From a virus, in IMG/VR virus record IMGVR_UViG_3300012665_000925, positions 1-64,000 of that record: 64,000 bases of DNA; one strand, 5' to 3'. A program made the position numbers and the translations under genes. Below are positions 1-64,000 of this stretch, in pieces; the first letter of the stretch is position 1, and the number at the start of each line of letters is the position of its first letter. The notes under the pieces were generated by a model. It made no database searches. It was not told where the DNA came from and saw only the letters and a list, made by a program, of their open reading frames with translations.

Positions 1-37
1 GGAGGCCGCTGTGTTGTGGGGGTGTGTGGTTTTTTTT

Positions 38-75
<38 letters not shown>

Positions 76-122
76 GCGGGTATTCGTTTTTTCCGCTGGT
101 TCGTCTGGCTGGTGATTTGGAC

Positions 123-151
123 TTGACTTTGTCTGCGGGTGGTGGTAGACT
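123..151 (+). promoter_or_regulatory. sigma-A-type early promoter
   Basis: TTGACT-N17-TAGACT with extended TG, followed by AAAGGGG RBS and ATG at 178. Confidence 0.85.
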
Positions 152-177
152 TTCTCTGTAATAGAAAGGGGTAGCAA

Positions 178-543
178 ATGGCTACTAAACAAACAGCAAC
201 AGCAAGCGTAAAGGTCTGGGACTTTTCCCTAACTTTGTCTGGTGGCATTATCGGTGAATGGTGCGAGTGGACTTTTACACTTGACTTTTCTCACGGCAAC
301 AGCAAGACATACAACACGGACGAAGTGGCAATCTACGACGAGAGCGACTTGGAAACTACTCTCTGGGACGAAGCAATGCGTATCGTGGAAAAGTATGGAC
401 GAGTAATCTCAACCGAGATGACGGACGTGGAAGTCTGCCCTGACTGCCTAGAACGCATTACGGACGACAACCCGCTTATTGACGAAACTCAATACAGCAC
501 GAAGTTCGGTTCGTGCGTTGGGTGTTGCGACCCGACACCATAA
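178..543 (+). CDS. Early hypothetical protein, acidic, C-terminal CxxC...CxxCC zinc motif
   Basis: 121 aa ORF with its own promoter, RBS and terminator. Confidence 0.85.
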   Translation: MATKQTATASVKVWDFSLTLSGGIIGEWCEWTFTLDFSHGNSKTYNTDEVAIYDESDLETTLWDEAMRIVEKYGRVISTEMTDVEVCPDCLERITDDNPLIDETQYSTKFGSCVGCCDPTP

Positions 544-559
544 CAAGCAAACAACAAAC

Positions 560-593
560 ACCGCTTAGTCAGAAGACTAGGCGGTTTTGTTTT
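560..593 (+). terminator. Intrinsic terminator
   Basis: CCGCTTAGTC-AGAA-GACTAGGCGG followed by a T-rich tail. Confidence 0.85.
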
Positions 594-672
594 GTGCGGG
601 TGGCGGGTTGGGGGAGAGTATTCGTTTTTTCCGTGGGTGCGTGCGGTGGCAACAACTCACTAAGAAATGGAC

Positions 673-701
673 TTGCGAATGTCGGTGGGTAGGTGTAGAC
701 T
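673..701 (+). promoter_or_regulatory. Early promoter
   Basis: TTGCGA-N17-TAGACT. Confidence 0.8.
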
Positions 702-742
702 ACAAGAGTAGTCAAACAAACAACTACGAAAGGGAAATGAAA

Positions 743-982
743 ATGTCTAACTATCCAGAAGGCTCAATGCGAGGCTCGGGCATTTACTCACGAGAAGTTT
801 CATACGAAGAGTTTGAGTGTGAAAACGAAGAGTGCCAAAAGGTAAACGAAGCGGGCGAAACCGCTACGGACGACTGGGGCAACTATTCTGTGGAGTGCGA
901 GTTCTGTGGTTCTACTTATAGTGAGAGTTCGCTATCTGACGATGCTGACGATTACTGGGCGGACTACGACCCGAACAACTAA
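743..982 (+). CDS. Early highly acidic zinc-ribbon protein (79 aa)
   Basis: Start corrected from 587 to ATG 743 (or 737) after the GAAAGGG RBS; CxxxxC...CxxC; 21 D/E versus 3 K/R. Confidence 0.8.
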   Translation: MSNYPEGSMRGSGIYSREVSYEEFECENEECQKVNEAGETATDDWGNYSVECEFCGSTYSESSLSDDADDYWADYDPNN

Positions 983-995
983 ACAAGTCAAGACT

Positions 996-1027
996 AAACC
1001 GCTTACCGAAAAGGTGGGCGGTTTTTT
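996..1027 (+). terminator. Intrinsic terminator
   Basis: AAACCGCTTACC-GAAAA-GGTGGGCGGTTTTTT. Confidence 0.85.
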
Positions 1028-1114
1028 CTTATGCGGGTGCGTGGGTGCGTGGGTGTAGGTGTATTCGTTTTTTCAGTAGTGTTCGCCAGCACGGAGAAGT
1101 TTGTGCGTCTGTGT

Positions 1115-1143
1115 TTGACTTTGTCGGTGGTGTGTGTTAGAAT
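1115..1143 (+). promoter_or_regulatory. Early promoter
   Basis: TTGACT-N17-TAGAAT. Confidence 0.85.
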
Positions 1144-1195
1144 GGTTATGTAGTCAGAAGGACTGATTACAGAAACAGAAAAGAAAAGGGAACAA

Positions 1196-1399
1196 ATGTC
1201 AATCGTAACTCTAGTAGTAGACATCACTTATCCAAACGGCGAAACTCTTAGACCAATCTACGAGTGCCACGGAGAAGAAGGATTTGCTAAGTTTGCGGCG
1301 TGGCACAACGAACACCTAAGCGTTGGAACTACCGCAATCCTAAACGGCTACGGACTAAACAATCCAGAGCCACTAATGACTGTGGCAATCGCCAAGTAA
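1196..1399 (+). CDS. Early hypothetical protein
   Basis: 67 aa; AAAAGGG RBS; flanked by promoter and terminator. Confidence 0.8.
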   Translation: MSIVTLVVDITYPNGETLRPIYECHGEEGFAKFAAWHNEHLSVGTTAILNGYGLNNPEPLMTVAIAK

Positions 1400-1408
1400 G
1401 CCAAACCG

Positions 1409-1443
1409 AAAAGCCCCTAGCCAGAAATGGTTAGGGGTTTTTT
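1409..1443 (+). terminator. Intrinsic terminator
   Basis: CCCCTAGCCA-GAAA-TGGTTAGGGG followed by T6. Confidence 0.85.
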
Positions 1444-1541
1444 CTTATGCGGGTTAGTGCGAAGTTGCGTGCGTGCGTGCGTGCGTAATGAAAAAACGAA
1501 TACTGCGTGCGGACAATCCAACACGCCAAACACGGAACGAT

Positions 1542-1570
1542 TTGAAAATGTCGGTGGTTGGTGGTAAGAT
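1542..1570 (+). promoter_or_regulatory. Early promoter
   Basis: TTGAAA-N17-TAAGAT, preceded by the inverted 14-bp box. Confidence 0.75.
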
Positions 1571-1614
1571 TTGAATAGTTAGAAATACTAACTACGGAAC
1601 AAAGGGGCAACAAA

Positions 1615-1878
1615 ATGAGTGAACTAACAATCAAGCAAAACCAAGAAACCGCTTTTGCTTTTGTTCGCAAATTGGTAGGTGGCGACTTGAAAGCCTATTA
1701 CCAGAGTGAGCAGACAATCGCTTTCGTTTGGGCGGAGTGTGCGAGCAATGCGGACATTCAGCGACTAACGACTAACTATGTTTGGGGTTCGTTTGAGCGA
1801 GCAAGCCACAATAAGCAAGCGTTAGAAACCAAGTTGCGTGAAGTGTTTGGGTTGCCAGAAATGGCAGGGGTGAACTAA
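1615..1878 (+). CDS. Early hypothetical protein
   Basis: 87 aa; AAAGGGG RBS. Confidence 0.8.
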   Translation: MSELTIKQNQETAFAFVRKLVGGDLKAYYQSEQTIAFVWAECASNADIQRLTTNYVWGSFERASHNKQALETKLREVFGLPEMAGVN

Positions 1879-2075
1879 TGCCATTGACTACCGAGCAAGT
1901 CAGCGAACTTGAAAAGACCCAGAGCAGATTTGGGTGCGGGCGAGTGGACTGCGTAGCGTGCTACCCAATCACTTATGCGTGCGAGTTCTGCGGTGAAGCC
2001 TATGAACGACCAATCGCCAATGGTGAAGTCTATGCGTGCGTTGAGTGCGGGTGGGAAACCGAACAGACTTACTGA
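1878..2075 (+). CDS. Early Cys-rich zinc-finger protein
   Basis: 65 aa; TAATG coupling to the upstream gene; CxxxxCxxC, CxxC, CxxC. Confidence 0.75.
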   Translation: MPLTTEQVSELEKTQSRFGCGRVDCVACYPITYACEFCGEAYERPIANGEVYACVECGWETEQTY

Positions 2076-2086
2076 CCTAACACGGC

Positions 2087-2115
2087 AACCCCTTAGCGAA
2101 ATGCTAGGGGGTTTT
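2087..2115 (+). terminator. Intrinsic terminator
   Basis: AACCCCTTAGC-GAAAT-GCTAGGGGGTTTT. Confidence 0.85.
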
Positions 2116-2192
2116 CGTTTGGGCGGGGTGCGTGCGTGTGTATTCGTTTTTTCCGTATTGCTCGCGGGCTGGAAAATTGTTAGTGAATGGAT

Positions 2193-2222
2193 TTGCTTTT
2201 TCTGCGTGGCGTGTGTTAGACT
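2193..2222 (+). promoter_or_regulatory. Early promoter
   Basis: TTGCTT-N18-TAGACT. Confidence 0.7.
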
Positions 2223-2274
2223 ACAAGGGTAGTCAAGACAAAGGGTCAAGACACAGAAAAGAAAAGGGAAACAA

Positions 2275-2604
2275 ATGACCACCAAAGTAGCAATCAAGCC
2301 AGCAGTAAAGGTAGACGGAAAGCCAGCAGTAGAACTAACCGAAGCAGGTATCAAGGCACTAAAAGCGTTCAACAAGGCAAAGGCAACCGAAGCAAAGGCT
2401 AAGGCAACTAAGGCTAAGGCAGAAGCAATCTTGCGTGCGGAACTAGGTGAAGCAACCACCGCGACCATTCAGGGCGTTGCGGTTGCCAGCGTAATCGCCA
2501 GCAAGAACACTTCGTTTGACCGCGACCTAATGCGTGAACTCTACCCAGAAGCGTTTGAAGCCACGCTGAAAACCACCGAATACACCTACATCAAAACCGC
2601 TTAG
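2275..2604 (+). CDS. Early Ala/Lys-rich hypothetical protein
   Basis: 109 aa; AAAAGGG RBS; coiled-coil segment plus an FDxxL..ELYPE motif reminiscent of the C-terminal part of YqaJ-type phage proteins. Confidence 0.85.
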   Translation: MTTKVAIKPAVKVDGKPAVELTEAGIKALKAFNKAKATEAKAKATKAKAEAILRAELGEATTATIQGVAVASVIASKNTSFDRDLMRELYPEAFEATLKTTEYTYIKTA

Positions 2605-2619
2605 GCGGTTCGTGCGGTA

Positions 2620-2649
2620 GCCCGCTAGCCAGAAATGGTTAGCGGGTTT
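2620..2649 (+). terminator. Intrinsic terminator
   Basis: CCCGCTAGCCA-GAAA-TGGTTAGCGGG-TTT. Confidence 0.8.
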
Positions 2650-2737
2650 CTCGCGTTCGCGGGCGGGCGGGCGTTTCTGCGGGCGGGCGAGTGTATTCGT
2701 TTTTTCCGTATCCCTCACGGCGACTTCGCATTAGGAC

Positions 2738-2766
2738 TTGACTTTCTTTCGTTTAGGTGGTAGGCT
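2738..2766 (+). promoter_or_regulatory. Early promoter
   Basis: TTGACT-N17-TAGGCT. Confidence 0.85.
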
Positions 2767-2807
2767 TATCTCATAAGCCAGAAAGGTTCTGGGTTGAAAG
2801 GGTCAAA

Positions 2808-3098
2808 ATGTCAAAGTTTGTAGTTATCGCAGGTAGCCGCCCGAAGCGTGCGTGGGCTGGCGTTTTTGAAGTTGCGGAAGGTCGCAACTGGTTTGAGGCG
2901 AACGCAATCGCCTACTACGAGACAGGCTGTTCTATGTGGGACACCTGCGACTGCTGTGAATTCAGCAACGAGGCTAACACCTCAGCCGTTCTAGCCGAGG
3001 CTGGTATGGTTCTCTCTCCTGCTGGTGAGCAGGTCTACCTCACCGACACCACTACCGCCGAGGGTGGCTGGTATGCTCCCGCGGTGGTTCGGGCGTAG
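2808..3098 (+). CDS. Early hypothetical protein (96 aa, Cys cluster)
   Basis: Start corrected to ATG 2808 after GAAAGGG; the track start at 2757 overlaps the promoter. Confidence 0.8.
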   Translation: MSKFVVIAGSRPKRAWAGVFEVAEGRNWFEANAIAYYETGCSMWDTCDCCEFSNEANTSAVLAEAGMVLSPAGEQVYLTDTTTAEGGWYAPAVVRA

Positions 3099-3112
3099 CC
3101 ACTCTCATAGCG

Positions 3113-3142
3113 AAACCGCTAGCCGAAAGGCTGGCGGTTTTT
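3113..3142 (+). terminator. Intrinsic terminator
   Basis: AAACCGCTAGCC-GAAA-GGCTGGCGGTTTTT. Confidence 0.85.
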
Positions 3143-3236
3143 CTTTGTCTGCGGGTGAAGCAACTTTCGTTAGTGCGAAGTTGCGGGGAGTGTATTCGTT
3201 TTTTCAAGACATCACGGCACGGGACGCAACGCGGGC

Positions 3237-3265
3237 TTGACTTTGTTGGTGGATAGTGTTAGGCT
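3237..3265 (+). promoter_or_regulatory. Early promoter
   Basis: TTGACT-N17-TAGGCT. Confidence 0.85.
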
Positions 3266-3296
3266 TATAGCAAGCCTAATGAAAGGGGCAGAAGAA

Positions 3297-3518
3297 ATGA
3301 TAGTAAAGGTTGTTCCTCGTTGTAATAACTTTGTATTAGATACAACTAAGGCGGGCAATGTTGCTTGTTGCGGGCGAGTGGCTTGGTTTGGTATTACGCT
3401 CGCGAGTGGCGTTGTTCACTATGCTTGCGTGGACTGCGTTGCGAAACGCTTAGCCATTCTTGCGGACAAGTTGGACACGGCTAACATTGTGTTTTACATC
3501 AAAGACAAAAAAGATTAG
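3297..3518 (+). CDS. Early Cys-containing hypothetical protein (73 aa)
   Basis: Start corrected to ATG 3297 after GAAAGGGG. Confidence 0.8.
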   Translation: MIVKVVPRCNNFVLDTTKAGNVACCGRVAWFGITLASGVVHYACVDCVAKRLAILADKLDTANIVFYIKDKKD

Positions 3519-3527
3519 GCGGGTCGC

Positions 3528-3556
3528 TTGACTTGCGTGGGCGTTAGGTATAGGCT
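3528..3556 (+). promoter_or_regulatory. Early promoter driving a leaderless mRNA
   Basis: TTGACT-N17-TAGGCT with ATG 6 nt downstream. Confidence 0.75.
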
Positions 3557-3562
3557 TGCGGT

Positions 3563-3715
3563 ATGAGAGCATTCAATAAAATCAGAAGTGTGCCTTACTT
3601 TGTTTTGGCAAAGTTGGCATTGGGCGTTAGTCGCGTTGGCTATCGTATGTTTCAAAGCGGGAACTTTACAAACTACTCTGCGGAGAAAAAAGCAAGGCGT
3701 CTAGCGGGTGAGTGA
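3563..3715 (+). CDS. Leaderless small basic protein (50 aa, MRAFNKIRSV...)
   Basis: Hand-translated; too short for the ORF track; stop overlaps the next start. Confidence 0.65.
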   Translation: MRAFNKIRSVPYFVLAKLALGVSRVGYRMFQSGNFTNYSAEKKARRLAGE

Positions 3716-3917
3716 GTTTGAGAAAGAAGTAAACGCGTTTGGGCTTGCGTTGGTTTTGCGTTCGTTTGCCGTTGGCGTTTTCTTTATCTTTCTAATGGGT
3801 TTTGCTATTGGCTATCAACTTTGGTTTATCCCAATCTTGCTTGCGGTGGGCGTGATAGGCTTGCTTGTGTTTGCGGACAGACTTGTAAGAAAGTATTATC
3901 GCAACACCGAAGAATAA
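3708..3917 (+). CDS. Small two-TM membrane protein
   Basis: 69 aa with two hydrophobic helices. Confidence 0.75.
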   Translation: MSEFEKEVNAFGLALVLRSFAVGVFFIFLMGFAIGYQLWFIPILLAVGVIGLLVFADRLVRKYYRNTEE

Positions 3918-3920
3918 AAG

Positions 3921-4024
3921 ACTTGCCTAGCGTTATCCCCTTTCCGCTAGGCATTGAGTCGCTATGTATTTTGCTCGCATAGTGAACTCCGAAAAAGGCT
4001 AGGCGTTTTCGTCTAGCCTTTTTT
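3921..4024 (+). ncRNA. Putative three-hairpin small RNA or structured 3' UTR ending in a terminator
   Basis: Stems 3924-3932/3945-3953, 3956-3966/3978-3989 and terminator 3991-4024. Confidence 0.4.
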
Positions 4025-4104
4025 GTTGTCTGCGGTGCGTGCGTTTGGGCGGGGGGAGCGTATTCGTTTTTTCACGCGTGCTTGGCTTGGGGACTTTCTA
4101 CGAT

Positions 4105-4133
4105 TTGACTTTCTGCGGTGTTCGTGATAGAAT
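4105..4133 (+). promoter_or_regulatory. Early promoter
   Basis: TTGACT-N17-TAGAAT. Confidence 0.85.
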
Positions 4134-4176
4134 AGTTTTGTAGTCAAAGTGATTACAAAAAAGCCTAAGGGGCAAA

Positions 4177-4341
4177 ATGACAAATCCATACAGTAATCTA
4201 ACTCTCACCGAAGTAGAGAAAGAAATCGCCGAAACCAAAACCGCTTGGTCGGCACTCTGGAATAAAATCGGCGTGCGTGCGGGTGTGCTTGAAGAGCAAC
4301 TTGCTTTGTTGGAAGAACACGCGAAGACACTTAGAGCGTAG
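4177..4341 (+). CDS. Early small coiled-coil protein (54 aa, MTNPYSNLTL...)
   Basis: Hand-translated; AAGGGG RBS; own promoter and terminator (4354-4381). Confidence 0.8.
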   Translation: MTNPYSNLTLTEVEKEIAETKTAWSALWNKIGVRAGVLEEQLALLEEHAKTLRA

Positions 4342-4444
4342 TCGCAACCGAATACCCGCCTAGCGAAAGTTAGGCGGGTTTCGTTTTGTCTGCGGTGAAG
4401 TGTAGAGCGTTATTATTTTGTTATCAAAAACTTGGTGCTATGAC

Positions 4445-4473
4445 TTGACTTTCTGCGGTAAGCGTGTTAGACT
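4445..4473 (+). promoter_or_regulatory. Early promoter with upstream GTTAT direct-repeat box (4407-4424)
   Basis: TTGACT-N17-TAGACT. Confidence 0.85.
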
Positions 4474-4515
4474 ACTTATGTAGTCAAAAGGATTACGAAA
4501 ACGAAAGGGAACAAA

Positions 4516-4659
4516 ATGCTTACTTACAAATTCACTTACAGCGAGAACGGCTCAGTAGCAATCAGCGAAATCGTAGCAACTAGCGAAGACAAGGCACGCC
4601 GTATTTTCTCAAGCGAAAAGCCTAATGCGGTTTTGATTATGCTAAGCCACAACATCTAA
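4516..4659 (+). CDS. Early small protein (47 aa, MLTYKFTYSE...)
   Basis: Hand-translated; GAAAGGGA RBS; terminator 4671-4703. Confidence 0.8.
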   Translation: MLTYKFTYSENGSVAISEIVATSEDKARRIFSSEKPNAVLIMLSHNI

Positions 4660-4797
4660 ACAAAAAAGTCAAGCCGTCTAGCCGAAAGGCTAGGCGGTTT
4701 TTTCTTGCTCGGTTTTTCTTGGTTGCTCGGTTGTCTGCGGTATTCGTTTTTTCATTCGCTCGCTCGCTGGGCGGGTGGGCGTGCTTAGTTTCTTGAC

Positions 4798-4826
4798 TTG
4801 ACTTTTCTTGTCTGCGGTGATAGAAT
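4798..4826 (+). promoter_or_regulatory. Early promoter
   Basis: TTGACT-N17-TAGAAT. Confidence 0.85.
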
Positions 4827-4879
4827 AACTTTGTTAGTTGAAGTTATTGACTGGCATAAACATTAGAGAAAAGGGAACA

Positions 4880-5158
4880 ATGATTTTCAGTAGGGACTAC
4901 TTTGTCAAGGGCGAAGTGGAAGGTGCTTTGATAGTTGAAGCAAAGAATTACAAGGGCGAAGTTGTAGACACTCGCTCATTCATAGGCGAGAGTGCGGGCA
5001 AGTATGTTTTGACTTTGGCTTGGGAGAGTGGGCGAGAGAGTAAGACTTTTGACAATTTCGCAACCGCTATGAAAATGGCAAACGGCTACTGGGCTAGGCA
5101 AAGTATTTGGCACGAAGACAAAGCGGGCAAGCGTAAGCGTGTTGTGCGGTGGCAGTAG
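4880..5158 (+). CDS. Early hypothetical protein (92 aa)
   Basis: Start corrected to ATG 4880 after AAAAGGGA; terminator 5183-5215. Confidence 0.8.
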   Translation: MIFSRDYFVKGEVEGALIVEAKNYKGEVVDTRSFIGESAGKYVLTLAWESGRESKTFDNFATAMKMANGYWARQSIWHEDKAGKRKRVVRWQ

Positions 5159-5266
5159 TTAGGCGTTAGTTAGTAATTGCTCACCCGCTTAGTCGCAACT
5201 TGGCTAGGCGGGTTTGCTTTGTCTGCGGTAGGTGATTAGGCGTTATCTATTTGTTATGCTTGCTAC

Positions 5267-5295
5267 TTGACTTTTCTCTGCGGTAGTAGTAAACT
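5267..5295 (+). promoter_or_regulatory. Early promoter with upstream GTTAT direct-repeat box (5240-5257)
   Basis: TTGACT-N17-TAAACT. Confidence 0.8.
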
Positions 5296-5339
5296 AGTAA
5301 TGACTAGTTAGAAAGACTAGCCAAAACGAAAGGGACACA

Positions 5340-5549
5340 ATGAACAACAAGACTAGACAATTCCGATTTGAAGTTGCTTACCTATCCTTAGGCGTGGCTT
5401 GTATCTTGGGCGTTGATTTACTGGCAAACCTAGAAACCGAAGACTACTATCACGCTTTTGCTTTGCGTAATGTCTTGGGCTTTGTAGGCTTTGCTTTTGT
5501 TATGTTCACTTGGAACTACATTCAACTAACTAAGTTTCGTAAAGCCTAG
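5340..5549 (+). CDS. Early two-TM membrane protein
   Basis: 69 aa; GAAAGGGA RBS; terminator at about 5564-5597. Confidence 0.8.
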   Translation: MNNKTRQFRFEVAYLSLGVACILGVDLLANLETEDYYHAFALRNVLGFVGFAFVMFTWNYIQLTKFRKA

Positions 5550-5863
5550 ACACTTAGCAACTTACAACCCGCTCAGACTTGGGCGGGTTGTTTGTTTGTG
5601 TGCGGTAATGCTTACTAGTGCTAGGTATTCTCTGCGGTAGGTAGGTAATGCTTGGGCTACTCTCTGCGGACAACTATTAGCAATAGGCGGGGGCAATGGT
5701 TAGCAATGGTTATGACTTTCAACTAATACCTATTTATTATTTAGTGGACGGGGACGGCGGTGGGCGAGAAACAACTAACCCTTTGCTATTGGTTAGTGGG
5801 CTTGGTAATCGTTCGTATCCTAATGACTTTCAACTTACTACTAGTAGTTAGTTGTTAGGTATT

Positions 5864-6022
5864 ACTCATCTACTCATCTACTCATCTGCTTACTTACTCA
5901 ACTACTTACTTACTCACTCACCTAGTCATTCACTTTTTATTTTCTTCACTCACTCATTCACTCACTCACTCATTCACTTACTCACCTAGTCATTCACTCA
6001 TCTACTCACCTAGTCATTCACT
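5864..6022. repeat. C/A/T low-complexity tract with ACTCATCT x3 and ACTCACCTAGTCATTCACT x3
   Basis: 8-mers at 5864-5887; 19-mers at 5916, 5980 and 6004. Confidence 0.85.
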
Positions 6023-6136
6023 TTGATTAGTGTTTCTAATGTTTGTTTCTTTGTTTGACTAAGTAGAATAGAGAAAGCAAGCATAGGCAAATGATTTTGT
6101 TTGTTTGTAAGTATTCGTTTTTTCAGTGTAGTTGTT

Positions 6137-6221
6137 TCGTTCGTATCCAAACGATAATCGTTTGTATCCAAATGACCTTGGTTCGTTCGCATCCAAACGA
6201 CTTTCGTTCGTATCCAAACGA
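6137..6221. repeat. Four 18-bp quasi-palindromic direct repeats TCGTTYGYATCCAAAYGA (iteron or operator-like)
   Basis: Copies at 6137, 6158, 6183 and 6204; a fifth degenerate copy at 5809-5826. Confidence 0.85.
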
Positions 6222-6337
6222 ATTTAGGAAACAAATCGGGGAATGTCGAAAATCCTGCGGAGCCGTCTGACCCGCCAAAAGCACTAGACGCTAAGGTATC
6301 AAAACTTCAGCACAGTAGAGCCATCATCCGTGCTAGT

Positions 6338-6856
6338 ATGTACCTTATGGAAAGAAGACCCGCACGTAAACAAGCCCTTCCCCCAAAGGAAGCTGCACAC
6401 CTCAACACTCTCTCGCAGGATGATTTAATGGCTCGCGCCTACGAACTTTATACCGCAGGCTGGACGCTGCAATCGATTGGGGATGCCCTAGTTCCGCCAC
6501 GTCCACGCTCAACGATTCGCTCTTGGCTCCTAAGGTTCCAGGCCCCCGACATCACGCCTACCAAGCCTGGGACTATCCCAATCCCGCGTTACCAGACGCA
6601 CGCTGACGGTTATCAGAAGCGACGCCCAGTATCCCCAGGCATTCAGCCAGATGAGCTAGCCCTGATTCAGGAGCTTGCTCCAATCGCCCAACGCTTCCGT
6701 GCCAAGGTGTCTTCTAACGACGCCACGCGCGTCGCAAATGACCAGTTGACAGCCATCTGTATCCGCCTGTATTATTCAGGAGTCACCACAACTGAGCTAG
6801 CAAAGGCAGCTGGTGTGACGTACCGAGCCATGGTAAAAAGACTCGGAAAGCTCTAA
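6338..6856 (+). CDS. Double helix-turn-helix DNA-binding protein
   Basis: GWTLQSIGDAL and GVTTTELAKAAGVTYRAMVKRL HTH-like segments; paralog of 8578-9117; the true start may be a leaderless ATG at 6347. Confidence 0.75.
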   Translation: MYLMERRPARKQALPPKEAAHLNTLSQDDLMARAYELYTAGWTLQSIGDALVPPRPRSTIRSWLLRFQAPDITPTKPGTIPIPRYQTHADGYQKRRPVSPGIQPDELALIQELAPIAQRFRAKVSSNDATRVANDQLTAICIRLYYSGVTTTELAKAAGVTYRAMVKRLGKL

Positions 6857-7001
6857 AAAGTACAAAGCACGCACGAATCTGTGCTAGGCTTTTATAGGAG
6901 AGCGTATCTGGCACTAAAAGCCAAGATACGCTTTTTCACATAACTGAATAACCGCTTAACACTAAACGACCTGTACTAACGCAAGGAAAGGTGGTCGCCA
7001 A

Positions 7002-7601
7002 ATGAGAAAGCTCATTTTATCGTCAGTAGTGGTACTGACACTGGCTGGTTGCTCTGCATCCGCAGCAGCAACTTCGCTAGGAAGACCAGAAGCTTCAGAC
7101 GTAAAGTCTGTAGTAGCAACAAATAAACAAACTGTTCTACCAAATGACGTAAGACAATTGACGTTTCTAGAGAAACAAGCTAGGCACAAGAAGCAACTAC
7201 TCGACAACACAAAGCGAGTAACCGCGGTGCTGAAGAAACTAAAGAAGACTGCAGGTAAGACCTGGTACGTCTTCTCGGGTTCCACCCCGTCTGGGTGGGA
7301 CTGCTCAGGTCTGGTGAGGTGGACCTATGAACAACTTGGAGTTGAGCTCGAACATCGAGCCTCTATCCAAGCTAAATCAGGAAAGAAAGTGAAGACCCCA
7401 ACACCTGGGGACATCGTTGCTTTCTACTACCCGAACAGTACCCGCGCCTACCATGTTGGCATCTATCTCGGCAACGGGAAGATGATTAACGCACCGCGCC
7501 CTGGTACTCGCACTGCGATTGAGTCCGTACATACCTACCGCCTTAAGGGCAGCAAGATTACGTACACTCAGATTATCAAGCAGTCACCAGCAACTAGCTA
7601 A
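7002..7601 (+). CDS. NlpC/P60 peptidoglycan peptidase with lipoprotein signal
   Basis: LAGC lipobox; GWDCSGLV catalytic Cys; HVGIYLGNGKMINA. Confidence 0.9.
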   Translation: MRKLILSSVVVLTLAGCSASAAATSLGRPEASDVKSVVATNKQTVLPNDVRQLTFLEKQARHKKQLLDNTKRVTAVLKKLKKTAGKTWYVFSGSTPSGWDCSGLVRWTYEQLGVELEHRASIQAKSGKKVKTPTPGDIVAFYYPNSTRAYHVGIYLGNGKMINAPRPGTRTAIESVHTYRLKGSKITYTQIIKQSPATS

Positions 7602-7674
7602 AAGGCTAATTGTTTTCGCCCTGGGACATGGCGTAAAACTGTCCCACTTTTTATTTTTGTGATAGTGTTAGGGT

Positions 7675-7857
7675 ATGAATATGGAAATGACAGAAAGAAT
7701 CATCGGCCTTGTAGCCGTTGTGATTGTTGCTAGTGCAGGCATTGCTGCCTACATCGTTCTCGCGGCTCGCCGCAAGAAAGCCAAGGAGGCCACCCAGGCT
7801 CTTCTAGGTACCATCTACAAGTACGCACCGACACCAACCAAGAAAGTGAAGAAGTAA
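7675..7857 (+). CDS. Single-TM membrane protein (leaderless)
   Basis: 60 aa; TM followed by a basic tail; TAGTGT -10 lies 6 nt upstream. Confidence 0.7.
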   Translation: MNMEMTERIIGLVAVVIVASAGIAAYIVLAARRKKAKEATQALLGTIYKYAPTPTKKVKK

Positions 7858-8024
7858 TGTATCGAATCCTAAACTTCCTACGAACTGTAATCTGGACCTC
7901 GGTCTCAGCAGTTGTTCTCGTAGCCGCAAGTATCGTCACAGCAGTCGCAGTCGACGCCCCTATGGCGTCTGTCTCTTTTGCTATCTCAGCAGTGGCTCTA
8001 GCCATCATTTCTAAGCAGGAATAA
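7857..8024 (+). CDS. Small two-TM membrane protein (55 aa)
   Basis: Hand-translated MYRILNFLRTVIW...; TAATG coupling. Confidence 0.7.
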   Translation: MYRILNFLRTVIWTSVSAVVLVAASIVTAVAVDAPMASVSFAISAVALAIISKQE

Positions 8025-8195
8025 ATGGGAGAGTTTCTACTGGCAGCTCTTCCGTACTTTTTGATTGGGCTCGTTCTGCTAGGGTTGGCTGTAGTCGTAT
8101 TGGTCATTCTTGCTTTTGCAGTAGTAGTAGCATCTGGCGACCAAATGGAAAGCGGCATCAACCACTCAAGAGGAGAAGATTTTGAAGATGATTAA
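8025..8195 (+). CDS. Small single-TM membrane protein (56 aa)
   Basis: Hand-translated MGEFLLAALP...; abuts the previous stop. Confidence 0.65.
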   Translation: MGEFLLAALPYFLIGLVLLGLAVVVLVILAFAVVVASGDQMESGINHSRGEDFEDD

Positions 8196-8481
8196 TATGA
8201 TTGTTCAGGACGCAGAAGACTTTCGTCAGCAACTACCAGAAACGGGATTGTTTGAAATCGCCGACTGCGCCGTACTGATTGAGGCATCAGACTTTACGCC
8301 CGTTCACGAGATTGAAACTATCTCTAAGTTCATTCACTACGCAATCAACGTTGTGGATTTCAAGGTAGTTCCTATTTCAGAAGGACTAGACCAAGGAGAC
8401 ATTCACGTCTCTATTGCGGAGGTTCCAATCCACATTGCAGAAAACCGTCCCAAGAGAGACCCTGGACCTAAAAAATCCTAG
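8188..8481 (+). CDS. Hypothetical protein
   Basis: AGAGGAG RBS before ATG 8188 (track start 8182). Confidence 0.7.
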   Translation: MINMIVQDAEDFRQQLPETGLFEIADCAVLIEASDFTPVHEIETISKFIHYAINVVDFKVVPISEGLDQGDIHVSIAEVPIHIAENRPKRDPGPKKS

Positions 8482-8511
8482 AAAAATTTTTCCAAAAAAA
8501 TCCGTTTCAAC

Positions 8512-8540
8512 TTGACAATTGCAAATGTAACCCATACAGT
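8512..8540 (+). promoter_or_regulatory. sigma-A-type promoter
   Basis: TTGACA-N17-TACAGT with upstream A/T tracts. Confidence 0.75.
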
Positions 8541-8577
8541 TAATACATAACGACAACATAACCAATAGGAGAGACAC

Positions 8578-9117
8578 ATGTACGTTAAAAAGCACCAGGT
8601 TCTACCAGCCCACGTAAAGGCAGATTTTGACTCAGCTCTAGACAGCGAGACTCGCGATGACTTCATCCGCGAACTTCGTTCAAAGGGTTGGACGCTAGAA
8701 GCAATCGCTACTGTTTCCGACTTGACTCGCGAGCGCGTTCGTCAGATTTCCCTTTCAGCAGGTTCTGGAAACCCAACTGGTTTCGAAGTTCCGAACCCAC
8801 CGCTAAAGCCAGTAAAGGCTAAGCCTGTTTACATCGAACCAACCCCTGCAACTCTTGCTCGTCTACTAGAGCTACAGCCTCTAGCACAGCAGGTTCGCTC
8901 GAACGGCAAGAAGTACCGCGAAGAAGCAGAGGAATACACACGTCTACTCAACCACGCCCACGTCAACGAAGGCGTTACTCTGTACCGCCTAGCAAAGCGT
9001 CTTGGCGTTACTCACGGTGCTCTACGCTTCCGCCTTGTTCGCTACGGCTACAAGACTCCAGTAAACGCTACCTCTAAGGTTTACACACCTATCCTTGACG
9101 AGAACCGTATCAAGTAA
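8578..9117 (+). CDS. Double HTH DNA-binding protein (sigma70 region 4-like N-terminal HTH)
   Basis: GWTLEAIATVSDLTRERVRQI; GVTLYRLAKRLGVTHGALRFRL. Confidence 0.8.
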   Translation: MYVKKHQVLPAHVKADFDSALDSETRDDFIRELRSKGWTLEAIATVSDLTRERVRQISLSAGSGNPTGFEVPNPPLKPVKAKPVYIEPTPATLARLLELQPLAQQVRSNGKKYREEAEEYTRLLNHAHVNEGVTLYRLAKRLGVTHGALRFRLVRYGYKTPVNATSKVYTPILDENRIK

Positions 9118-9398
9118 TGGCAGCGACCAAAACAGCTCCAACTGTTATGGAGATTCTTCAAAAAGGTATTGGTTCCAACTTCACTGTTCTGAACCCAGAG
9201 GACGGTTATCGTAAAGATAACTCCCTCTGGTTCGGGAACTGCTCTGTTTGTAACGAACGCGTTCACAACTCAAAGCACACCAATAAGTGGATGCACACCG
9301 AAGTCCTAAGCATTAAGTATCACGCTGACGGCAAGACTGTTCTAACTCGAACTACACGAGACCTAGACCAGTGCCCTGTAATCATTCTTGGAGAGTAA
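9117..9398 (+). CDS. Hypothetical protein (CxxC/His)
   Basis: 93 aa; TAATG coupling. Confidence 0.7.
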   Translation: MAATKTAPTVMEILQKGIGSNFTVLNPEDGYRKDNSLWFGNCSVCNERVHNSKHTNKWMHTEVLSIKYHADGKTVLTRTTRDLDQCPVIILGE

Positions 9399-9592
9399 TG
9401 CCACTCAAAGTTACTCACATCGACTTCAAGAAAGAGTATGAATTCAAGATTGAACCTCTCTGGTATGTAGGGTTCGACAGCTCCAACAGAGACGGCTCTA
9501 TGGCTACCTACGTTGATAAGTGGTACGCCTTAGAGCTGTATCTAGGCAGTAGAGCCATTCACGTCTACTGGTACAAAGACAAACTAGAGTAG
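9398..9592 (+). CDS. Hypothetical protein
   Basis: ATG 9398 coupled to the upstream stop; GGAGAG RBS. Confidence 0.65.
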   Translation: MPLKVTHIDFKKEYEFKIEPLWYVGFDSSNRDGSMATYVDKWYALELYLGSRAIHVYWYKDKLE

Positions 9593-9601
9593 AATAGGCC
9601 T

Positions 9602-10987
9602 ATGGCTAAATCGATAATGGAACAGTTGGCACTCCTCCCAGACGAGGAGCGTTTTGCTATTCTCAATGGCATGGACCCAGACCAACTTCTCTGGGACTGG
9701 TCCGTCTGGGGTCGTCCTGAACAGCAGGCTCCCGAAGGCGACTGGAACGTCTGGCTAGTTCTAGCTGGACGTGGATTTGGTAAGACCCGTCTTGCCTCTG
9801 AGTGGGTTCGCGAACAAGCCAAGTACACAAACACTGGTCAACGCCGTTTTGCACTTGTAGCCCGTACCGCGGGTGACGTGCGTGACGTTATCGTTGAAGG
9901 TGAGTCGGGAATCCTAAACGTTACCCCTCCATCAGAGCGACCTTTATATGAGCCGTCTAAGCGACGCCTAACCTGGCCCAACGGAAACGTTGCCTCACTC
10001 TTTACTGCTGACGAACCAGACTCGCTTCGTGGTCCGCAGTTCACTCACGCCTGGGGCGATGAGATTGCAGCCTGGAGACAGACTCCTGATGCTGCTGGTA
10101 TGACCGCGTTCGACAACTTACGTGTTGGTACTCGTCTTGGTGCTCAGCCAAAGATTCTAGTTACCACTACCCCGAAGCGTACTCCGCTTCTCTACAAACT
10201 TATTGAAGAGCAGAAGACTGGTCGCGTAGCGATTACTCGTGGCTCAACCATGGACAACGCTGGTAACCTTTCTGGCGCATACCTCGACACCATGCTCGGC
10301 GTTTACGAGGGAACCTCTCTCGCCCGCCAGGAGCTCTTTGGTGAAATGCTTGAGGCTATGGAAGGCGCAATGTGGACCGAGGAGCTAATCGAACGCTCTC
10401 GTGAAATGTCTATGCCACTATCTGCACCTCTACGCTGTATCGCAGTTGACCCGTCTGTTGCTGAAAACCCACGTGACGAATGTGGAATTGTTGTCGTTGC
10501 CTCTACCGCAGAGCATGACCTCTACAAGCGTCAGGCTTGGGTTCTTGAAGATGCTTCAGTTCTAGGCTCACCTGACGTCTGGGCTAACAAGGTTGTACAG
10601 ATGGCTCGTAAATGGGGTTGCCCAGTTATCGCTGAAGTCAACCAGGGTGGAGCACTAGTTCGCAACGCCATCAACACAATTGACCCAACCATCAAGGTTC
10701 TAGAGGTTCACTCCAAGCAAGGTAAGCAACTTCGCGCTGAGCCAATCACAATGGCATACGAGCAAGACCGAGTTCACCACGTTGGAAACCTTACTGACCT
10801 CGAAACTCAGATGATTACTTGGATTCCAGGTGAAGGAAAGTCCCCTGACCGCGTTGACGCGTTGGTTCACGGCCTTACTGCACTTCTTATTAAGCCACCA
10901 ATCGGTTTCTCGGGCGGAAAAATCCGTGCAAAGTCATTTGCAGCCCGAAGAATTACTGGAAATGGTGGAGGATTCCGAGTCCGCTAA
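9602..10987 (+). CDS. terL: Terminase large subunit
   Basis: Walker A AGRGFGKT, LRGPQF, Walker B AWGDE, TTTP motif III, nuclease AVDPS...SPDRVDA. Confidence 0.95.
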   Translation: MAKSIMEQLALLPDEERFAILNGMDPDQLLWDWSVWGRPEQQAPEGDWNVWLVLAGRGFGKTRLASEWVREQAKYTNTGQRRFALVARTAGDVRDVIVEGESGILNVTPPSERPLYEPSKRRLTWPNGNVASLFTADEPDSLRGPQFTHAWGDEIAAWRQTPDAAGMTAFDNLRVGTRLGAQPKILVTTTPKRTPLLYKLIEEQKTGRVAITRGSTMDNAGNLSGAYLDTMLGVYEGTSLARQELFGEMLEAMEGAMWTEELIERSREMSMPLSAPLRCIAVDPSVAENPRDECGIVVVASTAEHDLYKRQAWVLEDASVLGSPDVWANKVVQMARKWGCPVIAEVNQGGALVRNAINTIDPTIKVLEVHSKQGKQLRAEPITMAYEQDRVHHVGNLTDLETQMITWIPGEGKSPDRVDALVHGLTALLIKPPIGFSGGKIRAKSFAARRITGNGGGFRVR

Positions 10988-11346
10988 TGAAAATCATCTA
11001 CGATGTCTTCCCTGCACACGTTGCAGTGCTTCCAGCTGGCGTTTTAACTGACCCTAGAGACCTGTCTAGCCAACCAAACAGCGAAAACTCTTACTATGTT
11101 GGCAAAGCACGCGTTGTTTTGACCGAAACTACCATTGTTATCGCTGTTGACGCCCCCGAGGGTGCTCAAATCATCTTCCGAGAGAGCTACATTGACTTCT
11201 TCAAGTCAAAAACTACGTCCGAAGACTCCCACATCATCACTTCTAGCGGCAAAATGGTAGCTTTTAAGAAAGATAACAACTGCGGATGCGGTTCCAGACT
11301 CCGAAGTTGGAACGTTTACAACACTTTGACTGCTTTAGGACACTAA
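10987..11346 (+). CDS. Hypothetical protein (CGCG motif)
   Basis: 119 aa; coupled to terL. Confidence 0.75.
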   Translation: MKIIYDVFPAHVAVLPAGVLTDPRDLSSQPNSENSYYVGKARVVLTETTIVIAVDAPEGAQIIFRESYIDFFKSKTTSEDSHIITSSGKMVAFKKDNNCGCGSRLRSWNVYNTLTALGH

Positions 11347-11347
11347 A

Positions 11348-11635
11348 TTGACTATTGACATCTTCACTTACGTAATTCTCGCTCTTGCAACGCACAGAGT
11401 GACTCGTTTAATTACGACAGATACCATCTTCAACGCTTTGCGTGAAAAGATTTGGAACAAATTTCCACCGAATAAAGTAAATCTAGGTTATCTCATCACT
11501 TGTGACTGGTGTACGAGCCTTTGGGTTGCTGGAATCCTAATTCCTGCGTACCTTCTCGCTCCAGCAGTTGTATTTGTGGTATCATTAGTCCTAGCAACCT
11601 CTTCTATCGTTGGATTTTTGGCCGCACGGTTTTAA
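11348..11635 (+). CDS. DUF1360-like membrane protein
   Basis: LATHRVTRLITTD...LITCDWCTSLW signature. Confidence 0.75.
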   Translation: MTIDIFTYVILALATHRVTRLITTDTIFNALREKIWNKFPPNKVNLGYLITCDWCTSLWVAGILIPAYLLAPAVVFVVSLVLATSSIVGFLAARF

Positions 11636-11670
11636 CTAAACCGTTCCGTTAAATAGAGACAGGACCCAAA

Positions 11671-13479
11671 TTGGGAATTTTCAAGCGTGAGCCTAATAAG
11701 CCGTCGCGTGCTCCGTCCACCAATGGTATTCGTGCTACCTCTCCTGGTGCACGCCCAGCTCAGCCCGCAGTTTGGCAAGACTCTTTTGGAATCGTTTATG
11801 CCAGCCCTGCCGCATTCTCCGAACCTCGCCCACTGACCGCTGCCGCGACTCAGATTAAGATTGGCGATGTCAGCGAAGCAAATCTCTTCAAGTCTCGTCG
11901 TCAGTCAGCTTCTTCAGCTTGGCAGCGCGAGGCGTGGGAGTATTACGACGCCATTGGAGAAATTAAATATGCGTTTAACCTCGTTGCTTCAGTTGTCTCG
12001 CGTATCCGACTCTATGCTGCAAGTATTGATGACCCAGCAGAGGCTCCTGTTACTGTACGTAAATCAGAGGTAGTCGACAAAGAGCTAGCTGCTGCTGCAG
12101 AACGTGCTCTAGACCGTCTAAGCTCAGCCTACGGAGGCCAGTCTGGTCTTCTAAAGGACACTGCCCTCAACTTGCAGGTTACTGGCGAGTGCTACCTAGT
12201 TCAAATCCCAGAGCGTATCGGTTCAGGACTTCCAGAGAGCTGGGACATCCGCTCAACTGACGAACTTCAGGTTGACGCCAAGGGTAACTACATTATTAAC
12301 CCGCGTCGTGAAGTATCTACTGGCGGCTCTTCAATGCTGTCTGGTGGTGCTGCAGATGTTATCCGCCTACCTAAGACTGCGTTCATCGGACGCATGTGGA
12401 AGGCTCACCCACGCTACTCACAGGAGTCTGACAGCTCGCTACGCGGCCTTTTGGACCTTTGTGCGGAACTACTACTTCTTAACCGCACCTTCCGTGCTAC
12501 AGCTCGCTCACGCCTCAACGCTGGTGCCTTGTATCTACCAGATGGTCTATCAACTGCAGCAATGCCAGACCCTGACTACCCTTATGACGAGAACGGCGAA
12601 TACAACCAGCAGTTCAACGCCGAGGAATCAGCTGACGACTTCGAAGACCAGCTCATCGACGCTATGACCACGCCTATTAAGGACGAAGACTCCGCGAGCG
12701 CCGTTGTACCTCTAATCATTCGTGGTCCAGCAGAGCTTGGCGACAAGATTAAGCAGTTCAAGTTCGAGCGTTCATTCGACCCTGCTCTAGCAGAGCGTTC
12801 AGAACGTGTCCTAGAGCGCATCATGCAGGGCCTAGACGTCCCTAAGGACATCGTTTCGGGTCTGGCTAACGTCAAGTACTCAAACGCCCTACAGATTGAC
12901 GAGAGCCTCTATAAGGCACACATCGAGCCGCTGATGCTTCTTATCTCTGACGCTCTAACTGTTGTCTACCTACGTCCTTACCTAATCTCTCTTGGCTACG
13001 CAGAAGCAGACGTAAACCGTCTTGTCATCTGGTACGACCCAAGCCAGATTGCAACTCGTAACGACCGTGCATCTGACGCAGACGCTGGCTTTGACAAGAT
13101 GGCCGTCAGCTACGACACATGGAGACGTGCTCACGGATTCTCAGACCAAGATGCACCTAGCCCAATGGAGCTAGCAATGCGTCTTATCATCAGCAAGGGT
13201 GCAATCACACCTGAGCTTACTGAAGCCATGCTTGGAGCAGTTGCTCCAGAGCTTATGGAAAAAGTTAAGGGCATTGCACAGGCTGATTCTGTTGCACCAG
13301 TTCCACCTGAGGTTCAGAACATCCTCAACGGAATGGGCGGCGGAGCTCCTGCAGCTGGAGGTGCTGCTGTACCTACTCCAGGCGCTGCACCTGCTCCTGC
13401 CCCGACCCCTGAAGCAGTACCACCAGGCCTAGCCGAACCAACCCCGACACCACCCGCCCCTGAAGCACCAACCGCATAG
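11671..13479 (+). CDS. Portal protein
   Basis: Position after terminase; WQREAWEYYDAIGE motif of actinophage portals; Pro/Ala-rich tail. Confidence 0.85.
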   Translation: MGIFKREPNKPSRAPSTNGIRATSPGARPAQPAVWQDSFGIVYASPAAFSEPRPLTAAATQIKIGDVSEANLFKSRRQSASSAWQREAWEYYDAIGEIKYAFNLVASVVSRIRLYAASIDDPAEAPVTVRKSEVVDKELAAAAERALDRLSSAYGGQSGLLKDTALNLQVTGECYLVQIPERIGSGLPESWDIRSTDELQVDAKGNYIINPRREVSTGGSSMLSGGAADVIRLPKTAFIGRMWKAHPRYSQESDSSLRGLLDLCAELLLLNRTFRATARSRLNAGALYLPDGLSTAAMPDPDYPYDENGEYNQQFNAEESADDFEDQLIDAMTTPIKDEDSASAVVPLIIRGPAELGDKIKQFKFERSFDPALAERSERVLERIMQGLDVPKDIVSGLANVKYSNALQIDESLYKAHIEPLMLLISDALTVVYLRPYLISLGYAEADVNRLVIWYDPSQIATRNDRASDADAGFDKMAVSYDTWRRAHGFSDQDAPSPMELAMRLIISKGAITPELTEAMLGAVAPELMEKVKGIAQADSVAPVPPEVQNILNGMGGGAPAAGGAAVPTPGAAPAPAPTPEAVPPGLAEPTPTPPAPEAPTA

Positions 13480-13487
13480 GAAATCAA

Positions 13488-14000
13488 ATGGAAAACACAA
13501 TTGTAGAAGCCAACATTGCTAGCCGCAGTGAAGAGCTAGCTCTTGTTAAAGGAAGCCCAGCACTAGCTCAGCACTTGGCTAAGCTTGTCGGTACTTTATT
13601 CGTATTTCAGACTGAAGCTCACGGCTTCCACTGGAACGTCAAGGGTAAAGACTTCCGTGAGTTCCACGAATTCTTTGGTGAAATCTACGAGACCGCTGAT
13701 GGATTCATCGACGACGCAGCCGAGAACATTCTTAAGCTCGGCTATGACGCCCCTTACCTTCTAACTGACTTCATCGAGCTTTCATGCATCGAACAGCGCG
13801 AGCGTGTTACCACTGGTGACATTCAGCAGATGTCTCAGATTCTTCTTACTGACAACGCAAAACTTCTCAAGGACACCAAGGAAGCTTTTGACTGCGCCAA
13901 CTCCTGCAACGAGCAGGGCATTGCAAACTTCCTAGCTGAGGTCATCAACGCTCACGAGAAGATTCAGTGGCAACTACGAGCAACACTAAACGTTCAGTAA
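13488..14000 (+). CDS. dps: Dps/ferritin-like protein
   Basis: HGFHWNVKG.DF..FHEFF.EIY, DDAAENI..LG and HEKIQWQL ferroxidase motifs. Confidence 0.9.
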   Translation: MENTIVEANIASRSEELALVKGSPALAQHLAKLVGTLFVFQTEAHGFHWNVKGKDFREFHEFFGEIYETADGFIDDAAENILKLGYDAPYLLTDFIELSCIEQRERVTTGDIQQMSQILLTDNAKLLKDTKEAFDCANSCNEQGIANFLAEVINAHEKIQWQLRATLNVQ

Positions 14001-14019
14001 TCTAACCCAAGGATAAATT

Positions 14020-14700
14020 ATGTCTGAGTATCTTTCACAAGTACTAGCTGGCGGAGAGGCCATTAGCGAAGAGGTCGCTACACCTACCGTTGCCAGTGGC
14101 GGAGCAGGCGGAGCATCTTTCCCTGTTCTAAAAGAGGGAGATGTTCAGGAGCCTACGAAGGGTTCAGAGCTGAAGCCTAAGAAGGTTAAGTTCTCTAGGG
14201 CAGTTGAATCTGCTCTAGCAGAGAAACAAAAATCATGCTCTGATATCGAACTAGATGTCTTGCGTGCCGTGTACCGACGCGGAGCTGGGTCATACGATGC
14301 AGCAGAGACTAACCACATGACTCGTCACAACTGGGCGATGGCACGTGTTGATGCATTTACTACTCTGTGCACCAGCCCGTCCGATGTGTCCTCTAACTAC
14401 ACTGCTGACCATGACCTACTCCCGTGGGGACACGAACTCTCCACTCGTAACGATACTGACTACTCGGTAGAACTAAGCGTCATCCCGATTGGTGAAGACG
14501 AGTACTCAACTCAAGAAGAAGCCATCTTCTCTCTTGCAGAATTCTCTGGCCTTGGCTACGAGACGATTCCAGCAATCCGTGCCGCATGGATGCGTGGAAT
14601 CAAAAACAACGAAAACCCATATGAGCGTGCCGCCCTCTTGGCATCTGCTCTGTACGACAGCCAAGACGCTGACCTACTCCCACTGAAAGGCATCCTCTAA
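14020..14700 (+). CDS. Head-module hypothetical protein
   Basis: AVYRRGAG...WAMARVDAF...DHDLLP..H motif recalled from phage head-morphogenesis fusions. Confidence 0.75.
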   Translation: MSEYLSQVLAGGEAISEEVATPTVASGGAGGASFPVLKEGDVQEPTKGSELKPKKVKFSRAVESALAEKQKSCSDIELDVLRAVYRRGAGSYDAAETNHMTRHNWAMARVDAFTTLCTSPSDVSSNYTADHDLLPWGHELSTRNDTDYSVELSVIPIGEDEYSTQEEAIFSLAEFSGLGYETIPAIRAAWMRGIKNNENPYERAALLASALYDSQDADLLPLKGIL

Positions 14701-14702
14701 AA

Positions 14703-15860
14703 ATGACCGAGATTATCGAAACCACAGAAACGGTCGAAGCAACTGAGCTGCTGACCCGTAAAGAAGTATCTGCCATGATTGCTGCAGCCAACTCCGCGAT
14801 TGTTAGCCCAATCCGTAAGGTTCACGCAAGTCTAGTAGATGACGTCATCGAGCGTACTTACCTTGAGACCGATGGTCTTAATAAGAAGTCACGCAACTTT
14901 GCTATCCGCAAGGCTGTTGGCAACTACATCGACCTAGTAACTAAGGGACTCACTGCTAGCGCAGCTGACAACCACTTTGACCTACTAACTCCAGCACACC
15001 CTTACTCTTCTTCTGCTACAGCTTTGTCTGACAAAGAAGTTCGCGACCTTCGCGCTCAGTGGGTTGCAGCTGAGCCTGGTATCAAGAACGAGTACCGCCC
15101 AATCGTTGCTGCTGCTCTATCCCTAGACCCAGGTTCTATGGAAGCAGTTCACGCAGAGATTCGCGTTATGGCTCTGACTGCTGCTGGAGAGCTTCCTGCT
15201 CACTTGACTAGCTATGGTCCAGCAATCACTGCATCTGCTCTGGCTGACTTTGACTACGGCTCACTTCGTGAAGAAGAGTACCAAGAGACACGCGATGCGT
15301 TGTTCTCTCTAGTTGTAGAGCAGAAAGCTCTTACTGCTTCTGGTGCATTGGCTTACGATGTTGATGGTAGCCTTGCTCGTCGCATCTACCGTGGAGACTC
15401 TCGCAAGAGCATCATCTCTCACCTAGAGCGTAGCGCAGCATTCAACGCTGCTGTCGAGTCACTAGATGCAGACCTAACCTTTGCTGACCCATTCACCATT
15501 CAGGCACGCGAGCAGTTCTCACAGTTCTTCGATGCACTTACCGAACTTGCTGACTCACCACGAGTTATCGACCTTCGCGAGATTGCTGCTGACTCAGTTG
15601 CTAAGTATGACGAGACTGGCGAAATTGCTCAGGCAATCACCGCTGGTGCTGATTCCAAGTATGTTCTTGCAAAGCTTTCAGACGTAGCTGAGTGGAATGA
15701 TGACCTAGCTGACTTCAACCTTCTTTCTGAAGAGGAAGACCTAGAAGACGAGAAGTTCTCGGCATGGGCTCAGTTCAACAACATCTACGAGTCAGTTCTC
15801 GACATCGATGGTGAAATGTTTAACCACGTACCACTAAGAGTTGTAGTACCGTCCAAATAA
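14703..15860 (+). CDS. Head-module hypothetical protein with multiple [LI]TA[SAG] motifs
   Basis: 385 aa; GAAAGG RBS. Confidence 0.8.
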   Translation: MTEIIETTETVEATELLTRKEVSAMIAAANSAIVSPIRKVHASLVDDVIERTYLETDGLNKKSRNFAIRKAVGNYIDLVTKGLTASAADNHFDLLTPAHPYSSSATALSDKEVRDLRAQWVAAEPGIKNEYRPIVAAALSLDPGSMEAVHAEIRVMALTAAGELPAHLTSYGPAITASALADFDYGSLREEEYQETRDALFSLVVEQKALTASGALAYDVDGSLARRIYRGDSRKSIISHLERSAAFNAAVESLDADLTFADPFTIQAREQFSQFFDALTELADSPRVIDLREIAADSVAKYDETGEIAQAITAGADSKYVLAKLSDVAEWNDDLADFNLLSEEEDLEDEKFSAWAQFNNIYESVLDIDGEMFNHVPLRVVVPSK

Positions 15861-15942
15861 CCCTTTGGAAAGTTCTATAAACTTTACTTAGGTACTTTCT
15901 ATTGGGATACATTTCCCCCTACGCCCTAACTAAAGGAATACA

Positions 15943-18900
15943 ATGTCTGATTATCTAGACAGCTTATACACCAAGCTAAACGCTATCATTGCCGCGGGAA
16001 TCGGTATTCCTAATGGCCCAGGTGCTAACGACTACTTCTGGATGATTCAGCCACGTGACCGCAGAGGTCAGTGGATTGAGATGGGTGCTGACTTCGAAGC
16101 TCTTATCGAACTTCCAGACGGCCGCACCATTAGCGTCATAGGTAAAGCTGTTGGTTCGAACGGTACCGAAGGTATGGTTCGTATGTTGGTCCGTGGGTAC
16201 GGAGACCAGGGTGTTCCAGACCAGATTCTAGGTATCGAATCTAAGAACGCACAGAAGGTTGCAGCTGTTCTACCTAAGGGCTACGCAAAGGGTAAAGGCG
16301 CTAAAGAAACAGACATCAACGGAAACACTATCTCTGGCCGTCGTGCTCAGAAGCTTGCCGAGATGGAAACAGCCGAGATTACCCCAGACGACATTCGTAT
16401 GGCAGAGCAGGGTCAGAACGCACCTGAGGCCAAGCTAGGTAAAGACTTCGAGAACTCTCCAGAAGGTCAGGCAATTGCAGAGCTTCCATCAGCTGCTGCA
16501 GAGGTTGCAACTCCTGAAGAAGTTGCAGACATGCTCGACGGTGCAAAAGACCCTAAAGATATGACTCTGAAAGAGCTATCTGACGAGATGAGTGCTCCAG
16601 TTAGCGATAGTGCTAGCATCGACCGTTACAACAACATCACTGAAGAATTTTATAACCGAGGTGGCTACTCTGCTCTCCGTAAGGAAGAGGGTACAACTCC
16701 AGAAGAAGCAATCGACGACGCTATTGCTAAAGCTGCAGACCAGGGCGGCGACATTGACCTAGACAATCTAATCATGGGTGCAGACTCAGAGAAGAAGGGT
16801 CGCAAGAAGAAGGACCCAGCTGAGGGTGGAAAAGCTCTACCTGACGTAGGCGATGACGATGAAGAGCCAGTTGTTCCTGTTGCAGACCTATTCGACCAGG
16901 GACCAGGCGCACAGTCAGACTTGACTGGAGCTCGTTCAGCTTCCTACGCAGTAACCCCCGAAGACATTGGTAAGGATGACATCATCCTTGGTCCTTTCGG
17001 TGACCCTGTAAAGATTACCGCCATGAACTGGGGTAACGAAGAAGATGGCGAAGACCCAGATGCCGTAACTATCGATTTCGTAGATGCTGCTGGCAACGAA
17101 GATTCTATGGACGTCAACCGCTACGACGACCTTACTCAGGTTGACCTAGAGCCTTCAACTCCTGCAGTTGCTGAAACTCCAGAGCCTGAAGTTGCAAAGC
17201 CAGCTAAGACTCCTAAGACTCCTAAAACTCCTAAGACTCCAGAGCCAATCTCTCCTGAAGACGCTACTCCAGTTGAAGAGCCAGAGAGGGTTGCACCTGA
17301 CAGTGCAACAGAAATCCCTTCTTCAGAAGTTGAGATTGGCGACACTTACTACACCAAGGGTGGAGCTAGGGAGATTGGTAAGGTTACTATGATTAGTAAC
17401 GACCCAAACAACCCTGGAAAGCGTATGGCACGCGTAACTCTAGACGGTAAAGACCGTGGATGGTGGCCACTAGGCGACAGCGCGATGATTGACAAGGGCG
17501 AGAAAGCTCCTGAAGCTCCTGCAGCTCCTGAAGTTCCTGAAACCCCTGCTACACCAGAGGTACCTGCAACTCCAGAGACTCCTGCAACTCCAGACAAGGT
17601 TGGCGGAACAGCCGAGCAGGCTGGTCAACTAATTGACCTAGATGATGCTGGTATTGATGACCAGGCTCTAGCCGACGAAGTATCTAAGGTTCTGAACTAC
17701 AAGGGTCCAATCAGCGAGCTAGATGGTGCTGACTTGGATGACCTAATCGCTCGTGTAAAGGCTAGCGTCTCAGACCAGCCAAAGATTGTGTCACCTGAAG
17801 AACCAGAGACTCCTGCTAAGCCTACGCCTGACACTGGCGAGCTTCCTGTAGAAGAGACTCCGCTAGACACTAGCGACCGTGTCGGCGACCCAGACGAGGC
17901 TGCACTGCCTTCTGAGTTTGACGTAGACAATGGCGAGCCTATTGCTATGGCTATGCCTGGCCCTGGTGGCCCTGGCAGCTTCAGCTTCGGCGATGGCGGT
18001 CCAAACGATATCCGTAATGCCAAGGTTGATGTTCTTCGTGACTCTAAGGGAAACATCATCTACGACGCTGACGAAGATGGTAACCCTATCCTCAAGGGTG
18101 GCAAAAAAGTCCCTCTTATGGACCCAGAGGCATTCAAGGCTCTTATTAAGAAGTTCTTCCCGAATGCAAAAATCACTGCAGACGGTCTAGGAATCAACAT
18201 TGCCCGCGAGTCTATCGATGGCAAGACCTTCGAGATGGGCCTAAAGCGTCTTGACAAGGGAACTCACGCTGTAACGTTATCTGTCACAGATGACGTAACT
18301 GGCGAGCGTACCGACTACATCGTTGCTGATGAGCGCAAGTCTTGGCAAGCAGTGTGGAACTTCCGCAAGGACGGTGGAGGTAACAGCCCATTCGCTATCT
18401 GGAACCTAATCACTGGAGCTCCTGGTGCTAAGGGTAAGTTTGGTAGCACTGACTACACCAAGAAGGGCTCTGCTCTAGAGCGTCTTCAGTATTGGAGAGT
18501 CCAGAAGAGCAACCTTCCTGGCGTACCTCGTCTTGCCACTATGGAAGAAATCTTCGAGGGTGCCGCTAATGGCCGCAAGCAGACACTCAACTTCTCTCTA
18601 CCTAAGAACCCTAAGACTGGTAGACAGTTCACCATGGACGAGTGGATGTCTCCAAACAACAAGGCAGTACGTGAGGCAAACGCCACATGGATGTCTCAGC
18701 GTGCTGGCGAGATTGGCTCTCTAAAGGATGCTATCGAAAAGGCTTTGGCTACGAGAGACTGGTCTGGCGCTTACTTCCTAATGTTGCAGCTTAAGGGCCG
18801 CTTCCCACAGGACCTAGACACACTAGCTAAGCTTCGTAACATGATGTACTCATACATCAGAACGAACCTACCTGGCGCAGACATGCGTAGGGTTTCTGGT

Positions 18901-19566
18901 GCTGTAAGCCGTCTATCTAACGTTGTTCGCGGCGGGTTGAAGAACTCTGCCAAGCTTGAAATCCCTTACATCTCTGCAGATGGCCACACCGAGGTTGTCG
19001 AAGGAATGTGGGTCAAGTACGAGAACATCCAGGGTGAGGTCTCAGTTGGTAAGGTTGTAAAGCGTCGTCCAAGTGATGACATTGCTCGACCTGTTCAGTC
19101 TCCAGACGGAGCTAGCTACCAGCACCACGACCAGGTAGTAGTTGAGTTTGCTGATGGCACTCAGGTAGACCAAATCACTGCAGCCAACTTGACAGTAGTC
19201 AAGAAGGGCGAGCCAGAGTACGAAAACGCTACTAGATACGTAGGCAAGCCTAAGAAGTCTAAGTGGATGGCAGAACGTGAAGAAGCAGTTGGCTTGGACA
19301 ACTACTTCAATGGAATCGACCTAGACGAGCTCAATGGCGAAGGCGAAGATGGCGGAGAGCCTTCTGGCCCGACTAAAGTTGACGACCTGACTCCTGGAAG
19401 TGGTTTCTACTCTAAGACTGGCGAGTTGCTAGGTCAAGTTGTAGACATTCAGCCAATCACTGCTAAGAATGGAAAAGCTGGTTTTGCTATCGCCTATGTC
19501 ACCCCTGAAGGTGAGACCAAGGTCGTTACGATTGCAGCTGGTGAACTCCGCGGCCCAAAAGCGTAG
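15943..19566 (+). CDS. Large head-associated protein (1207 aa); N-terminal half of a frameshift fusion
   Basis: AAGGA RBS; QPRDRRGQW motif; acidic Pro-rich linkers; ends at slippery CCCAAAA. Confidence 0.85.
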   Translation: MSDYLDSLYTKLNAIIAAGIGIPNGPGANDYFWMIQPRDRRGQWIEMGADFEALIELPDGRTISVIGKAVGSNGTEGMVRMLVRGYGDQGVPDQILGIESKNAQKVAAVLPKGYAKGKGAKETDINGNTISGRRAQKLAEMETAEITPDDIRMAEQGQNAPEAKLGKDFENSPEGQAIAELPSAAAEVATPEEVADMLDGAKDPKDMTLKELSDEMSAPVSDSASIDRYNNITEEFYNRGGYSALRKEEGTTPEEAIDDAIAKAADQGGDIDLDNLIMGADSEKKGRKKKDPAEGGKALPDVGDDDEEPVVPVADLFDQGPGAQSDLTGARSASYAVTPEDIGKDDIILGPFGDPVKITAMNWGNEEDGEDPDAVTIDFVDAAGNEDSMDVNRYDDLTQVDLEPSTPAVAETPEPEVAKPAKTPKTPKTPKTPEPISPEDATPVEEPERVAPDSATEIPSSEVEIGDTYYTKGGAREIGKVTMISNDPNNPGKRMARVTLDGKDRGWWPLGDSAMIDKGEKAPEAPAAPEVPETPATPEVPATPETPATPDKVGGTAEQAGQLIDLDDAGIDDQALADEVSKVLNYKGPISELDGADLDDLIARVKASVSDQPKIVSPEEPETPAKPTPDTGELPVEETPLDTSDRVGDPDEAALPSEFDVDNGEPIAMAMPGPGGPGSFSFGDGGPNDIRNAKVDVLRDSKGNIIYDADEDGNPILKGGKKVPLMDPEAFKALIKKFFPNAKITADGLGINIARESIDGKTFEMGLKRLDKGTHAVTLSVTDDVTGERTDYIVADERKSWQAVWNFRKDGGGNSPFAIWNLITGAPGAKGKFGSTDYTKKGSALERLQYWRVQKSNLPGVPRLATMEEIFEGAANGRKQTLNFSLPKNPKTGRQFTMDEWMSPNNKAVREANATWMSQRAGEIGSLKDAIEKALATRDWSGAYFLMLQLKGRFPQDLDTLAKLRNMMYSYIRTNLPGADMRRVSGAVSRLSNVVRGGLKNSAKLEIPYISADGHTEVVEGMWVKYENIQGEVSVGKVVKRRPSDDIARPVQSPDGASYQHHDQVVVEFADGTQVDQITAANLTVVKKGEPEYENATRYVGKPKKSKWMAEREEAVGLDNYFNGIDLDELNGEGEDGGEPSGPTKVDDLTPGSGFYSKTGELLGQVVDIQPITAKNGKAGFAIAYVTPEGETKVVTIAAGELRGPKA

Positions 19567-19613
19567 AGGCTTCTGACTCCACGCCTCAGGGACCTGAGGG
19601 GACTCCAGAAGCC
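19554..19613 (+). promoter_or_regulatory. Putative -1 programmed ribosomal frameshift signal
   Basis: C-CCA-AAA heptamer in frame; 7-nt spacer; hairpin GGCTTCTG...CCTCAG/CTGAGG...CAGAAGCC; open -1 frame. Confidence 0.75.
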
Positions 19614-22600
19614 GCGGCTAGTTCATTAGATGCGCTGGGAATTGATTTCCAGTCAGCAACTATGGACGCTAGCGGTACCCGACTTCCTACTCCTGGTGCT
19701 TTCACTGGTCGCTTCCAGAAAATTATGGAAGGCGCTAAGAACTGGAAAGATGTTGCTAAGCGTCTAAAGGGCGAGACTGTAACCTACTTCGACTTCGAGA
19801 CTACTGGTATCGCAGACTACGACGGTCAGAACATTACCAACGACCCAGTTCAGCTTGGTGCAGTTCAGGTTAAGAATGGCAAGATTGTAAAGCGTTTCAA
19901 CGTCTACATCAACCCAGAAAGCAAACTATCTGACTGGTCTGCCAATAACCTCAAGCGTGACGTTGTAGATGAAAATGGCGACAGAGTTCTCGACGAGAAT
20001 GGTCGCCCAGCGTCTACTCTGGTAACTCCTGACTGGCTTGAAGGTCAGATGTCTCAGAAGCAGGCTTTAGAAGACTTCATCGAATTCATGGGACCTGGTG
20101 CTCTAGTTGGTGGACAGAACGTTCCGTTTGATATGGAGCTTCTCAAGCGTATGGCCGACAAGTACGACGTCGACCTGGATATCGCTGGAACTATCGACTC
20201 TAAGGACCTTGCTTCACTTCTCCCTAAGTATGACCCTGAGAAGGGCATCGACGGACCGAAGGCTCCAGACCGCAAGACTGGCGAGATTAAAGCCACCTCT
20301 AGCCTCGGTCCTGTTGCAAACTTCCTAGGCTTCGAGCCTGCTAACTGGCACTCAGCTGATGGTGACGCTGAAGACTCATACAACCTAGTCTCTAAAATTA
20401 TTGAGCGTGCTGGTAGCGAAGGTAGCGAAGACCTAAGTCTTCTAGACTTCCCTGCAATGGCAAAGCGTTACAAAGAGCGTATGGCTGAGTTCAAGGCGGT
20501 TGTTGACCCTAGCAACCCAATTACCGAAGCTCAGACTGCTGCTCTTCAGAAGTTCTCCGAATCAGACGACCCTCTGGTTTCCGAGCTGGCTAAAGATGCA
20601 ATGTCTTCCGCCACTACTCGTGGTTCAGCCGCCGAAGCCCTTGCTAACATTCACGCTGCAGATGAGGATGACTCGTCACTAGGCCCTATCGGTGCTGACC
20701 CCCGTGAGTCGGATATATCTTGGAAAATGGAGGGTGACCCAGTCCTCAAGAGAGTTACATACACGGGCTCTAATGGATACGTAATTAAGCGCAAGGCATT
20801 TTTTGGTGTCAAAAAAGGCAAGGCATCTGGATACGCTTACACGATTGAAGACCCCGAGGGAAATCCAGTCCCTGACGGTAGACACACAACCCTAGCAAAA
20901 GCTAAAGAGCGCGTAGCTAAACTCTCCGAGACTAGCAGTGCCGTATCTCAAATCAACGCGGCTGAATCTGACCCAGACTTTGACGATGTAGAGCTACCAG
21001 AAGAGATTCAGTCGCTCATCATGCAGGCTGATGTAGATGACGAAGAGTCAGATTCAGACTTTGATGATGTAGACCTTTCTGACTTCCTAAGTAGAGTAAG
21101 CACCGCTAAAGTTCCAGCACCTAAGCCAGTCTCTAAGCCAGCCTCGGTCATTGGAGCCATTGGTCAAAAAGCCGCTGAGTTCGCCAAGAAACGCCGTTTG
21201 ACCATGCAGCGTAACGCTATCCCTGAGCTAGCTATTGATGTAGAAAATCTAAAAGAAGTTAGAATCCCTGGTGCTAAAGCAGGTAGAAAAGCATATGCTC
21301 CTTCTGCTGAGGCGACAGAAGTTAAAGACGAAATGGTTGCCTTAGGTCGAGAAGTTGTCGACCAGGCAGTAGAAGAGATTCTTCCTGAGCTAAAGGCCGA
21401 AGGCATAATTGATGAATCATTTGATAGCGTTGACGAGGCTCTAGCAGCGTTTGAAACACTCCATGACGCAGCTAACCAGGGGATTACTGACAATCAATCT
21501 AAGATGAAGCCTCTAATTACTGGACTCAGGTCGGAGCTCCTAGAGGAGGCTACGCCAGAGCAGTTTGACGCCCTTGCTCAGAACATTGTTGATTTGTTGA
21601 AGCTCGACATGAGTAAAGAAGATGCTTTGAAATTTATCAAATCTGGCGATGCGCTGAGTTTGGAAAAGCGTAGCACATACAACGCGTACTACGTGTCAGA
21701 AGAAAACAAACTTAGTGACGAACAGATTGAAAAAAATAAAGAGTATAACGAAAAGATAGAAGTTGCTAAAGAAGCGCTATCGGAGCTACTTGCAGAGGTA
21801 GTCTTTGAGACTACAGCAGGAGACTACAAACTAGCCAGCGACCCTTGGACGTTTACCCACCGAGCAGTATCTCTCCGAGAAGTTGCAGGTATCCTACTGC
21901 TTCAGAAGGATAAAGAGAGGCTTGCTCAAATCGAGGCAATTGCACAGAAGATGCAAGAATTTGAAGCTACTAGAAAGAGATTTAGCCCGAACTCGCTTTC
22001 CAAAGAAATTAACAAGCGTATTCGTGATAAAGCAATGAAGACTCTTAAGGAAAATGGATTCAAGTTTGACTCTGTTCCTTTGGACCAGTTTGAAGGTCTA
22101 TTAATTACTCCTGGTAGCAACCCTAGACCTATTACCGAGAAGACTCAGCTTGGGAAGATGTTGATTGAAGCTTTCCAGTATGTTCCTCGGAATGTTCTTC
22201 TTGCATCCATCGATAGGATGAAACTGGAGAAACGCAAGCTCACCATCAGACAAACTAGGATTGGTGTTCGTGCTCACTACCAAGATAAAGAAATGCTAAT
22301 CCGTGCAGACACTACTGACTCTCTATTGCACGAGTTCTGGCATTTTATTCAGTCTGGAAATAAAAATATTCGTGCCCTAGAACACGCATGGTTATTCGGC
22401 AGAATGGCAGATGAAAATGGAGAACTACCTGGTCTAACCGCTACTGGAAGCTCTAGTAATGAGCAGGCTTTTGCAGTAAACGGACTAGTCTCTACTTACA
22501 CATCTAAACAGTATGCAGACATGCGTAGCGGAGGGGCCTTCTTCCACCCAAAGAATGCTTTTACCGAAGTGTCAACGACTCTGATGCAGGACTTGTTCAC

Positions 22601-22844
22601 CTCTGTCGGCGAGTATTCTGAGCCAAACGGAAGAACAGTAAAGACTGGTAGAGGCCCAAGCAGTAGAGTCTACAGAAATGCTTACTATGATGAAGCAACT
22701 GGCGTCTGGTATGCTGACAGTACCAAGCAAGAAAGAATCCAACCTAGAATTGTCTATGGTCGTGACAAGTCGCAGGGCATTGACTATGACTTCAAGGCTT
22801 TTGGATTCGGACTACTTATGGCACTACACGACTGGGAGGCATAA
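19560..22844 (+). CDS. DEDDh (DnaQ-like) 3'-5' exonuclease plus HEXXH zincin-like domain protein; -1 frame extension of the upstream ORF
   Basis: FDFETTG (ExoI), GQNVPFD (ExoII), HSADGD (ExoIII), LLHEFWH; frame open from 19560; no RBS at ATG 19662. Confidence 0.8.
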   Translation, partial: SVEASDSTPQGPEGTPEAAASSLDALGIDFQSATMDASGTRLPTPGAFTGRFQKIMEGAKNWKDVAKRLKGETVTYFDFETTGIADYDGQNITNDPVQLGAVQVKNGKIVKRFNVYINPESKLSDWSANNLKRDVVDENGDRVLDENGRPASTLVTPDWLEGQMSQKQALEDFIEFMGPGALVGGQNVPFDMELLKRMADKYDVDLDIAGTIDSKDLASLLPKYDPEKGIDGPKAPDRKTGEIKATSSLGPVANFLGFEPANWHSADGDAEDSYNLVSKIIERAGSEGSEDLSLLDFPAMAKRYKERMAEFKAVVDPSNPITEAQTAALQKFSESDDPLVSELAKDAMSSATTRGSAAEALANIHAADEDDSSLGPIGADPRESDISWKMEGDPVLKRVTYTGSNGYVIKRKAFFGVKKGKASGYAYTIEDPEGNPVPDGRHTTLAKAKERVAKLSETSSAVSQINAAESDPDFDDVELPEEIQSLIMQADVDDEESDSDFDDVDLSDFLSRVSTAKVPAPKPVSKPASVIGAIGQKAAEFAKKRRLTMQRNAIPELAIDVENLKEVRIPGAKAGRKAYAPSAEATEVKDEMVALGREVVDQAVEEILPELKAEGIIDESFDSVDEALAAFETLHDAANQGITDNQSKMKPLITGLRSELLEEATPEQFDALAQNIVDLLKLDMSKEDALKFIKSGDALSLEKRSTYNAYYVSEENKLSDEQIEKNKEYNEKIEVAKEALSELLAEVVFETTAGDYKLASDPWTFTHRAVSLREVAGILLLQKDKERLAQIEAIAQKMQEFEATRKRFSPNSLSKEINKRIRDKAMKTLKENGFKFDSVPLDQFEGLLITPGSNPRPITEKTQLGKMLIEAFQYVPRNVLLASIDRMKLEKRKLTIRQTRIGVRAHYQDKEMLIRADTTDSLLHEFWHFIQSGNKNIRALEHAWLFGRMADENGELPGLTATGSSSNEQAFAVNGLVSTYTSKQYADMRSGGAFFHPKNAFTEVSTTLMQDLFTSVGEYSEPNGRTVKTGRGPSSRVYRNAYYDEATGVWYADSTKQERIQPRIVYGRDKSQGIDYDFKAFGFGLLMALHDWEA

Positions 22845-23263
22845 TGAGCGATTTAGATAGATACGTATATGGCGTCAATCACACTAGCGAGAACTTCTCT
22901 AGCTTAGAGCCTTGGACCGTTGAGATTGATGACATCACCCTAACCTGGGTTCCTGCAATGCCATACCTTGTTGGCGAAGACTCTCCCGAGCTGGACCAAG
23001 TCATCTATGAAATCAATAGATTTATTAACTTCTCTAGGGTGGCGGATGATGGTTCTTTCAGCATTAGCTCGGTGGGCCCAGTAATTGCTGGCAACGTCAG
23101 CTCCCCCTACATGGTTCGTTATGCGATAGAATCTATCTATGGTGATACTACTAACCTAGTGTTCTCGGAAACTGCTCCCGAGTTTGAACCAGAAGATGAA
23201 GAAGACGAGGTAATTCTTGCTCAAGAAGACCTCGACAACCCAGAAGAGCAGCCAACTAACTAA
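22844..23263 (+). CDS. Acidic hypothetical protein
   Basis: 139 aa; GGAGG RBS; TAATG coupling. Confidence 0.8.
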   Translation: MSDLDRYVYGVNHTSENFSSLEPWTVEIDDITLTWVPAMPYLVGEDSPELDQVIYEINRFINFSRVADDGSFSISSVGPVIAGNVSSPYMVRYAIESIYGDTTNLVFSETAPEFEPEDEEDEVILAQEDLDNPEEQPTN

Positions 23264-23349
23264 TAAGAAAGCAAAGAGTTATGGTAGACTTAGTAAAGAA
23301 GCTATAGCTTCGCTAGTCTTCCAAACTTTCAAGAAGAAGGTACAAATTA

Positions 23350-23721
23350 ATGGCTAATCAGATTCCTGAGAATGCACCTGGACTATTCGACGTCCACCTG
23401 TACGTCAACCCTGAGACGCTTGTTGCAGAAGGCATGTTTTGCTTTGACTTCATGGGTATTGCTGTCCGACTAGATGGTGAGTGGAAGCAAGCACTGCGCG
23501 ACGAGACTCGCTTGAATGAGTTCACGAGATACAAGCAGTACATGATTGACTGGGACGTTGACTATGCTCCCGTCAAGGATGCCCCAGAGGGAGAGCTCTC
23601 TATGGAGCACGAAGTCGTACAGGCTTATGACAACAAAACCCTAACCTGGGAAATGGTTAAAAAATACTGCGTGCTTGTTAGTGACGAGAACGGTCGCAAC
23701 CCTGAAGCAGCAGCCCAGTAA
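23350..23721 (+). CDS. Hypothetical protein
   Basis: 123 aa; AAGAAGG RBS. Confidence 0.8.
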   Translation: MANQIPENAPGLFDVHLYVNPETLVAEGMFCFDFMGIAVRLDGEWKQALRDETRLNEFTRYKQYMIDWDVDYAPVKDAPEGELSMEHEVVQAYDNKTLTWEMVKKYCVLVSDENGRNPEAAAQ

Positions 23722-23740
23722 CTAAATTAAAGGCATCCAA

Positions 23741-26700
23741 ATGGTAGAATTCATTGGTCGTAACGGAAACTTAGCATTATTTAGTAATGATGCTGAGGCA
23801 GTTGTCATCAACACAGACCTCAACCTTGTTGTAGGTGTCGGAGACCACGCTGCGCTGTCTAGTGCACGAGTCTGGGAGCCTACTGAAGAGACTTTCTCTA
23901 ACTCAGTGGTGGAGCTTGCATCTGGTGCTGTCACTACCCTAGACATAAATGTTATAACTGCCTCTGCCCGTATGTACACCATCCCAGATGGTGCTAAGGC
24001 TGAAGCCAAGAAAGCCCTAGAGTGGCGTAAAGAAGAGAAGCGTGGCGGAACTCCTGTAGGTCTGAACACTGCTCGCACTCTTGCTAAGGGTGGACAAATA
24101 GGTATTGAAAAAGTACGCCACATTGCAAAGTACTTTGCCCGTCACGAAGTTGACAAAAAGGGCAAGGGCTACAAGCCTGGAGATGACGGCTTTCCGAGCA
24201 ACGGACGAATCGCGTGGGCCTTGTGGGGCGGAGACACCGCTTGGCGTTGGGCTAAGGCAATCGTTGAGCGCGAAAACAAGAAAGCTGTTACCGCTGGTGG
24301 ATACGCTCTACCTGGGTACAGAGACAACATAGAAACATACAAGACTTCAGACTCCTATGATTCTGAACTAGATGCTTTTAAGTCTGCTCACACCCTTGAC
24401 CCAGAGTACGGCCCTGAATTTATGGCTCGCGTTCGCATGGACGGCTCTGGCGTTGACCGACTTTACAAAGTAGACTTTGACGGCACCGTTGCTGTTTGGG
24501 ACGGTATGGGCTGGGACACACTTGGTCACGTTGATGGCGACATTTGGACTTACGACAATGCTCTTGATGACCCGTATGACCACTGCGAAAAAGACCACTT
24601 TGTTATTGACCCAGAATCAGCTGTCTACATTTCAGCTCGTATGCAGCAGGACCCGTTTGGTCGCGTCTCGATTGAAGAGATGGACCCAGATGAGGCTAAC
24701 CTATTCTCTGAGGCTGCCGCTGGCGAAGACTGGGACCTAGTTGACTACGCTGTAGCAGCTTCTGGTGCTCTAGTAGCATTCATCGGTGCCGAGACTGGTA
24801 AGGGTCCTAAGCCTGCTGGTGCAACCAAAGCTGGAGATGGCAAGTACACTACAGCCGAGCGTTCAAACATTGCTAAGGGTGCTCCACGTGACGCCACTGG
24901 CCAGTTTGCTAAGACTGGTGGTCGTGCTGTAGTTGGTAACGACACTGCTAACGGAGCTGGAACCATTGTTGGTAGAAGTGCTTCAACTCCAGGAAATATT
25001 CTTTTCAAGTCAGATAAGACTGGCGAAACTGTTGACATCCCAGCTAAGTTCACCACTCCTGAAGACAAGGTAGCCCCTCCAGCTCCTGCTGTTGATTATG
25101 GTGCCCCTCTAGATGTTTCTGGAATCCTTGGAGAGCCTCGTGCGCCTCAGGGGCAGACGGTGCAGCTCCCTGGAACTATGGAGCCAATTACTTCTCAAGA
25201 CCTAGGTCAGATGCTCGGCGACTGGGACACATACGTTCAGGAAGCTCGTGACTCTTTCACTGGCAAGGCTACAGACGATGAAGTTCGTCAGTACGCTAAA
25301 GACACTAACCAGAAGATTCGTGAAGTCCCTACTGTTGTCGAAGGCAAAGCTACATCTATTAAAGATGGAAAGTTTGTTGTCGAGTCTATTCCAGACCCAG
25401 TAATCACTGACGACGCTAACCCAGACAATGCTACTGCTCCTGGAATGATTAAGGCTCAGGCTCTAAGAAAACCTATCCTATTTGAAGAGCCTGCAACTCC
25501 TCCAACTCCTAACGAGCAGCTTCGTGGTGTTAAGAACGCTGAGCGTTCAGCTGACTCTGCTAAGGCAAAGGCTGCCACTGCTGCTCAGGAAAAACTACGT
25601 AAAGCAAAGAACGCTGACCGCCAAGCTGAGAAAGCTCCAGTTGGCCAGTCTGAGAAGCTACGCAATGTAAAGAACGCCGAACGCTCTGCTGATTCAGCAA
25701 AAGCAAAGGAAGCAGCTAAGGCTCAGGAGCGTCTACGCCAAGCCAAGAATGCAGACCGAGCCGCGGAGAAGACTCCAGTAGGTCAGTCTGAAAAACTTCG
25801 TCAGGTAAAGAACGCTGAGCGTTCAGCAGACAGCAAGAAGATTAAGGCAGAAGCGGATGCTCGCGAACGTCTACGTCAGGCTAAGAACGCTGACCGTCAG
25901 GCAGAAAAGACTCCTCTAGGTCCAAATGAAAAACTACGTCAGGTTAAAAACGCCGAGCGTAGTGCAGACTCTAAGAAAATCAAAGCCGAAGCAGATGCAC
26001 GTGAAAGACTACGTCAAGCCAAGAATGCCGAGCGTGCTACTCCTAAGCCTGGGCTAGACCGTACAGAGCGTATGAAGCCTAAGCCAGATGCTCAGAGTGG
26101 TAAGTATGTAGTTAAGAAGGGTGATAGCCTCTGGTCTATTGCCGAGAAGAACAAGCCTAAGGGCTCTTCGACTGCCGAGTACTGGGCCAAGGTAATGAAG
26201 GCTAACCCTAAGGGTAACTTCAAGTCTGGCAACCCAAGCTTGATTTACTCTGGTGAAAAGGTAAACCTACCTGGCTACAATGCACCTTCTGCCCCTAAGA
26301 TGACTCCAGCGCAGAAGCGCAATGCTGATGCTAAGCAGTATGGTCAAGGTATTCTTGCTGGCAAGGCTAAAGCAAAGGCTGAGAGCGACAAGCGTAATGC
26401 AGATGCTAAGGCATACGGCGAAGGTAAACTAGCTGGAATTGCTAAGGATAAGGCTCAGAAATCAGCTAAGGCAAATGCCGATGCCAAGGAATATGGCGAA
26501 GGTAAACTAGCTGGCATTGCTAAAGCCAAAGCCGAGAGTGCTAAGCGCAACGCTGATGCTAAGGAAATTGGCGAAGCTAAGAAAGCTGGCATTGCCAAGG
26601 GCGAAGCTCAGAAGTCTGCAAAAGCAAACGCTGATGCTAAGGAAGTTGGCACTGCCAAACTAGACGCCGCCGCTAAAGTCAAGGCCGACAACGCTAAGCG

Positions 26701-27016
26701 TAATGCTGATGCTAAGCAGGTTGGTCAGGCTAAGCAAGCTGGTGTCGCTAAAGACAAGGCTCAGAAGTCTGCCAAGGTAAATGCTGATGCTAAAGAGGTA
26801 GGCGAGGCTAAAAAAGCTTCCCAAGCTAAGGAAACTCCTAAGCCTTTCTTTACTCCAATAAAACCAGCAACCCCTAAGTCTCTACTTAAGCCACTACCTG
26901 CAAAACAGCCACAGAAGGATGCTGTTAAGGATGCACTAGATGGTCTGAAAGACCGTACTGCTTACAAGCAGGAGATTTTCAAACGAGGCAAGGCTGGGGC
27001 TAGGAAACGCAAATAG
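23741..27016 (+). CDS. Multidomain head-module protein with LysM domain and Lys/Ala-rich tandem repeats
   Basis: IAWALWGG head-morphogenesis-like domain; APRDATGQF; LysM YVVKKGDSLWSIA...LIYSGEKVNLP. Confidence 0.85.
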   Translation: MVEFIGRNGNLALFSNDAEAVVINTDLNLVVGVGDHAALSSARVWEPTEETFSNSVVELASGAVTTLDINVITASARMYTIPDGAKAEAKKALEWRKEEKRGGTPVGLNTARTLAKGGQIGIEKVRHIAKYFARHEVDKKGKGYKPGDDGFPSNGRIAWALWGGDTAWRWAKAIVERENKKAVTAGGYALPGYRDNIETYKTSDSYDSELDAFKSAHTLDPEYGPEFMARVRMDGSGVDRLYKVDFDGTVAVWDGMGWDTLGHVDGDIWTYDNALDDPYDHCEKDHFVIDPESAVYISARMQQDPFGRVSIEEMDPDEANLFSEAAAGEDWDLVDYAVAASGALVAFIGAETGKGPKPAGATKAGDGKYTTAERSNIAKGAPRDATGQFAKTGGRAVVGNDTANGAGTIVGRSASTPGNILFKSDKTGETVDIPAKFTTPEDKVAPPAPAVDYGAPLDVSGILGEPRAPQGQTVQLPGTMEPITSQDLGQMLGDWDTYVQEARDSFTGKATDDEVRQYAKDTNQKIREVPTVVEGKATSIKDGKFVVESIPDPVITDDANPDNATAPGMIKAQALRKPILFEEPATPPTPNEQLRGVKNAERSADSAKAKAATAAQEKLRKAKNADRQAEKAPVGQSEKLRNVKNAERSADSAKAKEAAKAQERLRQAKNADRAAEKTPVGQSEKLRQVKNAERSADSKKIKAEADARERLRQAKNADRQAEKTPLGPNEKLRQVKNAERSADSKKIKAEADARERLRQAKNAERATPKPGLDRTERMKPKPDAQSGKYVVKKGDSLWSIAEKNKPKGSSTAEYWAKVMKANPKGNFKSGNPSLIYSGEKVNLPGYNAPSAPKMTPAQKRNADAKQYGQGILAGKAKAKAESDKRNADAKAYGEGKLAGIAKDKAQKSAKANADAKEYGEGKLAGIAKAKAESAKRNADAKEIGEAKKAGIAKGEAQKSAKANADAKEVGTAKLDAAAKVKADNAKRNADAKQVGQAKQAGVAKDKAQKSAKVNADAKEVGEAKKASQAKETPKPFFTPIKPATPKSLLKPLPAKQPQKDAVKDALDGLKDRTAYKQEIFKRGKAGARKRK

Positions 27017-27073
27017 CCTTCCCAGAGCCAAAGTATACTAATAGTAGCGTTTTTATTTAGAAAAGGTAGTAAA

Positions 27074-30000
27074 TTGGCAGAAGAAACTAAGCCTGTACCA
27101 GCAGCAGCTCCCGTAGCTGCGCCTGCTGCAACGCCAGTCGACCCTACCAACTCTGACGTACCTCCAGTTTACCTAGCTATCGTCTCTCCTGACGACCCTA
27201 ATGCTGTTATGTCAGTGGTTGCTCTGGTTCCAGAGGACACACAGTCGACCGCCCCTATGACTTTCAAGCGAGAGAAAGGTGTCTGGACCAAAGATGAGCA
27301 GATTCTACGCGACCTTAAGTCCGCGACTCCACCACCTGTTGTACCTCTTGACGCTTCTGTTCTAAATAACGTACTTCAGCAGGTAGACAAGACCAGCCCA
27401 GCAGTTACCGCATCGGGACTTATTCCGCTATTTGACCTCAGGGACATATTTAAGGTTGACTATGTCAGCCCATTCGATGCTTTGGTAGCTTCTGTAATGT
27501 CTGGCAACTCTGACTTCGATGTTCTAGCAGATGAAGATGACTATTTTTCTCTACTCTCTAATGAAGAGTACGCAATGCTTGAAGCAGAAGGTCTTCTAGA
27601 AGACTTCTCTACGCAGACTGGTGTAACCGAGCACGCAGCCGAGGACCCTTGCTGGGATGGCTACAAGCAAATAGGTTTCAAGGACAAGAATGGGAAGCAC
27701 GTTCCTAACTGCGTAAAAGCAAATAACAGCATGACCGCCGCTGGTGGCGCAGACCGCAACCGTGGCAACGCCGAGAAGCTACGCCGCTACTGGACCAGGG
27801 GCAAGGGTGCTGCAAAGATTCGTTGGGGCACTCCTGGCGACTGGACTCGTTGCGTCCGTCAACTTTCAAAGTACATGGGCGTTCGCGCGAAGGGCTACTG
27901 CCAACTTCGCCACAAGGAAGTAACTGGTATCTACACTGGTGACCGAAACAACCCTGGCAATGACAACGCATTCTCTGAGAAAGTAATCGAGCGTGCATTC
28001 CTAACGGCAGAAGCCAACAAGGCTCGTGCTCGTATGTCTATGGTTGCTGCCGCGGAGTCTACTGCTATGGGTTCTGCATTCACTATCCCGCTAGTTCTCC
28101 CTGAGGAAGTCGAGTCTGGAGACGGACGTAGCTTCAAGCCAGGCGTTGTCGAGATTCGTGATTTGCCTCTACCACTTATGTGGCAGTACAAAACTGGCGA
28201 TGGACATTCTGGCTCGGTTGTAGTCGGACGTATCGACGGCATGGAGCGTGTAGAGGGTGGGATTGGAAATGCTTATGGAGTATTTGACAATGGCCCTCAC
28301 GGTCGTGAAGCAGAGCGTCTTATCCGTAATGGATTCCTTCGTGGCGTATCTGCAGACCTTGACCAGTTCGAGGCAAAAGAGAGCAAGCCTGAAGCTGGAA
28401 TGGAAGACAGCAAAGACGAAGAAATGGGTAAAACCAAACTAAGCATTAGCCATGCACGAATCATGGCCGTAACCATCGTACCTAAGCCAGCTTTCCAGGA
28501 GTGCGTAATCACCCTGGAAAACGCTGAACCACAGGAGGAAGAAATGTCCCCAGAAGACGGCGTCTATGAAGAGTCAGTCGATGTACAGCCAGAGATGGCA
28601 ATAACTGCATCTGGCTTCTTGTCATCGCCAATCCCAGTAGTACCACCTACAGACTGGTTCAAAGACCCTGGCCTTGACAAGCCAACCCCACTTACTATCA
28701 CAGACGACGGTCGTGTCTATGGTCACGTTGCTGCATGGCACGTAAACCACATCGGACTACCTAACAACACCAAGCCACCTCGCTCACGCAGCAAGTACGC
28801 ATACTTCCACACTGGCGTTGTACGCACAGATGCTGGTAAGGATGTTCCAGTTGGTCAGCTTACTCTTGCTGGCGGACACGCTTCACTACACGCAAGCGCA
28901 GCTGCAGCCGCTAAGCACTACGATGACACTGCATCTGCAATCGCTGACGTACACGCTGGCGAAGACAAGCACGGCATCTGGGTAGCTGGTTCACTACGCC
29001 CAGAAGCAACCGAGGCTCAGATTCGCTCACTACGTGCTTCTGCACCTTCAGGTGACTGGCGTCCAGTAGGCGGAGCACTCGAGCTTGTCGCTGTATGTCA
29101 GGTAAACGTTCCTGGTTTCCCAATCGCTCGTGCTCTTATGGCTTCTGGCTCAGTTGTTGCTCTTGTAGCTGCTGGTGCATTTGAAATGGCTATGCTCCGT
29201 AACGATGTCGCTGGTCGACTATCCGCTAAGGCTGAAGCACTAGGTGCTCTAAGCGCAAGCGTTGAGACCATGAGCATTCGCGAGCGCATCGAAGCTAAGC
29301 GAATTGACGCTGAGTTTGGTTACATCTCCCGCGATGAGCGTGAAAAGCTAGCTGAGAAGGGTGAGGCCATGAAAGACGGCTCTTTCCCAATCCGCAATGT
29401 TGACGACCTGAAGAACGCTATCTCTTCTTACGGACGTTCAAAAGAATCAGAGCGTGCGGCCGTTCGTCGTCACATCTCGAAGCGTGCGAACGCTCTCAAG
29501 GTTCGTCACATGATTCCTGAAGAGTGGAAGAGCCTATCTTCTAAAGAAGCAGAGTTCGCAGTAAGCGACCTACGCTCGCGTATCTCAGCAATTACTGCTG
29601 GTGTTCCAGCTCCTATCGAAGTTAGCGACACTGACATTCAGAAGCTAGCAGATGCTAAGCGTGCTGCTGACATCGAACAAGAACAGATTGCTGCTGAAAT
29701 CGAAGCTCGTAAGTCTGGCGAAGAAACTGTAGTAGACAAGATTGACCCTGAGACTGGTCTAACTAAGTTCATTCCTGGTAAGACTCAGCCTCGCGATGCT
29801 GGAGGCAAGTTCCGTAAGGTTCTTGCTCGCCTAAAGCAGGACCTCGGTGTTGCTGGTCTCCAGGAAGCATTGAAGCAGGTAGAGGACACAGAGAACCTAG
29901 AGTTCGCTGGTAACTACACTCAGGCTGCAAAGTCTGCAGATGCCTTGCTTAATACCATTGACCGTCTCAACACAGGTGCTCTAGACGCAACTAAGCTTGA

Positions 30001-30274
30001 GAACGTAAGAACTACCGCTGGAGAACTTGGAAAAGTGATTGCCAACCTACCGTTGCCATTCAACAACCAGGCCCAGAAGGTAAAATTTTCTGACCTTCCT
30101 CCTGCATTGAAGAAACTCATGGATGACATGATTACTCGTGTAGAAGCGAAGATTGGTAAAAAGGACGCTGGTGCTGCAACCGCAGAACTTAAGTCCTACA
30201 TGTCGGGTGCAGACCTATATAGCCAATCCGAGATTTCATCTCGTATGGCTACACTGCTCCGACTCCTTACCTAA
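27074..30274 (+). CDS. Capsid maturation (prohead) protease, multidomain fusion
   Basis: LPLPLMWQ..GHSGSVVVGRID..LRGVSADLD..VTIVPKPAF HK97-type protease motifs; extra PCWDGY..VPNCV, LRRYW..IRWGTPGDWTRC and DGSFPIRNVDDLKNAI domains. Confidence 0.85.
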   Translation: MAEETKPVPAAAPVAAPAATPVDPTNSDVPPVYLAIVSPDDPNAVMSVVALVPEDTQSTAPMTFKREKGVWTKDEQILRDLKSATPPPVVPLDASVLNNVLQQVDKTSPAVTASGLIPLFDLRDIFKVDYVSPFDALVASVMSGNSDFDVLADEDDYFSLLSNEEYAMLEAEGLLEDFSTQTGVTEHAAEDPCWDGYKQIGFKDKNGKHVPNCVKANNSMTAAGGADRNRGNAEKLRRYWTRGKGAAKIRWGTPGDWTRCVRQLSKYMGVRAKGYCQLRHKEVTGIYTGDRNNPGNDNAFSEKVIERAFLTAEANKARARMSMVAAAESTAMGSAFTIPLVLPEEVESGDGRSFKPGVVEIRDLPLPLMWQYKTGDGHSGSVVVGRIDGMERVEGGIGNAYGVFDNGPHGREAERLIRNGFLRGVSADLDQFEAKESKPEAGMEDSKDEEMGKTKLSISHARIMAVTIVPKPAFQECVITLENAEPQEEEMSPEDGVYEESVDVQPEMAITASGFLSSPIPVVPPTDWFKDPGLDKPTPLTITDDGRVYGHVAAWHVNHIGLPNNTKPPRSRSKYAYFHTGVVRTDAGKDVPVGQLTLAGGHASLHASAAAAAKHYDDTASAIADVHAGEDKHGIWVAGSLRPEATEAQIRSLRASAPSGDWRPVGGALELVAVCQVNVPGFPIARALMASGSVVALVAAGAFEMAMLRNDVAGRLSAKAEALGALSASVETMSIRERIEAKRIDAEFGYISRDEREKLAEKGEAMKDGSFPIRNVDDLKNAISSYGRSKESERAAVRRHISKRANALKVRHMIPEEWKSLSSKEAEFAVSDLRSRISAITAGVPAPIEVSDTDIQKLADAKRAADIEQEQIAAEIEARKSGEETVVDKIDPETGLTKFIPGKTQPRDAGGKFRKVLARLKQDLGVAGLQEALKQVEDTENLEFAGNYTQAAKSADALLNTIDRLNTGALDATKLENVRTTAGELGKVIANLPLPFNNQAQKVKFSDLPPALKKLMDDMITRVEAKIGKKDAGAATAELKSYMSGADLYSQSEISSRMATLLRLLT

Positions 30275-30402
30275 AAAGTAAGGTAAAATTAGTTATAGGT
30301 GGAGTGCCTCCACGCCTTGTTGCGTGTTAGTCCCTCGGCCTGACTGTTCACCCAGAGTGCAATCCCGCACTCGAAAGTAAATAACTGGCCTAAGGAGGTA
30401 CA

Positions 30403-32367
30403 GTGGACAACATCAAGACGCAGCTCGATACTTTGGCTGAACTCAGCGATGAACAACTCGCAGAGCTACAGACATCTATCGTTAGCGAATTTGAGAACGT
30501 CGAAGGCGAAGAGCCCACTCCCGAGACAGTTGATGCCATGACGTCACTTGCTGACTCTCTTGACACAGTACGAGGTGAGCTTTCGCGCCGCGAGGTGCAG
30601 GCTGCCGAGCTAGCACAGGCAGCAGCCGACGCTACCGCACGTGTTAAGGGGTCAGATGACGCCGAAAGCAATGGAGAGGTTATGACCGACAATTCAGAAG
30701 AAGCCGCAGTGGAAGAAGTTCCAACTGAGGACATGCCAGTAGAGGATGCTCCTGTAGAGGAAGCACCAGCTATGGACGAGCCAGCAGAGACCCCAGCTCT
30801 TGAAGAAGAGCCTGGACAGGTTGAAGAAGGCACCGCTGAAGAAGAGGTTGAAGAAACCCCTGCTGACGAGGAAGAAGAGAAGAAGAAGGAAGCTTCAGAA
30901 TACTCTTCAGAATCAGAAGACGCATCAACAACTCAGGAAGATGGTTCTGAACTATCGACTACAGATGGAGAAGCTGCCGATGCAGTTGCTCCAGCAGAAG
31001 TATCGGAGGCAGTCGTTGAGGCTGTTGAAGGTTCTGAAGCATCAACCCTAGAAACAACACCTATTGCTCAAGACGAGCAGGAAGAGCAGGCAACTGTGAC
31101 CGCATCAGCTGAAGAGAGCTTCTCAGCTCCAGCAGACCGTCAGCCTGTTATCCAGGTCAATGAAGTGGCTCCAGTGGCAATCACTGCAGGCGCTGACATC
31201 CCAGGATACACAGCTGGCTCAACAATCAACGATATGAACGAAGTAGCTCAGGCTATGGAAAAGCGTATCCACTCACTTCGCCGTGTAAACGGTGGAGATG
31301 GCGAGCAGCACATTGTTGCTTCGCTAACAACCCAGTACGGTGAAGGCCGTACCCTTGGAACTGACGCTGAGTCAAACCAGGCTAAGATTAACGCCGTTGT
31401 CGGCCAGGAAGCACTTGTTGCTTCTGGTGGTCACGCTGCGCCATTCGAGGTCAAGTATGACATCTACGGAATCGGTTCTACTACTGTTCGTCCAGTTCGT
31501 GACTCGCTACCTAAGTTCCAGGCTGACCGCGGCGGTATCCGCTTCGTAACTCCACCAAGCTTTGCTTCTGGTGCTTACGACTCAGCTGTTGGTCTTTGGA
31601 CTGCAGCAACTGACACAACCCCATACAGCAACACTAAGTCATCACTTACTGTTACTGCAGCTCAGGAGAACACCGTCTCAACAGACGCTGTAACCCTACA
31701 GCTACAGTTCGGTAACCTAATGACACGTGCTTACCCAGAGCTAATTGCCCGTCACAACGAGCTAGCCCTTGTACAGCACGCTCGTGAGGCTGAGCAGAAC
31801 ATCATCAGCAAGATTGGTAACGCTTCTACAGCTGTTACCTCGACTTCAACCATTGGTTTTGGTCGTGACTTCCTGGTGCAGGTTCGTCGTGCAGCTGTTG
31901 CTTACCGCAACCGTCACCGTATCGACAAGAACACTCAGCTTAAGGCTATTGTTCCTGACTGGGTATACGATGCAATCGCAGCTGACCTAACCTTGGCTAT
32001 GCCAGGCGACGGTACTCTGTCAGTTTCTGAGTCAGAAATCAACGGCTACCTTGCTAACAGCAACGTAACCATGGTTGGCTCACCTGACGCAACTGTATTC
32101 GGTTCGCAGGGTGCTGGTGCTATGACTGCATTCCCATCAACCTTCGACTGGTTCCTATTCGCTGAAGGAACATTCTTGTTCCTAGACGGTGGAACTCTGG
32201 ACCTTGGAATCATTCGTGACTCGACTCTTGTCGGCACAAACGACTACAAGATGTTCATCGAAACATTTGAAGGTGTTGCCAAGGTTGGTATTGAGTCGCT
32301 AAAGATTACCTCGACATTCGTTGTCAAGGGAACTGCAGCTGCTCTAGTTACCGCTGTAGGTTACTAA
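30403..32367 (+). CDS. Major capsid (hexamer) protein with N-terminal scaffold-like acidic region
   Basis: AAGGAGG RBS; LVASGG junction, DRGGIRF and LDLGIIRDSTL..TNDY motifs of cluster B-like actinophage capsids. Confidence 0.85.
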   Translation: MDNIKTQLDTLAELSDEQLAELQTSIVSEFENVEGEEPTPETVDAMTSLADSLDTVRGELSRREVQAAELAQAAADATARVKGSDDAESNGEVMTDNSEEAAVEEVPTEDMPVEDAPVEEAPAMDEPAETPALEEEPGQVEEGTAEEEVEETPADEEEEKKKEASEYSSESEDASTTQEDGSELSTTDGEAADAVAPAEVSEAVVEAVEGSEASTLETTPIAQDEQEEQATVTASAEESFSAPADRQPVIQVNEVAPVAITAGADIPGYTAGSTINDMNEVAQAMEKRIHSLRRVNGGDGEQHIVASLTTQYGEGRTLGTDAESNQAKINAVVGQEALVASGGHAAPFEVKYDIYGIGSTTVRPVRDSLPKFQADRGGIRFVTPPSFASGAYDSAVGLWTAATDTTPYSNTKSSLTVTAAQENTVSTDAVTLQLQFGNLMTRAYPELIARHNELALVQHAREAEQNIISKIGNASTAVTSTSTIGFGRDFLVQVRRAAVAYRNRHRIDKNTQLKAIVPDWVYDAIAADLTLAMPGDGTLSVSESEINGYLANSNVTMVGSPDATVFGSQGAGAMTAFPSTFDWFLFAEGTFLFLDGGTLDLGIIRDSTLVGTNDYKMFIETFEGVAKVGIESLKITSTFVVKGTAAALVTAVGY

Positions 32368-32376
32368 ACCCGATTG

Positions 32377-32406
32377 TTGCGGGGGGCCTGGAAACGGGCC
32401 CCCCAA
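32377..32406 (+). terminator. GC-rich hairpin after the capsid gene
   Basis: GGGGGGCCTG-GAAA-CGGGCCCCCC. Confidence 0.6.
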
Positions 32407-32445
32407 TACAGCAAAAAAGATAAACTTTTAAACTAAGGATTTCAG

Positions 32446-33321
32446 ATGGCTTTCCCAAATAATGGCGTTGTAGAGGCACCACAGATTGTGCCCTCCGCTT
32501 TTGGTCTACTTGCCGTAGTCAAGCCTGAAAACTCGACTGACGAGGGTCAATGGACTCGTGGATTTTCTCAGGAGTGGGAGACAACCCTATACTCGGCAAC
32601 AAACTGGGACGACACTGACTCTACTAGCGGTGAAGTTGTAGCCGCTGGTGCACCTACTTACTACACCGAAATCAAACCATTCTTTATTGAAGCAGAAGAG
32701 CTTCGCTCAGGTCTAGGATTCCTAGGATTAGACCGAATCGCTCGCCTAAAGCGTCAGCTAGAAGGCGTTACCCAGCACGCAATGGAAATCGAGCTATGGG
32801 ATGGAGCTGTTCGTAAGGGCGAGAGCCATGGTAACAAAGCTCTTTCGGCTGCTTCTGCAACCATTCTTAACGGTGGAACTGCTCTTTCACCACGCCGCGC
32901 ACTTGCTCTTCTAGAGCACTCTATCGGACTAGCGTCTGATGGCGGCGAGCAGGGAGTTATTCACGTAACTCGCGACGTTGCTGCTTTGTTCTCTAGCAAC
33001 TCGAACATGATTTTTCACGAAACTGAGAAAGACCACCTACAGACTATGGGCGGCACTCCAATTATCGTGGGGTCTGGCTACACAGGAACTGGACCTGATG
33101 GTGCAACTGGTGCAACTGCGTCAGCCACCAACAAATGGATTTACGCAACTGGCACCGTCCGCACTTACGTGGGCGATGTTGACGTCGTAAACGACAATCT
33201 AGCGCAAGCTTACGATGTGTCGGGAAATCAAAATGACATGAGATTGAAGGCAATTCGCCCAGCTGCGGTTTACTTCGATACATCCATCCACCTAGCTGTA
33301 CGCGTCGACTTGACTGCGTAA
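32446..33321 (+). CDS. Major capsid pentamer protein
   Basis: Position after the capsid gene; GTPIIVGSGY and WIYATGTV motifs. Confidence 0.7.
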   Translation: MAFPNNGVVEAPQIVPSAFGLLAVVKPENSTDEGQWTRGFSQEWETTLYSATNWDDTDSTSGEVVAAGAPTYYTEIKPFFIEAEELRSGLGFLGLDRIARLKRQLEGVTQHAMEIELWDGAVRKGESHGNKALSAASATILNGGTALSPRRALALLEHSIGLASDGGEQGVIHVTRDVAALFSSNSNMIFHETEKDHLQTMGGTPIIVGSGYTGTGPDGATGATASATNKWIYATGTVRTYVGDVDVVNDNLAQAYDVSGNQNDMRLKAIRPAAVYFDTSIHLAVRVDLTA

Positions 33322-33353
33322 AGCATAAACAACAACCTAAGGAGAACAGCTAA

Positions 33354-34514
33354 ATGGCTACTCAAGAATATGCTGCTAGCATCCAGGGTGTGTCGATTCG
33401 TGTCACCCGCCTGGACGCCGCTGGCAATTTGCTAACTGGCCCAGGTGACAGCTACACCACCTCGGCCTTCATGCGTGTTTCATTCACCCCAGAATATGAA
33501 GAGGGCGATGAAATCACCGAAAAGGGCGCTAACGGTGTTATCTGCGTGTCTTACAAGGCACCTGACACACTAAAGCGCATCACAATGGAACTTGCTATTT
33601 GTGAGCCAGACCCAGAGCTTTCTGCTTTGATTTCTGGTGGTCTATTGCTTCGCAAGGACCTATCAAATGGTGGAGCTTCTAACACTCGTTCAATCGGTTG
33701 GGCTGCCCCAGGCGTAGGCGATGACCCAGCTGGTAACGGTGTTGCCATCGAAGCTTGGTCACACGCTGTATCAGGCGGTAAGCGTGCTTCGGTACTTCCT
33801 TACTTCCACTGGGTATTCCCATTCGTCAAGATGCGTCAATCAGGTGACCGCGTTATCGAAAACGGTCTGATGGCTAACACTTTCGAAGGCTACGGTCTTG
33901 GAAATGCTGCTTTCGGTTCAGGTATCGATGGCCGCTGGGAGTTCCCAGTTGCTGCAGAGCGTCCATACGCTTACGCACGCACCTCATGGGCTCCAACAGG
34001 TCTATCAGGCTTCTACACCTGGTCTGACAACGCCACTGACCAGGTTGTCTTCTCGGCATCAGGTACTGGCACCAAGAACGCTACCACAGTTAAGATTGCT
34101 TCGGTTGCTGCAAGCAACGCTGCTATCGCTAACAACGTAACAGTAGTGTTCGACGCTGACCCTAAGCTAGCTATTGGTGACAAGATTAAGGTTACTGGCA
34201 TCGGTTCTCCATTCGATGGAACTGTTGACGTAGTTTACGCTAACACCACCGCTGCTACCTACACATCGCCTGTTGCTAACTCGGCATTCGACACTATTGC
34301 TACCAACACCGCTTTGGTAACCAACAGCATCGCTCGCATCCAGGTAATCAACTCGGTAACCGAGGTTCGTGTCGTAGCTAACGCTGTAACGTCGCTACTC
34401 CCAGTAACAACTGGTGAAGCATTCAACGTTCCTGGCAGCTTGACCTACAACGCTGACAACGCTATCGACAACATCATCACAGCTAACGAAACTGGCACAA
34501 CTTCAGCCAACTAA
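33354..34514 (+). CDS. Major tail (tube) protein with C-terminal extension
   Basis: IRVTRLDAAG..EEGDEITEK.ANG..C..Y...DTLKR motif of actinophage tail tubes. Confidence 0.85.
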   Translation: MATQEYAASIQGVSIRVTRLDAAGNLLTGPGDSYTTSAFMRVSFTPEYEEGDEITEKGANGVICVSYKAPDTLKRITMELAICEPDPELSALISGGLLLRKDLSNGGASNTRSIGWAAPGVGDDPAGNGVAIEAWSHAVSGGKRASVLPYFHWVFPFVKMRQSGDRVIENGLMANTFEGYGLGNAAFGSGIDGRWEFPVAAERPYAYARTSWAPTGLSGFYTWSDNATDQVVFSASGTGTKNATTVKIASVAASNAAIANNVTVVFDADPKLAIGDKIKVTGIGSPFDGTVDVVYANTTAATYTSPVANSAFDTIATNTALVTNSIARIQVINSVTEVRVVANAVTSLLPVTTGEAFNVPGSLTYNADNAIDNIITANETGTTSAN

Positions 34515-34529
34515 TTAGATAACTGAGTA

Positions 34530-34566
34530 GGGCGGTGCATCCTGTAATCGGATGTGCCGCCCGCTT
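34530..34566 (+). terminator. Hairpin terminator after the major tail gene
   Basis: GGGCGGTGCATCC/GGATGTGCCGCCC. Confidence 0.6.
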
Positions 34567-34591
34567 GGTTTAGCTACTACGAAGGATTATC

Positions 34592-35698
34592 ATGGCAAAC
34601 AATCTCTGGGTACAGCCTTCAGAGCTAGGACCATACGCTCGTACAGAGTTCGCTACAGAGGCGTGTGAAACTGCCTCGTTCCTTCTTTGGGCCATGTCTG
34701 GTCGTAAGTACACTGGCACAACCATTGTTACTGAACGCTACACCTGCGTCCTTCGCAACAACCGCATGGGTCCGTCTACTAAGACGAACTCACCAGTTCT
34801 GTTCGGTGGAGATGTCTATAACATCCCATCGGGTGACTACGACGAATACTCGGAGCTCACAGCAGACGGCCTCTCTCCCGATGCCCGAATTCGACTTCGC
34901 GGTCGCCCAGTTAGTAAAGTTATTGCTTTGCGTAACAAAATGGGTGAGCTAATTGACCCTAGCAAATACTACCTAGTAGACCACTCGACTATCCACGTTG
35001 CTGCTGGAACTGCCTGGACACCTTGTAATACAGAAATCACCTATGAGTATGGAACCCCTGTCCCAGTTGCGGGTCGCATGGCTGCTCGCACTATGGCTCT
35101 AGAGTTTGCAAAACTATGGGCTGGTGACGATGACTGTGCGTTACCTCAGCGTGTTACTTCTGTTTCACGTCAGGGTATCTCTTACACAATCTTGGATAAC
35201 CAGGAGTTCATCGAAGAACTTCGTACTGGTCTGTACGCAGTTGACTTGTTCCTTAAGACAGTCAACCCAGACAACGCTCGCAGAAAAGCTAAGGTATTTA
35301 CTCCTGATGTTCCTCGCGCTCGTCGTTACACAGCGAAGCCGCTCTACCTAACTGCTGATGCTGACTATGACGTTACCCTAGTCCGAAACACTGCTGGTAC
35401 GTGGGATGCTCCTGCCGAGGTCGACCTGACTGCACTAGTCAATAACACTGGGTGGTCTCCTCAGGTGAAACTCCGTAACTATGGAGCCACCACGACAATC
35501 GACCTAGACTCTAGCTCCATCGACCTAAACATCATAGACGAAACTATTAGTGTCACCTTCCCGTATGACAAGGTCTTCAAAGCTATCGGTATGGTTGACC
35601 CTGGTACTTGGACACTTTACGCAACTAAAACTATTGCTGGCGTAGAGAATGTGACTGAGCTTGCTACTGGCAATCTTAAAGTCGAAATGTATGGTTAG
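34592..35698 (+). CDS. Head-to-tail adaptor
   Basis: LWAMSGRKY...CALPQRVTSVSRQGISY...TGLYAVDLFL..VNP. Confidence 0.8.
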   Translation: MANNLWVQPSELGPYARTEFATEACETASFLLWAMSGRKYTGTTIVTERYTCVLRNNRMGPSTKTNSPVLFGGDVYNIPSGDYDEYSELTADGLSPDARIRLRGRPVSKVIALRNKMGELIDPSKYYLVDHSTIHVAAGTAWTPCNTEITYEYGTPVPVAGRMAARTMALEFAKLWAGDDDCALPQRVTSVSRQGISYTILDNQEFIEELRTGLYAVDLFLKTVNPDNARRKAKVFTPDVPRARRYTAKPLYLTADADYDVTLVRNTAGTWDAPAEVDLTALVNNTGWSPQVKLRNYGATTTIDLDSSSIDLNIIDETISVTFPYDKVFKAIGMVDPGTWTLYATKTIAGVENVTELATGNLKVEMYG

Positions 35699-35706
35699 GA
35701 GAGACC

Positions 35707-36210
35707 ATGGTTTATTTTGATATCAGCGGTGTAGACAGCGAAGCCCTACGCTTAAAAGATATGATGGACGGCGTTCTTGAACGCTTAGAGTCCGTCTACC
35801 AGTCCTACAATGTTCCGCTACCTAATCGTCGCTACTGGATGATTGGTGAGCCAGCTTACGACTGCGAGCAAGTTGTTATCGCATTTGACAGTCTTTACCT
35901 AGGCCCTCCAGGAGACGAGGTTGCTCAGCCTAATCGCTGCAACGTTCCTCGCAGTGCGACTTTTCGTATTCTAGTTTCCCGAGAAGTTTCGATTGTTGGC
36001 GTGAACGGACGTCCACCTTCAGGCGATAAGATTCAACAGACTTCTGCACTTCCAACTATCGATGCTTGGATTCTTATGGAGTCTATTCGTGAGTTCGACA
36101 TGTGGGACGAGACTGGTTACGGTCTGGGTGTTGTTGCTTCACTTGAAATTGCAGGTCCAGAGGGTGGCTTCAATACTACTGGTCTGCGCGTAACAATGGC
36201 GGTCCCATAA
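35707..36210 (+). CDS. Tail terminator/completion protein
   Basis: Synteny; PAYDC and GPEGG motifs. Confidence 0.6.
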   Translation: MVYFDISGVDSEALRLKDMMDGVLERLESVYQSYNVPLPNRRYWMIGEPAYDCEQVVIAFDSLYLGPPGDEVAQPNRCNVPRSATFRILVSREVSIVGVNGRPPSGDKIQQTSALPTIDAWILMESIREFDMWDETGYGLGVVASLEIAGPEGGFNTTGLRVTMAVP

Positions 36211-36641
36211 TGCTGCGCTTTAAGTCAAATCGTGTGCATTTTTACAACACGACTTTGCACAACTTTTTGAACACAAACCGTTCTAGAGACCCTATTACGC
36301 TTTGGTCTGAGATTGAGCGGTCTCTTAACCGAGGCGTGCTTAGGGCTAAAGGCGAGGTTGGCGTAAAAACTGGAAGACTTAAAAACAGTATTTTCTCCTA
36401 CCACCTAGGTCACGCTAAGGGTCAGGTTTACGGTATTCGTGCTACCAGACCATACGCTACTATTCACCATGAGGGTTCTCGTGCACACAAGATGGAGATT
36501 ATCCGTCCTAGTGGTAAGTCTCGTGTCCTAGTCTCTAGAACGGTCATGCACCCTGGGACTAAGCCAAACCCATTCCTTAGTAATCAACTAGAAACTATCT
36601 GCCGAGTTGGACGTGGTCCTCACAAGACCTGGAACGAATAA
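36210..36641 (+). CDS. HK97 gp10-like neck/tail completion protein
   Basis: VKTGRLKNSI...YATIHHEGS...HPGTKPNPFL. Confidence 0.7.
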   Translation: MLRFKSNRVHFYNTTLHNFLNTNRSRDPITLWSEIERSLNRGVLRAKGEVGVKTGRLKNSIFSYHLGHAKGQVYGIRATRPYATIHHEGSRAHKMEIIRPSGKSRVLVSRTVMHPGTKPNPFLSNQLETICRVGRGPHKTWNE

Positions 36642-36725
36642 TAGCCATTCCTAGGCCATAGTACAATAGACGTAGGCGTAATAAGCGCCTTTCTATGATG
36701 ACTACAAAAGAAAGATATCACTAAG

Positions 36726-37067
36726 ATGGCAAGATTTAAAGATTTTGGTAAGGGTAAAGAAGACAACACTATTTCTTCAGACCCAATCAAGTTTGCACTA
36801 CACGGTCAGGAATTCGACTGCCACCCACGACTACAGGGTAAGACCCTACTACAGTTCGTTGAACTAGCTAACTCTGAAGACGCTGGCTCATCAGCTAAGG
36901 TTACTCGCGTTTTCTTTGAGAAAGTAATGGACGCTGAGAACTACAAGCGTTTCGATGCACTTCTTGAGCACCCAGACACAATCGTGACCGTTGAGTCACT
37001 TGGAGAAATCATTGGCTGGCTAATCGAGGAGTACAGCGGCCGCCCAAATCAGCAGCCAGAGGCTTAA
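36726..37067 (+). CDS. Tail assembly chaperone (G)
   Basis: Upstream of the tape measure gene; ends with slippery C-CCA-AAT at 37043-37049. Confidence 0.85.
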   Translation: MARFKDFGKGKEDNTISSDPIKFALHGQEFDCHPRLQGKTLLQFVELANSEDAGSSAKVTRVFFEKVMDAENYKRFDALLEHPDTIVTVESLGEIIGWLIEEYSGRPNQQPEA

Positions 37068-37462
37068 CGCTCTGGGCGGTTGACCTCTGGCCGTATGTAA
37101 ATGGTAAAGCACTAGTGAATGGATTGAAACTTGAAGAGATGGAACTCTCTGACATGCTTGATGTCATCCACTATTTCTATGAAGATGACCTCAACTATGC
37201 TTCAGTCGAAGCATCTCAGATGGCAAACGCTAGGCGCATTACCGTTTTCAAGCAACTCTATGGAGTCGAATACAAGTACGCAACCGAAGACGCGAAGAAC
37301 AAGACTGCCACTAGTGGCAATAGTAACTTCGACTTCGACTTGGATGACCCTGTTCCTTTCGACCCAACTAACGCACCTCAGAAACCTTTCATTCCAGCAA
37401 CTGAAATTGATGCTAACTCATTTACACCGTTCGGTGACGTCCTTGACGCCCCCATTAACTAG
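37049..37462 (+). CDS. Tail assembly chaperone -1 frameshift extension (GT)
   Basis: -1 frame open from the slip site (..KSAARGLTLWAVDLWPYVNGKALVNG..); downstream GCCAGAGG/CCTCTGGC stem. Confidence 0.8.
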   Translation, partial: SAARGLTLWAVDLWPYVNGKALVNGLKLEEMELSDMLDVIHYFYEDDLNYASVEASQMANARRITVFKQLYGVEYKYATEDAKNKTATSGNSNFDFDLDDPVPFDPTNAPQKPFIPATEIDANSFTPFGDVLDAPIN

Positions 37463-37484
37463 AAGCTAGCGAGGAGGTGAGAAT

Positions 37485-40400
37485 ATGGCACTCGTAGGTG
37501 AAGCAAGAATTAAGGTTGTTGCTGATACAAGCAAAGTCCGTGAAGAAATTCAAAAGGCTTTTGGCAACATGGAGAAGGACGCTGATAAAGCTGGAAACAG
37601 CGTATCTAAATCTTTCAACAGAGGCATGTCAAATGGCATGGGTAATGGAAACGCTTTTAAGAAATTTACTAGCGAATCCAAACAACTATCGAGTCAGTTC
37701 CACAAAGCAATCCGTAGCAGCTATAAGTGGCAAGCAGCAACAGGAGCTTTGCTACAAAGCATAATGGCGCTCGGTGGCGGTCTTCTCGCTCTCGTTGGTA
37801 ACATAGCTGGTGCCGCTTCGGCTGGTATCGCGCTTGTTGGTGTTATGGCTCAGATTAAAGTTGCCAGCATGGTTGCCAAATCTGCCTTCAAGGGTGTTAT
37901 GGAGGCAGTCAAGAAAGACTCCAAAGGCGCTGGCGAAGCTGGTAAGACAATCAAAGAGCTGCGCGAAGAGATGCAGCAACTTGCATTCGCCGCAGAAGAG
38001 GCTGCTCTTGGTGAAGAAGCAGCGTCCATCAAACTTGAAAAAGCTCGTGAATCTCTGGCTCGTGTTCAAAACCTTCCGCCAGACAACCGTGCCCGACGTG
38101 AAGCGGAGCTAGCCTATAAAGAGGCTGAACTTGGCTATCGTAAAGCTAAAGACAAAAACGCTGACGCCGAAGATGCAATCATCAATCCTAAAAAGAAAAA
38201 GGGTTCGATTGGCGATGACCCTTATAAGGACTTGACCAAGAGTCAAAAAGAGTTTGCAATATACCTAAAGAGCGTAATGCCTGAGTTTAAGAAGCTCAAC
38301 GAGGCGGCAGCTAGTGGCTTCCTTCCAGAAGTAAAAAAGGGAATGCAAGAAATGTTTAAGGGCGGTCTATTTGACCGCCTTGTAAAGGGCTTTGAAGATG
38401 TCGGTAAGGGTCTAGGTAAGGCGACTAAAAACTTCGCTGGGACAATGTTCGACCCTCAGAACCAGAACAACCTCTCTACGTTCTTCAAGAACACTGCCAC
38501 GACTACAGGAACTCTCGGTACAGTCCTAGGAAAAGCATTCTCTGGCTTCCTTACGCTGATGACTGCAATCAATCCGCTTATTACTAGGTTCACCAGCTTC
38601 CTAGAGATGAAAGCAACTGGATTCTCTAAAAACATGCAGGGCGACTTTGCCAATGTTCAGGCGTTTTTTAAGCAAGCTGGAGATGCAGCCGCTGGATGGG
38701 GTACAATCCTAGGACGTATCTTTGATAAGTTCAAAGGCATGATTAAGGCTAACGTCGGTCCTGGTACTGGCGGTCAGCTTCTTCTAGACTACTTCAAGCA
38801 AGGTACTGACGGATTCCGTGGGCTAGACGGTGCTGCTGGAGAGTTTGCTCGAAAGAACCACTTCCTAGCATCTGCTACCAACCTAAAAGCTATGCTTGAG
38901 AGCGTTAGCAAAATATTTGGCTTTATGTCTGACCTAGGTACTGACCCTGCTGTTGCTAGTTTCTGGGGTATTCTATCTGAGCTAGAGGGGCCGCTCAGCC
39001 ATATATTTGAATCTATTACTGGCTCTTCCGATGAGTTAGCTAAGCTACTAGTTACGGTAGTTGAGATTGTTGCATCGTTCACTGATGCTGGTCAGTTGAA
39101 TGCATACATGGGAATTTTAAGCAATATTTTTGGTATCCTCGGTGGAATTGTTAGGACGCTTTCTCCTGTCTTAGCCTTCTTTGGACCAGCTGTAGGTGCT
39201 ATCGGTGCGCTGGTGACTACTATGCTCCTTCTGAAGAAGGTCACCATGCTCGTGACTGGTACCACTATGGTGCTTGGTAAAGGCATCGGCTGGGTTACCA
39301 GAATGACTCAGGGATTGATTCTTGCCAACAAGACTCACCTGGCTCAGGAAACCCTGAGCATGCGAATTAAGCGAGCCCTGATTATGCTAACTACCGCTGA
39401 GGGTAGAGCAAAGATGATGGCATCTCTTAAAGTAATCTTCTCTGCTGGTGCTAGCCAAAAAGCAGCTCAGGCTGATGCTCAGGCTGCGATAGCTAAGGCT
39501 GCTGCTACAGGAGCTACTGTTGCTCAGTCGGTAGTAACTACCGCTGCTATCGGCCCTACTATGGCCTTGTCTGCTGCCATCAACTCAGCTATCTGGCCTC
39601 TAACTCTTATTGTTGCCGCTATTGCTCTAGTTGTGGTGGGTATCATCGCCCTTGTAGGCTGGCTAAACCAGATTAAAGCTGACCAGGTTAAAAAAGCTGG
39701 TAAGGAAATTGACTCTCAGTTTACAGCAACTAAGGGCAAAATCATTGGTGCCGCCGAAGCTCAGGATATGTGGAGTGCTTCGCTTCTCTCTATGCGTGAT
39801 GACCAAAAAACTGGAATCAAAAGCATCAAAGAGATGGGTAAGGCTCTAAACGAACAGGGAATTTATGTACAAGGCTATGGAACTGTACAGTCAGAAGCCC
39901 ATAAGAACGCTAAAGAAGCCCTAGATGTGTATATGAGCAGCTTAGCTAAACTTGCAAAGAAGAACTTGCCAGAGGCTCAACGCCAGTTCCGCAACATGAT
40001 TGTATCTAGCGGAATGAACAAGCAAGCTACCATGGATTCCATTGTTGCAAACAAGGACATGGTTAAGTCTCTGGAGAAGCAAGCCAAGGCAATGGGTGAC
40101 ACCATTATGAATGCCGACGGTACAGTGAATGCTCTGAAGGCGCTCGACTATGCTATTGGCGAAGGCTCTTATGTTCGCCAGAAAGCTATTCTAGAGCAAA
40201 GAAAGTTTGCCGAAACCTTTAAGAATGCTGCTTCTACATTTATTGATAGCAATGAAGCTATGCAAAATGCTACCACTGATGGCAAGCTTGACCTTAAGAA
40301 GTATGTCAAAGAGCTAAAGAACCAGGGAGGGGAGCTCACTAGCTGGAGAGCTAACATCACCAAGCTGAATGGTCTCTTCACAGATAAAAAGGTTCTTCAG

Positions 40401-41216
40401 GGAATCATTGCTCAGGGGTCTGCTGGTGCAGGACTTGTGCAGGCACTTGCCAGTGGCGGTCAAAAGGCCGTCACTGAGTATCAAAATGCTCAGAAGGAAA
40501 TCCTCAAAGCTAAGCAGGATGCTGACACTTTCACTAGAGCGTACAGCAGCACCGAAGCCGCCTCTAACGCTCTAAAAAACAGCATGAAGGGGGCTGGCAG
40601 CATGATGGCTAGGACTATGGAACGTTTTGCTGACGATGCCGCATCAGGTATGGGAACATTTGAACTTGCTGCTAAATATAATATCAGCGAGAAAGCCCTC
40701 ATAGCTGAGCAGAAGAGACTGGATGCTGGTGGCGACCTAGCTAAGAACGTGAACCTAACTGCCCAATGGGACAAGCCAAGCCTACAGGCGATGCAAAAGG
40801 AACTAGCTGAGAAAATGGGCACAATAACGCTTACAGCTGTGCCTGGACCAGCTAAAGGTAATGCTAATGGAGGCGTTATCACTCGTGCTCTTGGTGGCAT
40901 CGTCGGTACAGTTCGGGACATTTCTAAGTTTGCAGACGGCTATGGACCTAGCTACAACGGCCGCGTAACTGGCCCTGGAACTGCTCGCTCTGACCAGATT
41001 CCTGCAATGATTTCTAACGGCGAGTTTGTTATGAACGCCCGCGCTACCGCTGCCAACCTAGACCTACTAAATGCCATGAACAGCAATAAGGGTGTCTCTG
41101 CTGGAAACCAGATTGCTATTACAGTAAATGCAGCCCCAGGTATGGACGAGCAGCAAGTTGCCGCTCAGGTTGCCCGTCAGCTCGATGCTCAGCTATCTAA
41201 GGGTGGTGCTCTATAA
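37485..41216 (+). CDS. Tape measure protein
   Basis: 1243 aa; helical and Ala/Gly-rich; C-terminal GPGT.RSD.IPAMISNGEFVMNA motif. Confidence 0.93.
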   Translation: MALVGEARIKVVADTSKVREEIQKAFGNMEKDADKAGNSVSKSFNRGMSNGMGNGNAFKKFTSESKQLSSQFHKAIRSSYKWQAATGALLQSIMALGGGLLALVGNIAGAASAGIALVGVMAQIKVASMVAKSAFKGVMEAVKKDSKGAGEAGKTIKELREEMQQLAFAAEEAALGEEAASIKLEKARESLARVQNLPPDNRARREAELAYKEAELGYRKAKDKNADAEDAIINPKKKKGSIGDDPYKDLTKSQKEFAIYLKSVMPEFKKLNEAAASGFLPEVKKGMQEMFKGGLFDRLVKGFEDVGKGLGKATKNFAGTMFDPQNQNNLSTFFKNTATTTGTLGTVLGKAFSGFLTLMTAINPLITRFTSFLEMKATGFSKNMQGDFANVQAFFKQAGDAAAGWGTILGRIFDKFKGMIKANVGPGTGGQLLLDYFKQGTDGFRGLDGAAGEFARKNHFLASATNLKAMLESVSKIFGFMSDLGTDPAVASFWGILSELEGPLSHIFESITGSSDELAKLLVTVVEIVASFTDAGQLNAYMGILSNIFGILGGIVRTLSPVLAFFGPAVGAIGALVTTMLLLKKVTMLVTGTTMVLGKGIGWVTRMTQGLILANKTHLAQETLSMRIKRALIMLTTAEGRAKMMASLKVIFSAGASQKAAQADAQAAIAKAAATGATVAQSVVTTAAIGPTMALSAAINSAIWPLTLIVAAIALVVVGIIALVGWLNQIKADQVKKAGKEIDSQFTATKGKIIGAAEAQDMWSASLLSMRDDQKTGIKSIKEMGKALNEQGIYVQGYGTVQSEAHKNAKEALDVYMSSLAKLAKKNLPEAQRQFRNMIVSSGMNKQATMDSIVANKDMVKSLEKQAKAMGDTIMNADGTVNALKALDYAIGEGSYVRQKAILEQRKFAETFKNAASTFIDSNEAMQNATTDGKLDLKKYVKELKNQGGELTSWRANITKLNGLFTDKKVLQGIIAQGSAGAGLVQALASGGQKAVTEYQNAQKEILKAKQDADTFTRAYSSTEAASNALKNSMKGAGSMMARTMERFADDAASGMGTFELAAKYNISEKALIAEQKRLDAGGDLAKNVNLTAQWDKPSLQAMQKELAEKMGTITLTAVPGPAKGNANGGVITRALGGIVGTVRDISKFADGYGPSYNGRVTGPGTARSDQIPAMISNGEFVMNARATAANLDLLNAMNSNKGVSAGNQIAITVNAAPGMDEQQVAAQVARQLDAQLSKGGAL

Positions 41217-42619
41217 TGACAGTTGACTATACAAAGTCTGGTGCTCAGGGTTTAGAAAATAAAATTGTTAATCAGGGACTTACTAAAGTTCCGTTCCCGA
41301 ATATTACGGGTCTCACTCTTGCTGCTGATATCCACCTGAAACATCCAGACATCGCCGAAGAACTCACCTTCAATACTATTGACTCAGACAACAACGTCTG
41401 GGTAATTACCGACATTCAAAACTGGTGGAACATGCCAGAGCCAGAACTTCCAGACATTGCTCGCGGTCTAGACGACGGCTCTTATGACGTTCGCGGGCGT
41501 TGGAGAGCTAGAAGCATGACTGTGACTGGTTCGATTCTTGTGTCAGACGCATCTAAAACAGCCGCTGCCCGTCAGAAACTTATGGAATACTGCAACCTTG
41601 TCTACACGGGCGGTTGGTTGATTGTTGACGAGACCCCTTACCGCAAGGCTGCCTACGTGCGTCTAGTCGGTCAGCCGACATTCGAGAACCCTACTCCTCG
41701 TGGTCGTATCAACTTTACAATCCCGCTAAAAGCGGCTGACCCGCTAAAGTACTACTGGAACCGAGCCGACACAGATGGTTACACTTATGCCAACAGCATT
41801 GCCACGGCTAACGTAATCAATAACGGTAACTATCAAGTAGCTGGTGTATTTACTGTTACAGGTCCAATTACTGCTCCCGCATACATTGTAGCCAACAACG
41901 CAACTACTAGCACCAGTCAGAAACTGACAATCACAGCTAGTCTTCGTGATACCACCTACACTACTGGAACTACCTATACCGAGTTCTCTGGCGGTACTGC
42001 AATCATCACAGCTAATGCTGTAGCTAACGCTAGCCACGGATTCCTTGTTGGTGACCGAATCACTATTACTGGCTCTGGAACTAGGTTCAACGCAACAAAC
42101 GTTGCCGTTACTGCAGTTACTACCAGCACTATCTCTTACGAGAAGCCGATTGCTAACATCACTAGCATCACCCACTCTGGTAACGTAGCTGCGGTAACCA
42201 CTGCGGCTGCTCATGGATTAGTTGCTGGTGACACCTTCTACATCAAGGGGAGCAGCAACCCAGTATTTGACGGGGGCTACACTGTTCTAGCCTCTCCGAC
42301 CCCTGGAACATACACATTCTCTTATTCAAAAGTAACCGCTAACCAGGGCTCTGGCTACGGCGGTACGCTGTCTCCTCAGCTGGCATCTACAGCTTTAGGT
42401 TCGCCTGGAGCAGTTACCCTAGCCGTAACCGACACTATGAGCATCGATACCTACAACAACACTGTTGTTTACCGAGGACTTCCTGACTCATCGCGCTCAA
42501 CGCTGGCTGTAAACGTTGACTGGATTAAATTTAAACCTGGGACTTCAGTAGTTACTTTCTCTCCGACTGCAGGTGCAGGAACGTGTTCGCTCAAATACCG
42601 CTCTGGCTGGATAGGGTAA
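41216..42619 (+). CDS. Distal tail (Dit-like) protein with inserted beta-rich repeats
   Basis: Follows the tape measure gene; LKAADPLKY and C-terminal YRSGW. Confidence 0.75.
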   Translation: MTVDYTKSGAQGLENKIVNQGLTKVPFPNITGLTLAADIHLKHPDIAEELTFNTIDSDNNVWVITDIQNWWNMPEPELPDIARGLDDGSYDVRGRWRARSMTVTGSILVSDASKTAAARQKLMEYCNLVYTGGWLIVDETPYRKAAYVRLVGQPTFENPTPRGRINFTIPLKAADPLKYYWNRADTDGYTYANSIATANVINNGNYQVAGVFTVTGPITAPAYIVANNATTSTSQKLTITASLRDTTYTTGTTYTEFSGGTAIITANAVANASHGFLVGDRITITGSGTRFNATNVAVTAVTTSTISYEKPIANITSITHSGNVAAVTTAAAHGLVAGDTFYIKGSSNPVFDGGYTVLASPTPGTYTFSYSKVTANQGSGYGGTLSPQLASTALGSPGAVTLAVTDTMSIDTYNNTVVYRGLPDSSRSTLAVNVDWIKFKPGTSVVTFSPTAGAGTCSLKYRSGWIG

Positions 42620-42656
42620 AATAGTCTTATAGAGACGACCCGACGTGAGGATGTAA

Positions 42657-45600
42657 ATGCCAGACGGTATAGCACTACCAATTACGAGCGCTAATGCGCC
42701 TCGCTACCGCTACTATACGGTTAACATTGTCACCAACAAGGTAATCGGTGAAATCCCTTTTGAAGATGTTAGCTACGAGCGTTCAGTAAAAGCTCCTGGT
42801 CCTTTTGAAGGAAAGATTACTGTATCTGAGCAGACTAACGACTTGGACCTCTACAACGCCACCCTACCTGGCAAGACTGCTCTTTACGTAGTCCGCGACG
42901 AGACCCCAGTTTGGGGCGGAATTATCTGGGGCCGCACCTACGACCTAGTTGGTCGAAGCCTTGCTATTTCGGCTTCTGAATTTACAAGTTACCTAAGCCA
43001 CCGAATTGTTTGGAAGACCTACTCGCACAGCTTTACTGCAAAGCTGACTAAGGTAACCGACAATGGCTATGTCAAAGTTTCTGTTCAGAATAAGACGCTC
43101 AAAGAAGCCCTCACAATTACTGACGCTAGTGGTAACCCGACTACTGTCAGCATCAACTTTGCCGACAACGCTTTGCGTAAGTACAATAAAAATTACAATG
43201 TTGTTGGACTAGCTAGCACTCCTGCAGCTCCTGCTGACCCAGGGCGTACCGCATTCTATGTTGATATGCCACTACTGCCAGCTAAAAAAGGTATCTACGA
43301 TGGTGTAGGCGTATCTATGAAAGCAGATACCTACGACTACTTACGCGATATTCTTACCTCTACCTTTGCTGACTTCACCGACATACAGTTCCCGAACGAG
43401 GTAATCGAGCCAGGTATCCGTGAAGCCTACACCGTGAAGACTAAGCAGTTAGCTGCCTCTAACTCCACCGTTGGTGTGGCCACGCTAACAACAGAAACTG
43501 ACCACGGGCTAACCCTGGGGCAGAGTGTTGAGATTTCGAATGTTGACCCTCAGCTAGATGGTTTGTATGCGGTAAGTGAGATTCCAAACAAGCAAACATT
43601 CAAATACAACATCGTTAATCCTGTTGCAGCGTATGACCGTTCTACGAAGATATACCTTACAAACATTGCTACTGCGAATGTTGTTGACCAGAGAGATACT
43701 GTTGCTAGGCGCAGGGTTACTACCTATATCTCTCAGTACATCACCAATATCTCTAGAGTAAGCGGAGTTACCACTCTAACTTTTGATGGTGTTCACAATT
43801 TTGAAAAAGGACAGAAGATAGTTCTATCTATCGAAGCTTCGCCTTATGTCTACTTTATGATTTCTGTGACCACGACAAAAAATGGTAAAAAGACCACTAA
43901 AAAGGTGAAGACTAATACTTTTGATTACAAACAGTGGAATCACACGGTCCTAGTAACATCTGCCACTGACGAGACCATCACCTTCGATGAGCCTAAGTAC
44001 AAGGCAGCTAAGTACAATAAAACTTTTGATACTGTAACTCTCAATAAGAACTCTGCCAAGAGCGCGGAGCCAGTATCCACACTGCAGCTCTACCCTAGCA
44101 ACTCTTCTGGCTACAACATTGGAGACAATGTATACGTTGATGGTGTCGACCAGCCAGAATGGCCGTATGGTGTGTACGACGGGTATCAGAAGATTTACGA
44201 CGTCAGCCCTGGTACGGCAATAAAAATCTCCTCATACGAGTCTCTTCTATCCAATTCTAACGAGGACGAGACAGAAGATACTGTAGTTGTCCGCTACACT
44301 TGCGACGCTGACCCAGGGATTGCCGAGCAGGATGAGTTTGTTGTTTCTGGCATTACCGCATATCCTCAGCTGAATGGTACTTTTATTGCCGCTAAGCCTT
44401 CATACAAGAGCAGCACCAAGTGGATTGTAGAAGTTAAGAAAGCCATTGCAATTATTTCTTCTACCGCTCAGTCTTCTGGGGCAGCACTGCGTAAAAATGG
44501 TGACAGTTGGATTGCTTATAGGCCAAACACTAGTGAGCTACGCTACAGCTTGAAGAGCGAGCCAAATAACGTGGCTGCGGTTGTTAAGATGTCTTACACT
44601 AAAAAAACTAAAACAGTAAAAGTAGTCACTAAAGAGCGTCACAGCTTTAAGGTTGGCGACAACGTAAGACTCGAATATGCAAAGTCCAAAAACAACGTCG
44701 ACCAAAAAACCTATGGCGGTAACATAGTCATCACTGGCGTTAGCGACTCGGACACCTTTACTTACGTGCTTGTCAAGGGTAGACACAAGCTGGCTGCCCC
44801 GACCTCTGACGTAGCTGTTGTGACTAAGACAGCTACTGCCACACTAATCTCCAGCAAGACTGCTATCACCCCTGCATTAGATATCCCTATCTTAGCTATT
44901 AGAGGAGAGGCTACTTCTGATGCCTATTCAACAATCACTGTTTATGCTGATGACCATGATTTAAAAAGCGGTGATTTCATATCAATCAGCTATGCTAATG
45001 CTGCTTACAACGCGATATCTACCAAAGAAGAGCCAGTCCAGGTAACTACTGCTGGAGATAAGTATTTTAGATATCAAGTTGGTGGCCCTAGCTTTGGCGG
45101 AGATACGACAAATGTGTACAGCCTAGAGTACATGAGCAGCTCTAACGTTCGCGTAAAAGTTGCTAAGAGCACTGCCCTAACCGCTCTTACAGCTACAATT
45201 ACTTCTGTTGATTTCTCTAACGTAGCCAATAATCAAGTAGTATTCACAACAGCTTCTCCTCATGGCATTGTTGCTGGTCGTAAGGTATCCATCACTGGGT
45301 TCCCTCAGCCTTCAACTACCATAAGAACTTCAACCAATACTGCGGTTACGGTTACTAATATCTCCTACCTCAGCCAAGACAACTCCATCACTGTAAGATT
45401 CTCGGCCCCGCACGGACTGAGTGACGTTGATGACATTGGTGCAAAACTAAAGATTAGCGGAGCACCAGACACGGCTCCGTATCTCACTGATACCGACTAC
45501 ATTAACGGCCTACCTCTAAAGTCCTGGCTGAACTCTTCAACTGGCCACTACATCGCAGATGTTGTTACGCCTACCGAAGTGTCGATACCTCTTATGGAGT

Positions 45601-47600
45601 TTAACCGCGACTGGGAGCTGTATGGCAGTTCTCTATCTGGTCTATCTGCATACTTGATAACTGAGACAAAAACTATTTCCAGTGCTACCGACTACTCGAA
45701 GCTAAACTTTGTAGCTGATGTTGTATCTGTACCTTCTACAACCAAACTTGTGTTCAAGTATCCTGGCGTAGATGACGACGGATTTAGTGGGACCTACACC
45801 CCAGGCGTCACTGTCACAGCTACTGCTCCCGCTTATAGAAACGAGACAAGCAATCAGCCAGAGGTTGGTGACCTATTTGGCTTGTCTGGATTTAGAGATA
45901 CCAGCATTAGCCTGTACTCATACTTGAATAGGGACGGGTATACCGTCAATGATATAGGCTCCGTTCCTTCTCAGACGGCAAATACGTACATCTATCTAAC
46001 TCCTCCAAAAGTTAGTGGAAAGTACATCAAGTATGCAAACGCAGTATTCACTGCTGGTAAATACCCGACCCTGAGCCGTGGCTTTGACGTTAGCGGTAGC
46101 GTGTATCTAAACCAGTCTGTTCGCGATGCCACTGAGGACCGAAACTCTTACACAGTTAGTAAGGTCACCAGAGCGGCCGACAATGTTACAACTACTCTTT
46201 ACACCAGCATTCACTCTATAAATGTTGGCGACTATGTCGTAGTAGACATGTTTAAGGATAGTTTTGATGCTTTCACCCAGAACTACAAGCCATTAAAGGT
46301 GACGGCAACCACTGCCAATAGCATCACCTATGTGATGTCTACTAAGACTTCAATCGAGTACATTTCCTGGAACGCTAAAGTAGCCACTGTTTACTTTACT
46401 GGCGGTTCTGATGCTCGTCACAATTTTGTTGTTGGAGACACCGTAACTATCGCAAACATCCCTGATGCTGGATTTAGCGGGACTGGTAAGGTTATTACCT
46501 CGGTCAGCCCTACAAGTATCTCGTTCACCAACACTAGCCCTACTGCAAAAATTAAGAAGAAAACTACAGCCAGTACTGCCACGGCTACAAGAACTGCATC
46601 AGTTACTATTACTGATAGCTCGACTGACGGCGTAATTACAAAGGTCCCGACTATCTACAAACGACCAGTTGTGTATTCTAAGACCTACGGTGAGTACCCT
46701 AATAACGCTAGTATCGGTGGAATCACATTCTCCACTATGGACTACAGCAATAAAGGAATGGCTAACTCTCCAATCTTCGGAAGCGACCTTCAAACAGTTG
46801 CCGAGATTCTAGACAAGTACTCTAATGGTCTCAATGGGTTTGATTACCGCATTGACCCTGGTCTATACACTGATACTGACGGGGTAAAGAAGTTCACTCG
46901 CAAGTTTGTGCTGATTCCTATCTACCCGCCGACTCTGACCTCGTACCTGAATACGCTGCCTGGTGGCAAGCTGGCTCGCGGGCAGGTAGCTACTCCAGCT
47001 GCTCTGGGTGCGGACAAGGTCATCTTCGAGTACCCAGGAAACGTGACTAACGTCAGCCTTGCTGAGAAAGCCGAGACTTCTGCGACGCGTATCTTTGTTC
47101 GTAGCGGCGATGGTAAAGCTGGTTCTGGTACAGAAGTAGCGTACTCTGCAGCAGCTGACTCAGACCTGCTTGCCGATAACTGGCCACTACTTGATAAGAA
47201 GGAGACAGTTGCCTGGCCTCTACAGGCTTCAGGAACAGATGCTGGAACCACCCCAACCAACACCGACACCTGGGGAAACCACGATGACGAAACTGACTAC
47301 CACACAAGTGCGTTAAGATTTTTAAGTGAGTCAAAACCGCCAGCTGGTGATTTTGTAATCAACGTTAATGGTTCCGTGACTCCTGTAATTGGAAGCTACA
47401 ATCCTGGAGACTGGTGCTCAATTATCATCAATGACAACTTCGTCAAGACACGCCTAAACAGCGTACTCGAACCAAGAAAAGACGTCATTGTTCGAAAGAT
47501 TGATGCCATCAAGGTTTCTGTTCCAAATAACCCAGCGTTCCCCGAGCAGATTAGCTTGACACTTATTCCAGATTGGCAGGTCGACTCAGTTGGCAAATAG
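42657..47600 (+). CDS. Baseplate hub/minor tail protein with long repeat insertion
   Basis: N-terminal PGKTALYVVRD..PVWGGIIW hub motif; C-terminal FEYPGNV...YNPGDW; repeated H[GN][LF]..G..V.I motifs. Confidence 0.75.
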   Translation: MPDGIALPITSANAPRYRYYTVNIVTNKVIGEIPFEDVSYERSVKAPGPFEGKITVSEQTNDLDLYNATLPGKTALYVVRDETPVWGGIIWGRTYDLVGRSLAISASEFTSYLSHRIVWKTYSHSFTAKLTKVTDNGYVKVSVQNKTLKEALTITDASGNPTTVSINFADNALRKYNKNYNVVGLASTPAAPADPGRTAFYVDMPLLPAKKGIYDGVGVSMKADTYDYLRDILTSTFADFTDIQFPNEVIEPGIREAYTVKTKQLAASNSTVGVATLTTETDHGLTLGQSVEISNVDPQLDGLYAVSEIPNKQTFKYNIVNPVAAYDRSTKIYLTNIATANVVDQRDTVARRRVTTYISQYITNISRVSGVTTLTFDGVHNFEKGQKIVLSIEASPYVYFMISVTTTKNGKKTTKKVKTNTFDYKQWNHTVLVTSATDETITFDEPKYKAAKYNKTFDTVTLNKNSAKSAEPVSTLQLYPSNSSGYNIGDNVYVDGVDQPEWPYGVYDGYQKIYDVSPGTAIKISSYESLLSNSNEDETEDTVVVRYTCDADPGIAEQDEFVVSGITAYPQLNGTFIAAKPSYKSSTKWIVEVKKAIAIISSTAQSSGAALRKNGDSWIAYRPNTSELRYSLKSEPNNVAAVVKMSYTKKTKTVKVVTKERHSFKVGDNVRLEYAKSKNNVDQKTYGGNIVITGVSDSDTFTYVLVKGRHKLAAPTSDVAVVTKTATATLISSKTAITPALDIPILAIRGEATSDAYSTITVYADDHDLKSGDFISISYANAAYNAISTKEEPVQVTTAGDKYFRYQVGGPSFGGDTTNVYSLEYMSSSNVRVKVAKSTALTALTATITSVDFSNVANNQVVFTTASPHGIVAGRKVSITGFPQPSTTIRTSTNTAVTVTNISYLSQDNSITVRFSAPHGLSDVDDIGAKLKISGAPDTAPYLTDTDYINGLPLKSWLNSSTGHYIADVVTPTEVSIPLMEFNRDWELYGSSLSGLSAYLITETKTISSATDYSKLNFVADVVSVPSTTKLVFKYPGVDDDGFSGTYTPGVTVTATAPAYRNETSNQPEVGDLFGLSGFRDTSISLYSYLNRDGYTVNDIGSVPSQTANTYIYLTPPKVSGKYIKYANAVFTAGKYPTLSRGFDVSGSVYLNQSVRDATEDRNSYTVSKVTRAADNVTTTLYTSIHSINVGDYVVVDMFKDSFDAFTQNYKPLKVTATTANSITYVMSTKTSIEYISWNAKVATVYFTGGSDARHNFVVGDTVTIANIPDAGFSGTGKVITSVSPTSISFTNTSPTAKIKKKTTASTATATRTASVTITDSSTDGVITKVPTIYKRPVVYSKTYGEYPNNASIGGITFSTMDYSNKGMANSPIFGSDLQTVAEILDKYSNGLNGFDYRIDPGLYTDTDGVKKFTRKFVLIPIYPPTLTSYLNTLPGGKLARGQVATPAALGADKVIFEYPGNVTNVSLAEKAETSATRIFVRSGDGKAGSGTEVAYSAAADSDLLADNWPLLDKKETVAWPLQASGTDAGTTPTNTDTWGNHDDETDYHTSALRFLSESKPPAGDFVINVNGSVTPVIGSYNPGDWCSIIINDNFVKTRLNSVLEPRKDVIVRKIDAIKVSVPNNPAFPEQISLTLIPDWQVDSVGK

Positions 47601-50600
47601 ACGCATAAGCCGTAATAAGAGCTTTGCCTCTTATGTAAATTCGATTAACCAAGACGTAAATGCACTTAAAAGTACCAACACTGGCGGAAGCATTAGTGCT
47701 GGTGCAATCTCTGGTGAAAACCTAAGCGAAACAGTAACGCTATTTGGAAGTTCAATCCAAAGCAACAACTACGCTCCTGGAGCTGCTGGTTGGAAGATTG
47801 ATGGCACTGGTGTGGCAGAGTTTGCGGATGTCTATGTCCGTGGTGATATTAATGCTGAGACTGGAACTATCGGTTACTGGAATATCAGTCCAGTAGATGC
47901 CACCCGTCACATTGGTAATGACCGAATCTTTGGTACGTTCCTAGAGTCTGCTCAGATTGGAATCAATGACGATGAGCGAGACGATGGCGTTTATGTGTCG
48001 CTCTACAAGACCTATTTCGAGGACGCACTCCCCGTAACGGACTGCAGACGTACTGCCAACGTTGCAACTATCACGGTTCCAGGGCACACGTACCAAGCTG
48101 GAGATTACATTAATGTTTTAATCGACCAGGATACAACTTTTAACGCGTCCCCCGTTGCTGTAAGAATTGATGAAGTTACCGAGTTTACGGTTAGTTATGA
48201 GAACACAGGCTCCGACTTTCCTACTGCCAACTCTACAACTGGAATCCTATCTAGCACAGCGGTAACTGGTACCGCTCAGTATTTCCAGAAAGACTCTGCT
48301 GGTCTATTTGTTCGTGACTACGGAAAAGTTGACTTCGACTACGGGTACTTCTCTTCTGAAGGCGTTAAATATGCCGCGGGCCAAGCAGTTAACTTGTTCC
48401 ACAATCCGAGTTTTGAATATGGCTACGTGCTTTACGAGGCTGACAGTACTCCCGACCTAGGTACATGGACTATTGTTTCTGGTAGCGGTAGAAGTGCCAC
48501 TAACTCGGCTGCCACATTTAGCTCCAACTTCTACCCATTGACGGCTGGAAGTTTTGTTGGCTGGGAGTTTAAGATTTCCAACACTGGATACTACACTCCC
48601 ACTACTGACTACATCAAAGGCGTAGTAGATTACGCGGGAGCAAAAACATACAAAGTATTTGGCTCTAGTGCTGGTACAGATAGAGAACTTACTTTCAGTG
48701 CGGACGTGTTCTTCTCCCCGACACACCAGGCAATGACTCCTAGCGGAGTAACTGTGACGGCACCAAACTTGGTGTTTACTTTTGCATCTAATCCTTATGC
48801 ATTAGTCGGAGATATGATTTATCTAGACTTAGATATCTGGGACGATGCTTATACCTACAGCTCTGCCACGCAAAAAACTGGCGACAGACTGTTTAAGGTA
48901 AATGCTGCTAACGCAACTAGCCTCACAGTTACTAACCCCTGGGCGTTGGCAATAACAGGTGCCACTATAGAATCAACCACCTCTGGCAGACCAGCAACTA
49001 TTTATCACATTGCTGATGGTCAGCAAGTGACAACTGTAGCCCTAACCTACTCAAACGCATCAGTAAACACTATTATGACCTTGACTGCACCCAACCACGG
49101 GTTCACTACTGGAGATGTCATATATCTAGATGCAAACGTATTTGACTCTGACCCAGACTTTGCTTATAACAACTTTGCAGAGTTTGGTGTTGGCGATGAT
49201 GGTCACACCTTCACAGTTAAATCCACAACGTCGACAACAGTTGTCGTGGAGGTCCCGAATGCGGATTACCAACCAGCTGGATATACGTTATCTGGTCGAA
49301 CTAGCGATAGTGGATATGTTAGACCTGCTGCTATCTATTCTGGAAAAACAGTTTTGTATAGTTATGACTCTGCGAAAATAGAGTTTTCTAATGGAACTAC
49401 TACCACCCTATATAGCGTTCTTACCACGGCATCCAAAGCTGAGTGGAACGATGTGGCTAACAGTGTTGTAAATAAGATTTCTACATATATTCCAGATGAC
49501 TACATTGCAGCAGCCGTAAATAAGAATATCTCTATGGCTAAGGGCTCTAATAGTCCTTTTAGAATAAGCGCGTATGCCTTAGATGCCGCATATCAGTCCC
49601 TTGACCCGACTGGGCGAGCTGCCTCGGCTAATTTCTACATCAGACTCCCACTTGGGTTCTATGAGGCTGACGGTACAACAGTGCTAAAAGCTAAGGCGGA
49701 TAGCCTAGCTCAGACTGTTCGTCAGACATATGACAACATTCAACTATCGACTGGTTCGGAGTTCTTTTTTGGTGGAGATTCGCACTCGGGAAGTTCCTGG
49801 GCCGACACCACACTAATTCCTGCTACGTACTCTGTTGGTACTGCAGATTCTTGGATTGATATTAGTGTTGAGAACGGCACTAGCTCTATCGACCACATCT
49901 CTGCGCTAACATTCATACCTACTGGTACTACGGTCTTGTATAACCCAGCATCGATTGCTCCTATTGCTCCACCGTCTTACGACTACTCACCTTATCAAGT
50001 GCCTGGTTATGTGTCATATGGGCAAACCACTTTATTAAATGCCAATCAGTCTACTTACTTGGTAGACAGTAGCATGCTAACCATCGAGGCTGGTAAATCT
50101 GGCTACATTAGTCCGAGTGGAACCATCACGTCTTCTGGTAGCTACCTGACTGGAGTTTCTGGGTCACTGGCTTCTGGTTTTGAGATGGTGGCATACAAGG
50201 ATAGCGAGCTCTCTTCCCCGATTTCTTCAATTGGAGTTTGGGTAGACCATGATAACCTCAGCTACGCGTCTATTAGCGCTGACAAAGTCTATTTTAGAGA
50301 CTCTTATGATAATAAGACCCTTGCCTCGGACTATAGAGTAGCAAGTAGCGGTTCACTGCCTAAAGATGAGTTTGGCAGCTATCTGCCAGAGATGGCGAAT
50401 CACGTAGTCTACCTAAAGAGCGCTACTAATATAACCACTACCAACACTTCATACACCTATGGAACATCTAAGCTAGGTGGGTATTTTAGAACTGGAGCTT
50501 CTGGAAAAACTTTGGTTAATTTTGGCATGAGGACCGACAACTCTACTACTGGTAGCGTGTATGGGAACGTTGAAATTAGACTTGGAACAGACTCAGATGG

Positions 50601-50805
50601 AGTGCCTACAACCAGCGGTACTGTGGTGTCTAACTACGCAGCGGTTGTTGCTCAGAGCCAGGGCACAAATATCCACACCAGTACTTCAGCCTGCCTATAC
50701 CACCTACTACCACATACTACGTACTATATTGCTTTTGGGTGGTATGTTAGCTCTGGTACTGGTAGTGCTTATGACCGATTCATAATCGTAAATCAAATTG
50801 TTTAG
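47590..50805 (+). CDS. Tail fiber/receptor-binding protein
   Basis: IQSNNY.PG.AGWKI...G.AEF..V.VRG.I.A..GTIG.W motif; S/T/G/Y-rich beta structure. Confidence 0.75.
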   Translation: MANRRISRNKSFASYVNSINQDVNALKSTNTGGSISAGAISGENLSETVTLFGSSIQSNNYAPGAAGWKIDGTGVAEFADVYVRGDINAETGTIGYWNISPVDATRHIGNDRIFGTFLESAQIGINDDERDDGVYVSLYKTYFEDALPVTDCRRTANVATITVPGHTYQAGDYINVLIDQDTTFNASPVAVRIDEVTEFTVSYENTGSDFPTANSTTGILSSTAVTGTAQYFQKDSAGLFVRDYGKVDFDYGYFSSEGVKYAAGQAVNLFHNPSFEYGYVLYEADSTPDLGTWTIVSGSGRSATNSAATFSSNFYPLTAGSFVGWEFKISNTGYYTPTTDYIKGVVDYAGAKTYKVFGSSAGTDRELTFSADVFFSPTHQAMTPSGVTVTAPNLVFTFASNPYALVGDMIYLDLDIWDDAYTYSSATQKTGDRLFKVNAANATSLTVTNPWALAITGATIESTTSGRPATIYHIADGQQVTTVALTYSNASVNTIMTLTAPNHGFTTGDVIYLDANVFDSDPDFAYNNFAEFGVGDDGHTFTVKSTTSTTVVVEVPNADYQPAGYTLSGRTSDSGYVRPAAIYSGKTVLYSYDSAKIEFSNGTTTTLYSVLTTASKAEWNDVANSVVNKISTYIPDDYIAAAVNKNISMAKGSNSPFRISAYALDAAYQSLDPTGRAASANFYIRLPLGFYEADGTTVLKAKADSLAQTVRQTYDNIQLSTGSEFFFGGDSHSGSSWADTTLIPATYSVGTADSWIDISVENGTSSIDHISALTFIPTGTTVLYNPASIAPIAPPSYDYSPYQVPGYVSYGQTTLLNANQSTYLVDSSMLTIEAGKSGYISPSGTITSSGSYLTGVSGSLASGFEMVAYKDSELSSPISSIGVWVDHDNLSYASISADKVYFRDSYDNKTLASDYRVASSGSLPKDEFGSYLPEMANHVVYLKSATNITTTNTSYTYGTSKLGGYFRTGASGKTLVNFGMRTDNSTTGSVYGNVEIRLGTDSDGVPTTSGTVVSNYAAVVAQSQGTNIHTSTSACLYHLLPHTTYYIAFGWYVSSGTGSAYDRFIIVNQIV

Positions 50806-50811
50806 GATATT

Positions 50812-50949
50812 ATGTTTAGAATACTAAAAATAGATGGCCCAGACGGTGGCTATGTTTACATCGTCTATGATGTAGTGTCTAAAAAAGATATTGCATCTTA
50901 CGGCACATTAGAAGAAGCTTATAAAGATTTAATAAGTCGTCGACTTTAG
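50812..50949 (+). CDS. Small hypothetical protein (45 aa)
   Basis: Hand-translated MFRILKIDGP...; AGGA RBS. Confidence 0.5.
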   Translation: MFRILKIDGPDGGYVYIVYDVVSKKDIASYGTLEEAYKDLISRRL

Positions 50950-50953
50950 ACTA

Positions 50954-51481
50954 CTATTTAGAAGTTGACTTCTTATTTTGTAGTTTTACTCTTGCTGCTC
51001 TCTTGCGGGCTTGTTCTTTTTGTGCACGAATCATTCGTTCTGCTCTTTGAGCGTGGTAAGCGTCTACAGCATTTGCACTAGTTCTGCTCTGCCATTCAAA
51101 ACCACACTCGGTACACTCAACCATACGCATTGTCGCCCAGCGGCCACCATTAGGTCGCTCTACAGTTTTTGTCACTAGGTCCAACGTCTTTGTGTCGCAA
51201 CCTGGGCACTTAGGGAATCGCTTACGACGAATCTCCTGACCTTCCCAGTTAATGGAAAGTGTGCGTTTGATTCGCTTCTGGTCCATGCCACCCCAGACGC
51301 CGTCCTTCTGCTTATCTTCTAGTGCCCACTTAGCACACTGGAGACGAACAGGGCAGTCGTTGCAAATTATTTTTGCAGATGCAATATCTGTTTTGTTGTT
51401 GGAGAAAAATATTTCAATCTTTTCTCTGTACTTTGGCTTAGCACACTCGGCATCTTCATGCCACTCTAGGTCTGAACTCAC
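50954..51481 (-). CDS. whiB: WhiB-family transcription factor with C-terminal zinc ribbon
   Basis: C...CxxCPVxxxC...GVWGG followed by CPGC...CTEC. Confidence 0.9.
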   Translation of the reverse strand: MSSDLEWHEDAECAKPKYREKIEIFFSNNKTDIASAKIICNDCPVRLQCAKWALEDKQKDGVWGGMDQKRIKRTLSINWEGQEIRRKRFPKCPGCDTKTLDLVTKTVERPNGGRWATMRMVECTECGFEWQSRTSANAVDAYHAQRAERMIRAQKEQARKRAARVKLQNKKSTSK

Positions 51482-51825
51482 GGAATCTCTATTTCTACAA
51501 AAGTGATTTCCTGAATATCTTCTATTAGGTCTCCGAGAGGCGAGTTACCGTCTTCATCGCAGAAGGTTAGGTACTCATCCCCACCGACTGAGCCTGCCCA
51601 GCCATGCTGAGTATCTCCGTTGTCTATAAGTTTGAATGCCTCGGCCAGACTGTGCACAATCCCGTCACGCTGTAGCGTAGATGCGAGGGCACGCTTCACT
51701 ACTTCATGCTCTATGTCTACGTGTTCTTCTGTGTAGAACACCAATCCAAGGTCGCCTTTAGTGTACGGAAAGTCGTAACCTTCCCACTCAGACCAAAGGG
51801 CCTCGCCTTTTCTAGAATCTTTCAT
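51478..51825 (-). CDS. Hypothetical protein (leaderless)
   Basis: 115 aa; TAGAAT 6 nt before the ATG. Confidence 0.75.
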   Translation of the reverse strand: MKDSRKGEALWSEWEGYDFPYTKGDLGLVFYTEEHVDIEHEVVKRALASTLQRDGIVHSLAEAFKLIDNGDTQHGWAGSVGGDEYLTFCDEDGNSPLGDLIEDIQEITFVEIEIP

Positions 51826-51884
51826 ACTATGATTCTATATTGACGAGACCCTTCTATATGGTCTATAATCCGTGAATTACAAAT

Positions 51885-52100
51885 TTAACCACCAGGGGTG
51901 ATTACGTAGCCATTCTTCAATTTACCGTGAGCAGTCACTTCAAACTTAGAGTCAAGTAGCTCGACTTTCAGTTCTACGTCTACCTTGTCTGGCACTTCGT
52001 CTCGGTCAATCCCTAGGAACCTACCGATGTGATTCATAGCGGCGTCTTTAGCAGACTGGTAATCCGTAGCAGTGAACTTTAATTCGAATGAAGTACGCAT
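51885..52100 (-). CDS. Hypothetical protein
   Basis: 71 aa; coupled to the upstream gene. Confidence 0.7.
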   Translation of the reverse strand: MRTSFELKFTATDYQSAKDAAMNHIGRFLGIDRDEVPDKVDVELKVELLDSKFEVTAHGKLKNGYVITPGG

Positions 52101-52525
52101 TATCGAACTCGCTTCTCTAGCTTGTATGGAGAGTAGTGCACGCCATCAAGTTGTGGGTTCTTGCCATCAGTTGATTTGAAAATTACGTCTCCATAGCGAA
52201 GAGCAGTAATCTTTCCGCGACGACCGTTGTGCATAGCACCAGAGGCATCATCGAATGCGTCATTTAGGACTCGTACTTCATCTCCAACAGTCAGTTGACC
52301 AGGCAGAGCTGGTACCCAAATCTCGTCCTTGTTCTCCTGCGGAGTTGTTAGTGCCGTGTTTACAGCGAGCTTACTAAAAATCTCTACTGCTTCTTTAGCT
52401 AGTGCAGGGGATAAGTCAGCAGTAGACCAGGTCTCAAGTAGTTTGAGGACCATCTTGCCAGAACCAACCTTTACTTTGGCATCTTGCATTTGCTGTCTAA
52501 CCCATTCGTCATTTACGTCTGGCAT
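52100..52525 (-). CDS. Hypothetical protein (C-terminal SH3/KOW-like)
   Basis: 141 aa; AGGAG RBS; VGDEVRV...HNGRRGKI. Confidence 0.75.
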   Translation of the reverse strand: MPDVNDEWVRQQMQDAKVKVGSGKMVLKLLETWSTADLSPALAKEAVEIFSKLAVNTALTTPQENKDEIWVPALPGQLTVGDEVRVLNDAFDDASGAMHNGRRGKITALRYGDVIFKSTDGKNPQLDGVHYSPYKLEKRVR

Positions 52526-52537
52526 TTGTTTCTCCTA

Positions 52538-53551
52538 TTAGTTGTTTACTAGATTGTTTAAAGTTTCTAGGACTTCTTCTTTTGTAGAAATAGCATTCAA
52601 GTAGTCCTGCTTCTGCAACTTTGTTACTGCGTAACGCTCGTCTGGCTGCATGTGTTCAATGTAGGTGGGTAGATATGCCCACTGCTTAGAGAACTCCATA
52701 GTTTCACGCCACTCGGTCACTACTGGGGTCTGACCATTGAGAGCCATTGTAATCATGGGACTCCACCAGGTTCCTCCGTGGCGTTCCTGCGGAGCAAGTA
52801 AGAATCCGACGGACTCGGCAATTCGCTCTGAGACAGCTAGGTCATTGTCTCGTTTGCTTTCTCTGGCTAGCCCTACTACCTTTACCAACTGGCTTTCAAT
52901 ATTTGAAGACCACCTAGTAGAAAGGTCGTTTGCAGTCCAGTGATACTCTGGCTTAAAGAAATCGGTGTTTCCGTCTTCAAGATAGAGAGCATCAAAATTC
53001 AAACCAATAAGACTGTTCTCGGCACCACGAGGTAGGTATTTAGATACCGATTCGTCGGATTTCCAAGGTAGCCCTGGGTAGATTGTAATAGGCCACTGCT
53101 GGCTCTGAAGCAGCTCACAGGCCCTCACAAGGCGTTCTAGGGCCTCTGGCTTGGATGCTAGGGCATGTTCAGCTCTACGGAAATAGAAGGGTTTTACAAG
53201 GCTTTTAGGGTTCTTTAAGACCGAATTTAGACTGGCTTCTAAGAGCCAATGTTGAGGCTGGTCAATGACCAACCGAAGTTTAGGGGAGTCGAACATCAGC
53301 TCAATTACGCTCAATGCGCCATATGCTTTGTTTGCGCTCAGTGTGGTTGGCGGCACTACACCAACAAAAATTGCATCATAGATGTCTAACTGTTCTTTGG
53401 TCCAAGAGATGCTTGCAGGGACCCACGCAACATCGTGACCCTGACTAACTAAAGCATTATTTAGAATGCCGAAAAATCCAAGGTTACTCTTGTGAACTCT
53501 CTCAGACGTGTGCCCCGAGGCCATACCAGTTAAAAGAATCTTCATAGTCAT
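52538..53551 (-). CDS. Putative glycosyltransferase (GT-B-like)
   Basis: MKILLTG...AL...GHDV.W...YDAIFVG N-terminus and C-terminal WWSP...AL...TPVVT resemble GT-B enzymes. Confidence 0.5.
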   Translation of the reverse strand: MTMKILLTGMASGHTSERVHKSNLGFFGILNNALVSQGHDVAWVPASISWTKEQLDIYDAIFVGVVPPTTLSANKAYGALSVIELMFDSPKLRLVIDQPQHWLLEASLNSVLKNPKSLVKPFYFRRAEHALASKPEALERLVRACELLQSQQWPITIYPGLPWKSDESVSKYLPRGAENSLIGLNFDALYLEDGNTDFFKPEYHWTANDLSTRWSSNIESQLVKVVGLARESKRDNDLAVSERIAESVGFLLAPQERHGGTWWSPMITMALNGQTPVVTEWRETMEFSKQWAYLPTYIEHMQPDERYAVTKLQKQDYLNAISTKEEVLETLNNLVNN

Positions 53552-53610
53552 ACCTTACCAGCAGGTAAGAGGGACACCGATTGCTCGGTGCCCCCTCCGC
53601 TGTTGTTTGT

Positions 53611-54153
53611 TTAGAACGGTGAATCTGCTGCAGTGATAGGAGCAGCTGGAGCTGGAGCAGGTGCTGGAGCAGGAGCAGCAGCCACAGGGGCTGGTGCTGG
53701 AGCTGGAGCAGGTGCAGAAGCAGCTACAGGGGTAGCAGTAGCATCGGTTGGAAGAACGTAGTACATCTTGATTTCGTTCTTCTTCGAGCCCTGCCATACA
53801 CGAGAGCCAACCTGACCACGGAATGAGCGACCGATTAGAGCCTGCTCAATCTGGGCGTTAGATGGGTTCTGGTCGAAGTAGGCCTTGTTTAGACCTAGTG
53901 CTGACATCTTCTTGAAGAACATGCCAAGTGCAGCAGACGAGTCTGGAGAAACAACAAGGTTGTCCCAAACTAGACGCTTTGCGTGTGGACCAGCCTGTAC
54001 CTCAGTCTTGAGCGAGAACATGGTCTTGCCTGACTGTGATACTTTGGCGGTGGCTTCAGTGACCTTTAGGTCATAGTCGCCGTCTGGTAGTGGCTCGTAG
54101 TTTCCTACTTCGCCTGCCTCTTTGACGAGGTCGCTCCAATTTAGTGAGCTCAT
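53611..54153 (-). CDS. DUF669-like ssDNA-binding protein
   Basis: YEPLPDGDY...SQSGK.M...G...R.VWDNL; Pro/Ala tail ending SPF. Confidence 0.75.
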   Translation of the reverse strand: MSSLNWSDLVKEAGEVGNYEPLPDGDYDLKVTEATAKVSQSGKTMFSLKTEVQAGPHAKRLVWDNLVVSPDSSAALGMFFKKMSALGLNKAYFDQNPSNAQIEQALIGRSFRGQVGSRVWQGSKKNEIKMYYVLPTDATATPVAASAPAPAPAPAPVAAAPAPAPAPAPAAPITAADSPF

Positions 54154-54157
54154 AGGA

Positions 54158-54925
54158 TTATCCTACTTTCTGTGTTGTGTCGTTAGTCTTCACTCCGAAG
54201 ACCATGTCGAGCATACGCTCAATTCCTAAATCGCCTTGTTCAACAATCTTCCCAAGACGACCTTGGACACGTTCACCAGCTTCGTAGTCTGGTGTACGTT
54301 CTACATACATACGGCGCACCTTGTAAGGGAGTTGCATTGGGTCAGGGTTTGGTACTGACTCAACGGTAATTGCGCCGAGGATATCGTAGAAATATGGTGC
54401 CTGAACTGCTAGCTGGCCCTGTAGGTAAGGACGGTATACGCCATCCTGTCCCTTACGAGACATAGCAGTCAAGACAATAGCCTCTAGAGGCTGGGTTGGG
54501 TGCATCGTTAGGTCACGGAGGTCACGAAGTAGTGCGCCCATGTGACGAAGTAGTTCGCCCCACTGCTGCATCTTCATCTGCTCTGTACCAGCGATGTTGT
54601 CCATGCACTTCACCTGCAACTCCGAGATGGAGTCGATGATGAGTGACTTGAACTGGTGCTTTCCGCTCTGAAGCCACTGGAATGCTTTCATAACTACATC
54701 GTAGTCACGAACCTGCACAACAACAGTGTCCCAGGTGCCATCAGCAACTGGTGGCTCCTCACGGATTGGGTCCCAGTACTTGACGTTGATTGGTAGGAAG
54801 CGGTGGCCGCCCTCCACATCAAGCATGAGGCGTGGGTATGGTGCGGTAACCGCAAAGGTGGACTTTCCAACCTTTGACTCACCGTGAACCATGATGGTTA
54901 AAGAACGTTGTACTTCGCTCATCAT
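54158..54925 (-). CDS. Sak4-like AAA (AAA_24) ATPase/recombinase
   Basis: HGESKVGKST Walker A, LDVEGG, IIDSISE. Confidence 0.8.
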   Translation of the reverse strand: MMSEVQRSLTIMVHGESKVGKSTFAVTAPYPRLMLDVEGGHRFLPINVKYWDPIREEPPVADGTWDTVVVQVRDYDVVMKAFQWLQSGKHQFKSLIIDSISELQVKCMDNIAGTEQMKMQQWGELLRHMGALLRDLRDLTMHPTQPLEAIVLTAMSRKGQDGVYRPYLQGQLAVQAPYFYDILGAITVESVPNPDPMQLPYKVRRMYVERTPDYEAGERVQGRLGKIVEQGDLGIERMLDMVFGVKTNDTTQKVG

Positions 54926-55869
54926 TCACTACCTTTCTTTTCTTCTGTAGTTCCATAATAGTCATAAGGGTTGCCAACCGCAAATGAATCCTCGATTGCT
55001 GCTTCTGCAGCACTTCCGTCATCCATCAAAGGACATACGGAGAAAAACTGACACTTCCACTTACAGTCACGACTTGGCTTAGGGTAGGCCACAAGCTGGT
55101 GGTCTGCTCCTGCATCAAGCTGGTCACGAACGTTAAGCATATCGCCAACCGCACCAGTTAGTCGCTTCCAGAAGTTGCGAAGTGCATAGATGTTGTGTCG
55201 TACTTCAATCTGCTGATAGAAAGGTGGCTTTGCGTTAGCAGTTCGCTTTACCTTTTTCAGCATCGTAAAGATACCACCGTCAGAGCGTTCGCCCTCCTTG
55301 TTCTGTGCAGCTTCCAAAACCATGTAGGTAAGAATCTGCTCGTTCATGTGAGCAGTCGAACCGAACTCGGTGAACGAGCCACCAACGGTCTTGAAGTCAC
55401 GGAACATACGAGCACCGTCTGACTTACGACGAACACGCATATCGAGCTTACCTTGAAGTTCTACACGACCATCAAACATCGGCATAGAGATAATCTCTTC
55501 GTTAGAGATACGCTCTAGCTCAACGTCAATGCCTTCGTCTTCAACCCACTCTAGGTAGCCAGCAAGCATGATGTGACCTAGCTCTGCTTCAGACTCTAGG
55601 TCTGAAGTGTCGCGGTATGCATCCATTAGAATCTTGCGGTCAGCAGCAACTAGTTCTGAGTGAATCTCAAGCAAGTCGAGTTCCATGTCAGACGAGTAGT
55701 AGCGGTCCATAGCTTCGTGGATACGGGAACCAAGTGCAAGTGCTCCAGTGAACTCTTGCTGCTTTGGCTTTAGTCGGCGATAGTAGCTGAACCACCAGCG
55801 TCGACGGCAGTCTTTGAATGTTTGAATCTCTGAATTGGAGATTCTGATTGGGGGGCGTAATTCTGTCAT
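54922..55869 (-). CDS. Cas4/RecB-like PD-(D/E)XK exonuclease
   Basis: SNSEIQTFKDC.RRW, GSRIHE, GKLD...RDFKT, QI..Y, C.W.C.F...C. Confidence 0.85.
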   Translation of the reverse strand: MTELRPPIRISNSEIQTFKDCRRRWWFSYYRRLKPKQQEFTGALALGSRIHEAMDRYYSSDMELDLLEIHSELVAADRKILMDAYRDTSDLESEAELGHIMLAGYLEWVEDEGIDVELERISNEEIISMPMFDGRVELQGKLDMRVRRKSDGARMFRDFKTVGGSFTEFGSTAHMNEQILTYMVLEAAQNKEGERSDGGIFTMLKKVKRTANAKPPFYQQIEVRHNIYALRNFWKRLTGAVGDMLNVRDQLDAGADHQLVAYPKPSRDCKWKCQFFSVCPLMDDGSAAEAAIEDSFAVGNPYDYYGTTEEKKGSE

Positions 55870-55874
55870 TTGTT

Positions 55875-57701
55875 TTATTTTACCTTCTCTGCCTTGAGCA
55901 TGTCAAGTAGCTTAGCCTTATCTTTTACAACTTGCTCAAAGTTGTCAGCTTTTGTATCTAGAGCCTGAATTACACGCTCTTCGATTGTGTCCTCGGTCAC
56001 GTAGTCAGTAATGAGAATCGAGTCGTGAATCTCAGAGCCGATGCGGTGAACGCGGTCCAGTGCCTGCTTGTAGTCAACTAGCGACCACGGACGCTGGAGC
56101 ATCACTAGACGACGTGCAGCTGTAAGAGTTACACCTACACCGCCAGCTTGTGCAGTGAATAGAATCCACTTAATCTTGCCTGACTGGAAGTCATCGATTG
56201 CCTGCTGACGTTGGTCCTCATCTTGAGCACCAGTAATCAAGCCGTGGGCGATTCCTTCTTTAGTCATTCGTGCGCTCAGCAGTTCGATGAGCTGACGAGA
56301 TACGGCACAGACGGCGACAGAGTCACCATCGTAGTCGCTGTTTTTAATATCATCCATCAGAGCATCTACCTTACAGGAAGGGTCTGACAAAGTAATTTTC
56401 TCTTGGCCAAGTTCGTCAATAGTTACGTCAGCGTAAGAGCTTGCTAGCTGAAGTAGACGCAGAGTCTGAGTCAGTGGGTTAGGTGCAACGATAGCATCGC
56501 CAACCTCTGAACCATCATCACTCTTGCTTAGCATTGCAATCATGTTGTCGCGCATCTGCTTGTAGGCTTTAGCCTGCTTTGGAGACATCTCGACATCTCG
56601 GCGGTTGGTCATAACTTCTGGGAGCCATGGCAATACGCGGGACTTCAGCATACGTCTCATGCGTGGGTTGATAGTTGCATAGAACTCTTCCTCCATGTGA
56701 GGCTTTACACCTAGAACCATCATTCCACCGAATGCGTTGAACATGGTGTTCACCATGCGGTCAATCCACTTGGTCTTTGATGGCCACTCTTCTGGAGAGA
56801 GCCAGTGCAGGATTGCCCACATATCAACAACGTCATTAGCGATTGGAGTACCAGTCATTGCAAAACGAATGTCTGCATTGCCAGTTGCTGCCCAAAGTGC
56901 TCGGCTCTGCTTAGACTTAGGGTCTTTTGAGCGGTGCATCTCGTCAGCTACAACAGCCTTGAAGTCGATGGTGTTTAGTTCACGCTGGTGCACCTCACAC
57001 TTAGTGTGTGTGACTCGGGTGTCGTGCCCACCGCAGTCAACGCAGCGTGCAAGAGCAATAGCACCATATGATGCGAGCTTGGAATGAGTGCGTAGCGATT
57101 CCCAGTTGATAACGTAAACGTTTGCTGGGTGCTCAAACTGTGCACGACGCTGAACTGAAGTTCCCTTGATAACCTGAACGTCAACGCCTGGCCACCACTT
57201 TTCAAACTCACGTGCCCAGTTCTTCTTCAGAGTGTTTGGGCAAACGATTAGAGCAGGGAAGATGTTCTCTCCGCGGTCGTGCAATTCTTTTAGTCCACGA
57301 ATAGCCTGAGCAGTCTTACCTAGACCTGGCTCGTCAGCTAGAAGTGCGCGACGTGCAGTTGCTAGGAACTTTACGCCAGCACGCTGGTGTGGGAATAGGT
57401 CTTCGTTTCCGAGGTCTTCTGCCTCAGGTAGTACTTCGATATCGCGCAAAACATTGGATGGGTTTACACGAGTTAGAACTTCGTTAGAAGCCCATGCAGC
57501 GAGGTTGGGGCCAATCTCTAGCTCAGTTTTGAAGGTTGAGCGGAGTGCTAGACAGCTAGCCCAAGAAGTAGGCACACGCCAAATTTGCTCTTTAGCGGAC
57601 CAAGCAGCACCTGGAAGGCTCTTACATAGCTCTTTTAGACGCCATTCAGCGTTGATGATGATGTGTTTACTCGATTCATCGAGTTCTACATTTACAGGCA
57701 C
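55875..57701 (-). CDS. SNF2-family DNA helicase
   Basis: LADEPGLGKT, DEMH, MTGTP, GVGVTLT, QALDRVHRIG. Confidence 0.93.
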   Translation of the reverse strand: MPVNVELDESSKHIIINAEWRLKELCKSLPGAAWSAKEQIWRVPTSWASCLALRSTFKTELEIGPNLAAWASNEVLTRVNPSNVLRDIEVLPEAEDLGNEDLFPHQRAGVKFLATARRALLADEPGLGKTAQAIRGLKELHDRGENIFPALIVCPNTLKKNWAREFEKWWPGVDVQVIKGTSVQRRAQFEHPANVYVINWESLRTHSKLASYGAIALARCVDCGGHDTRVTHTKCEVHQRELNTIDFKAVVADEMHRSKDPKSKQSRALWAATGNADIRFAMTGTPIANDVVDMWAILHWLSPEEWPSKTKWIDRMVNTMFNAFGGMMVLGVKPHMEEEFYATINPRMRRMLKSRVLPWLPEVMTNRRDVEMSPKQAKAYKQMRDNMIAMLSKSDDGSEVGDAIVAPNPLTQTLRLLQLASSYADVTIDELGQEKITLSDPSCKVDALMDDIKNSDYDGDSVAVCAVSRQLIELLSARMTKEGIAHGLITGAQDEDQRQQAIDDFQSGKIKWILFTAQAGGVGVTLTAARRLVMLQRPWSLVDYKQALDRVHRIGSEIHDSILITDYVTEDTIEERVIQALDTKADNFEQVVKDKAKLLDMLKAEKVK

Positions 57702-57774
57702 TAGGCCATCCTTTCGTCATTACATACATACTAACACAAATAAATGAGTTTTATTTCATTTTTTGTTAGTATCT

Positions 57775-58242
57775 TTATTCTAGTAGTTTAACTGGTTTCC
57801 AACCGCTTTTTACTAATCTTAGCAAGCCGTGTCGGATTGCGTCAAGTGCGTGTCCTTCGCCACCTTTGTGCCAGTAGCCAAGCTTCTTTAGCTTCTCATT
57901 AGTAAACATTGCTTTTGCATCAGCAGGAGACTGGAAATAGATATCGTCAGGAGCCATTCCCATATCCATGATGCACTGCTTGAGAATACCAATCTGCTCA
58001 AGTGAGTAAGGAGCCTGTGCGTTCTTGACGGTCTGCATGCTAATTAGGAATCGCTCACACACAATCTCGATTTGAATGCCGCGAGCAAAAGCGTCACCGA
58101 GAGCTTGACGGATTGGCTTTGCGTATTCTTCCTGCTGGTATTCCCCTGACCAAATAAGTTCTGGGTCCTGGTCCTCTGAGAAAGCAAACAAGGCAATGCC
58201 GCTGGCTTTCCCTGGGTCAACTGATAATACTAACTTAGACAT
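57775..58242 (-). CDS. RuvC-like Holliday junction resolvase
   Basis: LSVDPGKASG, VCERF, HALDAIRH. Confidence 0.75.
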   Translation of the reverse strand: MSKLVLSVDPGKASGIALFAFSEDQDPELIWSGEYQQEEYAKPIRQALGDAFARGIQIEIVCERFLISMQTVKNAQAPYSLEQIGILKQCIMDMGMAPDDIYFQSPADAKAMFTNEKLKKLGYWHKGGEGHALDAIRHGLLRLVKSGWKPVKLLE

Positions 58243-60055
58243 ACTTCTGTCCCCAGTTCTCTAGTGGTCCATCAACATCAGCTGTAAGTGGCACAGCCCA
58301 ACCTTCTCGTGTAGTCATGCACTCACGGACAATCTGCTGAATCTCAGCAGCACTCTCACGCGGGGCATTCAACACAATTTCATCGTGCACTGGCACAATC
58401 AAAAACTCTGTCAAGTCAGCCTGGTCGAGTTTGATTAGGTTCGACTTGAAAACTTCGGCAGCTCCACCCTGAATCAGGTAGTTAGTCAAAGTATAGACAC
58501 GGTCTTCGTCACAAGGGAGTCTGCGACCAGTCCAAGTATTTACATAACCCTGTCCAGTTTCGCGTAGTCGGCGCATACCAACATCTTCTACTTGCTTCTG
58601 GAAAAGAGCCATGCCAGGGTATCGTTCGTCAAAAGCGTTTGATACTGCACGCATCTGGTCTTCTGGAACGCCAGCAGTCAAAGCCTGCTTAGCAACACCT
58701 GCACCGTATAGACGACCATAAACTACACCCTTGATAAGGCCACGACGCTTGTCTGACTTCACCATAGATGGGTCAGCATAAACTTCACGACCAATTTCGG
58801 TGAACGGGTCAGAGCCAGTAGCGTCTGCCATGTTGAATAGGTTGATTAGGTTCTCATCTTTAGACAAGGTTGCGAACATGCGGAACTCAACCTGGTCGAG
58901 GTCCGAAGTGATGATTACGTGGTCGTCATCCTTAGGCAAGAACGCACGGCGCACAGTGTCGTCTCCCTTTGGAAGAGTCTGCAGTGCTGGGTTCTGGATT
59001 GTCATACGACCAGTACGAGCACCCATGGTGCGGATAGATGGGTGAACAAATCCGTCAACGTTGTCGTTGATGAAGTTGGAGAAGTAGGTAGACGCGAGCT
59101 TGTCTGCCTTACGCTGCTTCAGGACTGTGTCTGCCAGTAACTGAATCTCTGGAGTACCGTCGCGAGCAAGAAGTTTTAGCTGGTCAGCAGAAGCGGACTT
59201 GTTTCCAGACGGAGTGGTCTGAGTAATCTCTGCCCCTAGTGCTTCAAACTGACGCACCAACTGAGCGTTGCTGGTGATAGATAGACCCTTGTAGTTATCC
59301 TTACCCCACTGCTTAACTTGCTCGGTATAGGTTACAAGTTCTTCGTACTTCTTCTTAGAGTAGTCGAGGTCTAGACGAGCACCGTTGAGTTCCATACGGG
59401 TAACGATTCGGCGGGTGTTCATTTCAAGTTCGTATGCACGAGCATAAGGTTGACCTGGTCCGCACTTCTCCCAGAACTGCTCAAAGAGCTTCATGGTCAG
59501 AACTGTATCAAGAGCACCATAAGCCCAGTAAGGCTGGTAGTTGATTGGGACAGTTCCCCAGGTCCAGCCATTCTTAGCTAGACCATCATCTAGAACTGAC
59601 TGAAGTGCAGCAGCTTTAGAATCTACGTATTGAGAAGTGAGTCGCTTTAGAGCACCTGAGCCTAGTGGGTCAATCAGGTGAGCCATAATCATTGTGTCGT
59701 GGGCGCGTTCCCACGGGAGCTGCCATCGGGTTTGAACATCAAACCATCGGGCTTCGAAAGCAATGTTGTGGCAAACAATCGGGCCGTCAAACTTATCCAT
59801 GCCCTCATAGAAAACACCATTCCACTCTTCCCATGGAATTGCCCAGCCAGTTTGACCATCGCCAACCTGAACTAAACGCAGGCGTCCGTGCCAGGGGGAG
59901 AGTGCATCATCACGTTTGCCGCCTGGAAGTTCTCCAGTTTCGGTGTCGATTGAGATGGCATTCATTGGGCGACGTTCGCCTAGCCAGTTGATGAATTTCT
60001 CAGCCTGAGAAACGCTATCTACCAGCTCCAGTTTGATATCGCCTAGGCCTGTCAT
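58235..60055 (-). CDS. polA: DNA polymerase I (family A; 3'-5' exonuclease plus polymerase)
   Basis: IDTET, HNIAFE, YGALD; RTGRM..QNPALQ, DLDQVEFR, KGVVYGRLYG, NYLIQG, VHDE. Confidence 0.95.
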   Translation of the reverse strand: MTGLGDIKLELVDSVSQAEKFINWLGERRPMNAISIDTETGELPGGKRDDALSPWHGRLRLVQVGDGQTGWAIPWEEWNGVFYEGMDKFDGPIVCHNIAFEARWFDVQTRWQLPWERAHDTMIMAHLIDPLGSGALKRLTSQYVDSKAAALQSVLDDGLAKNGWTWGTVPINYQPYWAYGALDTVLTMKLFEQFWEKCGPGQPYARAYELEMNTRRIVTRMELNGARLDLDYSKKKYEELVTYTEQVKQWGKDNYKGLSITSNAQLVRQFEALGAEITQTTPSGNKSASADQLKLLARDGTPEIQLLADTVLKQRKADKLASTYFSNFINDNVDGFVHPSIRTMGARTGRMTIQNPALQTLPKGDDTVRRAFLPKDDDHVIITSDLDQVEFRMFATLSKDENLINLFNMADATGSDPFTEIGREVYADPSMVKSDKRRGLIKGVVYGRLYGAGVAKQALTAGVPEDQMRAVSNAFDERYPGMALFQKQVEDVGMRRLRETGQGYVNTWTGRRLPCDEDRVYTLTNYLIQGGAAEVFKSNLIKLDQADLTEFLIVPVHDEIVLNAPRESAAEIQQIVRECMTTREGWAVPLTADVDGPLENWGQKYV

Positions 60056-60521
60056 CTGTGTCCTTAATCGTCTCTACTAGTATGTCACATCTAACCAAAT
60101 AGTCAAGTACTACTTCTGGGTTGCGATGTGCATCTGAATCTTTTACTCTAGCCACCACTCTAGCAAGTCCCGAGTTAGAAATCAACTTGGCGCATTGCAT
60201 GCATGGAGCTCCAGTGATATAGATAGTACCACCCTCAACTGACGAACGGTCTACATATAGAAGTGCGTTTGCCTCGGAGTGAATCGATGGGCAGCCTTCG
60301 TATGCGGATGTGAGTTCAGTTTTACCTTGAGCACGTTCGCACCAGTTCAAACATTCGCCTTCAACTTTTAATCCAGCTGCTTGACCATTGTAGCCAGTAG
60401 ATGAGATTCGTTGGTTGGCGTCTACAATCACTGCACCAATCTGTGCACGAGAACAACGAGAACGTAGTGCAACGGTCTCTGCAACTCTCATCCAGGTTTG
60501 GTCCCAGGTGAGGCGTTCCAT
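60015..60521 (-). CDS. dCMP deaminase (ComEB-like)
   Basis: TGYNG, HSEANAL, PCMQCAK. Confidence 0.9.
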   Translation of the reverse strand: MERLTWDQTWMRVAETVALRSRCSRAQIGAVIVDANQRISSTGYNGQAAGLKVEGECLNWCERAQGKTELTSAYEGCPSIHSEANALLYVDRSSVEGGTIYITGAPCMQCAKLISNSGLARVVARVKDSDAHRNPEVVLDYLVRCDILVETIKDTDDRPRRYQTGAGR

Positions 60522-60991
60522 TATGGAATAATCTCGAACTTGTAGATACTTGCTATCTTGTCGTCATTCTTAGAGGCATCTTCTAGGAGTCTCTGAGCTA
60601 CGTTTGTCAAGTAGCGTGCGCCACCTTCGTCAAACTTATAGAGAGCATCTAGAACTGCAACAGGCTCTTCCGAAACCTGAGCCCAGTGGCGATTCTTCTC
60701 TGGAAAAACAAGTTCTGCTTCTTGGGTAGGCGAGCACTCTTCACATGGAAGAGCTTCTTTTGAAAGTTCCTCGAAAGATACTTCGCTTAGGCCATACCTT
60801 TTTACTAGGCTGCAACTTGCTCCGTGATAGACAAGTGATACGCCCACTCTAGAGAGAATGTAAGAACCACTCTCGGTTCTGTACAGTTCAAACTCAATCC
60901 ATCGGGTCGAACCGCGACGCCAGGATGAAGACTTGCCTAGAAGCTTTCCATTGAACTGTAGCGTTCTGGCTCCGTCTTTAACTTCAATCAT
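60521..60991 (-). CDS. Hypothetical protein
   Basis: 156 aa; RW.EFELYRT..G.Y motif; CxxC. Confidence 0.75.
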   Translation of the reverse strand: MIEVKDGARTLQFNGKLLGKSSSWRRGSTRWIEFELYRTESGSYILSRVGVSLVYHGASCSLVKRYGLSEVSFEELSKEALPCEECSPTQEAELVFPEKNRHWAQVSEEPVAVLDALYKFDEGGARYLTNVAQRLLEDASKNDDKIASIYKFEIIP

Positions 60992-60994
60992 CAG

Positions 60995-61177
60995 TTATTC
61001 CTTGACTGGCTTCTTACTAAGTTCTGCTACCTGAGCTTCTAGCTCCTGAACGCGACGGCGTTCTAGGTGCAGTGCAGCTTCAAGTTCTGCAGATACGCCC
61101 ATGGCTCGGTTGAGCTGCTCGCGGGTGATTGCAATGATGTTTGATAGGTATTCTGGGTTGTTGTTATTCTCTGCCAT
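60995..61177 (-). CDS. Small coiled-coil protein
   Basis: 60 aa; GAAAGA RBS. Confidence 0.65.
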   Translation of the reverse strand: MAENNNNPEYLSNIIAITREQLNRAMGVSAELEAALHLERRRVQELEAQVAELSKKPVKE

Positions 61178-61254
61178 TTTTGTCTTTCTTGTATGTTATG
61201 CGGACTATATAAAAATTCTACACCTAATAAAGATTGCTTATTATGGTAAGCAGC

Positions 61255-61677
61255 CTATTTGAGATTGATTCTTCTCTTAATTTCCGTAGTGCTAATGCCC
61301 TCTGTATATGGCACATAGATAAGTCCAATGTTTCGCTCATCTAGCCAATCCTGAGTGAAGCTCATTTGCTTGTAGTAGTCCTTGCGAGCCCAGTCCGAGC
61401 CGATAATGATGTAGTTCGGCTGAACCATTTCAATAGAGATAGTCGAGTCTGTGCCGCCCACGTTTGGCACTACCTCGTCCACCCAACGGCAGGCTAGTAG
61501 GGCTTCCTTACGCTCCTCATAGGAGAGGATTGGTGGCTTACCTTTGTACTTCTCTATAAACTCGTCGGTATTCAAAGCAACTACTACGTTGCCGATTTCG
61601 GCTGCACGCTTTAGAAGTCGATAGTGCCCCTTGTGCGGTAAGTCAAATGTTCCACCTGTGTAGACAACTGGTCTCAA
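61255..61677 (-). CDS. Cytidylyltransferase (TagD/glycerol-3-phosphate CT-like)
   Basis: GGTFDLPHKGH (HxGH), GSDW, YTEGISTT. Confidence 0.9.
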   Translation of the reverse strand: MRPVVYTGGTFDLPHKGHYRLLKRAAEIGNVVVALNTDEFIEKYKGKPPILSYEERKEALLACRWVDEVVPNVGGTDSTISIEMVQPNYIIIGSDWARKDYYKQMSFTQDWLDERNIGLIYVPYTEGISTTEIKRRINLK

Positions 61678-62495
61678 AACTCGAACTCCTCTACGTTTTC
61701 TAGATTTGGATATGCTTTTTCGATTGGGTACTCGACCTGCGAATACCTGTAGGTCTTATCGTCAATTGCTTCATAGATGGCAAATACTTTGTGAGAGTCG
61801 TATCCAAGCTGGTCGACATACTCCAAGAAGTTATCCTTGATACTCACGCAGTCGGAGCCTGATGTCGCTCCATTGTGGCTGGTGGTTAGGCCAGTCGTCA
61901 TAGTAAAAGACCAGTCACGATAGATTTTTTTATTGTTGTAAAGAGTCCATGCAGCATAAACGGTATCTAGGCAGTGTCCCGACACCATCTTGCTGAAGTC
62001 CATAAGTCCATGCTTTAGAAGCCACTCGTAGTAGTCAAGAATAAAGAGTGCAAGCTCCCTGCGGAGTGCTACCCAAATCCCGTTTAAGTGGATAGTCAGT
62101 GAGTGGTTTGGATACTTGCGTGACATCTTAATCATGGTGGTCTTCCCTGTGCCCCCATCATTGACCATATGAGACGCCATCATCCAAACGCTGTCGTCCT
62201 TCTCCATCATTCTTTCCACCCTCTGAGTAAATCCAGGGTGGTCAGTAGAGAAGGCATCTCCAGCATTGAAGATAAATACTTCATGCTCTGTCTTAGCAAA
62301 GTCGACTAGTGAGTTGTAGAAGTGTCCAAAGTATCTGACCTTTTCGGCAATGACCCAGTTGTTGCGAACTACTGGCTCAGTCGAAACATCGAATACTAAG
62401 TAGTCCATGCCAGACGACCCAAGTTGAGAATCAATGTCTAAAGAGTTAGCCATCAACTCGTCCCAGGCGACTACATAGGTCTTGCTACTAATCAT
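61674..62495 (-). CDS. Hypothetical protein, possible GT-A-like glycosyltransferase
   Basis: 273 aa; coupled to the cytidylyltransferase; VFIFNAGD segment. Confidence 0.45.
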   Translation of the reverse strand: MISSKTYVVAWDELMANSLDIDSQLGSSGMDYLVFDVSTEPVVRNNWVIAEKVRYFGHFYNSLVDFAKTEHEVFIFNAGDAFSTDHPGFTQRVERMMEKDDSVWMMASHMVNDGGTGKTTMIKMSRKYPNHSLTIHLNGIWVALRRELALFILDYYEWLLKHGLMDFSKMVSGHCLDTVYAAWTLYNNKKIYRDWSFTMTTGLTTSHNGATSGSDCVSIKDNFLEYVDQLGYDSHKVFAIYEAIDDKTYRYSQVEYPIEKAYPNLENVEEFEF

Positions 62496-63691
62496 TACAG
62501 CCTTACAGGAATTACGCTGAGGAACTCTCGCGGGTCAAACTTTCCACCGATTACCATGCTTAGAAGTCCAGGCTTTGATTCCATACCTGCGCTGTCGCGG
62601 AACCATTCTGAACCTGGGTCAGTTGTCGGGCACTGAACCCAGAAACGGTGAGCGATGTCAGCACACTTAAAGTTGTGGAAGTGTCCAGATACCCAGACGT
62701 CTGCCAAGCCGAGAGCAGTCTGACCTGCAGACTGGTTTGCTAGATACTTGTGCGGGTCGCGAGCTTGGTGTCCGTGGAATAGCCCAAGCATTGTGCCTTC
62801 AATGTCAACAGTCAGAGTCTGATGCCCAGAAGCAGGGTAGCGGAACTCGATGTGCTGTAGAGCTGGGTTCTCGGCGCAAGCGTCTTGAACTGCTGCAGCA
62901 ATTTCTACGTTCCAACCATCTGCTGGGTCCGCGGCAACTTGACGAGTTACTTCGTCATGGTTTCCGTTCACAACGGCGACAGTCATACGTTCGGCTAGTG
63001 GGGCAAATGCTTTGACCTGTGCCATAAGCAAACGACGTGCAACACGCACCTGCTCGGTTAGTCCGAGGTCGGAAGCAGCCTGTCCTTGTAGACGACCGTT
63101 CTGGCTGACAATACCTTCAACGTGGTCGCCTGGAAGTCCGAGAGTGATTGAGCCTAGGCCCAGTCCCATTTTCTGTAGACCATTAAATCTTCCGACAGCG
63201 GCTTCGGTCAAGCTTAGGATTCGCTCAACTGATTGTTCTGTTCCCTGACCATTCGCCTTCTTACCAATTTGCTGGTCGCTAGGAAACACTGCAAACGAAC
63301 CTGAGCCAGTGGCAGTTTTAATGCCGCGCTCTGGACGCCACTTCTTCAGCTCATCTACTAACTTCTCTGCGTCTAGTCGTTCGGCTAGTGCAACTTTTGC
63401 TGGAACAACATTGATACGTAGTGACTCAAGGAACTCGCCGTCGTACTTCTGCCACTTACCACGACGAATAGATGTTACTTCCCAGTCGTTTGGATTGAGG
63501 TCGAAGTTCTCTAGAATCTCGCGAGCATCTTGAGGCTGACCAGCAGCACGTGGTTCAGAAATAATAAAGCCACCAGACATATCATCAACGTCCATACGTG
63601 GACGCCAAGATTCTGGTGTGCCTAGTGCTTTGATATCAGAGCCAGATTTTCCTGGACTAACTAATTTCTCAAACTTATCCGATAGACCCAT
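62495..63691 (-). CDS. Metallophosphoesterase (calcineurin-like) protein
   Basis: SDQQIG, GDHVEG, GNHDE, FHGH, SGHFH; likely start at ATG 63691. Confidence 0.85.
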   Translation of the reverse strand: MGLSDKFEKLVSPGKSGSDIKALGTPESWRPRMDVDDMSGGFIISEPRAAGQPQDAREILENFDLNPNDWEVTSIRRGKWQKYDGEFLESLRINVVPAKVALAERLDAEKLVDELKKWRPERGIKTATGSGSFAVFPSDQQIGKKANGQGTEQSVERILSLTEAAVGRFNGLQKMGLGLGSITLGLPGDHVEGIVSQNGRLQGQAASDLGLTEQVRVARRLLMAQVKAFAPLAERMTVAVVNGNHDEVTRQVAADPADGWNVEIAAAVQDACAENPALQHIEFRYPASGHQTLTVDIEGTMLGLFHGHQARDPHKYLANQSAGQTALGLADVWVSGHFHNFKCADIAHRFWVQCPTTDPGSEWFRDSAGMESKPGLLSMVIGGKFDPREFLSVIPVRL

Positions 63692-63960
63692 TAGTTGGTT
63701 CTCCTGTTGCATCCGCACTCGCCGCGACGGTGTCGGTCAACTGCACTGTTAGATGTGTCAAACCCTTCTTCACGAAGGACTTTGCCGATGGTGGCATTGT
63801 TTAAACGGTTGGGCGTGCCGTCGGGAGTTTCCAGCATATCTTTCAATGCTTGTCTATCGGTTTCTGGTAGTTGAGTACCGTGAATGATTGAGCCGATTTT
63901 ACAGAGTGTTGAACGCTTAGCTGTTTTACTAGCTTCTGCAAGCCTGTCTGAGAGTGACAT
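63691..63960 (-). CDS. Small Cys/His protein (probable Zn-binding or HTH)
   Basis: 89 aa; GAAAGG RBS; C-terminal RHRRGECGC. Confidence 0.75.
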   Translation of the reverse strand: MSLSDRLAEASKTAKRSTLCKIGSIIHGTQLPETDRQALKDMLETPDGTPNRLNNATIGKVLREEGFDTSNSAVDRHRRGECGCNRRTN

Positions 63961-64000
63961 AGGTAGTCCTTTCGTACTGCGTATTTGTCTTTTGTAATTC

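Follow-up and report, generated by a model that had tools for sequence, protein, structure and literature searches.

A 64,000-nucleotide stretch of viral DNA (the window: positions 1 to 64,000 of IMG/VR record IMGVR_UViG_3300012665_000925), from an uncultured phage of approximately 128 kb that probably infects freshwater actinobacteria, contains two very long open reading frames that meet in different frames, and raises the question of whether they correspond to two genes, to one gene interrupted by a sequence error, or to one gene whose translation is divided by recoding. A preliminary description of the sequence had proposed that a -1 frameshift within the head module joins the two frames into a single product of approximately 2,300 residues. 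Every detail of that description that could be checked proved to be correct, and comparative evidence now strongly supports a programmed -1 ribosomal frameshift by which one 2300-aa product is made from both ORFs. The pair is located between the portal gene (11671 to 13479; phrog_776, E 1.4e-104) and the major capsid gene beyond it (30403 to 32367; phrog_777, E 1.4e-79), in agreement with the assignment of the slip site to the head module. All features described below lie on the plus strand.

The probable slip site and the overlap of the two frames

The upstream frame, ORF1 (15943 to 19566), encodes 1207 residues and ends, as had been described, in the codons ggc cca aaa gcg TAG, preceded by ctc cgc. 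Relative to that frame, the slippery heptamer C_CCA_AAA at 19554 to 19560 displays the X_XXY_YYZ register that had been claimed for it, such that slippage would exchange CCA for CCC in the P site and AAA for AAA in the A site. An open -1 frame extends from 19545 to 22844 (1099 codons from stop to stop), of which 1094 codons and a stop codon (19560 to 22844) follow the slip, and it reads PKSVEASDSTPQGPEGTPEAAASS... as originally written; the predicted long form, stop-free in both of its segments, comprises 1206 + 1094 = 2300 residues. The heptamer falls within the only stretch that is open in both frames, which spans 22 nucleotides (19545 to 19566). Across the 31 plus-strand ORFs of the window, 36 in-frame X_XXY_YYZ heptamers occupy 14,267 codon positions (0.25%), and approximately 0.02 heptamers would therefore be expected by chance in a seven-codon overlap. 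Of the 36, just two are continued by an extended -1 reading frame, of 1094 and 137 codons, compared with 44 codons or fewer for the others; both of these correspond to CCCAAAN. To our knowledge, C_CCA_AAA is not among the heptamers that are best characterised in E. coli; the site in Lactobacillus phage A2 is reportedly also C_CCA_AAA, followed by a stem-loop.

The core GCCCAAA had further been said to recur at the tail assembly chaperone, and it is indeed found at 37042 to 37048, within an ORF (36726 to 37067) in which C_CCA_AAT (37043 to 37049) is in register and the -1 frame remains open to 37462. This chaperone pair displays a layout of the lambda G/GT type (overlapping 0 and -1 ORFs, a slippery heptamer, and the tape measure gene next), being located directly upstream of a tape measure gene at 37485 to 41216 (phrog tape-measure matches), and the syntenic gene of Actinomycetia phage DSL-LC01 is annotated as a tail assembly chaperone. 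A PHROG search assigned no family at E <=0.01 to either part of the pair. The hairpin at that site follows a spacer of 2 to 6 nt (-23.4 kcal/mol, z -1.2).

Conservation of the junction among related loci

Thirty-six loci were retrieved by means of the downstream exonuclease domain alone, with the junction not used as a query. Seven of them (L002, L003, L004, L014, L028, L030 and L037, representing five distinct junctions in addition to that of the window) share the layout of the window: an upstream ORF of 1142 to 1452 residues ends at an in-register CCCAAAA with TAG 0 to 1 codon later, the exonuclease is encoded in the -1 frame, the two frames overlap by 16 to 37 nt, and the -1-frame stop lies 1 to 8 codons before the heptamer. 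Conservation in relatives, which the preliminary description had named as a check on its proposal, is evident at this site: the heptamer is kept at all seven related loci, and in all eight split loci when the window is included, amid flanks that are 55% identical (in a DNA alignment of five sequences, 7 of 7 heptamer positions are invariant, versus a mean column identity of 55%). The codon before the heptamer is GGC, TCC or GCC (Gly, Ser or Ala), and its third base is always C. The split loci are mutually related, and the six junctions therefore do not represent six independent inventions; the exonuclease tree requires two changes of the 'split' label.

At 16 other loci (3273 to >4700 aa), and also in P0022, a single ORF carries both the exonuclease and the N-terminal domain of ORF1; as read from their sequences, the two halves form a single polypeptide in these relatives. 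Positions 19455 to 19587 are also spanned, with 0 gaps, by an independent contig of 151 nt obtained from a different sample. A search of sequencing runs found none holding the window (the best share of words was 0.17), and the RNA runs that were matched shared only a small fraction of words, with the slip site uncovered.

A putative stimulatory hairpin

The heptamer is followed by a 7-nt spacer (GCGUAGA, 19561 to 19567), within which the 0 frame ends, with GCG as its final sense codon and TAG (19564 to 19566) as its stop, and then by a two-part hairpin at 19568 to 19613 that may act as a stimulator. The nested structure originally drawn at that distance was recovered in the MFE fold of 19561 to 19620, which pairs 19568 to 19613: an outer stem of 8 bp (GGCUUCUG/CAGAAGCC) joins 19568-19575 to 19606-19613, and an inner stem is formed by CCUCAG/CUGAGG. 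Taken alone, the hairpin of the window is only modestly better than shuffled sequences (-26.5 kcal/mol over 60 nt, z -1.8, with 8 of 200 shuffles equally good; z -1.1 over 80 nt), and neither a terminator-like site nor an Rfam family was found at its position.

Hairpins that differ in sequence follow spacers of 5 to 8 nt in all five of the distinct junctions that were folded, including that of the window. They are better than shuffles by varying degrees in L002 (-31.8 kcal/mol, z -4.3), L004 (a 17-bp stem, z -3.0) and L003 (z -2.5); the 6-bp GC stem of L014 (z -0.6) is not better than shuffles. The hairpin of the sixth junction, from L037, was examined by alignment only. When aligned, the window, L002 and L037 display an invariant outer stem and, within the inner stem, one compensatory change of an A-U to a G-C pair.

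Alternative explanations for the divided frame

That the downstream ORF is a separate gene, initiated at ATG 19662 or 19725, with the heptamer and hairpin either incidental or acting as modulators of coupling, appears improbable. The public gene call for this DNA (P0001, 1039 aa) does start at 19725 with MEGAKNWK, and Met starts are recorded at MDASG/MDANG in the homologues P0003, P0004, P0011, P0013 and P0017, and a few residues earlier in P0005 and P0014. However, the first ATG, GTG or TTG of the -1 frame is ATG 19662, which lacks an AGGA/GGAGG-like Shine-Dalgarno sequence at -20 to -4, just as had been noted, and no such motif precedes ATG 19725; Shine-Dalgarno-like motifs are found for 17 of the 31 plus-strand ORFs, including ORF1 and the major capsid, major tail and tape measure genes. 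Moreover, 13 conserved residues precede ATG 19662 in the window, where the peptide SSLDALGIDFQSAT is followed by the Met in question (19620 to 19664), and the same motif, with its Met in an internal position, is found in 15 of 23 distinct rows, single giant ORFs included. In L001/L002, residues 30 to 130 of the -1 frame match an internal module of P0003 (70% over 106 aa, E 4e-46), and the first available start, at residue 89, would halve that conserved module; in L004 the first ATG lies 549 nt beyond the stop. L003 and L004 carry, at -1-frame residue 16, the linker motif PxPDA[DE] that recurs at module borders of both ORFs. Separate initiation would also leave the invariant in-register heptamer, and hairpins conserved in position, unexplained. 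Among the homologues found only as protein records, P0008, P0010, P0016 and P0018 begin with a Met located far ahead of the exonuclease, and in the phages that encode them they may be genes with an initiation site of their own.

An assembly or sequencing indel within the AAAA run, which would restore one plain 2300-aa gene, is, like independent initiation, unlikely, and we consider it the more improbable of the two. While the break does sit in a short homopolymer, and distant relatives are plain giant fusions, the seven loci from other assemblies are broken at the same point, each with exactly four A's, and the 151-nt contig from a further run reproduces the break; furthermore, the placement of the two stops, with the 0-frame stop always 0 to 1 codon past the heptamer and the -1 stop shortly before it, corresponds to the layout of a recoding site rather than to that of a random indel. 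The chance is equally slight that the frame is changed by transcriptional slippage (addition of an extra A) or by termination and reinitiation, rather than by tandem tRNA slippage: an A-run is present, but four A's are far fewer than in known polymerase-slippage runs, such as the A9 of Thermus dnaX, and the conserved X_XXY_YYZ register and third-position C of the preceding codon matter only for tRNA re-pairing. Reinitiation, for its part, needs a nearby start codon, and none is found for 96 to 549 nt.

A programmed -1 ribosomal frameshift cassette, predicted to yield a 1207-aa short form and a 2300-aa long form, is thus very probably what the junction represents: an in-register X_XXY_YYZ heptamer, an open -1 frame that continues into a long ORF, a hairpin 5 to 8 nt downstream, and conservation beyond what the protein would need are all found. 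The mechanism is canonical, and the slip would be expected to occur in vivo. Ribosomes that do not slip would terminate at TAG and produce the short form; those that shift by -1, as tRNA-Pro and tRNA-Lys re-pair with CCC AAA, would translate 1094 further codons to produce a long form bearing exonuclease and metallopeptidase. The ratio of long to short form may be low. In the literature that was searched, a frameshift in this gene context is not described.

The proposed carrier and its enzymatic extension

ORF1 consists of conserved blocks joined by proline-, threonine- and glutamate-rich linkers, and matched no family in Pfam or PHROG searches. Its conserved N-terminal domain (15943 to 16602; invariant Q36, R38, G42 and M47), which both forms would have in common, is the N-terminus of every upstream ORF in the split loci and also of the single giant ORFs that hold the exonuclease. 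An AlphaFold2 model (mean pLDDT 59) displays a small beta-barrel at residues 40 to 105, for which a fold search returned no significant match.

Beyond the slip, a DEDD (DnaQ/RNase T-like) 3'-5' exonuclease domain is found at 19755 to 20486 (PF00929, E 2.4e-11; phrog_192, E 1.8e-17, spanning residues 32 to 275 of the 1060-aa ORF), and a zincin-like metallopeptidase domain at 22074 to 22841, with the motif HEFWH at approximately 22329 to 22343 and a conserved Glu downstream (H160, E161, H164 and E177 are invariant in 8 sequences). The best VIA-align matches of the latter's model (pLDDT 70) are zincin peptidases (Z 9.0, with 154 aligned and rmsd 4.0; 7.5; 7.3), and a Foldseek search of the same model gave nothing significant; since all of its E-values exceed 0.1, the fold assignment rests on VIA-align and the motif. 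At the related loci, the blocks behind the same slip site extend from 840 to 1638 codons and differ in their modules, which include an extra module of approximately 100 aa, ADP-ribosyltransferase domains (PF03496) and three HExxH peptidase types, in keeping with the earlier suggestion that the enzyme block is swappable.

Because it would carry both the exonuclease and the zincin-like peptidase, the long form may be regarded as a head cargo protein of the polyvalent type: at least two enzyme domains are predicted, one of them a zincin-like MPTase with HExxH and Glu, and the coding region falls in the interval from portal to capsid. That position, together with published accounts of related giant genes (PMC7302621), suggests that the protein would be incorporated into virions and transferred to the host. 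The N-terminal domain of ORF1 would bring the giant proteins into the capsid; if so, one carrier gene would supply copies of which some bear enzymes, much as in Gag/Gag-Pol.

Comparison with known systems

The -1 frameshift of lambda gpG/gpGT-type tail assembly chaperones, reportedly described by Xu, Hendrix and Duda in 2004, is similar in that an X_XXY_YYZ slip near the end of a structural gene yields, besides the short product, one with an added C-terminal part. In that system, however, the extension is approximately 140 aa and the products are assembly chaperones encoded beside the tape measure gene, whereas here 1094 residues of enzymes would be added within the portal-capsid interval. In retroviruses and retrotransposons, Gag, an abundant carrier, ends just past the slip, and the enzymes of Gag-Pol are added by the smaller share of the ribosomes. 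The same logic would apply here, with the shared N-terminal part taking both forms into the particle, but the setting is that of a dsDNA tailed phage, bacterial ribosomes and a non-capsid carrier, for which packaging and stoichiometry are inferred.

The X_XXY_YYZ rule itself is of retroviral origin (PMC5009743). The same source describes capsid-gene frameshifts in T7/T3 (gene 10A/10B), Lactobacillus phage A2 (gp5A/gp5B) and Listeria phages A118/A500, which, as at this locus, take place just where a head gene ends and there yield a longer minor virion component; as presented in that account, the extensions are small and often add an Ig-like decoration to the major capsid protein, unlike the multi-enzyme block on a giant non-capsid protein found here. 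Polyvalent proteins (Iyer et al. 2017, PMC5512222) are large, multidomain products of late or virion genes in phages and conjugative elements, in which a zincin-like MPTase serves as the hub and is combined with nucleic-acid enzymes and ADP-ribosyltransferases; the structural match given there for the MPTase is the peptidase family that tops the VIA-align search of the present domain. The proteins described in that study are each encoded by one ORF, in contrast to the polypeptide at this locus, which is divided between two frames, and the word 'frameshift' does not occur in its main text.

Giant virion-module genes of actinobacteriophages have been reported (PMC7302621), including 13-kbp genes in Microbacterium cluster EK and in Burro, as well as MuF-VIP2 fusions, and DSL-LC01 (OQ999401.1), whose terminase is the closest to that of the window (72.6% identity), encodes a 3289-aa CDS. 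These giants occupy the same slot (between the portal on one side and the protease and capsid on the other) in phages of the same host phylum, but in their published descriptions they are single ORFs annotated without recoding. The ORF1 N-terminal domain is present in a 466-aa post-portal CDS of DSL-LC01, and a tblastn search of that genome gave no match to the exonuclease block. PRFect (PMC10885494) placed predictions between MuF-like and VIP2 ADP-ribosyltransferase genes, and its authors suggested, on the grounds that the pair is fused elsewhere, that such head-gene/toxin-domain 'false positives' may be genuine frameshifts. That is the same argument as is made here; in the relevant part of that article it occupies one sentence, without sites, conservation or structures.

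Implications for phage cargo proteins

The called start of P0001 lies approximately 60 codons past the slip, and others are called at a TTG within a domain. Giant phage cargo proteins are thus probably mis-annotated systematically in metagenomes, since gene callers split the protein and assign a false start to its second half.

The extensions that phages are known to gain by frameshifting in structural genes are small decoration or chaperone domains, whereas the canonical slip proposed here would attach an enzyme block of more than 1000 residues to a carrier. A possible, and so far tentative, interpretation is that this lineage of lake actinophages loads its capsids by Gag/Gag-Pol-style recoding, in which the N-terminal domain would be the entry ticket, the slip would set the number of copies that bear a payload (exonuclease, peptidase and ADP-ribosyltransferases), and the slip site would serve as a fixed docking point at which modules are exchanged by recombination while the carrier is left untouched. 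If this is true, single-ORF giants and frameshifted pairs would be interconvertible solutions to one dosing problem. Because the same site precedes different payloads, and related phages use one ORF, the family would form a natural series for studying the origin of a recoding site and the swapping of effector modules. The system would represent a dsDNA-phage counterpart of Gag-Pol, and would offer a testable handle on the load of anti-host enzymes carried by each virion.

A slippery cassette between two long reading frames

ORF1, the 1207-aa 0-frame ORF at 15943-19566, terminates in ...GGC CCA AAA GCG TAG, in which C_CCA_AAA (19554-19560) lies in the X_XXY_YYZ register of a tandem slippery heptamer. 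The -1 frame opens at 19545, directly after a TGA, and ends at 22844, so that a 22-nt stretch containing the heptamer is the sole stop-free crossing between the two frames. The RNA at 19568-19613, separated from the heptamer by a 7-nt spacer, folds as an 8-bp outer stem enclosing a 6-bp inner stem. A slip at the heptamer would join 1206 residues to 1094 residues of the -1 frame, yielding a 2300-residue long form with the predicted junction peptide ...ELRGPK/SVEASDSTPQGPEG.... Across 14,267 codon positions in the 31 plus-strand ORFs, 36 in-frame slippery heptamers were found, and a long open -1 frame follows two of them (1094 codons at 19554 and 137 codons at 37043), the next longest being 44 codons. 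The hairpin was also considered as a terminator or a member of a known RNA family; neither a terminator-like site nor an Rfam match was found. A promoter-like match at 19442-19470 is weak (9/12) and of a sort expected by chance.

The second of those two sites lies within a tail assembly chaperone pair (36726-37462) directly upstream of the adjoining tape measure gene, where C_CCA_AAT occupies 37043-37049 and no stop interrupts the -1 frame for 137 codons. The hairpin at this site has a folding energy of -23.4 kcal/mol (z -1.2), and neither part of the chaperone pair matches a PHROG family. A -1 slip is the textbook expectation at tail-chaperone gene pairs. The preliminary description had held that GCCCAAA is common to this site and the ORF1 junction, which the sequence bears out; the CCCAAAN core thus also serves at the phage's own chaperone site, a place where -1 slipping is expected.

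Conservation of the junction in related loci

ORF2, the 1060-aa -1-frame ORF (ATG 19662 to 22844), has 24 homologues among 5.8 billion proteins, which range from 596 to 1834 aa and reside on contigs of up to 133 kb. Initial profile scans of metagenome and genome contigs with a 2-sequence alignment found 0 loci, and a second metagenome scan with a 22-sequence alignment yielded 10; together with 26 viral loci these form a set of 36, all collected with the exonuclease domain as bait, so that features of the junction were not pre-selected. The window's two-frame layout recurs in 7 of the 36 (L002, L003, L004, L014, L028, L030 and L037). In each of these split loci an upstream ORF of 1142-1452 aa ends with an in-register CCCAAAA followed by TAG after 0 or 1 codon, the exonuclease lies in the -1 frame, and the two frames overlap by 16-37 nt. 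The junctions of L004 and L028 are identical and those of L014 and L030 almost so, which leaves five distinct junctions in addition to that of the window.

The cassette is present in the window and conserved in its relatives. Around the heptamer the mean column identity is 55%, and all seven heptamer bases are invariant. The last residues of the upstream protein vary (GPKA, SPKA, APKA, GPKG or GPK), and the codon ahead of CCA may be GGC, TCC or GCC, the base before CCA being C in every case. This pattern, an invariant heptamer with its preceding C, points to a requirement for tRNA re-pairing and not for a particular protein sequence. A hairpin lies 5-8 nt 3' of each junction, its sequence differing between lineages; the window's version is common to three sequences, in which the outer stem does not vary and one A-U pair of the inner stem is replaced by G-C, both bases having changed. 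The 0-frame stop past the heptamer is TAG in all eight loci (the window, at 19564-19566, and the seven split loci), TAA and TGA never being used, and in L014 and L030 it abuts the heptamer directly.

Coding ahead of any start codon, and the single-ORF relatives

Coding content ahead of the possible start codons indicates that ribosomes reach the -1 frame from upstream. In L001 and L002 that frame holds an extra module of about 100 residues between the slip site and the exonuclease, which matches an internal module of the homologue P0003 at 70% identity across 106 residues (E 4e-46) and whose first 59 residues precede the first ATG, GTG or TTG of the frame. In L003 and L004 a PxPDA[DE] linker stands at residue 16 of the -1 frame, and the first ATG beyond it comes 136 and 188 codons later, respectively. 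In the window, the peptide SSLDALGIDFQSAT stands ahead of ATG 19662. The motif S[LI]xxLGID[FL]QxATMD, which encloses the Met of that codon, appears in 15 of the 23 distinct rows, some of them single giant ORFs, in which this Met cannot serve as a start.

The PxPDA[DE] sequence (for example KPAPDADE, IEPDAEG and APSPDAEG) also turns up repeatedly where modules meet, in the upstream as well as the -1 ORFs of L003 (1093-10361) and L004 (1969-10802) and in homologues P0006-P0009 and P0015. It is a candidate site for processing or recognition, and has 0 matches in the two ORFs of the window. A possible frameshift cascade at the end of the L003 -1 ORF was ruled out, since this ORF closes with a normal stop codon and a distinct gene comes next. 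Public calls of the -1 ORF begin at arbitrary internal ATG or TTG codons (19725 in the window, 8178 in L002, 5496 in L003 and 6075 in L004), and the public start in L001/L002 falls inside the conserved module of about 100 aa. Proteins of this family in the databases are consequently truncated at their N-termini, and the fusions are invisible.

A conserved domain (alignment A5) spans roughly the first 200 residues of ORF1. It heads the upstream ORF of all split loci and, in 16 other loci, a single giant ORF that includes the exonuclease (from 3273 to over 4700 aa in the available DNA), as well as protein P0022. There the ORF1 and ORF2 halves are one protein. The exonuclease lies inside a long ORF in all 29 non-split loci, three of them at a contig edge. 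In a tree of 37 exonuclease sequences (24 unique, with identical duplicates alone left out) the split loci cluster, none of 500 label shuffles scoring as low; the split label requires two changes on this tree because the giant-ORF locus L005 is sister to L004.

Mechanism and alternative explanations

The arrangement is very probably explained by a standard tandem -1 slip at C_CCA_AAA. In a ribosome paused by the hairpin, with P-site CCA and A-site AAA, both tRNAs would re-pair, to CCC and AAA, and decoding would go on with the codons AGC GUA GAG...; ribosomes that do not slip would add one more residue and then stop. We infer the occurrence of the slip and its frequency alike, and the analogy of lambda G/GT and Gag-Pol makes plausible the low ratio of long to short form that the preliminary description proposed.

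Independent initiation of ORF2 is highly unlikely. The ribosome-binding site that it calls for is missing, no Shine-Dalgarno-like motif preceding either ATG 19662 or ATG 19725, the start of the public gene call (P0001, 1039 aa), where 17 of the 31 plus-strand ORFs examined have such a motif; conserved residues and modules lie upstream of every start codon, and the conservation of heptamer and hairpin would be left unexplained. An indel introduced during assembly, which would make the two frames one gene misread, is extremely improbable, since seven other loci and an additional contig have the same four-A run, and stop codons bracket the site in both frames. No public sequencing run contains the whole window (best share 0.17); contigs from public runs cover the junction once, with a 151-nt contig (X1) that crosses the site with 0 gaps, other cover being partial, and RNA run X13 covers 20085-20200 only; neither this RNA cover nor the uncovered stretches bear on expression. 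Transcriptional slippage or reinitiation has a comparably minute chance of being correct, since the A-run is short, the register conserved and the nearest start codon far off.

Domains of the predicted products

ORF1 matched 0 Pfam and 0 PHROGs families and 0 entries in a PDB sequence-profile search, and gave no usable match in the ESM Atlas, which contains no model of it. Its N-terminal domain was modelled as a small beta-barrel with low confidence (pLDDT in the high fifties, at 59), and Foldseek returned nothing at E <=0.001, only weak small-barrel look-alikes; no function was therefore drawn for it. A QPRDxxGx[WF] peptide occurs in the window at 16048-16074, 24881-24907 and 29786-29812. The ORF1 copy falls within the invariant core of the N-terminal domain (Q36, R38 and G42 in A5), and the other two, in large head-module proteins, match the profile of that domain weakly (hhalign E 0.017 and 0.025, probability 2-3%).

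A DEDD 3'-5' exonuclease (PF00929 E 2.4e-11; phrog_192 E 1.8e-17) opens the -1 block, and the domain that closes it has an HExxH motif and a Glu that are invariant in 8 sequences. By VIA-align, this C-terminal domain is structurally closest to zincin metallopeptidases (best match Z 9.0, with 154 residues at an rmsd of 4.0, then 7.5 and 7.3); Foldseek alone gave no significant match for this domain of ORF2, and the zincin assignment is made because of the VIA-align matches and the invariant motif. Homologues carry additional ADP-ribosyltransferase domains (PF03496) and other HExxH types. A module of about 100 aa, 'YRGVP...GDWVT', has no match in Pfam, and the idea that it is an ADP-ribosyltransferase-like polyvalent domain was dropped, no test result supporting it. 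An acidic motif, ESDxDFDD(V/A)D..., occurs once or more between modules in most of the homologues P0001-P0024, and reads EESDSDFDDVDLSDF in the window's protein.

Genomic setting

The window is phage DNA. The large terminase (9602-10987; Pfam Terminase_6N E 2.2e-20) is followed by the portal (11671-13479; phrog_776 E 1.4e-104), three small ORFs, ORF1 (15943-19566; 1207 aa), ORF2 (ATG 19662 to 22844; 1060 aa), two further proteins of about 1,070-1,090 aa each, and the major capsid protein (30403-32367; phrog_777 E 1.4e-79), after which come the major tail protein and an adaptor, then the tail chaperone pair with the tape measure protein. The order portal, ORF1/ORF2, major capsid confirms the earlier placement of the frameshift site in the head module. 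The contig behind the public ORF2 protein record is 127,623 bp long.

Against the INPHARED phage collection, blastn returned 0 DNA matches and tblastn with ORF2 likewise 0; the terminase alone led to named relatives. The closest named phage is Actinomycetia phage DSL-LC01, a metagenome-assembled phage of lake origin (PMC10611076) with a terminase 72.6% identical and syntenic late genes. The window's 1091-aa and 1066-aa ORFs (23741-30274) correspond to three adjacent DSL-LC01 CDSs (OQ999401.1 63803-68722; L038 20804-25723), all annotated 'capsid maturation protease'; the 1066-aa ORF spans two of the three, with tblastn matches in different L038 frames, so that fusion and splitting are also variable among neighbouring head genes. 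The ORF1-type N-terminal domain is found in DSL-LC01 as a separate 466-aa post-portal CDS (L038 7169-8569; OQ999401.1 50168-51568) annotated 'cytoplasmic protein', and the window's 385-aa ORF (14703-15860) is similar to the N-terminus of the 3289-aa giant CDS of DSL-LC01. These placements, compared with those in the window, indicate that carrier domains are shuffled among these genes.

Relationship to known systems

Polyvalent proteins, as characterized by Iyer et al. 2017 (PMC5512222), have the same domain make-up as the long form, with the zincin MPTase described as the hub domain and the proteins placed among late virion genes; the word 'frameshift' is absent from the main text of that article. 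Giant genes at the same genomic position in Microbacterium phages are termed 'likely processed, and virion associated' (PMC7302621). No account of a frameshift within a polyvalent or giant head cargo gene was found in the literature, journal coverage being partial and absence not proven. The nearest published parallel found to an enzyme-adding slip is a single sentence in the PRFect paper, which remarks that MuF-like/VIP2 pairs scored as false positives might be genuine frameshifts (PMC10885494).

In mechanism the site matches lambda G/GT, T7 10A/10B and phage A2 gp5A/5B (PMC5009743), and Gag/Gag-Pol is the closest in logic. The novelty lies in the kind of gene and in the size of the addition: a conserved slip here adds an enzyme block of 840-1638 residues to a giant head-module carrier.
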